Both the position numbers and the translations under genes were made by a program. The notes under the pieces were generated by a model that made no database searches, had not been told where the DNA came from, and saw nothing but the letters and a program-made list of their open reading frames with translations. Shown piece after piece: positions 1-64,000 of a stretch of 64,000 nucleotides of DNA (its first letter is position 1; every line of letters begins with the position of its first letter). Origin of the DNA: Octopus sinensis (lineage: Eukaryota); the NCBI RefSeq assembly GCF_006345805.1, contig NC_043010.1, forward strand, positions 186,001 through 250,000, written 5' to 3'.

Positions 1-355
1 AGATAGTTGCCATGGCATGACCCATTTTGACTGTGACTTATGTGGAGAGCGATTCAAACTGCGTGGGAGTATGCTTCGACACCGGCAGACACACATTACA
101 CACCGACCTTTTTCTTGTCCTATATGTGGCAAAATGTTCACACTTCGTGGTAACATGAAAAAGCACCAAGCTATTCACGAAGGCCTGAAACCTTTCCATT
201 GCAATGTGTGTGGACGACGATTTGGTCTTCGTGGTAACCTGCGACAGCACCAGGTGGTGCACACTGGAGTTAAACCTTTCGACTGTGCCATATGTGGTCG
301 CCAGTTTTCTCTACGTGGAAACATGGAAAAACACAAGCGGATACACTCTTACTAA
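1..355 (+). CDS. 3' end (last coding exon) of a C2H2 zinc-finger gene, 4 tandem fingers
   Basis: ORF 17-355 has four CxxC-x12-H-x3-H fingers with HRPF/LKPF/TGVKPF linkers and a TAA stop at 353-355. The frame is open back to the window start, so the true start lies upstream. Confidence 0.9.
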   Translation, partial: DSCHGMTHFDCDLCGERFKLRGSMLRHRQTHITHRPFSCPICGKMFTLRGNMKKHQAIHEGLKPFHCNVCGRRFGLRGNLRQHQVVHTGVKPFDCAICGRQFSLRGNMEKHKRIHSY

Positions 356-1897
356 TTTGTTTTGGTTCAAATAGACTCGGTTTATCATCAGGTAAAGCAG
401 GTAGGTAGCAATGCCATGGTCTATTTACACTTTCCTAACCTGTTAGCATGAACACATGAACAGACATTTCACTGTTTCATCCATATGAGCCTTGGCACAG
501 GGAACAAAGACAGTTTTTGATATTTAGTCCACTGACAGTGTTTCCTTCTACTTTGTGTATGAGAAAAGACTTCTACACCAAGAACAGAAACAGCTTCACC
601 TATAATTTTATGTACAGATACAGTCTTCTTTCACTTCAGTCAGTCAACCCACCATTTTATAAACTGCAATTCTATCAAGAAAAGCAGCTATCTGCTGTTC
701 TATGTAAAATTATCAACTTCTGTCATAGTCTGGAGACACAATTATGCACCATCTCCTATTTTTCTATAACAAATAGATCCCTACTTTCATCTTTTTTGTC
801 TAGTTTTTCTTCTTTTCTTCCTTTCTTTTACTATTTTCTTCTTTCTGTCCTTTTGACTTCTCTCTTCTTTTTTTTTTGTATCTCTTCTTTCTTCTGTCTT
901 TTTCCCTAATGTCTCCAGTCCCTGTGTTCTCAATCTACTTATCACATGCACCAGGCCTCAACTGTTGAGGTTAGCCTTTACAAGTACCCTATGACATTCT
1001 GTGGGTTAGGGGTAAGGATAAGGTTGTCTTACAAAACTTTGTTTACATTGATATTTGCTATAACAATCTATCCAAAACATTTGTCACCGATAAAATGGCC
1101 CCACTTATTGTAAAAATCATTTCTGAATTCTCTCCTTACCAATGTCTATGTAAAGAGGCAGTCATCATTAACTAGTCTGAAGAAACAAAACAGTCTCTTA
1201 TTCTAATGTGTATAAGATAGGTTGCCCACCCAACACCTTCCATTTTATGTATAGGGCAGTTTCTTATTTATTGACGAACAGGTACAAACTATTGATTTTT
1301 AAACAGACAGTGCCCTTTCACTTTTGTACAATGACAATTTTATATCATTCTGTACACAGAGATGTACATGAATACACTCACCTACTCCCCCCCTCTCTAT
1401 ATACATACCTACATTAATGTTTGCTCTTATGTCCAGTTTAACAGTATGTAAAATGTTAACGTCTAAAGAAGGCTAGCGAGCTGAAGTTTCAGAATCCCTG
1501 TCACCCCTCTAATTGTAAAAGTTTGATAAACACACAAACACACACACACACACACACACACACATGCACACACAAATATATATAAATAAAAAGGCACTGT
1601 AAAGCACAATATGTGACCAAAGATTGGGCTCCATAGTGAGTTTCACATTCCACTCCTGTATCCAGAGTGGTACAATGCAGAGCATCAATTTCAGGATAGA
1701 CTAGTGGTACAGAATATGAACCAAATAATAGATATAATAAGTTTAAGCAACAGAGGCTGTATTAATACTGAGAAGTAATATTTATCCCCACTTAAATGTG
1801 GATGTTCTGTTAGAACAAACTATACTGTGGTAGATATCATGAGAGAACTTCTCACATTGGCTTTTTGGTGCAAAATGCACTTTTGTTTATATCAATA

Positions 1898-2297
1898 CTA
1901 GCAGCTAAGCCCGGTTTCACCCAGTCTGTTTGGATGATGTGGCTGTAATCATTTTCGGTTAGGTATAATCTATAACAGCATTTATCAACCTTATCATTTC
2001 AGGTCCTCTGTTTTGATTGAAGCCTCCAGCTATATGAAAATTTCTTGACCCCACCCTGTCAGACAACAGCTTCTAAGCAACTGGTTGTTTTAATGGCAGA
2101 AGAAAGAGGGAAATTCCATTAGAAAAAGTTTTAATCGATTTTCTCGGGGTTAGGAAAAAAATACAAGCTGCATTCCAATCTATGCACCTGTTTCCACATG
2201 TGTGCCATTTTTCACGTGAATCCACCCAACCGTTTGGCTGTGAACCTCAAGACAAGAAAGAATACAACGATCAGCCATGTCCAATTTATATTATAGA
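1898..2297 (-). mobile_element. Non-autonomous Helitron, apparently complete (400 bp)
   Basis: The minus strand begins A|TCTATAATATAAA (TC at 2297-2296) and ends with an imperfect GC hairpin followed by CTAG|T (CTAG 1901-1898). These are canonical Helitron termini at an AT target. Confidence 0.65.
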
Positions 2298-3644
2298 TAA
2301 ACAAGAGTGTATTTTGCACCAAAAAGCCAATGTAAGAGTTTCTCTCCTGGTAACTACAGCAGTGTAGTTTGTTCCAACAGAAAATCCACTTTTAAGAGAG
2401 GATAAATATTAACTGTCAGAAATAATAATTAAGCAGAAAACAAGTAAGATAATCAATGCTTTATAGAATATACATGAGTGTAATCAAATTGCTGTAATAT
2501 TTTACATAACAGTTGTAGAAACGTTACGCAATTTTGCTCTTCACCTCATCAATGTTAAAATCTACAAATATAGACACTTTTCTTGTTATGCAAATCATTT
2601 ACAATCCTGCATGTTACACAGTATAGCAAGGCACAGAAAAGCGTATCATGGATGTAGGAATGCTGCCATGCTGCTCTCAAATTCATGTAGGTGCAATCAG
2701 TGTGTGTGTGCGCATGTGTGTGCATGCACGCGTGTGTATATGGGAAGGGAGTGGAATTTGCACATGTTTATGTCATATCTGTTTACATCTGTCTTAAAAG
2801 AAATCTTTTTCTCCAGCTCTTATATGATAGCCAGCCATTGGCTGATCTATAACTTGAGCTTCACAATCCTCTGCTATCAACATGAACAGTGTTCTTCTCT
2901 TATTTTTTCTCTTTCTCTCTCTACTCACGCCTACATAAATTTGAGAGAAGTATCACATCATTTGTACATCTATGATATGATACATTTTCTGTCCCCTGCT
3001 ATATTGTGTGACTTGTAAGGTTATTGTAAACCTGAAAAGTGTATTTATTTGTAGCTTGTAACATCTGTTATTTTATTTATTGCAAAACACTGACAAGATA
3101 AAGTGAAAGATTGCATAATCTGCCTACAGCTGATGTATACTGTTATGTAATTATTATGAGATTTTGATGAAATGTGCATATGTTCTATAAAGCAATCATC
3201 ATATATATATGTGTGTGTGTATGTATATATAAAATGTAATTTAGATTTATTTGAATTAGGTACTTATATTGAGGCACCTTGCTAGGACGAAATTATTTGC
3301 ACACTCAAACAATATTAGGTGAGTCTCAGACTCTTCTTAGAATTTTTTCCACCAGATATTCACGCAGTGTATTGCAGATGGCACGATGCATCTTAGTGAA
3401 TAAATCCGCTCTTGTTTGTTCAGACATGTACTTTATATAAAGATACTTTCCAAATACTTCCAAAGTACAGATTCCAGGGTAGTTGAGTAAAATATAAAGG
3501 AGTTACAAAGCTGTAAAGTGTTAATTTGTTATGGCCATTTCAAGCAACTCCTTTAATTGATCAATGTAATGATGTAATGCTTTCATTGATCAATTAAAGG
3601 AGTCGCTCAAAATGGCAATAATGAATTGACACTTTGTTACTCAT

Positions 3645-3661
3645 TTATGTGTGTGTGTGTG

Positions 3662-3711
<50 letters not shown>

Positions 3712-3748
3712 ATATATAAATGTATGTATATGTGTGTATATTTATATG

Positions 3749-3785
<37 letters not shown>
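3645..3785. repeat. Compound (TG)/(TA) microsatellite, representative of dozens in the window
   Basis: Direct reading. Similar tracts at 1539, 7880, 16921, 44126, 47037, 49985, 52936, 54086, 59572 and 60039. Confidence 0.95.
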
Positions 3786-3788
<3 letters not shown>

Positions 3789-5769
3789 CAACGAACCGTA
3801 TGAATGAGCTCAGTTCATTTACACACATACACACACACCTACCCTCACCAAGCTATGTAAGTCATTTAATCATTTGATTATTAATAGGTAAGTGTGTATC
3901 CTTCTATGGGAACAAAAATAATCTTTTTCACCATTATCATCACCATTATTATCATGTCATCATGTAGAGACAGACAGCTAAGTGCCAGTAAATATGAACA
4001 AAAGGTTCTATCATGTTGTCATATGTAAGAAGAGACTGTCTATTTCCAGTTTATGTTAACCAAGAAAGTCGTTTATGATGTTACCATATGTTCACTGAGA
4101 ATGTATTTACTCAGGGAAACCAACTATAATGTTATTATATATGGAGAGAAAAAGTACTCTGTTAATCCATGGACAAGGACAGTTTATGATGTGGTGATGA
4201 GAAAGGACACTCTTGTATACTATACACTCTCCAGTACTAAGAGAGTAGATTGTATTTTAAGAATATCATTGCAGGCCCACCATTTTAGCTGAGAGATTTC
4301 CTAATAAGACAGAAACAATAGAAAACACTTACACGCATACACATACAGATGTATACATATATCAGCCTCATATAGTTTTATATAAAGGGCAGTTTGTTCT
4401 TATTCCATTTTATATGGAAGGAAATCTTTTTATTAATCTGTAAATAAATAACCACACATGCACACACAAATCATCTTCTAACATATTTGAAAGCATATAA
4501 GATGAAATTTTTTTTAAAAAGATGTTTCATAAAAAAAATCACTCCAGGTCCTACATGTGAATTAGACTTCCCATGAGCTAATTCTGTTTCTGACGCTGAC
4601 CTTTGTTTGAATATGCACTCCTGAAATCGGGGTGCACTAATATGCCTGTGCATCTTTTATGTCATCAAATACTGTACTTACATCCAAAAGTGGATCTCTT
4701 GTATGGTAAGTAATATTCTGTTAAGAAATATTCTCAATATTCTATTAAGGAGTCTGCTAAAAGTAACATTTTCAAAAGGACCAACATGTGACAGTATTGC
4801 ACTGAAGGCAGACTGAAAGGGGCCAAGACACAAGTTGTGAGACAGTCTGTAGTACAACCATCTTATGTAGATTTATTAAAACATGTTGCATTACCACATG
4901 TACTGCTACAAATACACTGTGTTGTCATAAAATCTGATGCTTGTATAACTTTGGTGCTGCCTCAGTAAGTTGCACTACTGATGCTTGTGAAACATGCATA
5001 TTTTGACAACATGTGAGAGTGGCACAGCATCTGGTGCTCATACATCATGTAGCTCAGGCAAAGATGCTGTACAATCTTTGGCTACACTACAGGAGTATTT
5101 TGCATGACTTGTAAGGCCAGTATTTTATGATATCATGTCTCTGTAATTGTTATGACTAAATCACATAGTAATACTGCCTACACATGTAAATGTTGTCGTG
5201 GAACAATCCCTGTCATCTCCACTTGAGTACCCAGAACACTAAGGTAGCTGATTAAAGAATTCTACAACAACTATTCCAGCTGGGACTATTCTATGGTCAA
5301 TCTATTTTGAAATTTACAAAACACGATTCCCATTTTAATGATCCTGGAAAGTCTGTTAAATGGAATTTAGTTTAACTGATGAATCAAAATCTTGGTCCAG
5401 ATTTGAACTGATCATTAGTTTTATTTTTGCAGTGGGGTTGAAGGTCTGTAAGGAATATAAGCATTACTTCTCTGTCTCAGTCTTGCCTATAAGAAGGGAA
5501 AATACAAAAGTTCATTGACTGAACAAATTAAACTGGTGAACAAATTAAGGTGGTGAACAAGTTGACACAGAAGTCTGCTGGTTCTAGTTTGCCTAAGTGA
5601 CATAAAACAGGTTCTATTGACAGCATTAAAATTGTGTGGTTCATGGTAGAGAGGTAACAACAGCAGTTTCAATGAAAAGAAACAACAGAAATTCAAAAAA
5701 ATATCTTTTTCATGGATATTTGAGAAAATGGATGTGTAGCTCAGAAGTGAAGGAATGTTTCCAGGTAGA

Positions 5770-6050
5770 GCTGTTACATTTCTGCATTGAGAGGTCATAG
5801 CTCTGATATTATGGACATGATTAGAATGTCACAGGAAGGAATCACAAGATATATTCTTCAAGCCAAGCCAACCTGCAGGAGACCTAGGGTAGACCAAGAA
5901 TGAGGTGGTTTGATAATATCCATAGTCTCAGCTGGTCACACCTGGGAATTCAACTGATAAGTGTCATGAAGGCTGGTTCTGATAAGACCCTACAGAGGAA
6001 GTGCCTGAGGACTGTATCCTCATGACCCTTCCCAGGAATAATGGTTGTGG
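5770..6050 (+). mobile_element. Degraded RTE-clade LINE 3' fragment
   Basis: Broken frames give YGH..RMSQEGITRYILQAKPTCRRP.GRPRMRWFDNI, the typical RTE ORF C-terminus. Confidence 0.5.
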
Positions 6051-6164
6051 AAATTGGATGTAAAACTTCAAGGCTTCTAATTAGTATAGATGATGATTAG
6101 TTGACTGAAGAATCTCTGGTTGCTTTTAGAAGTTGCTGCCTTGATAGCTGTTGCCATATACTAT

Positions 6165-6600
6165 TTAATCATGTAATGATGGTCAACCCTATCAAAAGCT
6201 TTTGACTGGTTTAAATTGATCAGGGTCCCACTCATGTCAGGTTCTTTACCTATCCTTTCTATAATGTATCATGTGAGGTGGAGGTTGTCATTCATTAATC
6301 TGTTTGGTATGGCACATGTCTACGCCTCACTTGTCAGCATATTGATGACAAGCACCAACCTCTTAGCTAACGACTTGGCCAAAAATTTCAGCTCTGTATT
6401 TAGCAGAGTTATGGGCCTTAAGTTGTTAAAAATAACCCTTTTTGTTAGAATCACCACATCTTTTAGTGCAAGACTGAGAATGCTCTTGTTTTACTGCTAG
6501 TTGTAAATAAAGCAAGAGGCCTGTGAACAAGTCTGGTATATGAAGCTAAAGTGCATTAGGCAGACCATGGACCCCTAATCTTTTGCCCACTTTTTATCCT
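6165..6600 (-). mobile_element. Degraded Tx1-type RT fragment related to array element B
   Basis: Minus strand GGCCCATAACTCTGCTAAATACAGAGCTGAAATTTTTGGCCAAG aligns to B GGCCCATCACTCTGCTAAACACAGAGTTGAAGATTTTGGCCAAA. It encodes RPITLLNTELKFLAK ... NQSKAFDRVDH and carries stops. Confidence 0.75.
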
Positions 6601-6799
6601 TCAACAGGTATTCCACTGCTGCTACTGAAACAATGCTGATATGATACAGTTGAAGTTCAGTTTGAGTCTGGTTCAAACTGTTGTTCATCATTTAGGCTAA
6701 ATTTCATTTACCAGATTCTCCAACATCTTTAAAATGAGAATTACATTTTAGAAATCCAAAATAGATTGGTTGTAGAATTGCAATGTACTTAAGACACAT

Positions 6800-6990
6800 T
6801 CTTTTCTACTCTAGGCACAAGGCCCCAAATTTTTTTGGAGGTGGCCAGTCGATTAGAACGACCCCAGTACCCAACTGGTACTTAATTTATTGACCCCGAA
6901 AGGATGAAAGGCAAAGTCGACCTCAGTGGAATTTGAACTCAGAACATAAAGACAGACAAAATACCACTAAGCATTTCACCCAGCATGCTA
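6800..6990 (-). mobile_element. tRNA-derived SINE, family S1
   Basis: Dispersed repeat with core GAGGTCGACTTTGCCTTTCATCCTTTCGGGGTCAATAAA.TAAGTACCAG. Other copies are at 18228-18441 and 43760-43888. Confidence 0.7.
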
Positions 6991-7875
6991 TACTTTTGAT
7001 TTAACTCACTGAAAACACTATGAGAGTGATGATTGGTGTTGATGGTTATGTATAGAGAATAGGTAGAAAATGTTTCACAGTGTGTTTGCATATATATGAG
7101 TCCACTATACGAAAGTACTTTATATAAATGTAGGTCTAATTGTGTGCCAATGTCTTGGAAAGTATCTTGAGAGGTAAGTAGAGTGTTTACAGGTAATTCT
7201 ACAGTCCTTATGTCATAAGACTAATGAATTTTTAGGTAAGTGGTACTGCAATATATTAATTACTAACATCCTAATATAGACATAGTGAAGGCACAAAGCT
7301 TAATGATTTGAGGACACTGGGCTCATCTTCATTAGGTGGTCGGTTCAGGTTTTGATCTAGATGGCACATTGTGTTGATGTTGCTTGACTCCATTTAGCTG
7401 AAAATGAGTACTAACTGCAGTTGGGGGTTCAACGCTGTGACAGAATGGTGTCCAGTTAAAGGGGCCGAATATTGTATATTCTGTTGCTTAAATACCATTG
7501 AAACCAGGATAAGTTCTGGCCAATTGGTCCTGCAGACTTGAGATAGACTTTTGCATACTAAATGAGTTAATATTTTACTAAAAAGCTAATAATTTAGAAA
7601 CAATATAGAGAAAACTACTACCTAAAGTCTACCTACAGGCCAGGAGTGAACCATTTGCAATCCATTGATATGTACAATCAGCTGTAGTTTGTAACAGGTG
7701 TTATTGTAGTGTCTTAAAGTATTTTGAATGTACCTCCTTATGTTTTAACAAATTGTGTATCAAAAGTACTACAGCAGCTTGCTGGATGTGGCAGTACTGT
7801 ACTAGCGATAGTATTATAAACTCCTTTTGTGTTCTATGTGATATTGATGTTATCTACCAGTATTAGTATAAATGG

Positions 7876-7920
<45 letters not shown>

Positions 7921-8209
7921 GTGGAAAGTGGTACTATAGTGTACCACTCACTGAGTTGAAAGAGATAGGACTAGTGTATGTGTTTGTGTACATGCACACA
8001 CGCAGAGTAAAAATCAACAGAAACAATACAGTGAACTTGTGGGGAATGGAAAATCCGATGTTTCAGACAGTCCTTCTGTCAATTTTTCAGGGAAAAAATT
8101 GACAGATTTTCCACTCCCAACAGCAAGTTCACTGTACACTTTTTATCAATTTTTCAAAATAATACGTTATATCAATGCAGACCAACACCAATCTCTTTGG
8201 TGTTTGATA

Positions 8210-8259
<50 letters not shown>

Positions 8260-8482
8260 ATACAGAGAAATAGATAGATAGATATAATGTAAGTATACAT
8301 ACTAAATCTTTTTTTTAAATAACTTTATATGATGAACTTTCTCTAACATGTTTCCTTATACACTCATAAATATTACCTGATATGATATCTGCACTACACA
8401 GCACTAACAGTGTAGTAGACATCTCTCAATGTAGTAGACAATGGTCTACTGCATTGTAATTTACTCCATTACCACACCACAG

Positions 8483-8897
8483 GGATCTTTTCGGTTTGAA
8501 TGGCAGTTTTTTAAAATAATTTCCATGTAACTAAACACTTTTAAACTTCGTATACTGGTAGAATGTGTTTATAAAACATCTTTTTCTCTTGGCTTTATTG
8601 AGAAAATTCTATAGTTTGTAAGATATTTGTTGTTTTTTTTTCTGCAATTTCAACCAATCAATGACGTCTATTGAGGTGAAAACATTCTGTGCTGTATGAA
8701 TATGTCCCTCATTTAAGAAACAGATTGGGTTTATTTACATTTCTGAAGAAAAAAGATACCCTAACCTTAACTAACCCTAACTAACCCTAACCCTAAAACA
8801 GATTGAAATGCAATAGATCGATACTAGGGTCATAATTATGGGTGACAATTTCATATGACACTGCTAGAAAAAACTGCCGTTCAGACTGAAAAGATCC
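8483..8897. mobile_element. MITE with ~29-bp TIRs and 8-bp TSD
   Basis: Left GGATCTTTTCGGTTTGAATGGCAGTTTTT versus reverse-complemented right GGATCTTTTCAGTCTGAACGGCAGTTTTT. Flanks CACCACAG (8475-8482) and CAACACAG (8898-8905) match at 7 of 8. Confidence 0.75.
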
Positions 8898-10587
8898 CAA
8901 CACAGCATCTTACTTGTGCTATATATTTACTCTGGTTTGCCTATAACTCTATCCACACTATTTTATCAATGTACCCCAATATGTTATAAGATTTATCCTG
9001 AAATGAAACTCTACCATATCAGAAATGTACTTTCACCCACAACTTTGTCATAAAGGTACTCCAGTTGTGTAATGAATACTTAAACTTCTGAAAATAGTGT
9101 ACTTATCAACTGTGTTGTAAATGTACTTGTTTTTACAACTATGTAAACATTGTAGCCCATAGTTTCATTACATATATATATATATATATATATACATATT
9201 TAGAAAAAAATAGCTATGGCCGGCCATAACTATCTTTTTCTACTGCTCTATAACTTAGAGTCTGCTCCTCTGTCAGATTTATGATTTACTGACAATATTG
9301 ATATATATATATATACACACACACATGTATATATATTACACATATATTCGTATACATACATGTATATTATGTATGTATATATATATATATGTGTGTGTGT
9401 ATATATAATGTATAAAGTATAGTATGTGTGTGTGTGTTCAAACAAATTACCCTGCTGTGTGATGAATATAGGCAAAATGATGGTACAATGTACACTTCAA
9501 TTATTTTCTGGGTCTGGGTATACATATCTGCTTAAATCGATATAACCCCCCACCCCTCTCCCAACTGTTATATTCGCAGAAAGAGTACCACAATTATGTA
9601 TCAATTTATGAACAAAATATGTATCCTTAACCATCAGTGCTAAACTCTCACAAAATGTGTATAGAATAATCTCTGACTTCTAGACAGCCAATGTAGCCCA
9701 AATGTTTTCCTGATAAAGGATGTATTAAATGTACCCTTAATGCTAAAAACCAATGATTTCCCCATCCTCAACAACATTCATAATTTCAAAATGTTACTAA
9801 CATGTACTGTGTTATGAATGTAGTTACTGTATTTGCTAAAACCATGTATCCCACTCATGATGTATCCAGAACACCAAAATATAATAAATAAATACAGTCA
9901 AACCAATGTACAGAAAATAAAATAAGTTCAAAATAAAAAAAGAAATAAAGATCATATTTACTGTTGTCTTTTTTTTTTTTTTTACAGATTGATTGTTTTG
10001 GTTGTCAGAAATAGCTTAGAGAGAGCATGTCCACTTTTGGCTGGCAGAAATAGTTGGTAGAGGGCCAGTCCACTTTCGATGTAGGAAAAAATTAAACTCA
10101 GCTTATATCCTTTCATATGGATCTACTCTCTTTTGATCCATATGAAAGTAATTAACAAGATGTGCTATGCCATTGTAAATGGAACAATTGTTGTAGTTGT
10201 TTAGCTTCCTCCTCCTCCTCCTGATCAGGTCCAATCAAGCAACTTTATAATTGAAGGCATTCAACATGTAACTATCTTGTCTTCATTTCAGACAGTTACT
10301 TTATGCAATATTTCCTTCATTTTTCTAAGACAGTGAATTATGATATTTGAGAGATTTGGCTGATATTTCTAGCAGATGATGAAGATAACAGTAAGACAAT
10401 GTACCTGTTTGTAATTAGACATTGTGACCTACCAGTGAGTGGGGATCACATATTTTTCTCACCCTGTTGTGGTATGGAACCTGTTTGGGGAGTTATCCTG
10501 TAAATTTGAAAGAAGATAAACCTGATGGTTTTGTGGAAAATATCCCAGAATTCAGATGAAATTAAGTGAAGATTCTCAAACACTTAC

Positions 10588-10985
10588 AGGTGCAGGAGTG
10601 TGGCAAGTAGCTTGCTTACCAACCACATGGTTCCAGGTTCAGTCCCACTGCATGGCACCTTGGGCAAGTGTCTTCTACTATAGCCTTGGGCCGACCAAAG
10701 CCTTGTGAGTGGATTTGGTAGGCAGAAACTGAAAGAAGCTTGTCATATATATGTATATGCATATATATGTGTGTGTGTGTGTTTGTGTCTCTGTTTGTCC
10801 CCTTAACATCGCTTGACAACCGATGCCGGTGTGTTTACATCCCTGTAACTTAGTGGTTCGGCAAAAGAGACCAATAGAATAAGTTCTAGGCTTATAAAGA
10901 ATAAGTCCTGGGGCGATTTGCTCGACTAAAGGCGGTGCTCCAGCATGGCCACAGTCAAATGACTGAAACAAGTAAAAGAGTAATT
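10588..10985 (+). mobile_element. CORE-like SINE, family S2
   Basis: tRNA-like head with a GGTTCAGTCCC B-box-like motif, the CORE-like GCACCTTGGGCAAGTGTCTT, and an internal (TA)/(TG) tract. Related copies at 11558, 17815, 53815 (-) and 59681. Confidence 0.7.
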
Positions 10986-11203
10986 ATTCAAAAATCATAG
11001 AACCAATTCTACTAATTTAGAGACAACTTCCATTCTGAAGAGACCTTAAGTGAATAAAAAGTTATATTAGAGAGAAAATTTACTTCTATAACATTTCCTT
11101 GAAACAGTGAATACAATATTTTTTTAATAAAATAAGTTAAATACGATAAATAAATTTTCAATAAATTTTATTCTTGTTCTCTCCTATTTTGCAAGTTCAC
11201 TCA

Positions 11204-11390
11204 TGCTGGTGGCACAAAGAACACACTCAGTACATAGTGTCAAGTGGTTGACTTGAATAAGGGCATCCAGTCTTTGAAACCATGCCAAAGCAAACACTGG
11301 AGCTTGATGCAACCCTACAACTTGTCAGACCCTGTCAACTCATCCAACTCATGCCAGCATGGAAAACGGATGTGAAATGATGATGAGAAG
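11204..11390 (+). mobile_element. SINE fragment with V-domain-like motif and (ATG)n tail
   Basis: AAGGGCATCCAG motif and a CCAACTCATGCCAGCATGGAAAACGGATGT-(ATG)n 3' end. Related to 12108-12385. Confidence 0.45.
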
Positions 11391-11557
11391 CTCAGGGTTC
11401 CTCAAAACTTGTTTTCACAAACACTCCTATATGACATTTAACTTGGCAACTTACTGTTTCTACCAATTCTTTCGCCTTAATATATTTTATTAATATCACT
11501 ATTTCTTATATCCTAATTCATAATATAGAATATGTATCATAATTATTATTTCTTTAG

Positions 11558-11721
11558 GGTGCAAGGATGGTTGTGTGGTAAGAAGTTTGCTTCCCAATCA
11601 AGTGGTTTCAGGTTCAGCCCCACTGTGTGACACATGAGTTAGTGTTTTCTATAATAGCCCTGAGTTGACCAAAGATTGGTGAATGGATTTGGTAAATAGA
11701 AACTGAAAAGAAGCCTGTCAT

Positions 11722-11725
<4 letters not shown>
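11558..11725 (+). mobile_element. CORE-like SINE, family S2
   Basis: Aligns to the head of the 10588 copy (GGTTCAG.CCCACTG ... GGATTTGGTA.A.GAAACTGAAAGAAGC). Confidence 0.65.
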
Positions 11726-11802
<77 letters not shown>

Positions 11803-12107
11803 CTTGTGTGTGTGTGTTGCTGTCTCATTGCCTTGACATCATATGATAGTAGTAAGTGAGTATCACTGTCATGCAAGCACTATTTTCAATCATCCATGAA
11901 AACAAGTCTAACCATGGGGAAATACTACTTTACTTGGAAGCAGGTAAGTGTTGGTAATAGGAAGAGCATCCAACCATAGAAAATCCACTACAAGTTCTGT
12001 CTGGCCAAGTGAAGCTAGGAAAATGGATATTAAAATGATGATACTGATGGAGATGAATTGGTAACTAAACTAAACAGTAAATAAAATACATTATTTTATA
12101 ACAGAAC

Positions 12108-12385
12108 GTGACTGATGCCAGCGCTGCCTTGACTATCTTCTGTGCAGGTGGCACGTAAAAAAGCACCAACCGATCATGGTCGCTGCCAGCCTCCCCCGGC
12201 ACCTGAGCCAGTGGCACGTAAAAAGCACTCACTACACTTACAGAGTGGTTGGCGTTAGGAAGGGCATCTAGCTGTAGAAATACTGCCAGATCAGACTGGA
12301 GCCTGGTGCAACCTCCTGGCTTCCAAAACCCCGGTCGAACCGTCCAACCCATGCTAGCATAGACGTTAAATGATGATGATGATAT
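12108..12385 (+). mobile_element. SINE with V-domain-like motif and (GAT)n tail
   Basis: GGTTGGCGTTAGGAAGGGCATCTAGCTGTAGAAA ... CCAACCCATGCTAGCAT ... (GAT)n. Related to 11204-11390. Confidence 0.55.
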
Positions 12386-12392
12386 GTGTATG

Positions 12393-12428
<36 letters not shown>

Positions 12429-12534
12429 ATATATATATATAAGTGAAACCTTGAATTGAAGGATCTTAAAGTTAACTTAGCTTAAGAAGAAATAGGACAG
12501 GACCCTACCTGCTTCAGGCAAATGACCTTACTTT

Positions 12535-13330
12535 AAATGTAGGAGAGGTATAGGCAGGACATTCAGTGTACCCAGTGCAAGCTATGGAAACAGAGGTACA
12601 GTGGCATAATAGGAAGGTTAACAGAGAAAGTAATGTATATATGTGGAAGTTGTACAAGAACCATAAAATCTACAGATACATGGAATGTTGATTTTCTCAA
12701 ATGTCCTGGAGACTTTCTAGATGTAGTGGATAATTTCTGCTACCTTGTTGACCTAATTAGCAGTGGAGGAAGATGTACTGAAATTGTAATTGCTAGAATA
12801 AGAATAGGATAGTGGAAGTTCAAAGAACTTTTACCTCTGTTGGCAACCAAAGGTCTCACTCTCTCCAGATAAAAGGGAGATTGTATAATGCATGTGCACA
12901 AAGAGCAATGCTACTTGATAGTGAGATGTGGGCCTTGAATGCAGAGATACGTGAAGATGAGAGAGGAATGAAGCTGGTATGCTCCACTGGATATGCAATG
13001 TCAGTGTACATGTGCAAAAGAGCGCTAGTGTATTGAAAGAAAAGTTAGGCAAAAGAGGAATTAGATGTCATGTGCAAGAGAGAAGACAACACTGGTTTGG
13101 TCATGTGATGCAGATAGATGAGGTCAATTGTACAAAAAAGTGTTGCTCACCTAAAGTGGATGGAATTTGTAGAAGAAGGAGATCCAGGAAGACAGGACAA
13201 AATATTAAAGGCTAATCTCAAAATGCTGAGCCTTATGAAGGAGATGTCAAAGGACCAAGAAATATGGTGTCTTGTACTCAAAGAACCAATCCACTACCAC
13301 AGAATCGATATCTAAACCCACCTTGGTTAA
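12535..13330 (+). mobile_element. Degraded RTE-clade LINE 3' region
   Basis: Broken frames give VVDNFCYL.DLISSGG ... ARIRIG.WKFKELLPLLATKG..L.IKGRLY ... MLHWICNVS ... RRQHWFGHVMQ ... VDG..RR.R.RKT. Confidence 0.75.
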
Positions 13331-14599
13331 TGCTTGTCAGTGAAGGGCTATACCTCACCCCCATCTCCATCCTCTCTGCCCCATCACCCTTTTTCTCCAC
13401 ATTTCATTCTCTAACATCCATCACTCCTCTATCACTTGAGAGCAGAAAAGGCACATACCACATCCCACCAAACATTCACATACCCCACTTTACACGTACA
13501 CACATATATACGCTGTTTAATTTTTGTTTCACTGTTGAATTCTCACCATATCACCTCCATCAGTGGATTACCCCTTCCTTCGTCAGTCATCTCTTGTGAC
13601 GGACAAAAATGCAATTAGTAGATATTGAGTTACTTCCCGTTAATGAGTTACCTCCCATGGAATTCGTTCCGTTCTATCAGGCAGACCCAGCGTGACAAGT
13701 GTAATTCAACTGACGGGCAAAACTTTGAGAGGTTAATGACATTTTCCAAAATACCACGTTGTGAGATTGAACTCTAGACTTCGTTGTTGCAAAGTTAACT
13801 TTTTAACCTTTCGACCCTACTGCACAATCTCCCATTAAAGAGTAAATATCTCAAGGAATTTTACGTGGTGCAAGCAAACATACACACATCTTGTGCAGAA
13901 GTGCGTCACACGCACACACCCACACCCACACACACACACGCACGCACGCACACACGCGTGCGCACACTTGTATATATATTCTTTTCTCCTTAAGTTTAAT
14001 TCAAGTTCTTGAGAGTTCAAGCTGGTCGCTAACAAAGCAACGAGACTTTTTGAGATCAGAGAGTTCCCGGTATTTGTAAATATGTCGTTGAGTTGGTATG
14101 TTGGTTGAACTGTCAACGTATACTCCAAAGTACGTAGATCTATTCACAGGAGTCCTACATGGAGAATTTTTGGAATGTCTTACAAATCTTCACTGTGCCG
14201 CTAACAGATTGGATTTCGAGAATTCGCGTCAGTTTCTTTTGCTCTTTTACCATGAAACCGAGTATTTCTAGGTTTTTGTGCACCTATAATGATAGGTACA
14301 AATGAGAATTCACAGTCAGGGTACAAGAACTGTAAATTGGACTTCTGATTGTATATCAACTGGGCAGCTGACCTCTATAACAGTTCATGACTTTTGTTTC
14401 CTGTCCCACAGAACAATATCAGGTCTGTTATGTTTGCACCAAATTGATGTTTTTATTGGGGTGTTCCACGGATCTAGTTGGTTTGGCTGCCAGCATTTCA
14501 AAAATTAAGGTTGATCGAAAATTTTAAAATTTAGCTCAATAATATTCTTTTCAAGTTGAATTGCTGGAGTCATTTCACTTTTTCTAGGAAAATGTTTTT

Positions 14600-15620
14600 A
14601 AAAACAATAAACTGAATAAATAGATGAAAGGCGGTGCTATTGGAGTCGGGATCGCCAGTGATGTTGCAAATCTCTTCATGGTATGGTGGGACAGACATTT
14701 TAAACAGAGCCTAGTGACCCGTAACATCCACTTAGCTATGTACTCTTGATACGTTGACGACATTAACCTTGTTGTAAAATGTAATAGTAATACACATATG
14801 GACACTCTACTAAATGAAGAATAGGTGATGACAGCTATACAACACATAACTGACTCTATCCATAGCAGTATAAATGTTACCATAGACTACCCCTCTAAAC
14901 ACCCCAGTAATAGATTACCTGTCCCAGATACTGAGCTGTGGATAGAAAATACTATGATAAACGGAACTGTTAAACCATGTTTATTCCACTCACACTATTG
15001 TTAACCTATGGCTAATCCACTGGTAATCTGTAGTAACTCAGCAATGTCAAGTACTACCAAGATCAACATCCTCTTGGCAGACTTAGAGTAATGAGGAATG
15101 TATCCCCACTATGCCAACGACAAGAAGGACAACAACACATCCAGCACTACATATTCCGAATGCAACGTTCTGGATACACACAGTACGATAGATTCAATTT
15201 ACAAAGGAGCGAAAACATGATCCGAACGCATTCTAAGAGATAACGAAAACGGTATATGCCCCCTATACCGCAACAAGTTCTGGAATAGGTTAGAAAGGGA
15301 CACTAACAAAAGAAATAAAACCAATACTTGGTATGATAACAAGAAATTTCACAGCATAATGTTTGTTGACGCTACACCTAAGAGCAAATTAAGTAAGGCA
15401 TTTAAGAAAATCCTGCTCACAACAGGCCTTAAGATCTAAGTTATAGAAAAGACAGGTAGAACTATCAAATCTGTATTAAGTAGATGATATCCATTTGATA
15501 GAATCACGTATCAAAATAATTGTGCAGTATGTTCTACATACATTGGTGAGACATCAAAGAACATCTGGACAACTACATTGAAAAGAAACCAAACTCCATC
15601 TTCTATCAGCATGCTGACAG
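14600..15620 (+). mobile_element. Penelope-like element (Neptune-like) RT plus GIY-YIG relic
   Basis: MKGGAIGVGIASDVANLFMVWWD ... YVDD ... PMANPLVICSNSAMS ... RMQRSGY ... C..C..YIGETS, with stops and frameshifts. Confidence 0.75.
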
Positions 15621-15970
15621 ATTGTGGCCACTCTCTTATTTGAGAGAGAGAGAAAAAGATAAACATCATCCAGATTTCCAGAGACGTCCCACAGAATTGG
15701 AGGGGACAGACTCTGGAAATTCTGGCACAGGCCACGTCCACCGACCTTGAAAACCTCCCCGAGAAAATTCACATCAGAGAGGAAACCGTGCTGGCAGTAA
15801 ATGTGGAGGAGAGAAGAGCCAGGTGTTTCAAGTGTGGCAAAAAGAGACACACACACAAGACCCCTGAAGAGGAGGAAAATAAAGAGGCGGCACCCTCAGT
15901 CAAGGAGGCTGTTACCCAGAGGGGGACCGCCAACAGCGAAAAAGAAGGAAAAGAAAAAGGGGGCCCGTAG
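15620..15970 (+). pseudogene. Tx1-type ORF1 fragment, lineage E
   Basis: IVATLL.. / NWRGQTLEILAQATSTDLENLPEKIHIREETVLAVNVEERRARCFKCGKKRH aligns to A ORF1 NWRGYGVELCLMATKEDIERFPYRIEIEDEKTLSVIVEGRKPNCYLCGTRGH. Confidence 0.7.
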
Positions 15971-16932
15971 AGGCCATAGAGACACTGTCTGAAGAAATTA
16001 TGGAGTTTCAGACGGTGTCTCGCAAAAGATCAAAAAGATAGATGGAGTTGCCAATCAAGGCACAAGAGGCAGCTCCAAAAATAAAATTAGCGAAAAAAGT
16101 GAACTTAACAAAGAAATGAAAAAAAAAGGGAACAAAAGAGAAAGAAATATGCAACCCAACCAATCACAGCCTCCAAATAAATCACCTCCTTCTAGTCTCA
16201 GAGTCTGTTGGTTGTAGACCCAAGCTAACCACTGACCATATGACAGCGACCTCCATCTTCATCGCCACCATCATGTCTCTCACCAACGTCATCGACAACA
16301 TCTACACAGCACCAAAAACACTGCACTAGTTCTAACATATCGCTCTTTGTGAGCTTCTCACCAGAGTTAAACATACAACTCACACAGATGCATATATATA
16401 TGGATAAATGTCCATCAACAATTATCATTCAGCTTGTGTATATATACATGTGGCCGGCATTAAAGACATTTAAAGTTACCACCTTGTTCCATGTATTTCT
16501 TTATACCATGTTCCTGTCAAATGATATTACAGCCTTCTGAGTAGAGTCACATTAGATGGAATACAACCTATCCATCTATAAATTCATTGAAAACGAAATT
16601 TAAAAACTCATTCAATCAATTTGTCGAACAAAACACAATTTTCATATCTCCTGCGCTACATAAATTCACATTAGTTAAAAATGCCAAAGGATTTTAAACT
16701 TTAATTGCTAATAACTTTTTATTTATTGATTTATTGCGAAAATAATTTTCACGTAATTCATTAGCCAATAACAGTGTATCATTACACTGAATATGAAATC
16801 AATTTGGACAGAATTGATGCTGGCAGCCAAACTGACTAGATTCAGTATTCTTTGTTCTGACATGCCTTTGATATTTATGTTACGGCAGCCCTTCCTGCGG
16901 ATAGCATTGTAAATGGTCTTGTGTGTGTGTGT

Positions 16933-16988
<56 letters not shown>

Positions 16989-17814
16989 GTGTGTGTGTGT
17001 AACTGCATCGAATGATATGGAATAACTGTGGTTCTATTTAAAGTATATAATCACACAGTATTTCACCCGATATGTAAATCCTTATTTCATTTTGTTGGAT
17101 TTTAAACAGTTTACTGAGTGTATATTCAGTTTATTAAAATAAAGATGCAGAATTATACATCAACACAGTTTCTTATTATTGTATTTTTTTATACAGTATA
17201 CCTGCATGGATATCTTGTTATGTGGTGTCCACTTGCATCCTGTTGGTTCGGTTGCATTCAGATTTCATCCTGATGAAATATGAAGCCATCCAGTTTGTCA
17301 TTCTTAACAACACATCTCAGAATTGTTCTCTGATTAGCTGTTTATTTCATCCTCCTCAGATCTGACTAAAGTTATTTAATTATATTCACAGGGATGTGAA
17401 ATCTGGCTTCTTCAATAATGGTGGTTGTTTGGTAGAATTGGTAGAGCATCGGACAAAATACCGTCTGATATTTAGTTTCATGTATTTACGTTCTGACTTC
17501 AAATCTCATCAAGGTCAACTTTATCTTTTATTTTTCCAGGTTCTATGAAGAATCTATAAAGGCTTGGATTAATATAATCGATGGTAGATATCCCACAAAT
17601 GTGCAATCAATATTTTGAATCAGTCAGAAATGTATAAGCTGAATCGGTGGAGCGTAGGAAAAAATACTGCATAGTATTCTGTTACAGCCCTTCACATTCT
17701 GAAATCAAACCCTACTGGGTCTAACTTTGTTTTCTTTCCTCTTGAGTCAATAAATATCAAGCATAGTTGTATAGCTAAATAGTTTACTTTGTAGCATCTT
17801 GAGCAGGTATGTTC

Positions 17815-18060
17815 TGTCATAACTTAGAGCCGACCACAGTCTTGTGAGTGAATTTGGTAGATAGAAACTGTGAAGAAGCCTTCTGTGTATATATTATATA
17901 TAAGTGTGTCTTTGCACCTGTCTCCTCGCCCCCGCTTGACAACCTGTGTTGTTTGATTGTGTTCTCGTAACTTAGCAGTTTGGCAAAAGAAACGATAGTA
18001 GAAGAATCAGACTTTAAAAAGCAACTACTGGGGCTGATCTCATCTACTACTTCCCTAAAA
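17815..18060 (+). mobile_element. Partial CORE-like SINE, family S2
   Basis: GCCGACCA..G.CTTGTGAGTGAATTTGGTAGATAGAAACTG ... GCTTGACAACC ... TAACTTAGCAGTT.GGCAAAAGA matches the body of the 10588 copy. Confidence 0.5.
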
Positions 18061-18227
18061 CATAATTTTGTTGCATCTACATTAGATGTCACTACGACTG
18101 TTTCAACCCTCAACTGCCAGAGGAGGTGGGGTTCAGCTACTTGAGTAGTAGTTCAAGAGTCCCATTGCTTACTTAGACCTTGTGACTTTGTGGTCAAATG
18201 AAAGACATTAATATTACTTCCCCACCA

Positions 18228-18441
18228 GGCAGCTAGCTAGCAGAATTGTTAGCACGCCGGGCAAAATGCTTAGCGGCATCTCATCTGTCTTTTATGTTCT
18301 AAGTTCAAATTTTGCTGAGGTCGACTTTGCCTCTCATCCCTTTGGGGTCAATCAAATAAGTACCAGTTGAATACTGGGGTCGATGTAATCAATTTAGCCC
18401 TCCCCCCGAAATTGCTGGCCTTGTGCCAAAATTTGAAATCA
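18228..18441 (+). mobile_element. tRNA-derived SINE, family S1
   Basis: Full-length + strand copy of the 6800-6990 repeat. Confidence 0.7.
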
Positions 18442-18494
18442 CCCTCAGTTTGCTGCTCCTTAGAGACAAAGGAAAGCAAAATCTTAATAAAATA

Positions 18495-18671
18495 CTGTAT
18501 TTGGTGACATATAAGATGCACTTATTAAAAAAAAAAGATTCTCAAAAAGTTTCCTTGAATCCCTGTGTATCACACACGTTAATACACTAAAAACTTCCCC
18601 CTCGACTATGCGCTACAGAAAATTGGGGTGCCTTTTATATACCTGTTCGTCTTTTATGCCGTCAAATACAG
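18495..18671. mobile_element. pogo/Tigger-like MITE with TA TSD
   Basis: TA|CTGTATTTGGTGACATATAAGAT versus reverse-complemented right end TA|CTGTATTTGACGGCATAAAAGAC. Mismatches are mostly transitions. Confidence 0.65.
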
Positions 18672-19193
18672 TAGTTGTTTTTATTGTGGTTTAAATCCTG
18701 GTTGCTTTTCTTCAAACAGAACTGTGGTTAAAGCCATTCCAGTTATAACCAGCCTATCTTTATTTCAGACATAGGACAATCTAGTTCAAGATGCATCATC
18801 ACCAGCACCACCATCATCGTCATATTGTTATTTGTCTGCACTGTACATTTACGTCAGTTATGGTGACAGATACTCCACAATTATTGACTGATCAATGAAA
18901 ACGTTAACAGTATTTTTTTTTTTTAAATGCTAAGTGCAAAATATATATTTGAATGATGAAGAAATTGTCTTTACACATCGAAATTTAGAACAGTTTAATA
19001 TGAAGGAATGAAGCAGGGAACATGCATAGGCCCGTATTCATTTTAGACATTTTTTGATCTCCTTCTAACCTTTTTTAAATAATTATATTAATAATGATAA
19101 TAATATAATCAATAATAATAACAACAACAACAACAACCATAATAACGAGAGCACTCAGAGAGCGCAAACCTCCGCTAAGGCAACACCAACGTC

Positions 19194-20880
19194 TTTATTT
19201 TTTATTACCCACAAGGGGCCAAAAATAGAGGATATACATTACAAAAGACAATACAAAACACGTAACCGGGGAAATAAAAATCCAAATAGAAATTGAGCAA
19301 GGAAGAGAAAATAAAAAGAACGAATGAAATTATGAAAATGATAAAATGTGGCCCACTCGGCCCCCGAAGTCGAGTGGTTACATTTGGACATTATTTTGGA
19401 CAGCTTTTTCTTAAATTTAAAAAGTTCCCATCTTCATAATTTTTGTTATATATTGTTCATATTTTTTTTAATTTTTAAAATCTTTATATTCAATTAAAGG
19501 CGGTAGGGCATCAAACTACACTGACCCACCCAATGAAGTTATATAGCTTCTATATGAATTTATGAATATGTCGTATCTATCGACACTCAATATTACACAT
19601 TTTTCTTCTTTAAAATTCTCCCTGGGCTGTTTCACCCTTATTACTCCTTTCCATTTGGATATCCTCCTTTCCACATCTACATCCTTTTGGTACTAAATTA
19701 CGTATGCTTTGTTTTTCAACCTGTGCTTTACCTTCTCTTCCACCGAATCTTTCTCACTTGGTTCCGTCTCTACTGTCTGCGTATGCTTGAAAATAGGCAG
19801 CTCCTTACCTTTTTTGGGTGTCCCATCTGGTTCTACTGCTGGTCCTTGCGAGCATTCTCTTGATTTCGCCTTTTCCCTCCTTTTGGGGCTGACAAACCCG
19901 TCACCCCCCATCCTTTGCTACTTTCGTTCCGTCTTCCTTCGGCTTCACTTCCTCTGTATCTCTGGCGCACTCCTTGGTCTTTCTCCACAGCCTTCTCACT
20001 CTGAGAAGGCTTGTGCTTGGGGCACTGCATCCTCATATGGCCTCTTACTCCACATTCATAACAATTGGGTCGATGGCCCTCAACAATTACTCTCTCCCGC
20101 AATCTCTATCTAGAAGAGGATCCTCTTGATGTTTTCAAAAATGGCAAAAAACCACATCACGACTCCGCATTCTCACCAGTTTAAGATGCTCGTTCTTCCC
20201 ACTTGTCCCAATTCGGGACTTTCCTCAGTGGAAGCCAGAATAGCTGCCACCAACCACTCTGTCTTTATTTCTGGTGGTACCCTTCTGATTCGGGTCCGAA
20301 CAATTCGCCTGCCCCTATACACGGGCAGCAGCGTTACCTTGTCAGAGCATATAACAGTGGTGGAATGAGAAACCGCCTCTTCTTTGGTGGAAAACCTCAC
20401 CTTCACCGTGCCATATTTTCTTCCTCAGCTTACAAAAGTTGCTTTTCTCATCAGAGGTCCTAAACATTCCTCTATTTTTTTGGTGGCAACCTCTTGCATG
20501 CAGTACATCACCGTCCTATCGCTCTTATCGTTGACCGTTTCCTCAGGAGAGACTAGTTTTATTGCATCTCCCTCTCTTTGTACAAATTGTTCACTTCTTA
20601 TAATATCGTACATATTCATTTTCATCTGCTTCACTTCCAACGGCATAGCTGCTCCCACTGCAGCAGATTTTGCATAGCTTTCCATAATGAAAAGCTAATT
20701 TTTCACCCCCCACAATGGGGAGAAAAACAGCAAAAAACAACAACAGCAAAAAAAAAAGATACGTATGAGTCGCTTCAACAATAATTTTCAACAGTAATAA
20801 AAACAAGTTTAAGAACGAACAATCCCAGAGAGAAAGACTTCAACAAACAAACATAAAAGTTATAAAGCAAAAGATGCGTT
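19194..20880 (-). mobile_element. ORF1-only Tx1-related element, lineage C (degraded)
   Basis: ORF1 runs from ATG 20685 through several stops and includes the CCHC knuckle CYECGVRGHMRMQC. It ends about 290 nt before the tail GCCCCTTGTGGGTAATAAA, which is shared with A and B. There is no room for ORF2. The 5' boundary is approximate. Confidence 0.8.
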
Positions 20881-21357
20881 TCTTCATGTTCAAACTGTGC
20901 TTGATGCATTGTACAGTGCTCTATAGTGATACCAACTCTACCAAATCTTAATACACTGTATTCCATCCTTATTTTCATGTTTGAAAAGAAGTTCATACGG
21001 TTAGACTTGAATCCATAGTGCCAGTGAACAATACATTGTTACTGCCAAACTGAATTGTGAATTCTGGGCTTGGTTCTGGGCTTGGTCCCACAACATAGTA
21101 TCAGAGGTAAGTGTCTTATACTATAGCAACAAGTTTATTAATGCTTTGAATAAAGTTTGATAGGCAGAAACTCTACAAAAGCGCATCTCTCTCATCCCCA
21201 ACCAACAAATGTACATTGATAAAATGAATGCTAAAGTTTGTGAGAGTTAAAAATTACTGCAACAGTAAACTCTTGTGCATGCTCAAAATCCAGTTATCAA
21301 AAAAGACTGAATGAAGGAAAGCATATATATATGTGCGTGCGTATATATATATATATA

Positions 21358-21700
21358 TCTATATATATAAAACTGAGAATGTGTGTCTGTCTGTCTGTGT
21401 GTTTCCCTAAAACTTGAGAACTACACAACCAATTTCATTCAAATTTTACACATTCCTTACTTAGGGCCCGGGGAGTGTCATTGGCAAAACTAATTTTTAA
21501 CAATATCATATCTTCTCCACTACAATTCCCTAAAACTTGAGAACTACACAACCAATTTCATTCAAATTTTACACATGCCTTACTTAGGGTCCATGTAGTT
21601 TCATGGGGAAAAAAATGTTCAACTTCTTGCCTAGAGCGAGCCCATAGCAATATCATATCTTCTCCACTATTTCAGTATTATGTGTTAAAAGTGAAACAAA
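21358..21700 (+). mobile_element. Helitron-like non-autonomous 5' fragment with internal 64-bp duplication
   Basis: A|TCTATATATATAAAA..TGTCTGTCTG start. The segment 21403-21466 is repeated at 21526-21589. No 3' CTAG end was found. Confidence 0.5.
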
Positions 21701-21849
21701 AACATTTCTCTATTTTATGTCAGATGCTTTCACTTTAACAGTAAAAATAATAATAACAATTGAATTATATGTAGTAAGTAGTAATTAAAATCAAACTAAA
21801 GTATAATATAATCGTAACATAACAAAAGTAAAAATAGCAATTGGTATAA

Positions 21850-22020
21850 AATTGCATCAATGATTTGAACTTGAATAAGTGGTTTCACATGAATGGGAAT
21901 AAATTAAAAATAAAATTAGTGTGCAGAAATGGAATAGTCCAGATGGATAAGAAAAAATTAAATTAAAGAAAAGGCTATTGTCTATAAAGTATACAATGTA
22001 GAGAAAAAAGAAGATTTGAA
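21850..22020 (+). pseudogene. Host Tx1-type ORF1 (lineage D), left part
   Basis: NKWFHMNGNKLKIKLVC ... IKEKAIVYKVYNVEKKEDLN is homologous to B IEKKRIIYKTYDTTKK and joins in frame with 41085 onward. Confidence 0.6.
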
Positions 22021-23600
22021 CAGCTGGCTCCAAGCTATACGTGTTGTTATCTGTGACTAGACAGTGAAATTTTGTTGTGTAAATTGATTATTATCGCGCG
22101 AGGCGTTTGCCTCCACGTGTGGAAACCTTCCGAAGAAGGTGAATTGACCCTCTAGTCATGGCGACTTACGCGGGGGTCACGGGAAAGAAAAATAATGATT
22201 CGTCGATAATCTGGGAGACATAATGGGGAAATCGACCTACGTGAGTAGAGGCAAGAAATTTGGTACGGTGGAGGTGAGATGTGCAACGGAAGAAATTGCA
22301 GCCTCACTGGCTACCACTGCACTAAGAGCCGAAAAATTTATAATGTGGCCCTCATACAGGGGAAGAAGAGGGGTCCGGGTTAGAATCCCGAATATACCCC
22401 CAGAAGTGAAAACAGAATGGCTGGCAACAGCTATTCTAGGAGCAGCAGAAGAGGAAGTGGAGGTGGAATCCTTTAAGGAGTCCAACGCGATAAACTGGAG
22501 AGGATATGGGGTAGAACTGTGTTTGATGGCCACAAAAGAGGACATTGAAAGGTTCCCCTACAGAATAGAAATTGAAGATGAAAAAACCCTCAGTGTAATT
22601 GTAGAGGGAAAAACCCAACTGTTACTTGTGCGGGACAAGGGGGCACATTAAAAAAGAGTGCCCGTTATACGAATTCGTAGCGGAGTGCGAGCAGGAACTT
22701 GAAGAAAAGAAGAATACGGTAAATGAAAAGAAAACATAGAAAAGGAAACAAAACAACAAGAGAAAGGAAATAATAACTCAATGAAGGAAAAAGAAATAAA
22801 AGAAAAGAAAGAAATAGAACCAAAACAGAGTCAGGAAAAAAAAAGGAAAAAGAAACACAGAAAAAAACAAGAGAGAGATCAGAATCAAACGAAAAGAAAA
22901 GACGGCACACAAAAAGAAAAAGAAAAGGAACATAAAACACGAGAGAAAGAGAGAACAGACAAAGAACCAAAAAGAAAGAGAAGGAAGAAGAAAGAAAAGA
23001 AGGCAAAAAGAGAGAAAGAGAAACAAAGAGAGGAGAACAAGGAAGAAATAAGCCCGAAAAGAAAAACGAGGGAAAACGTAGGACGGAAACAAGATTACTG
23101 CTTCTACAAGTTAGTAACCTTCCATTTCTGCCCTGAAATGAAGAATTGACATGTAATACGGAGGGACATATATGGGTCAACAGGATGACCGATCAGTGGC
23201 AGGAGACTGCTCTAATCCCCGAAGAAAGAGTCGCTGAGTTCCTCAGAGCTGCCGGAGAGAGTGTAACGTTTTAACACGAGTGTTCGAGTGAGAGAGCGGC
23301 TGCCTGAGGGCTCAGTGATTGACTTTAGAGAATTGAAAGCTATTATGGAATACGTATAGAATTGTGAGAAGAGAGAGAAGAAAGAAGAGAAAAAAGAAAA
23401 TATTGTGAAATATATGTGACGAAAATGTAACCTCTCGATTCCGGGGATCGAGTGGGCATTTACATCTCATTGTAAATATTCTTTCATATGTCATTTTTTA
23501 CTTTTATTTTTTCCTTTTCTTGTCATTCGCTTTCTTATTTTAAGTTCCCCGATTGTATTGTCCCCTCTATGTTCGCCCCTTGTGGGTAATAATAAAATCA
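22021..23600 (+). mobile_element. Array unit A1, ORF1-only element with ~196-nt internal deletion
   Basis: Starts CAGCTGGCTCCAAGCTAT, ATG at 22158, deletion near 22211, ends GCCCCTTGTGGGTAATAATAAAATCA. Confidence 0.9.
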
Positions 23601-25372
23601 CAGCTGGCTCCAAGCTATACGTGTTGTTATCTGTGACTAGACAGTGAAATTTTGTTCTGTGTAAAGTGATTAATATCGCGCGAGGCGTTTGCCTCCACGT
23701 GTGGAAACTTTCCGAAGAAGGTGAATTGACCATCTAGTCATTGCGACTTACGCGGGGGTCACGGGAAAAAAAAATAATGATTCGTCGATAATCGTGAAGG
23801 ATGTTTTCTTTGAGAAGAGTAAACTCAAAGAATATGAAAAGCTCTTCAAAAGGGAGGGTGATAGCGTGAAGCTAATCCCCCCCGCGAAAGCAAAAGAGGA
23901 CAAAGAAAACAAACAGTGACATATAGAACCCAAGACAAAAATACGAAGAAACTGGCAAGAGTGGAGATAGCCGAAATCGAAAAATGTCTGGGAGACATAA
24001 TGGGGAAATCAACCTACGTGAGTAGAGGCAGAAATTTGGTACGGTGGAGGTGAGATGTGCAACGGAAGAAATTGCAGCCTCACTGGCTACCACTGTACTA
24101 AGAGCCGAAAAATTTATAATGTGGCCCTCATACAGGGGAAGAAGAGGGGTCCGGGTTAGAATCCCGAATATACCCCCAGAAGTGAAAACAGAATGGCTGG
24201 CAACAGCTATTCTAGGAGCAGCAGAAGAGGAAGTGGAGGTGGAATCCTTTAAGGAGTCCAACGCGATAAACTGGAGAGGATATGGGGTAGAACTGTGTTT
24301 GATGGCCACAAAAGAGGACATTGAAAGGTTCCCCTACAGAATAGAAATTGAAGATGAAAAAACCCTCAGTGTAATTGTAGAGGGAAGAAAACCCAACTGT
24401 TACTTGTGCGGGACAAGGGGGCACATTAAAAAAGAGTGCCCGTTATACGAATTCGTAGCGGAGTGCGAGCAGGAACTTGAAGAAAAGAAGAATACGGTGA
24501 ATGAAAAAGAAAACATAGAAAAGGAAACAAAACAACAAGAGAAAGGAAATAATAAGTCAATGAAGGAAAAAGAAATAAAAGAAATAGAACCAAAACAGAG
24601 TCAGGAAAAAAAAAGGAAAAAGAAACAACAGGAAAAAAACAAGAGAGAGATCAGAATCAAACGAAAAGAAAAGACGGCACACAAAAAGAAAAAGAAAAGG
24701 AACATAAAACACGAGAGAAAGAGAGAACAGACAAAGAACCAAAAAGACAAGAGAAGGAAGAAGAAAGAAAAGAAGGCAAAAAGAGAGAAAGAGAGAAACA
24801 AAGAGAGGAGAACAAGGAAGAAATAAGCCCGAAAAGAAAAACGAGGGAAAACGTAGGACGGAAACAAGATTACTGCTTCTACAAGTTAGTAACCTTCCAT
24901 TTCTGCCCTGAAATGAAAGAATTGACATGTAACACGGAGGGACATATATGGGTCAACAGGATGACCGATCAGGGGCAGGAGACTGCTCTAATCCCCGAAG
25001 AAAGAGGCGCTGAGTTCCTCAGAGCTGCCGGAGAGAGTGTAATATTTTACACGAGTGTTCGAGTGAGAGAGCGGCTGCCTGAGGGCTCAGTGATTGACTT
25101 TAGAGAATTGAAAGCTATTATGGAATACGTATAGAATTGTGAGAAGAGAGAGAAGAAAGAAGAAAAAAGAAAATATTGTGAAATATATGTGACGAAAATG
25201 TAACCTCTCGATTCCGGGGATCGAGTGGGCATTTACATCTCATTGTAATATTCTTTCATATGTCATTTTTTACTTTTATTTTTTCCTTTTCTTGTCATTC
25301 GCTTTCTTATTTTAAGTTCCCCGATTGTATTGTCCCCTCTATGTTCGCCCCTTGTGGGTAATAATAAAATCA
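23601..25372 (+). mobile_element. Array unit A2, ORF1-only element (1772 bp)
   Basis: Near-identical tandem copy. ORF piece 24044-24826 has RRM-like segments, the CYLCGTRGHIKKEC knuckle and a K/E-rich linker. The start ATG is altered. Confidence 0.9.
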
Positions 25373-27139
25373 CAGCTGGCTCCAAGCTATACGTGTTGTT
25401 ATCTGTGACTAGACAGTGAAATTTTGTTCTGTGTAAAGTGATTAATATCGCGCGAGGCGTTTGCCTCCACGTGTGGAAACTTCCGAAGAAGGTGAATTGA
25501 CCCTCTAGTCATGGCGACTTACGCGGGGGTCACGGGAAAAAAAATAATGATTCGTCGATAATCGTGAAGGATGTTTTCTTTGAGAAGAGTAAACTCAAAG
25601 AATATGAAAAGCTCTTCAAAAGGGAGGGTGATAGCGTGAAGCTAATCCCCCCCGCGAAAGCAAAAGAGGACAAAGAAAACAAACAGTGACATATAGAACC
25701 CAAGACAAAAATACGAAGAAACTGGCAAGAGTGGAGATAGCCGAAATCGAAAAATGTCTGGGAGACATAATGGGGAAATCAACCTACGTGAGTAGAGGCA
25801 AGAAATTTGGTACGGTGGAGGTGAGATGTGCAACGGAAGAAATTGCAGCCTCACTGGCTACCACTGTACTAAGAGCCGAAAAATTTATAATGTGGCCCTC
25901 ATACAGGGGAAGAAGAGGGGTCCGGGTTAGAATCCCGAATATACCCCCAGAAGTGAAAACAGAATGGCTGGCAACAGCTATTCTAGGAGCAGCAGAAGAG
26001 GAAGTGGAGGTGGAATCCTTTAAGGAGTCCAACGCGATAAACTGGAGAGGATATGGGGTAGAACTGTGTTTGATGGCCACAAAAGAGGACATTGAAAGGT
26101 TCCCCTACAGAATAGAAATTGAAGATGAAAAAACCCTCAGTGTAATTGTAGAGGGAAAAACCCAACTGTTACTTGTGCGGGACAAGGGGGCACATTAAAA
26201 AAGAGTGCCCGTTATACGAATTCGTAGCGGAGTGCGAGCAGGAACTTGAAGAAAAGAAGAATACGGTAAATGAAAAAGAAAACATAGAAAAGGAACAAAA
26301 CAACAAGAGAAAGGAAATAATAAGTCAATGAAGGAAAAAGAAATAAAAGAAATAGAACCAAAACAGAGTCAGGAAAAAAAAAGGAAAAAGAAACAACAGG
26401 AAAAAAACAAGAGAGAGATCAGAATCAAACGAAAAGAAAAGACGGCACACAAAAAGAAAAAGAAAAGGAACATAAAACACGAGAGAAAGAGAGAACAGAC
26501 AAAGAACCAAAAAGACAAGAGAAGGAAGAAGAAAGAAAAGAAGGCAAAAAGAGAGAAAGAGAGAAACAAAGAGAGGAGAACAAGGAAGAAATAAGCCCGA
26601 AAAGAAAAACGAGGGAAAACGTAGGACGGAAACAAGATTACTGCTTCTACAAGTTAGTACCTTCCATTTCTGCCCTGAAATGAAAGATTGACATGTAATA
26701 CGGAGGGACATATATGGGTCAACAGGATGACCGATCAGGGGCAGGAGACTGCTCTAATCCCCGAAGAAAGAGTCGCTGAGTTCCTCAGAGCTGCCGGAGA
26801 GAGTGTAATATTTTACACGAGTGTTCGAGTGAGAGAGCGGCTGCCTGAGGGCTCAGTGATTGACTTTAGAGAATTGAAAGCTATTATGGAATACGTATAG
26901 AATTGTGAGAAGAGAGAGAAGAAAGAAGAGAAAAAAGAAAATATTGTGAAATATATGTGACGAAAATGTAACCTCTCGATTCCGGGGATCGAGTGGGCAT
27001 TTACATCTCATTGTAAATATTCTTTCATATGTCATTTTTTACTTTTATTTTTTCCTTTTCTTGTCATTCGCTTTCTTATTTTAAGTTCCCCGATTGTATT
27101 GTCCCCTCTATGTTCGCCCCTTGTGGGTAATAATAAAAT
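25373..27139 (+). mobile_element. Array unit A3, ORF1-only element (1767 bp)
   Basis: Tandem copy with ATG at 25511 and 1-nt frameshifts in homopolymer runs. Confidence 0.9.
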
Positions 27140-28916
27140 CAGCTGGCTCCAAGCTATACGTGTTGTTATCTGTGACTAGACAGTGAAACTTTGTTCTGTG
27201 TAAATTGATTATTATCGCGCGAGGCGTTTGCCTCCACGTGTGGAAACGTTCCGAAGAAGGTGAATTGACCCTCTAGTCATGACGACTTACGCGGGGGTCA
27301 CGGGGAAAAAAATAATGATTCGTCGATAATCGTGAAGGATGTTTTCTTTGAGAAGAGTAAACTCAAAGAATATGAAAAGCTCTTCAAAAGGGAGGGTGAT
27401 AGCGTGAAGCTAATCCCCCCCGCGAAAGCAAAAGAGGACAAAGAAAACAAGACAGTGACATATAGAACCCAAGACAAAAATACAAGAAACTGGCAAGAGT
27501 GGAGATAGCCGAAATCGAAAAATGTCTGGGAGACATAATGGGGAAATCAACCTACGTGAGTAGAGGCAAGAAATTTGGTACGGTGGAGGTGAGATGTGCA
27601 ACGGAAGAAATTGCAGCCTCACTGGCTACCACTGTACTAAGAGCCGAAAAATTTATAATGTGGCCCTCATACAAGGGAAGAAGAGGGGTCCGGGTTAAAA
27701 TCCCGAATATACCCCCAGAAGTGAAAACAGAATGGCTGGCAACAGCTATTCTAGGAGCAGCAGAAGAGGAAGTGGAGGTGGAATCTTTTAAGGAGTCCAA
27801 CGCGGTAAACTGGAGAGGATATGGGGTAGAACTGTGTTTGATGGCCACAAAAGAGGACATTGAAAGGTTCCCCTACAGAATAGAATTGAAGATGAAAAAC
27901 CCTCAGTGTAATTGTAGAGGGAAGAAAACCCAACTGTTACTTGTGCGGGACAAGGGGGCACATTAAAAAAGAGTGCCCGTTATACGAATTCGTAGCGGAG
28001 TGCGAGCAGGAACTTGAAGAAAAGAAGAATACGGTAAATGAAAAAGAAAACATAGAAAAGGAAACAAAACAACAAGAGAAAGGAAATAATAAGTCAATGA
28101 AGGAAAAAGAAATAAAAGAAAAGAAAGAAATAGAACCAAAACAGAGTCAGGAAAAAAAAAGGAAAAAGAAACAACAGGAAAAAAACAAGAGAGAGATCAG
28201 AATCAAACGAAAAGAAAAGACGGCACACAAAAAGAAAAAGAAAAGGAACATAAAACACGAGAGAAAGAGAGAACAGACAAAGAACCAAAACACAAGAGAA
28301 AGAAGGAGAAGAAAAGAAGGCAAAAAGAGAGAAAGAGAGAAACAAAGAGAGGAGAACAAGGAAGAAATAAGCCCGAAAAGAAAAATGAAGGAAAACGTAG
28401 GACGGAAACAAGATTACTGCTTCTACAAGTTAGTAACCTTCCATTTCTGCCCTGAAATGAAAGAATTGACATGTAATACGGAGGGACATATATGGGTCAA
28501 CAGGATGACCGATCAGTGGCAGGAGACTGCTCTAATCCCCGAAGAAAGAGTCGCTGAGTTCCTCAGAGCTGCCGGAGAGAGTGTAACGTTTTACACGAGT
28601 GTTCGAGTGAGAGAGCGGCTGCCTGAGGGCTCAGTGATGGACTTTAGAGAATTGAAAGCTATCATGGAATATGTATAGAATTGTGAGAAGAGAGAGAAGA
28701 AAGAGAGAAAAAAGAAAATATTGTGAAATATATGTGACGAAAATGTAACCTCTCGATTCCGGGGATCGAGTGGGCATTTACATCTCATTGTAAATATTCT
28801 TTCATATGTCATTTTTTACTTTTATTTTTTCCTTTTCTTGTCATTCGCTTTCTTATTTTAAGTTCCCCGATTGTATTGTCCCCTCTATGTTCGCCCCTTG
28901 TGGGTAATAATAAAAT
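27140..28916 (+). mobile_element. Array unit A4, ORF1-only element (1777 bp)
   Basis: Tandem copy with ATG at 27279. ORF piece 27941-28678 runs to the IMEYV stop. Confidence 0.9.
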
Positions 28917-29142
28917 CAGCTGGCTCCAAGCTATTTTTGCGTTTATTAGTAAGTTGATATATTTTTGCTCTCGTACTATTATCTCTGTTATTATATACTG
29001 GTCTACCTGTTTTGTCTATTGTTGTCTAACTGACGAAGTCAGCCTTCGCGCGAAGTCTTCGCGTTGGTGTTCCCCCCTCAGTGGGGGAAAACTACAATTT
29101 ATTTTGGATTTACCAAAGGCTTGTTAAAGCCATTTGTTCAAG

Positions 29143-30517
29143 ATGGAGTCCCCCATCTCTTATTCGCCCGTGACGAGCGAGGATGAATACCCGGCGTTGT
29201 CGCCAAGTAAAAAAGAGGCGTTGTCGCCAAGAAAAAAAGAGGCGTTGTCGCCGAAGAAAAAAGAGGCGGCGTCGCCCAAGAAAATGGAAAAACCAGTACC
29301 AGCATCAACTCCAGCAAAAAAATTCGCTGAAGTGGCTGGGAAAAAGATCAAAAAAATAAATATAGAAAATTAAAAAAAATTTGCAGACTGCGTAAAAAAA
29401 GAAGGCACAGAAGTTACTGTGGCCACAAACATACAAATACATGACGATATAGAGAAAAAAAGAATAATATATAAAACTTACGACACAACGAAAAAAATGA
29501 TCCAAAAAATCGAAGAAAAAAAAATAGAGTCTTGTCTAAAACCTTTTATGGATAAAATAACGTATATAAACAGAGGAAAAAGATACGGCACAGTGGAGGT
29601 GCGTTTTACTACGGAGGAGATAGCGAAGAAACTATCGATGGAGCCGATCAAAGCGGAAAACATTGTCTTACTACCATTGTATAAAGGAAAAAGGACATCG
29701 AAAATTTCAATGAACAACATACCGCCAGAGGCAGATGCTGAATGTCTGGTGGCAGCAGTGATGGTAGGTTTGGAGGAAAAAATAAACATCCTCCAGGCCA
29801 CAGTGGAGGAAGAGGAGTTTTGGAAAGGGCAGAAAATAGTGATAGCCATTCAGGCGGAGGTGCAAACACTGGAAGAAATTCCAGAAACGGTAAAGATTAG
29901 TGAAGACGAGAAAATAACAGTTTTCGTGGAGGGCAGGAAGCCGAGGTGCTTCGGCTGCGGCATGAAGGGTCATGTAAGGGCGGAATGCCAACCCCAACCC
30001 AAACCGCAGGAAGCACCTAAGCCAAAAGAAAAAGAAGATAATGTGTCACCAGAAGCAGCGTCGGACGGCCCAGAAGGGAAGACTGAAGGTGTGGAGGTGA
30101 CGGTGACAGCAGAACCAGCGGCGGAGGAAAAAAAGAGCGAGGAAAATAAATGAGGAGGGGTGGGCAAAAATTACCGGAAAAAAAAAGAAAAACGGAAACC
30201 ACCCCTCCCAGAGTAATTTTAAAAAAGTAAAAAGAGTCAATGAACTCGTATATGGCCGTAAGGCAGCAAATAGCAGACTCGGAAACGTGTTGGCAGCCAT
30301 GGCCAAAGTGGAGAAAGTAGTGAAAAAAAACGACTTTGTAATTTACAGAATAGGCCGGAAGGATTACGGGCGGATAAATTCAGAATTCTTCCATGACGTA
30401 GGCCCACTTAGATTGGATGTGACATCTCCACATATATTCGAGGGCCTACGTCAGACTCCCCCACGAGGCCCAGAAAAAGAGTTAGAAGAACAAGAGAAAA
30501 CCGAACCACTGATATAA
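29143..30517 (+). pseudogene. B1 ORF1 (SPKK repeats, RRM-like segments, CCHC knuckle), frameshifted
   Basis: Pieces 29134-29373, 29419-30153 and 30287-30517. Knuckle CFGCGMKGHVRAEC. Confidence 0.85.
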
Positions 30518-30525
30518 GGTAAGTA

Positions 30526-33500
30526 ATGGATTACATTTATGTTGGTTGTTTGAATGTGCGCGGCCTGGGAGCAGGCTGGAAGCAAGGTCGCTTCCTGCAT
30601 GATATCAGGTCGCGTAATTTAGATGTTATTGTTGCTACAGAAACCCGGTTAGAGGGGCAAGAGGTCTACTCCCGCTGTTTGACGGCTACGAGAGTTTTTT
30701 CTCTCCTGGCAGTCCTACAGGCGGAGTGGGTGTTGGTCCTATTAAAAAGAAACCGGGTTTCTGAGAAAAAGTTAATTTTTGCAGATCCAGAAGGTAGGCT
30801 GGTCGTCATGGATTTGACGTTCAGTAATGGTAAAGTTATCAGACTGGTTGCAATTTACGCACCCAACCATACAGGGCAAAGTGATTATTTTCGTGAACTA
30901 GAAAACTTTCTTGGTACTTCGCATTCATTAGTGGTGCTAGGAGACTTTAACACAATTTAGATGTAGATTATGTTGGCTCGTGTCCAGATAGAAAAGGCAA
31001 CAGTGGCTTCATGGAACTGCTAAGCCGCTTTGAGCTAGCAGATCCTTATAGGCTGGAATTTCCGAACGCTCCATTGTGGACATGGTCAAACAGCGACGGA
31101 TCTTCCAGGTCATATTTAGATAGAATACTAATTAGAAAAGTAGACAGTAAAATAGCTAAGTGTCCACAGTTTTACCCGATCAGCTACAGTGATCATAAAA
31201 TGGTCACTTGTAAGCTTGACATAGATAAGGTTAAAAATAGAGGATCCGGTTACTGGAAACTTAATACGTCCCTTTTGGCGATTAAGGAGTACAAAGACCG
31301 GATTAGGAATATAATTCAGAGGGCACTATCTGGTACCATCATTAATAACAAATGGTGGTACGCCCTCAAACGAGCCATCAAGTTTGAGTCTATTAGATAT
31401 AGCATAGGAGTAGTGGCTAGAGAGGCTAGAAGGGAAACTACTCTAGTTAAGGAATTAGAGGAAGCCATGAAAACTGGCTCTGCGGCTCAGGTGGCGTCCA
31501 AGAGACTGGTGTTAAACCAGCACCTCGAGGCCAAACACATGGGCTGCATTGTCAGGGCTAGAATCCGCCATATGGGATGTGAAGGAATCAACGCCGTGAG
31601 ATGGGCCCGAGTGGTGGAAGCTCAGCATGGTAACGATGCCACGATTCGATCTTTGACGAACCAACAAGGTGAGTTGATAAACGAACCCGAGGAGATGTGT
31701 GAGGCCTTTCAGGAGCACTTCGCTCAGCTTTTCGGTGAGTGCGGCGGACTGGATAGGAGGAGGGCCTTTACGGACCTACTCGACGGGCTGCCGCGCTTAT
31801 CGGGGCGAGATGCGGAGGGCTGTGAAGGGCCAATCACGCCTGAGGAGGTGGTTGAGGCAATGGCGGACTGCGGCGCGGGCAAGGCGCCGGGTTTGGATGG
31901 TCTACCCTATGAGTTATATAAGAGTATGCCAGACTTGTTCGGGCACCTACTGGCGGAGGTCTATGCGAACTGGCAGCAGAACGGGCTTATACCCAGATCT
32001 GTGCGCCGGGGAGTAGTGACTCTCGTCAGAAAGGACCCGAGCAAGGGGGAGTGCATTGATAATTTCAGGCCCATCACTCTGCTAAACACAGAGTTGAAGA
32101 TTTTGGCCAAAGTGTTATCGAAAAGATTGGCGCGTGTCGCGCATGGTCTGATCGGAGAGGCACAGACATGTGCCGTTCCGGGCAGATCCATTCAGGATAA
32201 TCTCCATCTAATGCGGTACACTATAGAGGGGTTTAATAGTGATTCTGGCAAGGGTGGGGCACTGGTCCATTTAGACCAATCTAAAGCTTTTGATAGGGTC
32301 GACCATCGTTACCTGGTATCTGCCCTGGCACAGTTCGGGCTGAGCCTTGGCTTCCTCAGGTGGATTATCCAAATTTATGATAACATCGACTCGGTAGTTC
32401 GGGTGAACGGCTTCTTGTCGAAGCCGTTCAAAATCAAACGCTCGGTTCGTCAAGGGTGTCCGCTCTCCCCGCTTTTGTACGTGATGGCTCTCGAGCCATT
32501 ACTGCGAAAACTGAGCGGCATCCCGAGACAGCCAGGTAATGGAAAATCAGTGTCAGCGTACGCGGATGACATCACCATCATCGTAACCGAAATGGACCAC
32601 CTATGTAAAGTAGGCAAGGCCATAGAGGTTTACGAGACGGTGACAGGAGCAAAAGTTAATCGCGAAAAGTCAGTCGGCTTGCAACTCGGCACCTGGAGAG
32701 GCAAGTCGATGCCTCCTGACGGCGTCGTGGGACGTTGGACGGAGGGTCCGATTAAACTGCTAGGGGTCTGGTTCGGTCCAGACCTCCAAATAGAGAAGAA
32801 TTGGGGCGAGGTAACGAGCAAGGTGGCTGCAGTAGCTATCCCTGAAAGGGAGGGCGGAGGTGGCCAATGTGTTTATCGCATCGGTTATCACCTACCGCCT
32901 TTCCGTCGTTCCTTGCCCTGATTCGTGGTTGATCAAGTTGGAAAGACAGCTCTTCTACTTCTTGTGGAAGGGCGGGAAACCACTTGTGAAACGCTCTACT
33001 TGCTGTCAACAACCGTTAAAGGGTGGGCTAGGGATGCCTTGGCTGATGATGCGCAGACATGCGCTGAGGTTAAGACATCTGTGGCTCTACCTGGATGGTG
33101 AACGGGTGTGGTCTTCGCTAGCAAAACTGATGTTTCCCAAGTTCACTAGTTTCGGTGGATGGGAAACCTGGCTGAATCGTAGATCGAAACTTGGTACTTG
33201 GTACACGGAGTGTCGCAAGGCTCTCCTGCTATTCCGTCGCTCGGGCAACGCCTGCGGTGGGGGTTCCACCACATTCTTCTATAGAGGGTTGGTAGAGGCG
33301 GAATGTGAAGATACCTTGGGGGAAACCCTAGGTCTCGACGATAATCAGCTGGCCAGTCTGTTCCGACGTACGTTCGAGCCGAGGACACTGGACAACTTCC
33401 AGAAGTCTCTGGCATGGCAATGCTACAGAGGAGCTCTACCTGTTCGGGATAAACTCGCAAGGCACGGTGGCCAAGACAGTCCGATATGTCCAAGATGCGG

Positions 33501-33888
33501 GCGGGATAGGGAAACCGTCCTGCACGCTATTGTTCATTGTCCGGACGTGTCTGAGGTGTGGGTTTATGCCGAACACCTGTTGTCAGGTACACGAAGAGTA
33601 CAGCTGTCGACTGAGTCGATTACAAAAATTGACCCACCGGATTTCCTCGTGAATGAAGGTAAGTTTCGTTTTCTCGTTGTAGTAGCAATTGCGAAAGAGG
33701 TGATATGGCAAACGAGAATGAAAGGTGTACAGTCAGGCAAGTTCATCTCCGGCCCTGGTTTGATGAAGTATTTCATCTTTCACCTGAAAAGGAAGATAGG
33801 GCTAGAGAGAATATGCCTGACTAGGAGAGTGTATGAAGAACGATGGAAGGATGTAGCACGAAAGTTGCGAATGAAAGATACAACATAA
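30526..33888 (+). pseudogene. B1 ORF2: APE endonuclease, reverse transcriptase, CCHC; interrupted
   Basis: CLNVRGL, ATETRL, LGDFN, YLDRIL, SDH; KAPGLDG, LDQSKAFDRVDH, RQGCPLSP, YADD; CPRCGRDRETVLHAIVHC. Small deletions near 30958 and 32837. Confidence 0.92.
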
Positions 33889-34132
33889 ATGTAATACCAA
33901 GCGCAACCAAAAGTATCAGTGGGGAGGCGGGGCTCGTGGGGTCCGAGCTAAACCCGCACCCACTCCACCCGTAATGTCTTCCGGTCTGTCCCATCATTCG
34001 ATTTCTGTCCATTTATTGTAATTCATGAAAATTTTAAATTCGATTTATTGTAAAAATCCATTCGTGTGTCTGACCCCATCATCAGATTGTATTGTCCCGT
34101 CTATGTTCGCCCCTTGTGGGTAATAATAAAAC

Positions 34133-35904
34133 AAGCTGGCTCCAAGCTATACGTGTTGTTATCTGTGACTAGACAGTGAAACTTTGTTCTGTGTAAATTG
34201 ATTATTATCGCGCGAGGCGTTTGCCTCCACGTGTGGAAACGTTCCGAAGAAGGTGAATTGACCCTCTAGTCATGGCGACTTACGCGGGGGTCACGGGAAA
34301 AAAAAATAATGATTCGTCGATAATCGTGAAGGATGTTTTCTTTGAGAAGAGTAAACTCAAAGAATATGAAAAGCTCTTCAAAAGGGAGGGTGATAGCGTG
34401 AAGCTAATCCCCCCCGCGAAAGCAAAAGAGGACAAAGAAAACAAGACAGTGACATATAGAACCCAAGACAAAAATACAAAGAAACTGGCAAGAGTGGAGA
34501 TAGCCGAAATCGAAAAATGTCTGGGAGACATAATGGGGAAATCACCTACGTGAGTAGAGGCAAGAAATTTGGTACGGTGGAGGTGAGATGTGCAACGGAA
34601 GAAATTGCAGCCTCACTGGCTACCACTGTACTAAGAGCCGAAAAATTTATAATGTGGCCCTCATACAAGGAAGAAGAGGGGTCCGGGTTAAAATCCCGAA
34701 TATACCCCCAGAAGTGAAAACAGAATGGCTGGCAACAGCTATTCTAGGAGCAGCAGAAGAGGAAGTGGAGGGGAATCCTTTAAGGAGTCCAACGCGGTAA
34801 ACTGGAGAGGATATGGGGAGAACTGTGTTTGATGGCCACAAAAGAGGACATTGAAAGGTTCCCCTACAGAATAGAAATTGAAGATGAAAAAACCCTCAGT
34901 GTAATTGTAGAGGGAAGAAAACCAAACTGTTACTTGTGCGGGACAAGGGGGCACATTAAAAAGAGTGCCCGTTATACGAATTCGTAGCGGAGTGCGAGCA
35001 GGAACTTGAAGAAAAGAAGAATACGGTAAATGAAAAAGAAAACATAGAAAAGGAAACAAAACAACAAGAGAAAGGAAATAATAAGTCAATGAAGGAAAAA
35101 GAAATAAAAGAAAAGAAAGAATAGAACCAAAACAGAGTCAGGAAAAAAAAGGAAAAAGAAACAACAGGAAAAAAACAAGAGAGAGATCAGAATCAAACGA
35201 AAAGAAAAGACGGCACAAAAAGAAAAAGAAAAGGAACATAAAACACGAGAGAAAGAGAGAACAGACAAAGAACCAAAAAGACAGAGAAAGAAGGAGAAAG
35301 AAAAGAAGGCAAAAAGAGAGAAAGAGAGAAACAAAGAGAGGAGAACAAGGAAGAAATAAGCCCGAAAAGAAAAACGAGGGAAAACGTAGGACGGAAACAA
35401 GATTACTGCTTCTACAAGTTAGTAACCTTCCATTTCTGACCTGAAATGAAAGAATTGACATGTAATACGGAGGGACATATATGGGTCAACAGGATGACCG
35501 ATCAGTGGCAGGAGACTGCTCTAATCCCCGAAGAAAGAGTCGCTGAGTTCCTCAGAGCTGCCGGAGAGAGTGTAACGTTTTACACGAGTGTTCGAGTGAG
35601 AGAGCGGCTGCCTGAGGGCTCAGTGATTGACTTTAGAGAATTGAAAGCTATTATGGAATACGTATAGAATTGTGAGAAGAGAGAAGAAGAAAGAGAAAAA
35701 AGAAAATATTGTGAAATATATGTGACGAAAATGTAACCTCTCGATTCCGGGGATCGAGTGGGCATTTACATCTCATTGTAAATATTCTTTCATATGTCAT
35801 TTTTTACTTTTATTTTTTCCTTTTCTTGTCATTCGCTTTCTTATTTTAAGTTCCCCGATTGTATTGTCCCCTCTATGTTCGCCCCTTGTGGGTAATAATA
35901 AAAT
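34133..35904 (+). mobile_element. Array unit A5, ORF1-only element (1772 bp)
   Basis: ATG at 34272 (MATYAGVTGKK). Shares diagnostic variants with A4. Confidence 0.9.
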
Positions 35905-38900
35905 CAGCTGGCTCCAAGCTATTTTTGCGTTTATTAGTAAGTTGATATATTTTTGCTCTCGTACTATTATCTCTGTTATTATATACTGTTGGTCTACCTG
36001 TTTTGTCTATTGTTGTCTAACTGACGAAGTCAGCCTTCGCGCGAAGTCTTCGCGTTGGTGTTCCCCCCTCAGTGGGGGAAAACTACAATTATTTTGGATT
36101 TACCAAGGCTTGTTAAAGCCATTTGTTCAAGATGGAGTCCCCCATCTCTTATTCGCCCGTGACGAGCGAGGATGAATACCCGGCGTTGTCGCCAAGTAAA
36201 AAGAGGCGTTGTCGCCAAGAAAAAAAGGCGTTGTCGCCGAAGAAAAAAGAGGCGGCGTCGCCAAAAAATGGAAAAACCAGTACCAGCATCAACTCCAGCA
36301 AAAAAATTCGCTGAAGTGGCTGGGAAAAGATCAAAAAATAAATATAAAATTAAAAAAATTTGCAGACTGCGTAAAAAAAAGAAGGCACAGAAGTGACTGT
36401 GGCCACAAACATACAAATACATGACGATATAGAGAAAAAAAGAATAATATATAAAACTTACGACACAACGAAAAAAATGATCCAAAAAATCGAAGAAAAA
36501 AAATAGAGTCTTGTCTAAAACCTTTTATGGATAAAATAACGTATATAAACAGAGGAAAAATACGGCACAGTGGAGGTGCGTTTTACTACGGAGGAGATAG
36601 CGAAGAAACTATCGATGGAGCCAATCAAAGCGGAAAACATTGTCTTACTACCATTGTATAAAGGAAAAAGGACGTCGAAAATTTCAATGAACAACATACC
36701 GCCAGAGGCAGATGCTGAATGTCTGGTGGCAGCAGTGATGGTAGGTCTGGAGGAAAAAATAAACATCCTCCAGGCCACAGTGGAGGAAGAGGAGTTTTGG
36801 AAAGGGCAGAAAATAGTGATAGCCATTCAGGCGGAGGTGCAAACACTGGAAGAAATTCCAGAAACGGTAAAGATTAGTGAAGACGAGAAAATAACAGTTT
36901 TCGTGGAGGGCAGGAAGCCGAGGTGCTTCGGCTGCGGCAAGAAGGGTCATGTAAGGGCGGAATGCCAACCCCAACCCAAACCGCAGGAAGCACCTAAGCC
37001 AAAAGAAAAAGAAGATAATGTGTCACCAGAAGCAGCGTCGGACGGCCCAGAAGGGAAGACTGAAGGTGTGGAGGTGACGGTGACAGCAGAACCAGCGGCG
37101 GAGGAAAAAAAGAGCGAGGAAAAGATAAATGAGGAGGGGTGGGCAAAAATTACCGGAAAAAAAAAAGAAAAACGGAAACCACCCCTCCCAGAGTAATTTT
37201 AAAAACGTGTTGGCAGCCATGGCCAAAGTGGAGAAAGTAGTGAAAAAAAACGACTTTGTAATTTACAGAATAGGTCGGAAGGATTACGGGCGGATAAAGT
37301 CAGAATTCTTCCATGACGTAGGCCCACTTAGATTGGATGTGACATCTCCACATATATTCGAGGGCCTACGTCAGACTCCCCCACGAGGCCCAGAAAAAGA
37401 GTTAGAAGAACAAGAGAAAACCGAACCACTGATATAAGGTAAGTAATGGATTACATTTATGTTGGTTGTTTGAATGTGCGCGGCCTGGGAGCAGGCTGGA
37501 AGCAAGGTCGCTTCCTGCATGATATCAGGTCGCGTAATTTAGATGTTATTGTTGCTACAGAAACCCGGTTAGAGGGGCCAAGAGGTCTACTCCCGCTGTT
37601 TGACGGCTACGAGAGTTTTTTCTCTCCTGGCAGTCCTACAGGCGGGAGTGGGGTGTTGGTCCTATTAAAAAGAAACCGGGTTTCTGAGAAAAAGTTAATT
37701 TTTGCAGATCCAGAAGGTAGGCTGGTCGTCATGGATTTGACGTTCAGTAATGGTAAAGTTATCAGACTGGTTGCAATTTACGCACCCAACCATACAGGGC
37801 AAAGTGATTATTTTCGTGAACTAGAAAACTTTCTTGGTACTTCGCATTCATTAGTGGTGCTAGGAGACTTTAACACAATTTACGAAGCGGATGTAGATTA
37901 TGTTGGCTCGTGTCCAGATAGAAAAGGCAACAGTGGCTTCATGGAACTGCTAAGCCGCTTTGAGCTAGCAGATCCTTATAGGCTGGAATTTCCGAACGCT
38001 CCATTGTGGACATGGTCAAACAGCGACGGATCTTCCAGGTCATATTTAGATAGAATACTAATTAGAAAAGTAGACAGTAAAATAGCTAAGTGTCCACAGG
38101 TTTACCCGATCAGCTACAGTGATCATAAAATGGTCACTTGTAAGCTTGACATAGATAAGGTTAAAAATAGAGGATCCGGTTACTGGAAACTTAATACGTC
38201 CCTTTTGGCGATTAAGGAGTACAAAGACCGGATTAGGAATATAATTCAGAGGGCACTATCTGGTACCATCATTAATAACAAATGGTGATACGCCCTCAAA
38301 CGAGCCATCAAGTTTGAGTCTATTAGATATAGCATAGGAGTAGTGGCTAGAGAGGCTAGAAGGGAAACTACTCTAGTTAAGGAATTAGAGGAAGCCATGA
38401 AAACTGGCTCTGCGGCTCAGGTGGCGTCCAAGAGACTGGTGTTAAACCAGCACCTCGAGGCCAAACACATGGGCTGCATTGTCAGGGCTAGAATCCGCCA
38501 TATGGGATGTGAAGGAATCAACGCCGTGAGATGGGCCCGAGTGGTGGAAGCTCAGCATGGTAACGATGCCACGATTCGATCTTTGACGAACCAACAAGGT
38601 GAGTTGATAAACGAACCCGAGGAGATGTGTGAGGCCTTTCAGGAGCACTTCGCTCAGCTTTTCGGTGAGTGCGGCGGACTGGATAGGAGGAGGGCCTTTA
38701 CGGACCTACTCGACGGGCTGCCGCGCTTATCGGGGCGAGATGCGGAGGGCTGTGAAGGGCCAATCACGCCTGAGGAGGTGGTTGAGGCAATGGCGGACTG
38801 CGGCGCGGGCAAGGCGCCGGGTTTGGATGGTCTACCCTATGAGTTATATAAGAGTATGCCAGACTTGTTCGGGCACCTACTGGCGGAGGTCTATGCGAAC

Positions 38901-41084
38901 TGGCAGCAGAACGGGCTTATACCCAGATCTGTGCGCCGGGGAGTAGTGACTCTCGTCAGAAAGGACCCGAGCAAGGGGGAGTGCATTGATAATTTCAGGC
39001 CCATCACTCTACTAAACACAGAGTTGAAGATTTTGGCCAAAGTGTTATCGAAAAGATTGGCGCGTGTCGCGGATGGTCTGATCGGAGAGGCACAGACATG
39101 TGCCGTTCCGGGCAGATCCATTCAGGATAATCTCCATCTAATGCGGTACACTATAGAGGGGTTTAATAGTGATTCTGGCAAGGGTGGGGCACTGGTCCAT
39201 TAGACCAATCTAAAGCTTTTGATAGGGTCGACCATCGTTACCTGGTATCTGCCCTGGCACAGTTCGGGCTGAGCCTTGGCTTCCTCAGGTGGATTATCCA
39301 AATTTATGATAACATCGACTCGGTAGTTCGGGTGAACGGCTTCTTGTCGAAGCCGTTCAAAATCAAACGCTCGGTTCGTCAAGGGTGTCCGCTCTCCCCG
39401 CTTTTGTACGTGATGGCTCTCGAGCCATTACTGCGAAAACTGAGCAGCATCCCGAGACAGCCAGGTAATGGAAAATCAGTGTCAGCGTACGCGGATGACA
39501 TCACCATCATCGTAACCGAAATGGACCACCTATGTAAAGTAGGCAAGGCCATAGAGGTTTACGAGACGGTGACAGGAGCAAAAGTTAATCGCGAAAAGTC
39601 AGTCGGCTTGCAACTAGGCACCTGGAGAGGCAAGTCGATGCCTCCTGACAGCGTCGTGGGACGTTGGACGGAGGGTCCGATTAATCTGCTAGGGGTCTGG
39701 TTCGGTCCAGACCTCCAAATAGAGAAGAATTGGGGCGAGGTAACGAGCAAGGTGGCTGCAGTAGCCAAGACCTGGTCTTGGCGGTGGCTATCCCTGAAAG
39801 GGAGGGCGGAGGTGGCCAATGTGTTTATCGCATCGGTTATCACCTACCGCCTTTCCGTCGTTCCTTGCCCTGATTCGTGGTTGATCAAGTTGGAAAGACA
39901 GCTCTTCTACTTCTTGTGGAAGGGCGGGAAACCACTTGTGAAACGCTCTACTTGCTGTCAACAACCGTTAAAGGGTGGGCTAGGGATGCCTTGGCTGATG
40001 ATGCGCAGACATGCGCTGAGGTTAAGACATCTGTGGCTCTACCTGGATGGTGAACGGGTGTGGTCTTCGCTAGCAAAACTGATGTTTCCCAAGTTCACTA
40101 GTTTCGGTGGATGGGAAACCTGGCTGAATCGTAGATCGAAACTTGGTACTTGGTACACGGAGTGTCGCAAGGCTCTCCTGCTATTCCGTCGCTCGGGCAA
40201 CGCCTGCGGTGGGGGTTCCACCACATTCTTCTATAGAGGGTTGGTAGAGGCGGAATGTGAAGATACCTTGGGGGAAACCCTAGGTCTCGACGATAATCAG
40301 CTGGCCAGTTTGTTCCGACGTACGTTCGAGCCGAGGACACTGGACAACTTCCAGAAGTCTCTGGCATGGCAATGCTACAGAGGAGCTCTACCTGTTCGGG
40401 ATAAACTCGCAAGGCACGGTGGCCAAGACAGTCCGATATGTCCAAGATGCGGGCGGGATAGGGAAACCGTCCTGCACGCTATTGTTCATTGTCCGGACGT
40501 GTCTGAGGTGTGGGTTATGCCGAACACCTGTTGTCAGGTACACGAAGAGTACAGCTGTCGACTGAGTCGATTACAAAAATTGACCCACCGGATTTCCTCG
40601 TGAATGAAGGTAAGTTTCGTTTTCTCGTTGTAGTAGCAATTGCGAAAGAGGTGATATGGAAGACGAGAATGAAAGGTTTACAGTCAGGCAAGTTCATCTC
40701 CGGCCCTGGTTTGATGATTATTTCATCTTTCACCTGAAAAGGAAGATAGGGCTGGAGAGAATATGCCTGACTAGGAGAGTGTATGAAGAACGATGGAAGG
40801 ATGTAGCACGAAAGTTGCGAGTGAAAGATACAACATAAATGTAATACCAAGCGCAACCAAAAGTATCAGTGGGGAGGCGGGGCTCGTAGGGTCCGAGCTA
40901 AACCCGCACCCACTCCACCCGTAATGTCTTCCGGTCTGTCCCATCATTCGATTTCTGTCCATTTATTGTAATTCATGAAAATTTTTAAATCCGATTTATT
41001 GTAAAAACCCACTCGTTTGTCTGACCCCATCATCAGATTGTATTGTCCCATCTATGTTCGCCTCTTGTGGGTAATAATAAAACA
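35905..41084 (+). mobile_element. Array unit B2, full-length Tx1/L1-clade non-LTR retrotransposon
   Basis: Near-identical to B1. ORF1 ends at 37437 and ORF2 spans 37446-40838. Confidence 0.92.
37446..40838 (+). pseudogene. B2 ORF2: APE, RT, CCHC; interrupted
   Basis: Intact endonuclease (37446-38288), premature TGA at 38286-38288, and 1-nt frameshifts near 39200, 40517 and 40717. Confidence 0.9.
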
Positions 41085-41395
41085 ACCTGGAGGAAAGCAC
41101 CTTCGAAAAGTGTCTTGGTGCGTCTATGAAAGATATCTAACCAGGGGCGGTAAATTCGCCACAATAGAAGTAATGTTCGAGTCAACGGAGCGTGCAAGGG
41201 AGTACTCGACTCGAACTTGCAAAGTGGAAATATTTTATTTTTACCTTTATATCTAGGATGTAGGATGTCTCGGATAAAAATTTAAAATGCCCCCCCACTC
41301 AGAAGTAGAGGTAGGCTGGATTGTAGCCACACTTCTATACAAGAGGGACAACAAGATACAATTGATCGAAATTACAAGAGACGGGCTTACAATTC
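41085..41395 (+). pseudogene. Host Tx1-type ORF1 (lineage D), right part
   Basis: LEESTFEKCLGASMKDI / LTRGGKFATIEVMFESTERAREYST / LPLYLGCRMSRIKFKMPPHSEVEVGWIVATLL is collinear with A and B ORF1. Confidence 0.75.
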
Positions 41396-41535
41396 CAGTC
41401 AGTTATATATTTTGAGTATTGTTATCACTAGCGATATCAAGATATAATTTTGTGTTTTGTATTTTATGTGTAGATGTATATATATATAGATGTACATGTA
41501 ATATGTACACATATATATACACATATATACATGCA

Positions 41536-41775
41536 CTAGCACTATGACCCGGCAACGACGGGTCATAATGTGGTCAAATCTAGTAGGTGAGGAATTAATG
41601 AGAAGAAAGGGTGTGGAGATGTTCTGTGTGACCAAAGCTAATGTTCTGAATATTTTAAGAATACAGGGTGTATTTTTTTGGGTGCGAGACAATACCTACC
41701 TAAAAGCATGTATGTGTATACAGAACATCTCCACACCCCTTGTTCTCATTAATTCCTCACCTACTAGATTTGACC
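41536..41775 (-). mobile_element. Helitron-like 3' terminus with adjacent 56-bp inverted repeat
   Basis: The minus strand has the 9-bp hairpin TATGACCCG-N7-CGGGTCATA, then GTG, then CTAG|T. Inverted arms at 41572-41627 and 41720-41775. Confidence 0.55.
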
Positions 41776-42239
41776 GCAGCCTGACCTGGATTTATTCCAA
41801 CGGACCTTTTGTCGGCCCCCACCAAACCCCCGATTTCAACGTACATTGATAAACATTTTACCCATGGGCTCTTAAGGAGCGTCCTCGTTCGAATTGCTTT
41901 GCAGCGCCTTTGTTTTGTTTTGTTCTAACAACGTAATTCCTGGTTTTTCCTAAAGAGAAAGCTGCAATATGGTATCCTTATTTAATCAGAATTTGGAAAA
42001 TTGTGGCCTTTGAAACATGTGTAGAATGTAATAAAAGGAATTCTGTACAATCTTCGTTCAACTCCATTTCTTCCATTCACTAATTATATTAAACTTCAAT
42101 TATCCGCACCAACGCACAGTTGCAACACCATATGGTCTTATCTCCAACCATGTTTTTTCTGCTGTGATTTTTGCTACCCAGGTATTGGTTAAACTTTTGA
42201 ATAATCCGTAACAAGATAATTCATCTTTCTATTTCAACA

Positions 42240-42285
<46 letters not shown>

Positions 42286-42316
42286 ATATGTATATATGTA
42301 TACACACACACATATA

Positions 42317-43203
42317 TGAGGATGTACCCAGAAGAAATTGGAATTTGGCAATATTTTATTCACTTAATTTTATATGCTTACACTTTTTTTGCCTTCAAAG
42401 TATTCTTCATTTGAAGCAATGCATCAGTCCAGGCATGTCTTCCACTATTTGAAACAGCACTGGAACTCTTGTGAAGTGATGCTTTTAATGCCTTCATTGT
42501 TTTTTCCTTCACCTCTTCCACCTCTGCAAATTCCATGGCACCAGCTTCCATCACCAGTGAAAAAAGGTCCAGATCAATTACCAACTGTTCTTTCAGTTTA
42601 CGACATGCATTCAGTTGTGACCACTTTTGCTCTTCCATGAGCAAGTGAGAGACACAAATTTTACTGCAGCACTTTTCATTCATGATTCCTTGCTCAAAAT
42701 TCATTGGCAGGAGCTTCAAGACACACCAGTTATATCAACAAGTTCATCAATTGTTCATTGATGGTCCTCCAAGGTCAGTTCATGAATTTCCATGATGTTT
42801 TCATTTGTTTGGGAGATCAACAATCATCCTGAACAAGGTTGAACTTCAAGCAACAAGTGATCATTCCTAAAGTATGGAAACCACTTGTGTTTTGCTCATA
42901 ACAGCGTCTTTGTAGGCTGTTTGAAGTATGACAACTGTTTCAGCTGCCGTTTTCCTCAGCAGAAAATAGAATTTTACAGAAGCACGTTGTTCCTTTATTT
43001 CAGCCATCACAGAAATTTGATGAACAGGGGAGAAACACTGCAAAACAAAGATGTGCCACATATCAGTACAACCTCACATGACAACACCAGTCAGCAGACT
43101 GGTGCCTGAGGGTTGCATGAAGTAGCTTCTAGCAACAGAAGCCTCAACTATAATGGGTTTGTCCCACAGAGAACATTTCCAGTTACTTTTGGGTACCCCC
43201 TCA
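42317..43203 (-). mobile_element. Internally deleted mariner transposon
   Basis: TIRs TGAGGATGTACCCAGAAG and reverse-complemented TGAGGGGGTACCCAAAAG. N-terminus EQRASVKFYFLLRKTAAETV, then TGDGSWC joined almost directly to the C-terminal EYFEGK, so most of the catalytic domain is missing. Confidence 0.8.
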
Positions 43204-43212
43204 CACACACAC

Positions 43213-43500
43213 AAGGATTGGCTGAAAAGTTCAGCGGCTGGCAAAGATGCTCTCATGGAATGTAACCAACTGAGGTTTATTTCTCAACATAGCCCCAATT
43301 GCAGTTCACTCACTTCTCCCATGGATGTTGCAGTGTGGATCCCATTAGTGAAAGAGCTTTTGTCCTGCTGGTCAAAAATGTCATCAAAAGCAGATATGAT
43401 GTTGGCATCACTGCAATACTGGTTCCCAGCCAAGAGTGTTTCATGTTGGGCAACTGATGATAGTCAGATGGGGCTCAATCAAGCAAATAGGGAGGCTGAT
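43213..43500 (-). mobile_element. Second mariner 3'-end fragment
   Basis: GATTGGCTGAAAAGTTC TIR-like end and a minus-strand GYVEK-stop C-terminal motif. Confidence 0.5.
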
Positions 43501-43759
43501 TAAACAGTTTAAAACCAGTCATACACTTGTTGTTACGCATAGATAGAAATTGAAATTGAAAAGAGGTCTAGTTAAAAATATGGACTACTTATAGTGTTCA
43601 TATTATCTGAAAATGACATTTTGGGTCTGTTGGTATTGTAAAATATTTTATGAGGTCATTGTTTGTCTGCTTCATACAAAATGATAATAAAAATAAACCA
43701 GTGATTGTAAAAATTTAAGATGCTTATAATATTTTAAGAAAAGGTGTCCATCTTTACAT

Positions 43760-43888
43760 ACTGAGGTTGACTTTGTCTTTCATCCTTTCAAGGTCAATAA
43801 AATAAATACCAGCCAAGTACTGAGGTCAATGTAATCAACTTACACCTTCCCCGAACTTGCTGGCTTTGTGCCAAAATTTGAAATCAGT
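43760..43888 (+). mobile_element. Partial SINE, family S1
   Basis: 3' half of the 18228-18441 repeat. Confidence 0.6.
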
Positions 43889-44122
43889 ATTTTAAGAGGG
43901 GATTCTAACAGCACAATTTTTTTTAGACTGAGTAGTAAATAAGGGAACAATCTTGCAGCTGGCGATTTTGGTAGTGAAGCGGAACTTGATTTCTATTATT
44001 GACTGACATTCCCTGGATTTTGTAATTTAACTTCAATATACAGTGAAATATTGTATTTGTTACAAGACAATGTTGATTATTGTAACAGTTTGTATTTAAA
44101 ATAGATATAGGAAGGATGAGTA

Positions 44123-44187
<65 letters not shown>

Positions 44188-47032
44188 TTAGCAACTGTTT
44201 TTGTTTTAATATCAACAAATTTCTGAACACCCAGAGAGCAAAATGTGCAAATAATTCTGGACTGTATTGGTAAAAGATATAAGGTAACTCTCAACTAAAT
44301 TGGAGTGTTTAGTAATGGGGATGTGGTGTGAAATAAAAATAACTCTCATTTGATAGTTGTAGTGGTGACAGATACAGGTAACTCTTTACTAAACATAAGA
44401 GTAGGGTGGGAAAGTAGTGGTTAAAAGTACAAATATTAAACTGAAATAGAATTTCAAAGGTAAATGTAATATTTGGAAGTAATAATGATGCATATATTGA
44501 AGGTGACCAACAGAAATAGTTGTGTCTATTTTTACGAAGTAATCAGGTGAAATTTGTTTGAACAGGAAAGAACTTTTATCCTCAGAATCATCAATATTTG
44601 TGTGACTGAAATGAGATAGACAAGAATAACAATTGTGAACGTTAGAATTTCTAGTAAGAAATATTGGACAAAATACTCCGTGGTATTTCATTACATTGTT
44701 TTATGGTGATAAAATAGTTACCATCAAGTACTGGGTTCAATATAACCCACTGTAACCTTGAAGGTAGTGTTCCAGTATGGCCATAGTCCAATTTCTGAAG
44801 TCAGTAAAAGGATAAAAGAATTTATAAGAAATATTAAATAAAAGGGATTGAACGTTTTTATTAATTTCCATAAGTATTTAGAATAGATCATTATTTTTTA
44901 AAATCTATATATAAAGTTATTGGTCTGTTGGATATGAAAGGAATTAACCAGATTAAACTAGTTTTACCAGGAGTGTGGTTAGTACTGACTCAACAGATTT
45001 ATGATTAGAGACACTCCAAAAGTCCAATTTGTCCAACTTATTTAAAAGGGTCGGGTGTGTCTTGAGGGTTTTAATTGGTATTTCTAGCAGTTTGGGCAAC
45101 TGTGTAGAAGGTCTCTGGTTGGTTTGTATATTAACATGTCATGGTTTACATTGAGAACAGTTGATAAAAAATGTTGGAATAGAATCTTTCCTTTCAAGAA
45201 CCAGAAAAATGCCCTGAAATAAAATTCATTCCCCAATTCTGTTTCATCCAGTTTTGTTAAGAATATCTGCTTTAAAATTCTTACAAAAAATACTGAAATA
45301 AATGCAGCAAATATAAGAATTAAATAATAATTTTATTTGATGATAGGTAGCTTTTGGGTAAATGTCTGAGGCAGCCACACTGCATAGATTATAGTTAAAG
45401 TCTGTTATTGTCCATTCTCTTTCTTCTTTATCAATTTCTCTGTTGACTAGTTCCAACCATGTCAACTTCATTCTTAAGTCTTTTTCAGTCAACTTGCCAT
45501 CTTCTTTTCTTTCTCTTTCATATTTACTGGAGTCTATGGCAACTGTTTGCAGATTAGTATTTAAATATTTTGAGTGAAATAAACTCTAAAGTTTGATGTG
45601 AATACTTTGGTAAAAACATTATATTACAACAGACTGCCATCTCTCACATTTTCCCTCACTCACTCTCTTTGGTTTATTATTATTATTACAATGGTATTCT
45701 TACTTTCTCCGCAGCCAGTTTTAAAAGAAAAAAGTAGAATGTTGCAACACATACACATATTGATTTAAGGATGTCATGTCACTAACATGGAGCAATAGAA
45801 ATATTTCAAAATGGAAACCTGACAAATATTTAACATGATTACACCTGTTAAAACAATTGGCTTCTTTATGATTGGCAAAGGTAGGATATTGTAAGAAATT
45901 AGCCAAACTGAAGTCCCTTTTAGCAAGTAGTGAATCACACACTAACTAGTTCCTTTTATGACTAGGTTCAGTGGCATGATATGTTTGGATAGAATAAAAG
46001 GACAAGTATATTGATATTTTTCATGGTTTCAGTGGGTGAGGTAGTGGGGGGAGACACTGAAACTCAGATAAAGTCTTGAATTGGTGGGGTCTAATTACCA
46101 AAAATCATTGTATGTAATTGACAAGTATATTAAGTGCTCAAAGGGTTTGCACTTATTCTGAATCTTAAACCCAGAGATTATGATAAAACCCACTAGTGTA
46201 TATTGTTGTGCATGTCTTCGGTCATCCCCCCCCCCCTATAGACTCAGTCAGTTTATGGGATTCAAGCCACATACCAGGCAATGGCTGTATATCTAAGAAG
46301 TCTTTTTTAAGCTGACACTGCAAGCTTCTTGTTCTGCACGTAGACAATAGGAAACTTCACAGCCTCGCCATGGATCACTACCTTAAGAGGAAACATTCAG
46401 TGATGTCCCAACAACCAACAGATTATAAGACATTACTACACCATTAATGATATTTTATTGCCATTTTGTAGGCTTACAGCCAAAGTTCATCAGTTTCACC
46501 AACCAATGGAGATGGATTGTCAGCTTAGTGACTTACTGTTCATTCAGCCAAGTAGTCAGTAGTTCATATCCTATCATTGGTACTGCCCACTGTCCATTCC
46601 CAATGCTGTAAATAAATTGTTACTTAAACAAAGATATTCCAGTTTTCACCATCTTATCTTTTATTCAGGTGGTGTGTATAAAGGGACATTTTATGTAATG
46701 TGTCCTTCTCCTGTACAAGATTTGACTGCTATTTCTAGCAGATGGAATGCATACACAGAAGATTATTGATGTTGTGCTGCAGTATAAGTGATCAAAGTTT
46801 CATTGGCTGACCAGGTTGAATTCATTCAAAGCCTCCTGCAGGCAAATTAAAATTAAATGCAATACCCAAGCTACCTGTCCAGGTTGTGGAGAGGTAGATG
46901 CATTTTATCTTTCAGCTGTTTAACATCACTGAAATGCTTTTTAGATCCTTAGGATCAGTAGCTCACTATTTCTTTTCTTTTTTTGATCAATAAATCATGA
47001 AATGGGGGTCAGATTGAAACAGTAACAAATCA

Positions 47033-47086
<54 letters not shown>

Positions 47087-47507
47087 GTGTAGATAGACAG
47101 ACAGACAGACAGACAGATAGATATTCCAGTCACCGGGTATCAAAGAAAAAAATTAGGATTTCTTGATCAGCTGTTAATCTCTTTTACATATTCTTCACTG
47201 GATTCAAAATTTATCCCAACTCTTCAGAAACATAAACAAATAAATAAATATTTTTAAAAACTGGAAACAAATAAACAAATGATTACATAGTTATTAGGAA
47301 AAAAGAAAGCATAATCAGGTATCAAGGTGAGTGACTCAGAAACCAGAAACGAGTTTGTTGATTGAGAAAGAGGACATGATGAGTTCATTTTAGAGTTCTG
47401 ATTTGGGGAGTGAAAATGTGTGTGTCTGAATATATACACACACACACAGATATATATATATGTATATACCTAAAATATACTCACTCATGTATGTATGTAT
47501 GTATATA

Positions 47508-47551
<44 letters not shown>

Positions 47552-47586
47552 CATATAAGAGAGAGGGTACGTATGCCGCTATATAT

Positions 47587-47871
47587 AATACAAACTGGAA
47601 CAAGAACGCAAAACATTTAGAAGATGATACAAAAAACACGGATGGGACATTCAAAGCCTTCAATCTTCAGTCAAGAACTGGATCATCCTCGCAATTTCGG
47701 CTGATTAATCTTGAGTTTGGAGCAATCTGAGATTGGAGCAATCTCAAGATTAATCAGCCGAAATTGCGAGGAAGATCCGGTTCATGACTGAAGATTGAAG
47801 GCTTTGAATGTCCCGTCCGTGTTTTTTGTATCATCTTCTAAATGTTTTGCGTTCTTGTTCCAGTTTGTATT
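47587..47871. repeat. 285-bp fold-back palindrome (MITE-like) within TA tracts
   Basis: Arms 47587-47715 and 47743-47871 are reverse complements with few mismatches around a 27-nt centre. Confidence 0.85.
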
Positions 47872-47890
47872 TTTTTATATATATATATAT

Positions 47891-48140
47891 CGTGATCACA
47901 TGACCAACCAGGCTATCAGATGTTGTTATACATCACTGGTCACAATGCACATTTGCATTGTTTTAGCCTTCTAATGACACCATCTCGCAGGCTAGGCAAG
48001 CAGGCCAACATTCAACCCTGATCAAAAGTGGAGACTGGAGCAATGTGAAATGAAGTGTTTTGCTCCAGAACACAATGCGTTGCCCACGATCTAGCGATCA
48101 CGAGTGCCACAGCCTAACTTCTAGGCCACGTGCCTTCACA
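47891..48140 (-). mobile_element. tRNA-derived SINE sharing its 3' tail with 51766-52065
   Basis: Reverse complement of the tail CATCTGATAGCCTGGT.GGTCA..TGATCACG, with a tRNA-like head near 48140. Confidence 0.6.
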
Positions 48141-48186
48141 TTTGTATATGTGTGTGTGTGTTATATATATATACACACACACATAC

Positions 48187-48219
<33 letters not shown>

Positions 48220-48294
48220 TTGTATATAATCAGGCGAACTACAAGGAATCTTGTGTAGCTCTGTGTCAGCAAGACTTGAAAAAATATAGAAAAA

Positions 48295-49980
48295 AGTGAA
48301 AGTGGTACAGTGAACTTGCCATGAGGAATGGAACATCCAACGTTTAAGATGTCATCCTTCATCAGGAGGTATAGAAAAAGAGAAGTTGAAGAAAGAGTTT
48401 ACATCCTCTCAGCTTGAAAAACTGGCTGCAACTGATAATGGATGCAGAATAACATAGGCTGCTACAGTGAAACAGAGGGTGTGCAAAAAGGGGGAGGAAA
48501 AGAGTGATGGAGAGAGTAGAGGTAAGCAAGTATGGTAATGTTGCAGAGAGAGGGTGGAAAGAGGATTAAAAAGGGTAAAAAAGAATTAAGAGGAAGGGAA
48601 AGGAAGGATGAAAGGAAAAACACTCATTCATACCTGTCGGGGACATAGTGCCAAGATCAAATATGAGATGTTGCTCCTTTCATTTCCTAGAGAAGAGGGG
48701 TCCATGGTGTAAGGCCATACCAATCACTGATAAATCTTCAATAGAATGATTCACAGTGTTAAAGTGGGTGACAACAGGTTGACCTAGCATACATAGCATT
48801 ATGCTTCTGATGTGTTCGCGAAAGCGATCCCCAAGGTGTCACTCTGTTTCTCCAATGTAAAGAGCACCACAGCATTTGCAATATATGAAATTCGCCAAAG
48901 TGTAACAGAAGTGGTGTGTTATGTGATATTGCTTCTTGGTTCCTTGATGGTGGTAATATTGCTGATGTAGGGGTATGTGTTACATTGTCAGCAAGAACAT
49001 TTAAAGGTTCCTGGTTGTGCGGAGCTGGGAGCTGTGAAGCTTCCAACAAGGAGATTTCTAAGACTCCTATCTTTTTTAAAAGACAGGAGAGGCAGTGTGG
49101 GACAGATAGGGGTGGTTGTTGGGTCAGAAAGAAGAATGCCATAATTGTGGGTGTTTGTATTTTAGAGGGAGGATGGATGGGTGTAGGTGAGAAAGAGTGG
49201 AATACGGTCGGTGGAAGTACGTGAAGATGGTAGGAGAGCTGTGGTGCGGTTAATGGCTCAGATTCGGTGGAGTGCTGGGTTGACAACTGATGGAGAATAG
49301 CCTTCATTCAGGAAAAACTGCTGCATCATTTTGCAATGGGATTCGAAATCTGAATCAATGCTGCAAAATTGTAGAAGGTGAAGAAATTGAGAGAAAGGTA
49401 TGGCAGATTAATGTGTTTGGAGTAAGAGGAAGAGTAGAGAAGGTAGGAGTGAGAGTCAGTAGGTTTATAGTAGACAGAAGTGGAGAGGTGGGTACTGTGT
49501 ATTTTGACAGAGATGTCCAGAAAGCAAACAGAAGTATCAGATATGGTGTAGGTAAATACCAGGGCTGGGTGAAAGGTGTTAATGAAAGAAATAAAATTGT
49601 TGAGCTGTTGTCTGTTAAGGCTTATGGCACCAATGCAGTCATTGATGTAACAACCATACAGCATTTTCCTTTCATCCTCTTAATTCTTTTTTACCCTTTT
49701 TAATCTCTTTCCACCCTCTCTCTGCAACATTCCTGTATTTACTTACCTCTACTCTCTCCATCACTCTTTTCCTCCCCCTTTTTGCACACCCTCTCCTATA
49801 ACTTCTGTTTCACTGTAGCAGCCTGTGTTATTCTGCATCCATTATCAGTTGCAGCCAGTTTTTCAAGCTGAGAGGATGTAAACTCTTTCTTCAACTTCTC
49901 TTTTTCTGAATACCCTAGTGAAGGATTACATCTGAAACATTGTATATTCCACTCCTCATGGCAAGTTTACTGTATCCATT

Positions 49981-49988
<8 letters not shown>
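48295..49988 (-). mobile_element. Penelope-like element relic flanked by ~240-bp inverted repeats
   Basis: Minus-strand CYINDCIG..FINTFHPALVFT..FLDISV..TSVYYKPTDSHSYL at 49326-49664. Segment 48295-48526 is the reverse complement of 49742-49988. Confidence 0.75.
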
Positions 49989-50055
<67 letters not shown>

Positions 50056-50063
50056 TATATATA

Positions 50064-51614
50064 CACAGTAGTGAGCAAAATTAGAGAACAAAAATAAAAA
50101 TTCAAGATATTTACATTTCTACTTCATTTTTCCAAATGGGATTTTAATTGTATATGCTTTAAAGTATGTTCATTATTTACAATAGATTTTGTAGGAAATA
50201 ATTAATAACAGAAAAAAATGTTTATTTGAAAAATACAAGATGGACAAAATTAGAGAACATATGATGTAAAATTCAAGAAATCAAGATTTTGCCAGAAATT
50301 TTTACAATCCACATCCATGTATTAATAAGATGTGCACATTCCTTTATTTCTAACGACTGCAGCACATTTCCATCCACAGGATTTGAACAATTTCTCACAT
50401 TGTTCTGACATAATTTTATTCCATTCATCCTAAAGTTTTTCCCACAAAATAATAATATTCACATGTCAGTGCACTCCAAGTATCTTCCATAAGTTTTCAA
50501 TGGAATTAAGGTCAGGGCTCTTAGCTGGCCAAAGCACCACAGTAATGTTTTCAGTTTGAAACACATCATTAACTATTTTAGCAATGTGACATGGTGCATT
50601 ATCCTGCATAAAGATTAGCTGATGAGTTGGAGACGACCTCATAGCTGGCACAACATGCTGCAGAACAGTGCTTTTGTATATGGCTGCATTCCTATTACCA
50701 TGGATCTGGATCAAAGGCCAAACACCTGCTGCAGAAATCATTCCCCAGACCATTAAACACCCACCTCCAAACTTCACTGATTTATTCACGCATTTAAGGG
50801 GAAATATTTCACACTTATAACATCTCACATACATTTTACCACCAGAGCCAACCAAATTGATCTTGCTTTCATCACTGAAGAACACATACAACCAGCTGTT
50901 GCCTGTCCAAAGTACATGCTTGTTGACAAAGACTAACCTCACTTTCACTTTTCGGTTCTACATACTGATGTGAAGTTTAATATTGGGGGAACGGGCATGA
51001 AGTATGACTTCCTTCAAACAATGAGCCACAGTCTTCCAAGCATTCATTCCATAATCACAATTTATTTGGTAAGAAATTCCTGCAGCAGTATCAAACAGTC
51101 TCTTAAGGATTGAATCACATGGTCTTACCAAACACTTGTTAATCATGGTCTGCCTTGTTTTTCTAATGATACAAATCAGCTTGTTTCTTCATAAAGCTTG
51201 AATATTCTTGAAACAACACTTTTTGATCTGTTTATACCTCTGGCAATAGCAGAAATTGCCATTCCTTCTTTTTTCAATGAGACCAATTGCTTCCTGATGT
51301 TTTCTTCAACTTTCTGTCAGTTTTCCATGTTTGTTAATTCACTACTGCTCAATAAAAATCTTAGTTTACATTGGTCAGAGTGTTGCCAGATTGTACTTTT
51401 TGAATTTTATGCTATACGTTCTCTGATTTTTTTTCAAATAAACATTTTCTCTGTTATAAATTATTTAGTTATTGAATCACTTCCTACAAAAGTTTTTGTA
51501 AATAATGAATATACTTTAAAGTATATCCAGTAAAAATCTCATTGGTAAAAATGAAGTAGAAATGTAAATATCTTTAATTTTTATATTTGTTCTCTAATTT
51601 TGGCTACTACTGTG
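50064..51614 (-). mobile_element. Full-length Tc1-family transposon (DD34E), degraded
   Basis: TA-flanked ~75-bp TIRs beginning CACAGTAGT. ORF 50466-50948 has SDESK, QDNAPCH and SPDLNSIEN, with 34 residues between the second D and the E. Confidence 0.9.
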
Positions 51615-51765
51615 TATATATATGTATGTATATATATATATATATGACTATATGTATTTATATATCTATGTGTGTGTGTGTACATGTTAGTCATTACACA
51701 TGTGTACACACACATATATATATATATGTATATACATATATAAGTATGTATGTATATATATATAT

Positions 51766-52065
51766 GGAGGCGCAATGGTTAGGGCAGTGGACTCGCGGTC
51801 GTAGGATCATAGTTTTGATTCTCAGACCGGGTGTTGTGAGTGTTTATTGAGCAAAAACACCTAAAGGTCCACGAGGCTCTGGCAGGGTGGTGGTGGCGAT
51901 CCCTGCTGTACTCTTTCGCCACAACTTTCTCTCACTCTTTCTACTGTTGGCCTGCTCGCTTAGCGAGCGGAGTGGCGTCATTTGAAGGCAAAAACAATGC
52001 GAAGCACATTGTGACCAGCAATGTGTAGCAACATCTGATAGCCTGGTCGGTCACAGTGATCACGG
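51766..52065 (+). mobile_element. tRNA-derived SINE, family S3
   Basis: Head GGAGGCGCAATGGTTAGGGCAGTGG with A/B-box-like motifs. Tail shared with 47891-48140. Confidence 0.65.
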
Positions 52066-52094
52066 TGATATATATATATATATATATATATATA

Positions 52095-52650
52095 AGGGGG
52101 TTGGACAAAATAATGGAAACACCTAGCATCATAGCATCATAATTTTGAAATATCTATAAAATCATCAAAATCTTGTTTATTTTTATGTTTTTGGTTTATT
52201 ATTACTGTTGCTTAATATGTTTTGCTAAAATTGCTGTCTCTTTTCAGATATCTTCAGAAAAAGGTAATTAATATTCATTAAAATGACAGATCTATCAGAC
52301 TTTCAAAGAGGTCAAATTATTGGTGCTTGTATGGCAGGCGCTAGCATAATGAAGACAGCCGTAATGTTTGGTGTATCAAGAAGTACTGTCTCAAAAGTAA
52401 TGACAGCCTTTGAGAAAGAGAAAAATCCTCCTCGTTGAAACAAAATTCCAGAAAAAAACCAAAACTTTCAGATAGGGACTGTCAGACTCTTATGCAAATT
52501 GTTAGAAAGGATCATAAAAGTACAGCTCCCAAAATTACTGCAGAGCTTAATGACCACCTTGAGAACACAGTTTCCACAAAAACTGTTTGGCAGGAGCTGT
52601 ACAAAGCCAGATTTCACAGGAGGGCTGCAATCAGAAGACCACTACTTTTT
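52095..52650 (+). mobile_element. 5' fragment of a second Tc1-like transposon
   Basis: TIR-like GGGGTTGGACAAAATAATGGAAACACC. ATG 52283 gives MTDLSDFQRGQIIGACMAGAS..SRSTVSKV and KPKLSDRD..TAPKITAEL..STKTV, the HTH region. Confidence 0.8.
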
Positions 52651-52934
52651 TATTGTTTATTATCCTCTGTGATTTTAAGTATAGCCCCCAGCCCTTTATG
52701 TACAAGCATTAAATAATACATCATATCTCATAATAGACTGGATATTTCAGTCTTTTGAAAACCAATAGATTATTGTGGCCCCAATACACTAGGAGAGCAA
52801 GGATCAGTCTATATTTTCTTGGTCTTACTCAGAAAATAAATATTCAGATATAAAATTCCTTTTTTAATCAATATGATTAATAATATATGAAATGTTGCTA
52901 GAAAAGAAAGACTGATATGAATGAATTTCAATGA

Positions 52935-52988
<54 letters not shown>

Positions 52989-53814
52989 ACGTGTGTGTGC
53001 GCGTGTGTGTACGTGTATGTGTATGTCTGTAAATTTCTATATTCATATATAAACATGCAGGTGGTCAGAGCCATATATACACACATTTATCAACAGATAC
53101 ATAAATTTTTTTCAGAACATAGTGAAGGACTGAAAATTCAAAATATGGATAACTTGAAATTTCATACACGTAGGCATTCATCAAATAGACTCAAGTCAGA
53201 AAAGTCACCTATACTATAACAGAGAAGGCATCAATTGGAAAATTTTGTAAAGTGCCTTAAATAATGTGTGTACAGGTGTCTCCTGTTATTGCAAAGGACC
53301 AGGTGATGAAAAGTGTTTTGTGTTTTAGTTAGTTTCTCTTTGATGGGAAAAAAGAAAATGGAAGTCTCTGGGAAAGTATTTTACAAAGTAAATTAAATTT
53401 TAAATGAAGGAGTGAAAGAAAATGTACAAAAACCTCATTATGTGATGAATCAAGAGAATCTCTTGTTAATTAGAAAGTACTTTATGAAATGGCTACACTT
53501 GTTAAGGTTCTCTAATTTGATAATTATATATATTACTTAATGTTGCTGAAGTACATAATCCACAGATTTTAGACTGACCTACTAATAACTATGAAATAAA
53601 TAAATAACAAACAAAACAATGTGTTCCCTATAAAATCACTATTTGCATATGCAAATCCACTGGAAGGAATTATTTTCTTTGAGATACTACTTTTCTGATT
53701 TGAAACTATCTAATGATGTTTTGTGTGTGTATGTGTGTGCAAGTGTGCAGCTATGGTGAGACATTGTCTTGTGGAATTTTAGTCAAATGAATTAATCACA
53801 ATGCTTTTTTTTTT

Positions 53815-53924
53815 GAAGCCTGGTACTTATTTTATCAGTCTCGTTTGCTGAACTGCTAATTATGGGGACATAAACACACCAACACCAGTTGTCAAACAGT
53901 GGTGGGGACAAACACAGATACAAA

Positions 53925-53968
<44 letters not shown>

Positions 53969-54075
53969 ACTGATTTCTTTCAGTTTCCATCTACCAAATC
54001 TACATACAATGCATTGGGACTGAACCCAGAATCATGAGGTAGGGAAGCAAACTTCTTTTCACACAGCCACTTCTG
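53815..54075 (-). mobile_element. CORE-like SINE, family S2 (internally deleted)
   Basis: Reverse complement of the head and tail of the 10588 copy with a (CA)n internal tract. Confidence 0.6.
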
Positions 54076-54087
54076 CACTTTATATAA

Positions 54088-54157
<70 letters not shown>

Positions 54158-54317
54158 AAAAATGAGCTAAGGGAACTACTCAAAGTGGCCAACGGCATGT
54201 ATTTAAATCACACACACACACACACACCTAGTAGTTTACCAGTATAGCACATTCACTGCGTATAGTAGTGATCAATAAAGATGCTCATATATTCCATCTT
54301 CTATTTCTCTCATTAAT

Positions 54318-54349
<32 letters not shown>

Positions 54350-54983
54350 CGCATATAGATAAAAATAAACATAGACACACACGTCTATATATATTTACAT
54401 ATGCACATATGCTGAAGAATAAGTATAGTTTACAAGATATGACATCCTCCAAGAAAGATAGAACTCAAAATATTTGCAGAGTAAAGATTTGATTGTAAGT
54501 ATTTGAAAATTAATTCACTCCAGTGACCAAGAATAGGAATCCTTGAACTGATATATACATATACATACATAAATATACACACATTGTTTGAGATTGTCAA
54601 GCCCAATGTTATAGTTTATACTAGGGTCCATTTATAAACAAGACATAACAAGACTTGCAACATGATACTGTAAAAATCATGGTATGATAAGGGATTGAGT
54701 CCATGTTATGATGTGATGTTAAGAAATATCACCAATGATATCAGTGAAGACCTTATAGCCTTCATCATAAGATTCAAGCCATTGTGCAGTTTGATGCTGG
54801 TGATATTCTTGTCCTGTGATGTCAGTTAGTTCCTGATAGTCAAATTCATAAAAGATAGAAAATGTCTTGGTATGTTATGTTTAATGGCACTGAAAACATT
54901 GAAGACTTTTAGCTTGCTGGATGGTTTTTGTTTTTAGTATATCTTTGCTTATAAATTCCTGTAAATGACTGACAATTGAAGCT

Positions 54984-55137
54984 GATGATGAGGATGAAAA
55001 TGATGATGAGGAGGATGATGGGGATGATGATGAAGATGATGATGGGAATGATGATGAGGAGGATGATGGGGATGATGATGAAGATGATGATGGGAATGAT
55101 GATGATGATAATGATGACGATGACGATAACAACAACA
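54984..55137. repeat. (GAT)n-derived repeat with a 48-nt higher-order unit repeated twice
   Basis: AATGATGATGAGGAGGATGATGGGGATGATGATGAAGATGATGATGGG occurs twice in tandem. Confidence 0.8.
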
Positions 55138-55817
55138 AGGAGGGGAGAGGAGAGGGGAAGGAGGAGGGGGATGGTTTGATTCAATAAATTATTGTTGGTA
55201 TAGTTAAGTAGGGGCAGGCTCTGATCACAGAAATGACAAATTTTCTCATATCTACATGCATATATGCATACAAACATATATACATTCATATGTACATACA
55301 CACACACACACAAACAGGTCTGCTGTGGGACTTAATAGTCTTAAGAGAGGTCATAGGCAGAATGTCAGAAATATCATTGTCAACAAGGAAGCTCAGAGAC
55401 AGCAATTGTCTGTGAAGATGGAGCAATCACCATGTATGTATATCTGTGTGAGTGTGTGCATATATGTATGTTTGTTTATGTTTTCTAATTGCCAGTTTTA
55501 CATATAAAATATATTTGTGCAGGGGAAATATTACCTTGCTCAGAAGCAGCTAACTGTTGGTAACAGGAAAGGTATCTGGCCATAGAAAATCTGACCCATG
55601 CAAGCATGGAAAAGTTTATATGAAACTGATGAGGAGGATGATAATAACAACGACAATGATGATGATGATGATGACGACGACGACGACATTGATATATAAT
55701 ATACATATGTATGCATATGATATATATATATTTACATGAAATATAAAATATATATGCATACATAATACATCAGTATAATCAATCATATATATGTGTGTGT
55801 GATTGTATATATATATA

Positions 55818-55856
<39 letters not shown>

Positions 55857-55859
<3 letters not shown>

Positions 55860-56093
55860 CTGGAGTAAGCACATAAATGTGAAACAAGGTGGAAAAAAAG
55901 AGTACTCAAATACCAGAGGTAGAATAATATGCATTATTTAAAAGCAGCAGAAATATATACCAAAAGCTGTTACTCAGAGTTTCATGTTCCTGTTTGTCGA
56001 ACAGTTTTGTTAAAAAAAAAAACTGTCTGACGAACGGGAACGTGAAACTCCGAGTAACAGCTTTTGTTATATATATCTGCTGCTTTAAAATAA
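55857..56093. repeat. Hammerhead-containing short repeat with ~75-bp inverted arms
   Basis: Arms 55934-56008 and 56019-56093 are reverse complements. Several mismatches are CpG transitions in the left arm. Confidence 0.8.
56023..56060 (+). ncRNA. Minimal type-I hammerhead ribozyme
   Basis: CTGT-CTGACGA-ACG(GGAA)CGT-GAAA-C-TCCGA-GTA-ACAG: stem I CTGT/ACAG, complete core, 3-bp stem II with GNRA loop, palindromic stem III, and a GUA cleavage triplet at 56054-56056. Confidence 0.8.
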
Positions 56094-56129
56094 AGTATAT
56101 ATATATATATATATCAGCCTCTTCTCTCT

Positions 56130-58790
56130 TTATGTGGAGGTTGGTACATTGATGTAGAGTGGAACATTGATGTGGTGTGGAAGGTTAAGCTGTTGTGATA
56201 TGCCGAGCTGGTGTGGTGCAGTACCAGCATGCTGGTGGTGATGGTGTTGCTGCAACACATTGAGCTGGTGTGGCACGGTCGCTGGGTGTGGTTGGATCAT
56301 GTTGAGGTGACGGGGAAGGCTGGAATGATGTGGCATGCCAAGTGGATGTGTGGAGACATTCATGTGTTGCGAGAGGACACTGGTTGGGTGGTGGGGTGGG
56401 AGGCTGAGTGATTGATGGTGTGAATGGGACTGTTGCTGTTGTTGTTGTTGATGATGATGATGCTGTTGTTGCTGTTGATGAGGGTGATGAGGATGGTGAT
56501 GCCCCCCCATACCTGCTGGGTGTGGCGTTTGTGGTTGATGCTGGTGATGTGTCTGGGGTGGGGGCGGAGGGGGTGGTGGTGGCGGGGGAGGAAGTTGTGG
56601 TGGAAGTGATGCATGTTGTTGTTGCTGCTGTTGTTGTTGTTGTTGTTGCTGCTGCTGCTGTGCAGAAGACAACCCTAACTGGTGATCTTGTCCCAATGAG
56701 CTGCTACTATGATGTGAAGTCACACTGGTGTGGTGTGACATGTTGGAGTGTCGTGGATGGACAGACATCTGATGTGGGATACCAACTTGGTGAGTGAGAG
56801 GGCTGGTACCTGATTGGTTTTCACTGCTGCTACTGTTGCTGCTGCTAGCAACACCGCTAGTGACAGGGGTGATACTGCCCTCTTCTACCCCACTTGTCAC
56901 CATCTGGGTGGCAAGATTTTGTTGACAAGTTTCTCTGGGCAACTCTTTGGTGTCAGCACTTGACTGGATATTATTGCTGCTGTCACTGTTATTGCTGTTA
57001 TTGTTACTGTTGTTACTGCTGCTGTTGTTGTTGTTGTTTGTAGTGGAGGTAGTGGTGGTTGAAGTGATACTGATGGTTGTATTAGGGATGCTAACAGCAG
57101 TTGATTCAAGGTTGCGTCTGTTGACACAACTCCACCGTTTTCCTTTTTTCTTGTTCCCACGCCTATGACGTATCAAGTTGCCGACACGGGAAAATGAATA
57201 GCCACAGTCTTCACATTTGTATGGTCGCTCGCCAGTGTGTATCCGCATGTGAGCTTTCATATGGGATTTCTGTGAGAAGGTCTTGTTGCACACTTCACAT
57301 GGGAATCGCTTGGCACCAGGCATGTGTACACGTTGATGGCGCTCCAAATCATTCATGTTGGTGAAACCTTTGCCACAGATGTTGCAAGCAAATGTTTGCA
57401 ACTGTGTTTGCATCCATTTGTTGCTGCTACTCACTTGCTGTGAACGTGTGAAGTTCCTCCAGCAAGCACCACAGTCCAACTGCATGTTGTCTGTGTCATC
57501 TGCATGGTCGCACTCCTCACCTTGATTAGTCACCAAACCCATGTTGCAGTTACTTCCATCCTTATCGTCTTCATCTAAATGCAGGTTTTGTGGGAACACA
57601 GCTTGTCCAGTCTCAGGAATGTTTGTTGCAGGAGGACCAAATTGCCCTAACTTTGAATGAAGTCGCATGTGACGCATGAGATTGCCATTCCTGGTAAAAG
57701 AGAATCCACAAATGCCACATTTAAATGGCATTTCTCCTGTGTGCAGTCGTTGATGCACTTTCAGATGTGTACGCTGTGTAAAGGCTTTTGGACATACATT
57801 GCAGACAAACCTACGTTCACCCATATGTAGACGCTTATGTCTTAGCATGTTGCCATACTGGGTAAAAGATTTGCCACAAAGTGAACACTGGTAAGGCTGA
57901 ACAGCCTTGTGAATACGCCGATGGACACTAATGTGTGAACGTTGACTGAAAACACGCCAACAAATGGCACAGTCTAATAAATTTCCTTTCTTGTAAATCA
58001 AGCAGTCTTTGTTTGTGTTTTTGTTAAGGAAACCATTTTTGTGTAACTTGCCATTCTTTTTCGAAGCATTTTTAGGTGGAAGAACCAAAGCATTTTCTGA
58101 TGATGAATTTTCAAACAAGTGTTTCTTTTTGGATCTGTGCATTTTATTGTGCCTGGCCAGATTGCCATTTCGAGAAAATGCATAACCACATACCTCACAC
58201 TTGAATGGTCTCTCACCTGAATGCACACGGGTGTGAGCCTTGAGATGCGATCGCTGGCGGAAACTTTTACTGCAAACTTCACAGTTGAACAATTTGCCAT
58301 CCTCATGTGTTTTCTTGTGACGTTCCAAGTTTTGCAAACGTGGGAAGCTCTTCTCACACAGATCACACTTGTAGGGCAAAACTGCAGAATGGATCTGTTT
58401 GTGAACACTAACATGTGATCGCTGACTGAATGCTTTCCAGCAGATCTTGCAGTCAAACAGCTTGGGTGGAAGTGGACTACCCTGCATTGGTGATATTCCT
58501 GATATGGGTGGTGGCATTGGTAGTGGGGGTAGTTGAAAGTTACAGTTCTTTTCAGCACATGACATAGAGCAGTCTCCTCCATATGATGATACACTTCCAC
58601 AGGATGAAGGGTTGATACATTCCCCTTGCTCCTCATTATCATCTCCACAGCAGCCACCCTTATTACTGATGTTGCACATCTGGCATTTATATGGATTGCT
58701 GTCATTGTAAGAATTAATTCTCTTTTTACATGGCATTGATGTACTGTTTTGAACCGAGAGATTCATACACTCATCGCAGTCGAATAGCAT
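56130..58790 (-). CDS. C2H2 zinc-finger protein, 886 aa from the first ATG; 10 canonical plus 2 degenerate fingers; N/Q/P/H-rich C-terminus
   Basis: Uninterrupted 2.7-kb ORF. The track's start at 58829 is a GTG; the first in-frame ATG after the stop at 58850-58848 is at 58790. A polypyrimidine tract and CAG acceptor at 58932-58930 mark the probable exon start. Confidence 0.92.
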   Translation of the reverse strand: MLFDCDECMNLSVQNSTSMPCKKRINSYNDSNPYKCQMCNISNKGGCCGDDNEEQGECINPSSCGSVSSYGGDCSMSCAEKNCNFQLPPLPMPPPISGISPMQGSPLPPKLFDCKICWKAFSQRSHVSVHKQIHSAVLPYKCDLCEKSFPRLQNLERHKKTHEDGKLFNCEVCSKSFRQRSHLKAHTRVHSGERPFKCEVCGYAFSRNGNLARHNKMHRSKKKHLFENSSSENALVLPPKNASKKNGKLHKNGFLNKNTNKDCLIYKKGNLLDCAICWRVFSQRSHISVHRRIHKAVQPYQCSLCGKSFTQYGNMLRHKRLHMGERRFVCNVCPKAFTQRTHLKVHQRLHTGEMPFKCGICGFSFTRNGNLMRHMRLHSKLGQFGPPATNIPETGQAVFPQNLHLDEDDKDGSNCNMGLVTNQGEECDHADDTDNMQLDCGACWRNFTRSQQVSSSNKWMQTQLQTFACNICGKGFTNMNDLERHQRVHMPGAKRFPCEVCNKTFSQKSHMKAHMRIHTGERPYKCEDCGYSFSRVGNLIRHRRGNKKKGKRWSCVNRRNLESTAVSIPNTTISITSTTTTSTTNNNNNSSSNNSNNNSNNSDSSNNIQSSADTKELPRETCQQNLATQMVTSGVEEGSITPVTSGVASSSNSSSSENQSGTSPLTHQVGIPHQMSVHPRHSNMSHHTSVTSHHSSSSLGQDHQLGLSSAQQQQQQQQQQQQQQQHASLPPQLPPPPPPPPPPPPQTHHQHQPQTPHPAGMGGHHHPHHPHQQQQQHHHHQQQQQQQSHSHHQSLSLPPHHPTSVLSQHMNVSTHPLGMPHHSSLPRHLNMIQPHPATVPHQLNVLQQHHHHQHAGTAPHQLGISQQLNLPHHINVPLYINVPTST

Positions 58791-59567
58791 GATGTGTTGT
58801 TGGTCACTTGAGTCTAGTCCTTGGTTCACTTGATGACTTGAACACTTTTACAAGAAGTAGGAATGTAAGACAGATCCTACCTCATTCATGGAAAGGTCAG
58901 TTGACAAACACTGCTGCTCTCAACACGCTCTGTAGATGGTAGAAAAGAAAATAATTCATTTTAGTTTTCAATTAACAAATAAACAATAAAAGAACATACA
59001 ATAAGTACAATCACTTTTTTGAAAATATGAAAAGGGCAAGTTGTGATGTTCATGCATTTCCAAAACACATTGTGGGAGTGGAAAGGGTTAGATAACTGAA
59101 TATTAACTGATGTATATCTATGTTCACCACACTCAAAGAGGGAACCTTGACTTGCTAGAAATAGCAGTTAAATATTCCTAAGATTAGGAAGTGGTGTATG
59201 TGTGTGTGTGTGCGTGTACTCTTGATTTAAATTGTCACTCGTATTTTACCCATTCTTAATGAAAGTCATGAGTCAAATGATCATAGATTGGTATACGAAA
59301 TAAAATCTGACAAATAAGCAAATCACAACGAAAGTCTTTTTGCTTCGGTTGGAACATGTAACACTTTTATAGGGGAGGGGGGGCTATCTGACAGTCATTA
59401 CCAGATATTTTGAAATATTTCAATAATTTACTCACAGAGTAAGCCAGATTCCAAAATGGTATATGTTGGACTCGAGAAGTAAAGTTGAAAAAGTATGACA
59501 CACTGACATTCACATTTATTATATTAGATATGTTTAATTTGGGGAAACTGTATTTCAATTGAAGTGT

Positions 59568-59620
<53 letters not shown>

Positions 59621-59680
59621 GTGCGTGTGTGTGTATGTATATATGTACACACACATATATATACATATATACATACATAT

Positions 59681-59825
59681 AGGTGCGGGCATGGCTGTGT
59701 GGATAGGAAGCTTGCTTCCCAGCTACATGATTTCAGGTTCAGTCCCACCGTGTGGCACCTTGGGCAAGTGTCTTCTGCTATAGCCCTGGGCCGACCAGAG
59801 CTTTGTAATTGAATTTGGTAGGCAG
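59681..59825 (+). mobile_element. CORE-like SINE head, family S2
   Basis: GGTGCGGGCATGGCTGTGTGG ... GGTTCAGTCCCAC ... GCACCTTGGGCAAGTGTCTT. Confidence 0.7.
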
Positions 59826-60032
59826 AAGTTACTGCTGCGTGTGTATATGTGTGTGTAGGTTCTTGTGTCTCTCTAATAAAGAGAGAGAGAGGGATATATA
59901 AGTATGTATGTATGTATTAAAGAATGCAAAAAATAAAACCAAAATTATGGTGTTCAGTAGTTGATCCAGTATGCTGGCCACAGGAGTTTCTCTCCAGGAA
60001 AGTTGTACATCATCTCCCTCTTTCTCTCATAT

Positions 60033-60085
<53 letters not shown>

Positions 60086-60369
60086 ATTACTCCCATTGCC
60101 ACAGTCAACACTACTACTTTTAATAATAATTAACTCTCGAAAAGGCTAGGAAACTAATAAAGCGATTAACACCCCCCTCCCTTAAGCATCTTTCACGCTT
60201 TATGGCAAGACTAACACCTAAGTAACTTTTTTACGGGGAACCGCATGTGTAATATTACAACAACAATCAAGTAAAAAAATAAAGTAACAAAAATTATAAC
60301 AGCAATAATGTAGGACTGAAATATGGCAAGTCTATAAAACTTCCTTATAAACAACATTTTTAGTTTTCC

Positions 60370-62026
60370 CCCGGGGGATGAAGGCTGTTCCTACAACCCA
60401 CTCTTGAGCAGCCAACGTACAGCTGACCATGTGAAAAGCATGGTTGAGCTAAGTAAAGTCCAACGACAGACAGCAACTGCCCCTGGGACTTATTAATGGA
60501 CATGGTGTAAATCGGAAACTGCACTCTGCAGAATGTGAATGGTAAGACAGTGATACCCCCCCGCCATTTATCAAGCAATCTTTCCTTGTGTAGGCAAGCC
60601 CACAAGGGCCATGGACCATATTAGACTTCACTATGCCATGGAGTTTACTATCAACGCCAGGATCAGGTTTGTGGCTTTCCTTTATGTCTCACAAAGTAAC
60701 ATCTAATGCCTCAAGGGCACCCTTGTCAATTATTGTGCATTCATCCCAAACAATCAGGTGGCATTGTGTGAGCAATTGCCCGTTATCTTTGAAATGTTGC
60801 AAACAGGCGTTGGTGAACTTGTAGAGTGTGCAGTCCTGCCACCAGGGAGCTGAGTAGCAGCTATGCCCCAATTTGCCATAGCGATGCACTTTTGTAGCCT
60901 TACTTTTGCAAGAATTAGTCTAGTTATGAACGTTTTTGCCTGTCCGTCAGGAGCGTTAAGGAAGAAAACGCCACCTTTACGACCCTGGACTTGCTGAATG
61001 ATAGTGTCGTAGGCGTGCTTCTGGTCAGTTAGCAAGAGTGCCTCATTGATCTGTATATATGCGAATAGTTCAGTAATGTTGTAAGATGTTTTCCGAATAA
61101 TCTCAGAAGGGAGATCATTTGAGGTAGGCTTTGCAGTGAGGGGGGGGAAGCCCGTAAGTGGTCATTACGTCACCACCTAAAGCTAAAGTTTTGTTTTCAA
61201 TCTGAATCAGCGCTAGGTTATATATTGTATCGGTGAAACCTATACTTAAAGTAGGGAATCGAAGCTGAGCGGCTCACCTAAAGTTCTTGGACAGGTCATT
61301 CCTAAATTGAAGCCACAAAGGATACGGACTACTGCGTGCATAATTGTGCAGTATAACAGCAAAAAGTGTTCTAAGGCTTCCGGGTGATTTGGATACACAA
61401 GCCTCTGATAAGCAGGCTTGCCACTGCCTGTCATCGTCAAGAAGACTGCTATTGACATGCTCCCTTGTATATTGCAAAAACGTTTTCATCCACAGTTCTT
61501 AAATCCTGAAAGCAAGTTGGGCCTGCTACTTTGTGTAGAAGAAGACGGAGATGAAAGTACTCAGTCTGATTTGGGTGCACGGTATAAACGTGCCCAAAAT
61601 AATGATTGAACTTAACGCCTTCGTGCCCTTCAACAGTTTTACTTGTCTTCTTTTTCCTCCACATCTTATTGTTCCAGGTGTAGTCGGATGGAACTTGTGG
61701 GTAAAAGAGTGTCCGTGCAAAAGGATCGACCTGACAAAGTTTAAAAAACACAGTAAGCTTAGTATCTGATGGAGCCTATGCTACCTGGGCAGCAGCAGCT
61801 TCACTGAAATACACTCTTTGACCGTTTTCAAGATGAGCAGCAAGCTGAACAACGGCAGGATACCTTTCGTGTATTGCAAAACCGAAAATACGCCAAAACG
61901 CTTCATTGCTGCTTACGTACCATGCAGCCTGGTATTGCATTACTTCATCGTGTTGGTTGATGCCTTGGAGGCCTAACATGGCAACATCGGACCCATTTTT
62001 TATGTATTTGCAGGCATATTTGATTG
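60370..62026 (-). mobile_element. Degraded Helitron Rep/PIF1-helicase coding relic
   Basis: IKYACKYIKNGSD, SSNEAFWRIFGFAIHERYP..HLENGQRVYF, EYFHLRLLL, FFLNAPDGQAKTF (broken Walker A), [29 protein letters not shown]. Internally deleted. Confidence 0.9.
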
Positions 62027-62319
62027 TGTGGGATGACGTCAGCAGCTGGGGAGCTGACCGGAAGGGGCAGCGGTGACGCGCGCGCAGCGAGGGAGGATTC
62101 TGCCTTTTCGAGTCAGGTCGCCTAGTGGGTAAGATGGGTCAGCACGTTGTTAGGTTTGGGAGAAGCAGCTGCTATCTCTAGCGTTCGGGTCGGGCTGTGT
62201 TGAAGGATCCATACCGCTGAAGGGTCTCCATCTGAGCGAAGAGAAGGTAGGTGCCTTTATTTCGAATCTCTCGCACACACCACAAGCTATTTCGGCACTC
62301 CATATAAGACGTCACCACA
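62027..62319 (+). mobile_element. 5' LTR of a Ty3/gypsy element (293 bp)
   Basis: TG...CA ends with imperfect inverted termini TGTGG(GA)TGACGTC / GACGTCACCACA. It begins where Helitron homology stops and is followed by A-TGGCAGCG (PBS-like). Confidence 0.75.
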
Positions 62320-63084
62320 ATGGCAGCGAAAATCAGGATTGCCAGCGACATCATCAGACCCTTTAATGGTGAAGGCGATGTAGTGGTCTGGATTCGTAAA
62401 ATCAGGGTAGTGGCAAGACTGCAAGGTATAAGCGATGTGGCAAGTCTTATGGCGCTGTATTTGGAAGGGAGCGCATTGACGCTATATCTTGAGATGGACG
62501 AGGAAGAACGTCTGAGCGAGGAAAAGATAGAGCAACGTCTGAGGGATGCCTACACAGAGTGTGAATACACAGCTTTTGCTAAGCTGGGTACGATTAGATG
62601 GACGGGAGGACAGGTGGACGAATACGCAGCAGAAGTCAGAAGGTTAGTGACGCTGGCTGGGTTTACAGGAGAAGGGCTGGAGAGAGCAGTGCGACTGGCG
62701 TTTGTAAATGGGTTCCCCGACGATGTAGGGATTCACCTACAACGATTGCCCGGGATTAAAAAGATGGCACTGAGCGAACTTGTGACTCAAGCCCGCGTGT
62801 TGACGCGACACTCTGGACAGAAGGCGATAGTGATGGCGGTGGCGGAGGGGAATAAAGACGGACGACGACTGGAGAAAGACGTACAGAAGCCTACCATGCA
62901 ACGACAGCGGCCGTTCTCAGGTCGGTGTTTTAGATGTCAGGGGTCGCACATGGCGCAGGACAGTATGCAACCGTGGTCCGTTTGCCATCGATGCAAGCAG
63001 ACAGGGCATATCGCCCGTGATTGCGACCAGGGAAACGACCGCGGGGAAGTTGCTGCCTCTCGAACTTTCCCCACAAACGAGTAG
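62320..63084 (+). CDS. gag: Ty3/gypsy Gag with zinc knuckles
   Basis: 254-aa ORF with CHRCKQTGHIARDC (intact CCHC) and CFRCQGSHMAQDS (degenerate). Confidence 0.85.
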   Translation: MAAKIRIASDIIRPFNGEGDVVVWIRKIRVVARLQGISDVASLMALYLEGSALTLYLEMDEEERLSEEKIEQRLRDAYTECEYTAFAKLGTIRWTGGQVDEYAAEVRRLVTLAGFTGEGLERAVRLAFVNGFPDDVGIHLQRLPGIKKMALSELVTQARVLTRHSGQKAIVMAVAEGNKDGRRLEKDVQKPTMQRQRPFSGRCFRCQGSHMAQDSMQPWSVCHRCKQTGHIARDCDQGNDRGEVAASRTFPTNE

Positions 63085-64000
63085 AGGCGCTATTGGAGAC
63101 GCTGCCATTAATTGACGTGGAGGCCGAGGGGAAGACGTTCAAGGCCCTCGTGGATATGGGCTGTACGACCACCCTTGTGACTTCAAGGGTGACGAAGAAA
63201 TGGAACGGGGCAAGTAGTGTCCGGGCGGTCGACGGCAGCGAAATCCGTTGCAGAGGCAGCAGCAAGGTAGAGATAGTGGTGCGTGGCGCGACACTAAGGC
63301 TGCAGGTAATTGTGGCTGAACGCGTGATAGATGGGGTTGATGTGGTGATGGGGATGGACGCCATCAACCGCCTCGGTGGCGTCAGTATTGTGGGAGATGA
63401 GGTCACGTTCGGAAGCGTGGGGGCATCGTGCACTGCGAGACAGGATCGCCAGAGAGAGCAGATCCCCGCGAGGGACTGCGCCGCTTACACCATCGAGGAC
63501 AAAGACTTTCAGGTGGCGTTCGATGGTCAGCGGTGGATGATAGAGTGGCGATGGAAGGACGAGCCCCCGATGCTGAAAAACAGAGTGAGCTGTTACCAGC
63601 ATACCCTGAAAGGCCACGCCAGGGTTTAGTTTGAAGACGAGGTGGAGAGGTGGATCGAGGAAGGGGTCCTTGTCCCTTGGGAGGAGGAGGTAGCGGGCGG
63701 TGCTACCCCTGATGGCGGTGGTGCCTCTACGAAGGGAAAAGTCAGACCGGTGCTGGACTTCAGGGAGCTAAACCAGCATATATCGTGTCACACGGGAGGT
63801 GAGGCGACAGACGTTTGTGGCGAGACGTTACGTGTGTGGAGACGGTCGACCAAGGCAGCGACGATTGTCGACTTGAAATCAGCATACTTGCAGCTCCATG
63901 TGAGCGACAAACTGTGGCGATATCAGCTGGTGCGGTACAAAGGCCGGACGTACTGTTTAACCAGGCTGGGTTTCGGCTGAATTCCGCTCCGAAGATCATG
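63030..64000 (+). pseudogene. pol: Ty3/gypsy Pol (protease plus RT N-terminal part), defective; truncated by the window end
   Basis: -1 frame relative to gag. ALVDMGC (altered D-T/S-G), DVVMGMD, stop at 63627-63629, KVRPVLDFRELN, VDLKSAYLQ, TRLGFG. Confidence 0.85.

What the first reader, a model, noticed from the sequence alone, without database searches (positions are those of the whole stretch)
22021..41084. Non-telomeric HeT-A/TAHRE-like system: ORF1-only partners and an autonomous Tx1 LINE in one head-to-tail array
Seen: seven units, A-A-A-A-B-A-B, all on the same strand, all 5'-complete apart from one internal deletion, and joined end to start with no spacer. A (1.77 kb) encodes only an ORF1 (RRM-like segments, CCHC knuckle, K/E-rich linker, C-terminal domain) that is strongly diverged from B ORF1, yet the two elements share both termini. 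Established: ordinary LINE copies are dispersed and mostly 5'-truncated, and mixed arrays of Gag-only and RT-encoding elements are the hallmark of Drosophila telomeric HeT-A/TART/TAHRE. Inference: a two-component retrotransposon system in which A borrows B's ORF2 and both build interstitial arrays. I do not recognise a description of this in cephalopods, but cannot search the literature.
Basis: partly seen in the sequence, partly recalled or inferred. Interest (0 to 1): 0.85.

Follow-up and report, generated by a model that had tools for sequence, protein, structure and literature searches.

The report
Octopus LINE and Gag-only partners stacking
A jumping gene of octopus and several smaller relatives that keep only its RNA-binding gene all insert at one exact spot inside an old dead relative, piling up head to tail into ordered stacks; this is a new variant of known behaviour rather than a new kind of element.

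Summary
Window 22022-41084 holds seven same-strand, full-length units in the order A-A-A-A-B-A-B. A is 1.77 kb and encodes ORF1 only. B is 5.2 kb and encodes ORF1 plus an endonuclease/RT/zinc-finger ORF2.

The interpretation needs revision in three ways.
- The array sits at one precise site inside a ~1.2 kb repeated host element that I call T, a decayed ORF1-bearing relative.
- The "shared 5' terminus" is a copy of the target sequence, not an element end. Only the ~47-nt 3' tail is truly shared.
- The same T-left/(ORF1-only)n/B/T-right structure recurs at seven interstitial loci on five Octopus vulgaris chromosomes.

The youngest A subfamily, 0.2-1.5% apart between chromosomes, always lies next to T-left, and B always lies next to T-right. 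The arrays therefore grow by repeated site-specific retrotransposition at the T-left junction.

At least four ORF1-only lineages share B's tail. A's ORF1 is under purifying selection (pN/pS ~0.2). Intact A and B copies exist in O. vulgaris, but every copy in this window is frameshifted.

This combines known habits: Tx1-type target specificity with tandem copies sandwiching target duplications, R1 arrays, and HAL1/HeT-A-type Gag-only partners. The telomere analogy holds only in part, and Tx1 clade membership could not be tested.

The parts
21342..22021 (+). T-left: the left part of the ~1.2 kb repeated host element T, ending ...AAGAAGATTTGAAC at the insertion point. It is preceded by a (TA)n tract.
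   Evidence: The same ~500-680 nt precedes the arrays at L001, L002, L004, L005, L006 and L008. Homology stops at the (TA)n tract.
22022..23599 (+). A1: ORF1-only unit with a 196-nt internal deletion near 22211.
23600..25371 (+). A2: ORF1-only unit. Its largest ORF1 piece is 24044-24826 (RRM-like part, CCHC, K/E-rich linker).
25372..27140 (+). A3: ORF1-only unit, 0.3% different from A2.
27141..28917 (+). A4: ORF1-only unit. ORF1 pieces are 27499-27966 and 27941-28678; the second runs from the CCHC to the C-terminal ...MEYV.
28918..34133 (+). B1: 5.2 kb LINE. ORF1 is 29419-30153. ORF2 is split into 30526-30960 (start of the endonuclease), 31011-32921 (RT) and 32860-33888 (zf-RVT).
34134..35905 (+). 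A5: ORF1-only unit, closest to A4 (0.8%).
35906..41084 (+). B2: 5.2 kb LINE. ORF1 is 36570-37196. ORF2 is split into 37446-38288 (endonuclease), 38343-39203 and 39332-40603 (RT and zf-RVT). It carries a 60-nt deletion relative to B1.
41085..41564 (+). T-right: the right part of host element T. It contains a decayed ORF1 (RRM-like) remnant and ends in the hairpin GACCCGGCAACGACGGGTC. At the other loci this is followed by TTTAATGCTAGTA(TA)n.
   Evidence: It aligns with the sequence after B at L002, L003, L004 and L005. Translation across the T-left/T-right join matches B ORF1.
28918..28934 (+). Target-derived head segment S (AGCTGGCTCCAAGCTAT). The same segment heads all seven units, at 22022, 23602, 25374, 27141, 28918, 34134 and 35906.
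   Evidence: It resembles the start of T-right (41083-41101). At L006 and L008, where the insertion point differs, the head segment copies that site instead.
34085..34131 (+). Shared 3' tail of about 47 nt (GATTGTATTGTCCCNTCTATGTTCGCCCCTTGTGGGTAATAATAAAA). It ends every A and B unit, for example 28869-28915 in A4 and 41036-41082 in B2.

Best explanation
B is an L1/Tx1-like LINE of Octopus with an endonuclease, a reverse transcriptase and a C-terminal zinc finger. It inserts site-specifically, within GATTTGAAC/ATGGAGG (+-2 nt), into a ~1.2 kb repeated host element T. T is itself a decayed ORF1-bearing fragment of a related element.

Each integration leaves a target-derived segment of about 17-20 nt at the head of the new copy, so the junction between T-left and that segment is regenerated and can be hit again. 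A, and at least three further ORF1-only lineages (A', A'', D), carry B's 3' tail but no ORF2. They are inferred to be reverse-transcribed and integrated in trans by B-type ORF2p at the same junction.

Because new copies always enter next to T-left, each array is an ordered stack with B, the first arrival, next to T-right. Older A subfamilies follow and the youngest lie next to T-left.

Shown from sequence: the anatomy, the common site, the target-derived head, the shared tail, the order of subfamilies, selection on A ORF1, and the younger age of B relative to T.

Inferred: trans-mobilisation by B's ORF2p, recognition of T-left by the endonuclease, and the way the 5' junction is made.

The window's A-B-A-B part may in addition include one block duplication by unequal exchange.
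For: Same site at independent loci. Window flank homology to O. vulgaris loci is confined to T, about 680 nt on the left and 480 nt on the right. T-left/(A)n/B/T-right is found at:
- L002 (A-B)
- L004 (D-A-A'-B)
- L005 (A4-B)
- L003 (>=8 A, then B, then T-right)
- L001 (T-left, A8, B)
- L006 and L008 (A''/A' then B)
These lie on chromosomes OX597814, 816, 820, 821 and 830, at 12-100 Mb from the chromosome ends.

B is younger than T. The 3' 1.5 kb of B differs by 0.6-2.7% between loci, whereas the adjoining T-right differs by 4.5-10.4%.

The head segment is target-derived. In L006 and L008, T lacks T-right 1-306. Insertion is 6-7 nt after the same T-left motif, and the heads read AATTCCAGCCTGTTATAT / AATTCCAGTCTGTTATAC against the flank AATTCCAGTCTGTTATAT. 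In L004 the 28%-diverged A and A' carry the same head.

Stacking order. L1A1-3, L3A2-5 and L5A1-2, on three chromosomes, are 0.2-1.5% apart and always T-left-proximal, yet they are 4-5% from the B-proximal units of their own arrays. B-proximal units also match across loci: L1A8 and L2A1 differ by 0.6%. The chance of this order is about 1e-4 by simple combinatorics.

Partner status of A:
- A shares the 47-nt tail.
- No ORF2 is present in any of 26 copies.
- ORF1 pN/pS is 0.18-0.28, p down to 2e-13.
- ORF1 is intact in 8 of 21 O. vulgaris copies.
- An intact B with a 1130-codon ORF2 sits next to an intact A in L002.

Precedents. Tx1-clade LINEs and their SINEU-3 partners target one site in a mariner, with a 16-bp TSD and tandem copies sandwiching a TSD (PMC4494074). 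R1 arrays carry a 33-nt target duplication between units (PMC5932611).
Against: - No empty T copy was seen, because T could not be searched genome-wide. Site preference therefore rests on 9 occupied sites.
- The head segments are not clean duplications. In the window they differ from the T-right start at about 6 of 17 positions. The same variant (…CTCCAAGCTAT) occurs in the window and in L002, and B's variant (…GGAAATCAA) occurs at four loci. This suggests that part of the head travels with the RNA.
- B is the first arrival in all 9 arrays, which serial insertion alone does not explain.
- The order of the two older A subfamilies is inverted between L001 and L005, and some units look mosaic.
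- In the window all heads are identical, and A4-B1 and A5-B2 are equally diverged (~0.8%). Unequal exchange would give the same pattern.
- No experiment or read data were available.
Confidence: 0.75

Rival explanations
1. Local DNA-level amplification. One or two insertions into T were followed by unequal exchange between the repeated head segments or tails, as in the Drosophila R1 array. On this view A need not be mobile any more.
For: In the window all seven head segments are identical. The A4-B1 and A5-B2 blocks are equally diverged, 0.8% and 0.76%, and neighbouring units are the most similar. In L007 the four junctions are identical. R1 provides a precedent.
Against: In O. vulgaris, units of one subfamily are 0.2-1.5% apart across three chromosomes but 4-5% from other units of their own array. 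Head segments differ from junction to junction in L003 and L005 while the unit bodies are nearly identical. Four different ORF1-only lineages occur in the arrays.
Confidence: 0.15
2. One-shot concatemer. ORF2p starts on its own B RNA through cis-preference, then jumps end-to-end onto A RNAs, so a whole A(n)-B array is laid down in a single integration.
For: This would explain why B is always next to T-right, why there is usually a single B, why all units are 5'-complete, and why different partner lineages are mixed in one array.
Against: A target-derived head segment is present at every internal junction, including the site-specific ones of L006 and L008. Units in an array belong to subfamilies of different age in a consistent order. 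Junction dinucleotides are element-specific (TC after A, CA after B), not random filler.
Confidence: 0.08
3. Composite dispersal. A T element that had once received A and B spread as a whole unit (T-left-A-B-T-right), so the common 'site' reflects common descent rather than site specificity.
For: B lies next to T-right everywhere. Some head variants are shared between loci.
Against: T-right copies are about four times more diverged than the B copies beside them. There are two different insertion points, in T-long and T-short. B-adjacent partners are as much as 28% diverged (A versus A') next to B copies that differ by only 2-5%.
Confidence: 0.04
4. Assembly artefact of a repetitive region.
For: Arrays of near-identical 1.8-5 kb units are hard to assemble. 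One related array, L009, runs into an N gap. Many frameshifts lie in A-rich runs.
Against: The same architecture, with clean flanks on both sides, appears at several loci of an independent chromosome-level assembly (GCA_951406725.2) and in O. sinensis. Units within the window differ by private substitutions and indels.
Confidence: 0.03

Closest known systems
Target-specific Tx1-clade LINEs with non-autonomous partners (Tx1 in Tx1D of Xenopus; crocodilian Tx1-Mar and SINEU-3 in Mariner-N4_AMi; Kojima 2015, PMC4494074)
   Same: An endonuclease/RT LINE and a partner sharing its 3' tail insert at one site inside another transposon. They leave a ~16-18 nt target duplication, and tandem copies sandwiching that duplication arise by sequential insertion.
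   Different: Here the partners are 1.7 kb protein-coding ORF1-only elements of at least four lineages, not SINEs. The arrays reach 8 or more units with an ordered age structure. The target is a dead relative's ORF1 remnant. Clade membership of B is untested.
Drosophila telomeric HeT-A / TART / TAHRE
   Same: Head-to-tail, same-orientation arrays mix a Gag-only element with RT-encoding elements. The Gag-only element is the more numerous, and its gag is under negative selection.
   Different: The octopus arrays are interstitial, with unique flanks on both sides. Insertion is at an internal nick with a target duplication rather than onto a chromosome end. There are no oligo(A) junctions. The ORF2 is L1-like, not Jockey-clade. 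Nothing points to a host function.
HAL1 (half-L1) of mammals
   Same: A non-autonomous LINE derivative that encodes only ORF1p and has arisen several times. Here there are also several independent ORF1-only lineages.
   Different: HAL1 copies are dispersed like L1. Here the copies home to one site and stack. A ORF1 is only 35% identical to its partner's ORF1 and has its own C-terminal domain.
R1 tandem array of Drosophila melanogaster (double insertion plus unequal exchange; PMC5932611)
   Same: A site-specific LINE forms tandem units separated by a duplication of the target sequence.
   Different: In R1 the duplications are identical and expansion is by unequal exchange. In the O. vulgaris arrays the head segments vary and the units come from different subfamilies shared between chromosomes.

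Membership tests
HeT-A/TART/TAHRE-type telomeric retrotransposon system | Arrays lie at, and extend, chromosome ends | tested here: not met
   The window has non-repeat flanks on both sides, including a C2H2 zinc-finger ORF at 56-59 kb. The O. vulgaris loci lie 12-100 Mb inside chromosomes of 80-226 Mb.
HeT-A/TART/TAHRE-type telomeric retrotransposon system | Head-to-tail arrays, one orientation, mixing a Gag-only element with Gag+Pol elements | tested here: met
HeT-A/TART/TAHRE-type telomeric retrotransposon system | Addition onto a free end without target duplication, with oligo(A) at junctions | tested here: not met
   Every unit has a target-derived head segment. Junctions read AATAAAATC or AATAAAACA with no A-run.
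Tx1 clade of non-LTR retrotransposons | ORF2 with an apurinic-like endonuclease and RT, L1-group affinity, and an ORF1 upstream | tested here: met
   Pfam finds Exo_endo_phos, RVT_1 and zf-RVT. The best solved-structure sequence match is human L1 ORF2p at 4.5e-48, against about 1e-25 for R2.
Tx1 clade of non-LTR retrotransposons | RT groups with Tx1 reference elements in a phylogeny | not testable with these tools
   No Repbase/Dfam references or named Tx1 proteins could be obtained. A 2026 O. vulgaris repeat annotation lists 13 recently active 'L1-Tx1' families.
Tx1 clade of non-LTR retrotransposons | Target-sequence preference, often for another repeat | tested here: met
   All nine arrays are in T. 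Seven are at GATTTGAAC/ATGGAGG. Two are in a T variant, 6-7 nt after the same T-left motif. Empty T copies were not surveyed.
ORF1-only non-autonomous LINE (HAL1-like) | Encodes ORF1p only and shares the 3' end of an autonomous partner | tested here: met
   26 A copies of 1.76-1.78 kb have no ORF2. The 47-nt tail is shared with B.
ORF1-only non-autonomous LINE (HAL1-like) | Derived from its partner by loss of ORF2 | tested here: inconclusive
   The ORF1s are homologous but only 35% identical, and A has a C-terminal domain absent from B. A true deletion derivative of a B-like element (dB', ORF1 plus half of ORF2) does exist in O. sinensis.
ORF1p with RRM fold plus CCHC knuckle | RRM domain followed by a zinc knuckle | tested here: inconclusive
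   The CCHC is confirmed. An AlphaFold model gives a beta-alpha-beta-beta-alpha-beta domain at residues 40-130 (pLDDT 76-89). Its best fold matches are the TAP RNA-binding domain and RRMs, but only at E >= 3e-3.
TE-derived tandem array by double insertion and unequal exchange (R1 type) | Identical target duplications between all units | tested here: inconclusive
   Met in the window and in L007. Not met in L003 and L005, where the heads differ at every junction.

The most novel reading that the evidence does not exclude
The ORF1-only elements may not be mere parasites of B. Their own, selectively maintained ORF1 protein, with a C-terminal domain that B lacks, could supply RNP formation or homing to T, while rare B copies supply the enzyme. 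That would be a division of labour convergent with HeT-A/TART, but at interstitial 'landing pads' in a mollusc, with each array keeping a readable time-ordered record of insertions.
Probability: 0.2. Interest if true: 0.8.

Novelty: new variant of a known kind. Interest (0 to 1): 0.55.

Why it matters
The system joins three things usually seen apart:
- strict target specificity of an L1/Tx1-like LINE;
- protein-coding Gag-only partners, in several lineages, that are under selection;
- ordered head-to-tail stacking.

It shows that HeT-A-like 'Gag-only plus RT donor' partnerships are not peculiar to fly telomeres. The arrays also work as natural stratigraphic records of subfamily succession, which could be used to date activity and to study competition between a LINE and its parasites.

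A LINE that homes to a short defined site inside a harmless repeat is also of the kind now explored for targeted transgene insertion.

For cephalopod genomics, the finding flags a class of loci that are likely to be mis-assembled and mis-annotated. The A ORF1 copies are currently annotated as 'uncharacterized' host genes.

Tried and rejected
- **RNA-gene target.** I looked for an RNA gene as the target, as Tx1-clade elements often use. Rfam at permissive thresholds and a tRNA scan of the flanks gave only chance microRNA-like hits on TA-rich or palindromic DNA.
- **Orthologous locus.** None of L001-L006 shares more than T with the window.
- **More T copies.** I searched the window and loci for further T copies, empty or filled, and found none.
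- **Naming B's clade.** Database names were no help: the best ORF2 hit is 59% identical, and neither the hits nor their cluster members carry informative names.
- **ORF1 against solved structures.** By sequence, only the zinc knuckle matches. The fold search is weak, and the C-terminal domain of A was modelled with low confidence.
- **Conserved RNA structure in the shared 3' tail.** Only an invariant 4-bp hairpin was found, with no covariation.
- **Hypotheses rejected.** I considered and rejected composite dispersal, a one-shot template-jumping concatemer, and purely local duplication as the main process (see rivals).
- **Technical note.** I recovered their sequence through DNA alignment outputs.

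Full report
**1. What is in the window**

Self-comparison shows seven same-strand units between 22022 and 41084 in the order A-A-A-A-B-A-B. The A units are 1765-1775 nt. A1 is 1576 nt because it lacks 196 nt. The A units differ from each other by 0.3-1.5%. B1 (5214 nt) and B2 (5177 nt) differ by 39 substitutions and several indels.

B has an ORF1 with a CCHC knuckle and an ORF2 with Exo_endo_phos, RVT_1 and zf-RVT domains. Its RT region matches human LINE-1 ORF2p (E 4.5e-48) far better than R2 proteins.

A encodes only an ORF1, about 467 codons when repaired conceptually. It is homologous to B's ORF1: 35% identity over 206 aa, E 7e-41. Its K/E-rich linker and C-terminal domain have no counterpart in B.

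No unit in the window has intact reading frames. Many of the frameshifts lie in A-rich runs and could be assembly errors.

Units are separated by a short segment that turns out not to belong to the elements.

**2. The array sits inside another repeat**

Homologues of A's ORF1 are annotated as uncharacterised proteins of Octopus vulgaris on several chromosomes, which confirms the cephalopod origin. I fetched the DNA around them and found the same structure again and again in assembly GCA_951406725.2:
- L001: T-left, 8 A units, then B
- L002: T-left, A, B, T-right
- L003: at least 8 A units, then B, then T-right
- L004: T-left, D, A, A', B, T-right
- L005: T-left, 4 A units, B, T-right

.

Flank similarity to the window is limited to about 680 nt on the left (window 21342-22021) and about 480 nt on the right (41085-41564). 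It ends in (TA)n tracts on both sides. None of these loci is the orthologue of the window. They are independent copies of a ~1.2 kb repeated element that I call T.

Translating across the joined T-left/T-right gives ...KAIVYKVYNVEKKEDLN|LEESTFEKCLGASMKDI.... This aligns with B ORF1 (...KRIIYKTYDTTKKMIQKIEEKKIESCLKPFMDKI...). T-right keeps weak but significant similarity to B ORF1 (E 2e-6).

T is thus a decayed ORF1-bearing fragment of a related element, interrupted at one exact point. All loci are interstitial.

**3. The 'shared 5' terminus' is target sequence**

Each unit starts with 17-22 nt that imitate the first bases of T-right (ACATGGAGGAAAGCACC...). The window's version is (AC)AGCTGGCTCCAAGCTAT.

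The decisive cases are L006 and L008. There T lacks T-right 1-306. The elements sit 6-7 nt after the same T-left motif (AAGAAGA..AAC|). The head segments now read AATTCCAGCCTGTTATAT (L006 B) and AATTCCAGTCTGTTATAC (L008 B), copying the local downstream flank AATTCCAGTCTGTTATAT.

In L004 the 28%-diverged A and A' units carry the same head, ACATGTCTGAAATCTAT.

The head is therefore a target-site duplication, or a product of target-primed 5' joining, and not an element terminus. The true 5' ends of A (..CGTGTTGTTATCTGTGA) and B (TTTTTGCGTTTATTAG) differ.

What A and B do share is the last ~47 nt. A', A'' and the B-like B' share it too, and D shares the last ~22 nt.

The same insertion distance from T-left in two T variants suggests that recognition lies in T-left. 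This is an inference.

**4. T is older than B, so B came to T repeatedly**

Between loci the 3' 1.5 kb of B differs by 0.6-2.7% (about 5% for L006). The T-right sequence immediately beside it differs by 4.5-10.4%.

If T-A-B had spread as one unit, the two would be equally diverged. Together with the two different insertion points, this argues for site-specific insertion into pre-existing T copies.

**5. How the arrays grow**

I computed a distance matrix of 26 A units: 5 from the window and 21 from O. vulgaris. It shows a clear order.
- The units nearest T-left in L001 (A1-A3), L003 (A2-A5) and L005 (A1-A2) are 0.2-1.5% apart from each other although they lie on three chromosomes.
- Those same units are 4-5% from the B-proximal units of their own arrays.
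- B-proximal units also pair across loci: L1A8 with L2A1 at 0.6%, and L1A4 with L5A4 at 1.6%.

Random placement would give this 'youngest on the left' pattern with a probability of about 1e-4 (1/56 x 1/35 x 1/6).

In L003 and L005 the head segments differ at every junction while the unit bodies are nearly identical.

These facts fit successive retrotranspositions, from a common evolving pool of A masters, into the T-left junction of each array. They do not fit purely local duplication. They also do not fit a single concatemer laid down by template jumping.

The order of two older subfamilies is inverted between L001 and L005, and some units look mosaic. Recombination or conversion therefore also plays a part.

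In the window itself all heads are identical, and A4-B1 and A5-B2 are equally diverged (~0.8%). One block duplication by unequal exchange is a reasonable addition there.

**6. Is A a functional partner?**

None of the 26 A copies has an ORF2.

Between subfamily consensus sequences, pN/pS of A ORF1 is 0.18-0.28 (binomial p down to 2e-13). It is 0.10-0.19 in the part that ends at the CCHC knuckle. The protein has therefore mattered for A's propagation.

Eight of 21 O. vulgaris copies keep an open ORF1. Seven are 379-381 codons and one, L1A5, is 467 codons.

L002 has an intact A directly upstream of a B with open ORF1 (340 codons) and ORF2 (1130 codons). The family may therefore still be active.

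Further ORF1-only lineages use the same site and tail:
- D: an open frame of 499 codons, 29% identical to A ORF1
- A': 72% nucleotide identity to A
- A''.

An AlphaFold model of A ORF1p is confident only for residues 40-130. These form a beta-alpha-beta-beta-alpha-beta domain, and its best fold matches are RNA-binding domains and RRMs at weak E-values. 'RRM-like' is plausible but not established.

**7. Relatives do the same elsewhere**

A B-like family, B', is 87% identical to B.
- In O. sinensis (L007) there is a full-length intact B' followed by at least three 3.57 kb internally deleted copies. Each deleted copy keeps ORF1 and the C-terminal half of ORF2.
- In O. vulgaris (L009) there are three tandem full-length B' copies, apparently at another target.
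- L009 ends in an assembly gap.

Stacking is thus a habit of this LINE lineage.

In the remaining 45 kb of the window there is no other A or B fragment. There is only a piece of an unrelated LINE at 6167-6590.

**8. Comparison with what is known**

The Tx1 clade is known for target preference. Tx1 inserts in the piggyBac-type Tx1D. [quoted passage not shown]

The R1 array of Drosophila has 33-nt target duplications between units (PMC5932611).

HAL1 is an ORF1-only L1 derivative that arose several times (PMC5753468).

HeT-A/TART/TAHRE form head-to-tail arrays mixing a Gag-only element with RT donors, but at chromosome ends and without target duplication (PMC5537684).

A 2026 repeat annotation of O. 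vulgaris lists 13 recently active 'L1-Tx1' families. It does not mention arrays or ORF1-only partners (PMC13282606).

The present system works like a Tx1/R1-type homing LINE whose non-autonomous partners are HAL1/HeT-A-like. Membership of B in the Tx1 clade could not be tested, because no reference sequences were available.

**9. Open points**

- B is next to T-right in all nine arrays, and only the window has a second, internal B. This could reflect an early wave of B into virgin T copies or a mechanistic preference; I cannot tell which.
- The head segments are imperfect and partly lineage-specific copies of the target. The same variant occurs in the window and L002, and B's variant occurs at four loci. 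Part of the head may travel with the RNA and be repaired against the target.
- No empty T copy has been seen, because T could not be searched genome-wide.

**10. Verdict**

The two-component reading is supported by sequence evidence, while the telomere analogy and the 'both termini shared' claim are not.

This is a new variant of known kinds of behaviour. It is of moderate to good interest to transposon biologists and worth a genome-wide census.

Noticed in passing
window 21342-22021 and 41085-41564; L001-L006, L008: The host element T is bounded by (TA)n tracts on both sides at every locus. It ends in the hairpin GACCCGGCAACGACGGGTC followed by TTTAATGCTAGTA(TA)n. It may itself be a retroposon that targets (TA)n microsatellites. 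A short variant lacking about 300 nt exists (L006, L008).
   Followed up: partly
window 41561-41786: An inverted repeat with 67-nt arms (91% complementary) and a 92-nt loop lies directly after T-right. It looks like a MITE and replaces the TTTAATGCTAGTA(TA)n seen at other loci. Rfam gives a sub-threshold MIR831-like hit here.
   Followed up: partly
window 56130-58829 (-): An 899-codon open frame with at least 10 C2H2 zinc fingers, apparently a single-exon zinc-finger gene of the kind expanded in octopus.
   Followed up: partly
window 62320-63629 (+): ORFs with a Gag-type CCHC knuckle and a retroviral-type aspartyl protease. This looks like the start of an LTR retrotransposon running towards the end of the window.
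   Followed up: partly
window 50466-50948 (-): A DDE_3 transposase fragment, a remnant of a Tc1/mariner-like DNA transposon.
   Followed up: partly
window 6167-6590 (-): A fragment of a different LINE RT, 40-50% amino-acid identity to B ORF2.
   Followed up: partly
window 54983-55127: A 48-nt tandem repeat in 3 copies, GAT/GAG-rich.
   Followed up: no
L007 9758-20482 (O. sinensis CM016867.1): 3.57 kb internally deleted derivatives of a B-like LINE, stacked in tandem behind an intact full-length copy. Each keeps ORF1 (450 aa, annotated LOC115215450) and a 563-codon C-terminal half of ORF2.
   Followed up: partly
L009 19185 onward (O. vulgaris OX597840.1): A tandem array of three B-like units ends in a run of N, an assembly gap. 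These arrays are evidently hard to assemble.
   Followed up: no
L001, L003, L005 and other O. vulgaris A units: In many A copies a 59-62-codon N-terminal ORF (MATYAGVTGK...) is out of frame with the main 380-codon ORF1 in the same way. Only L1A5 reads through (467 codons). This could be a fixed frameshift, a real internal start at MGKSTY/MDKSTY, or programmed frameshifting.
   Followed up: no
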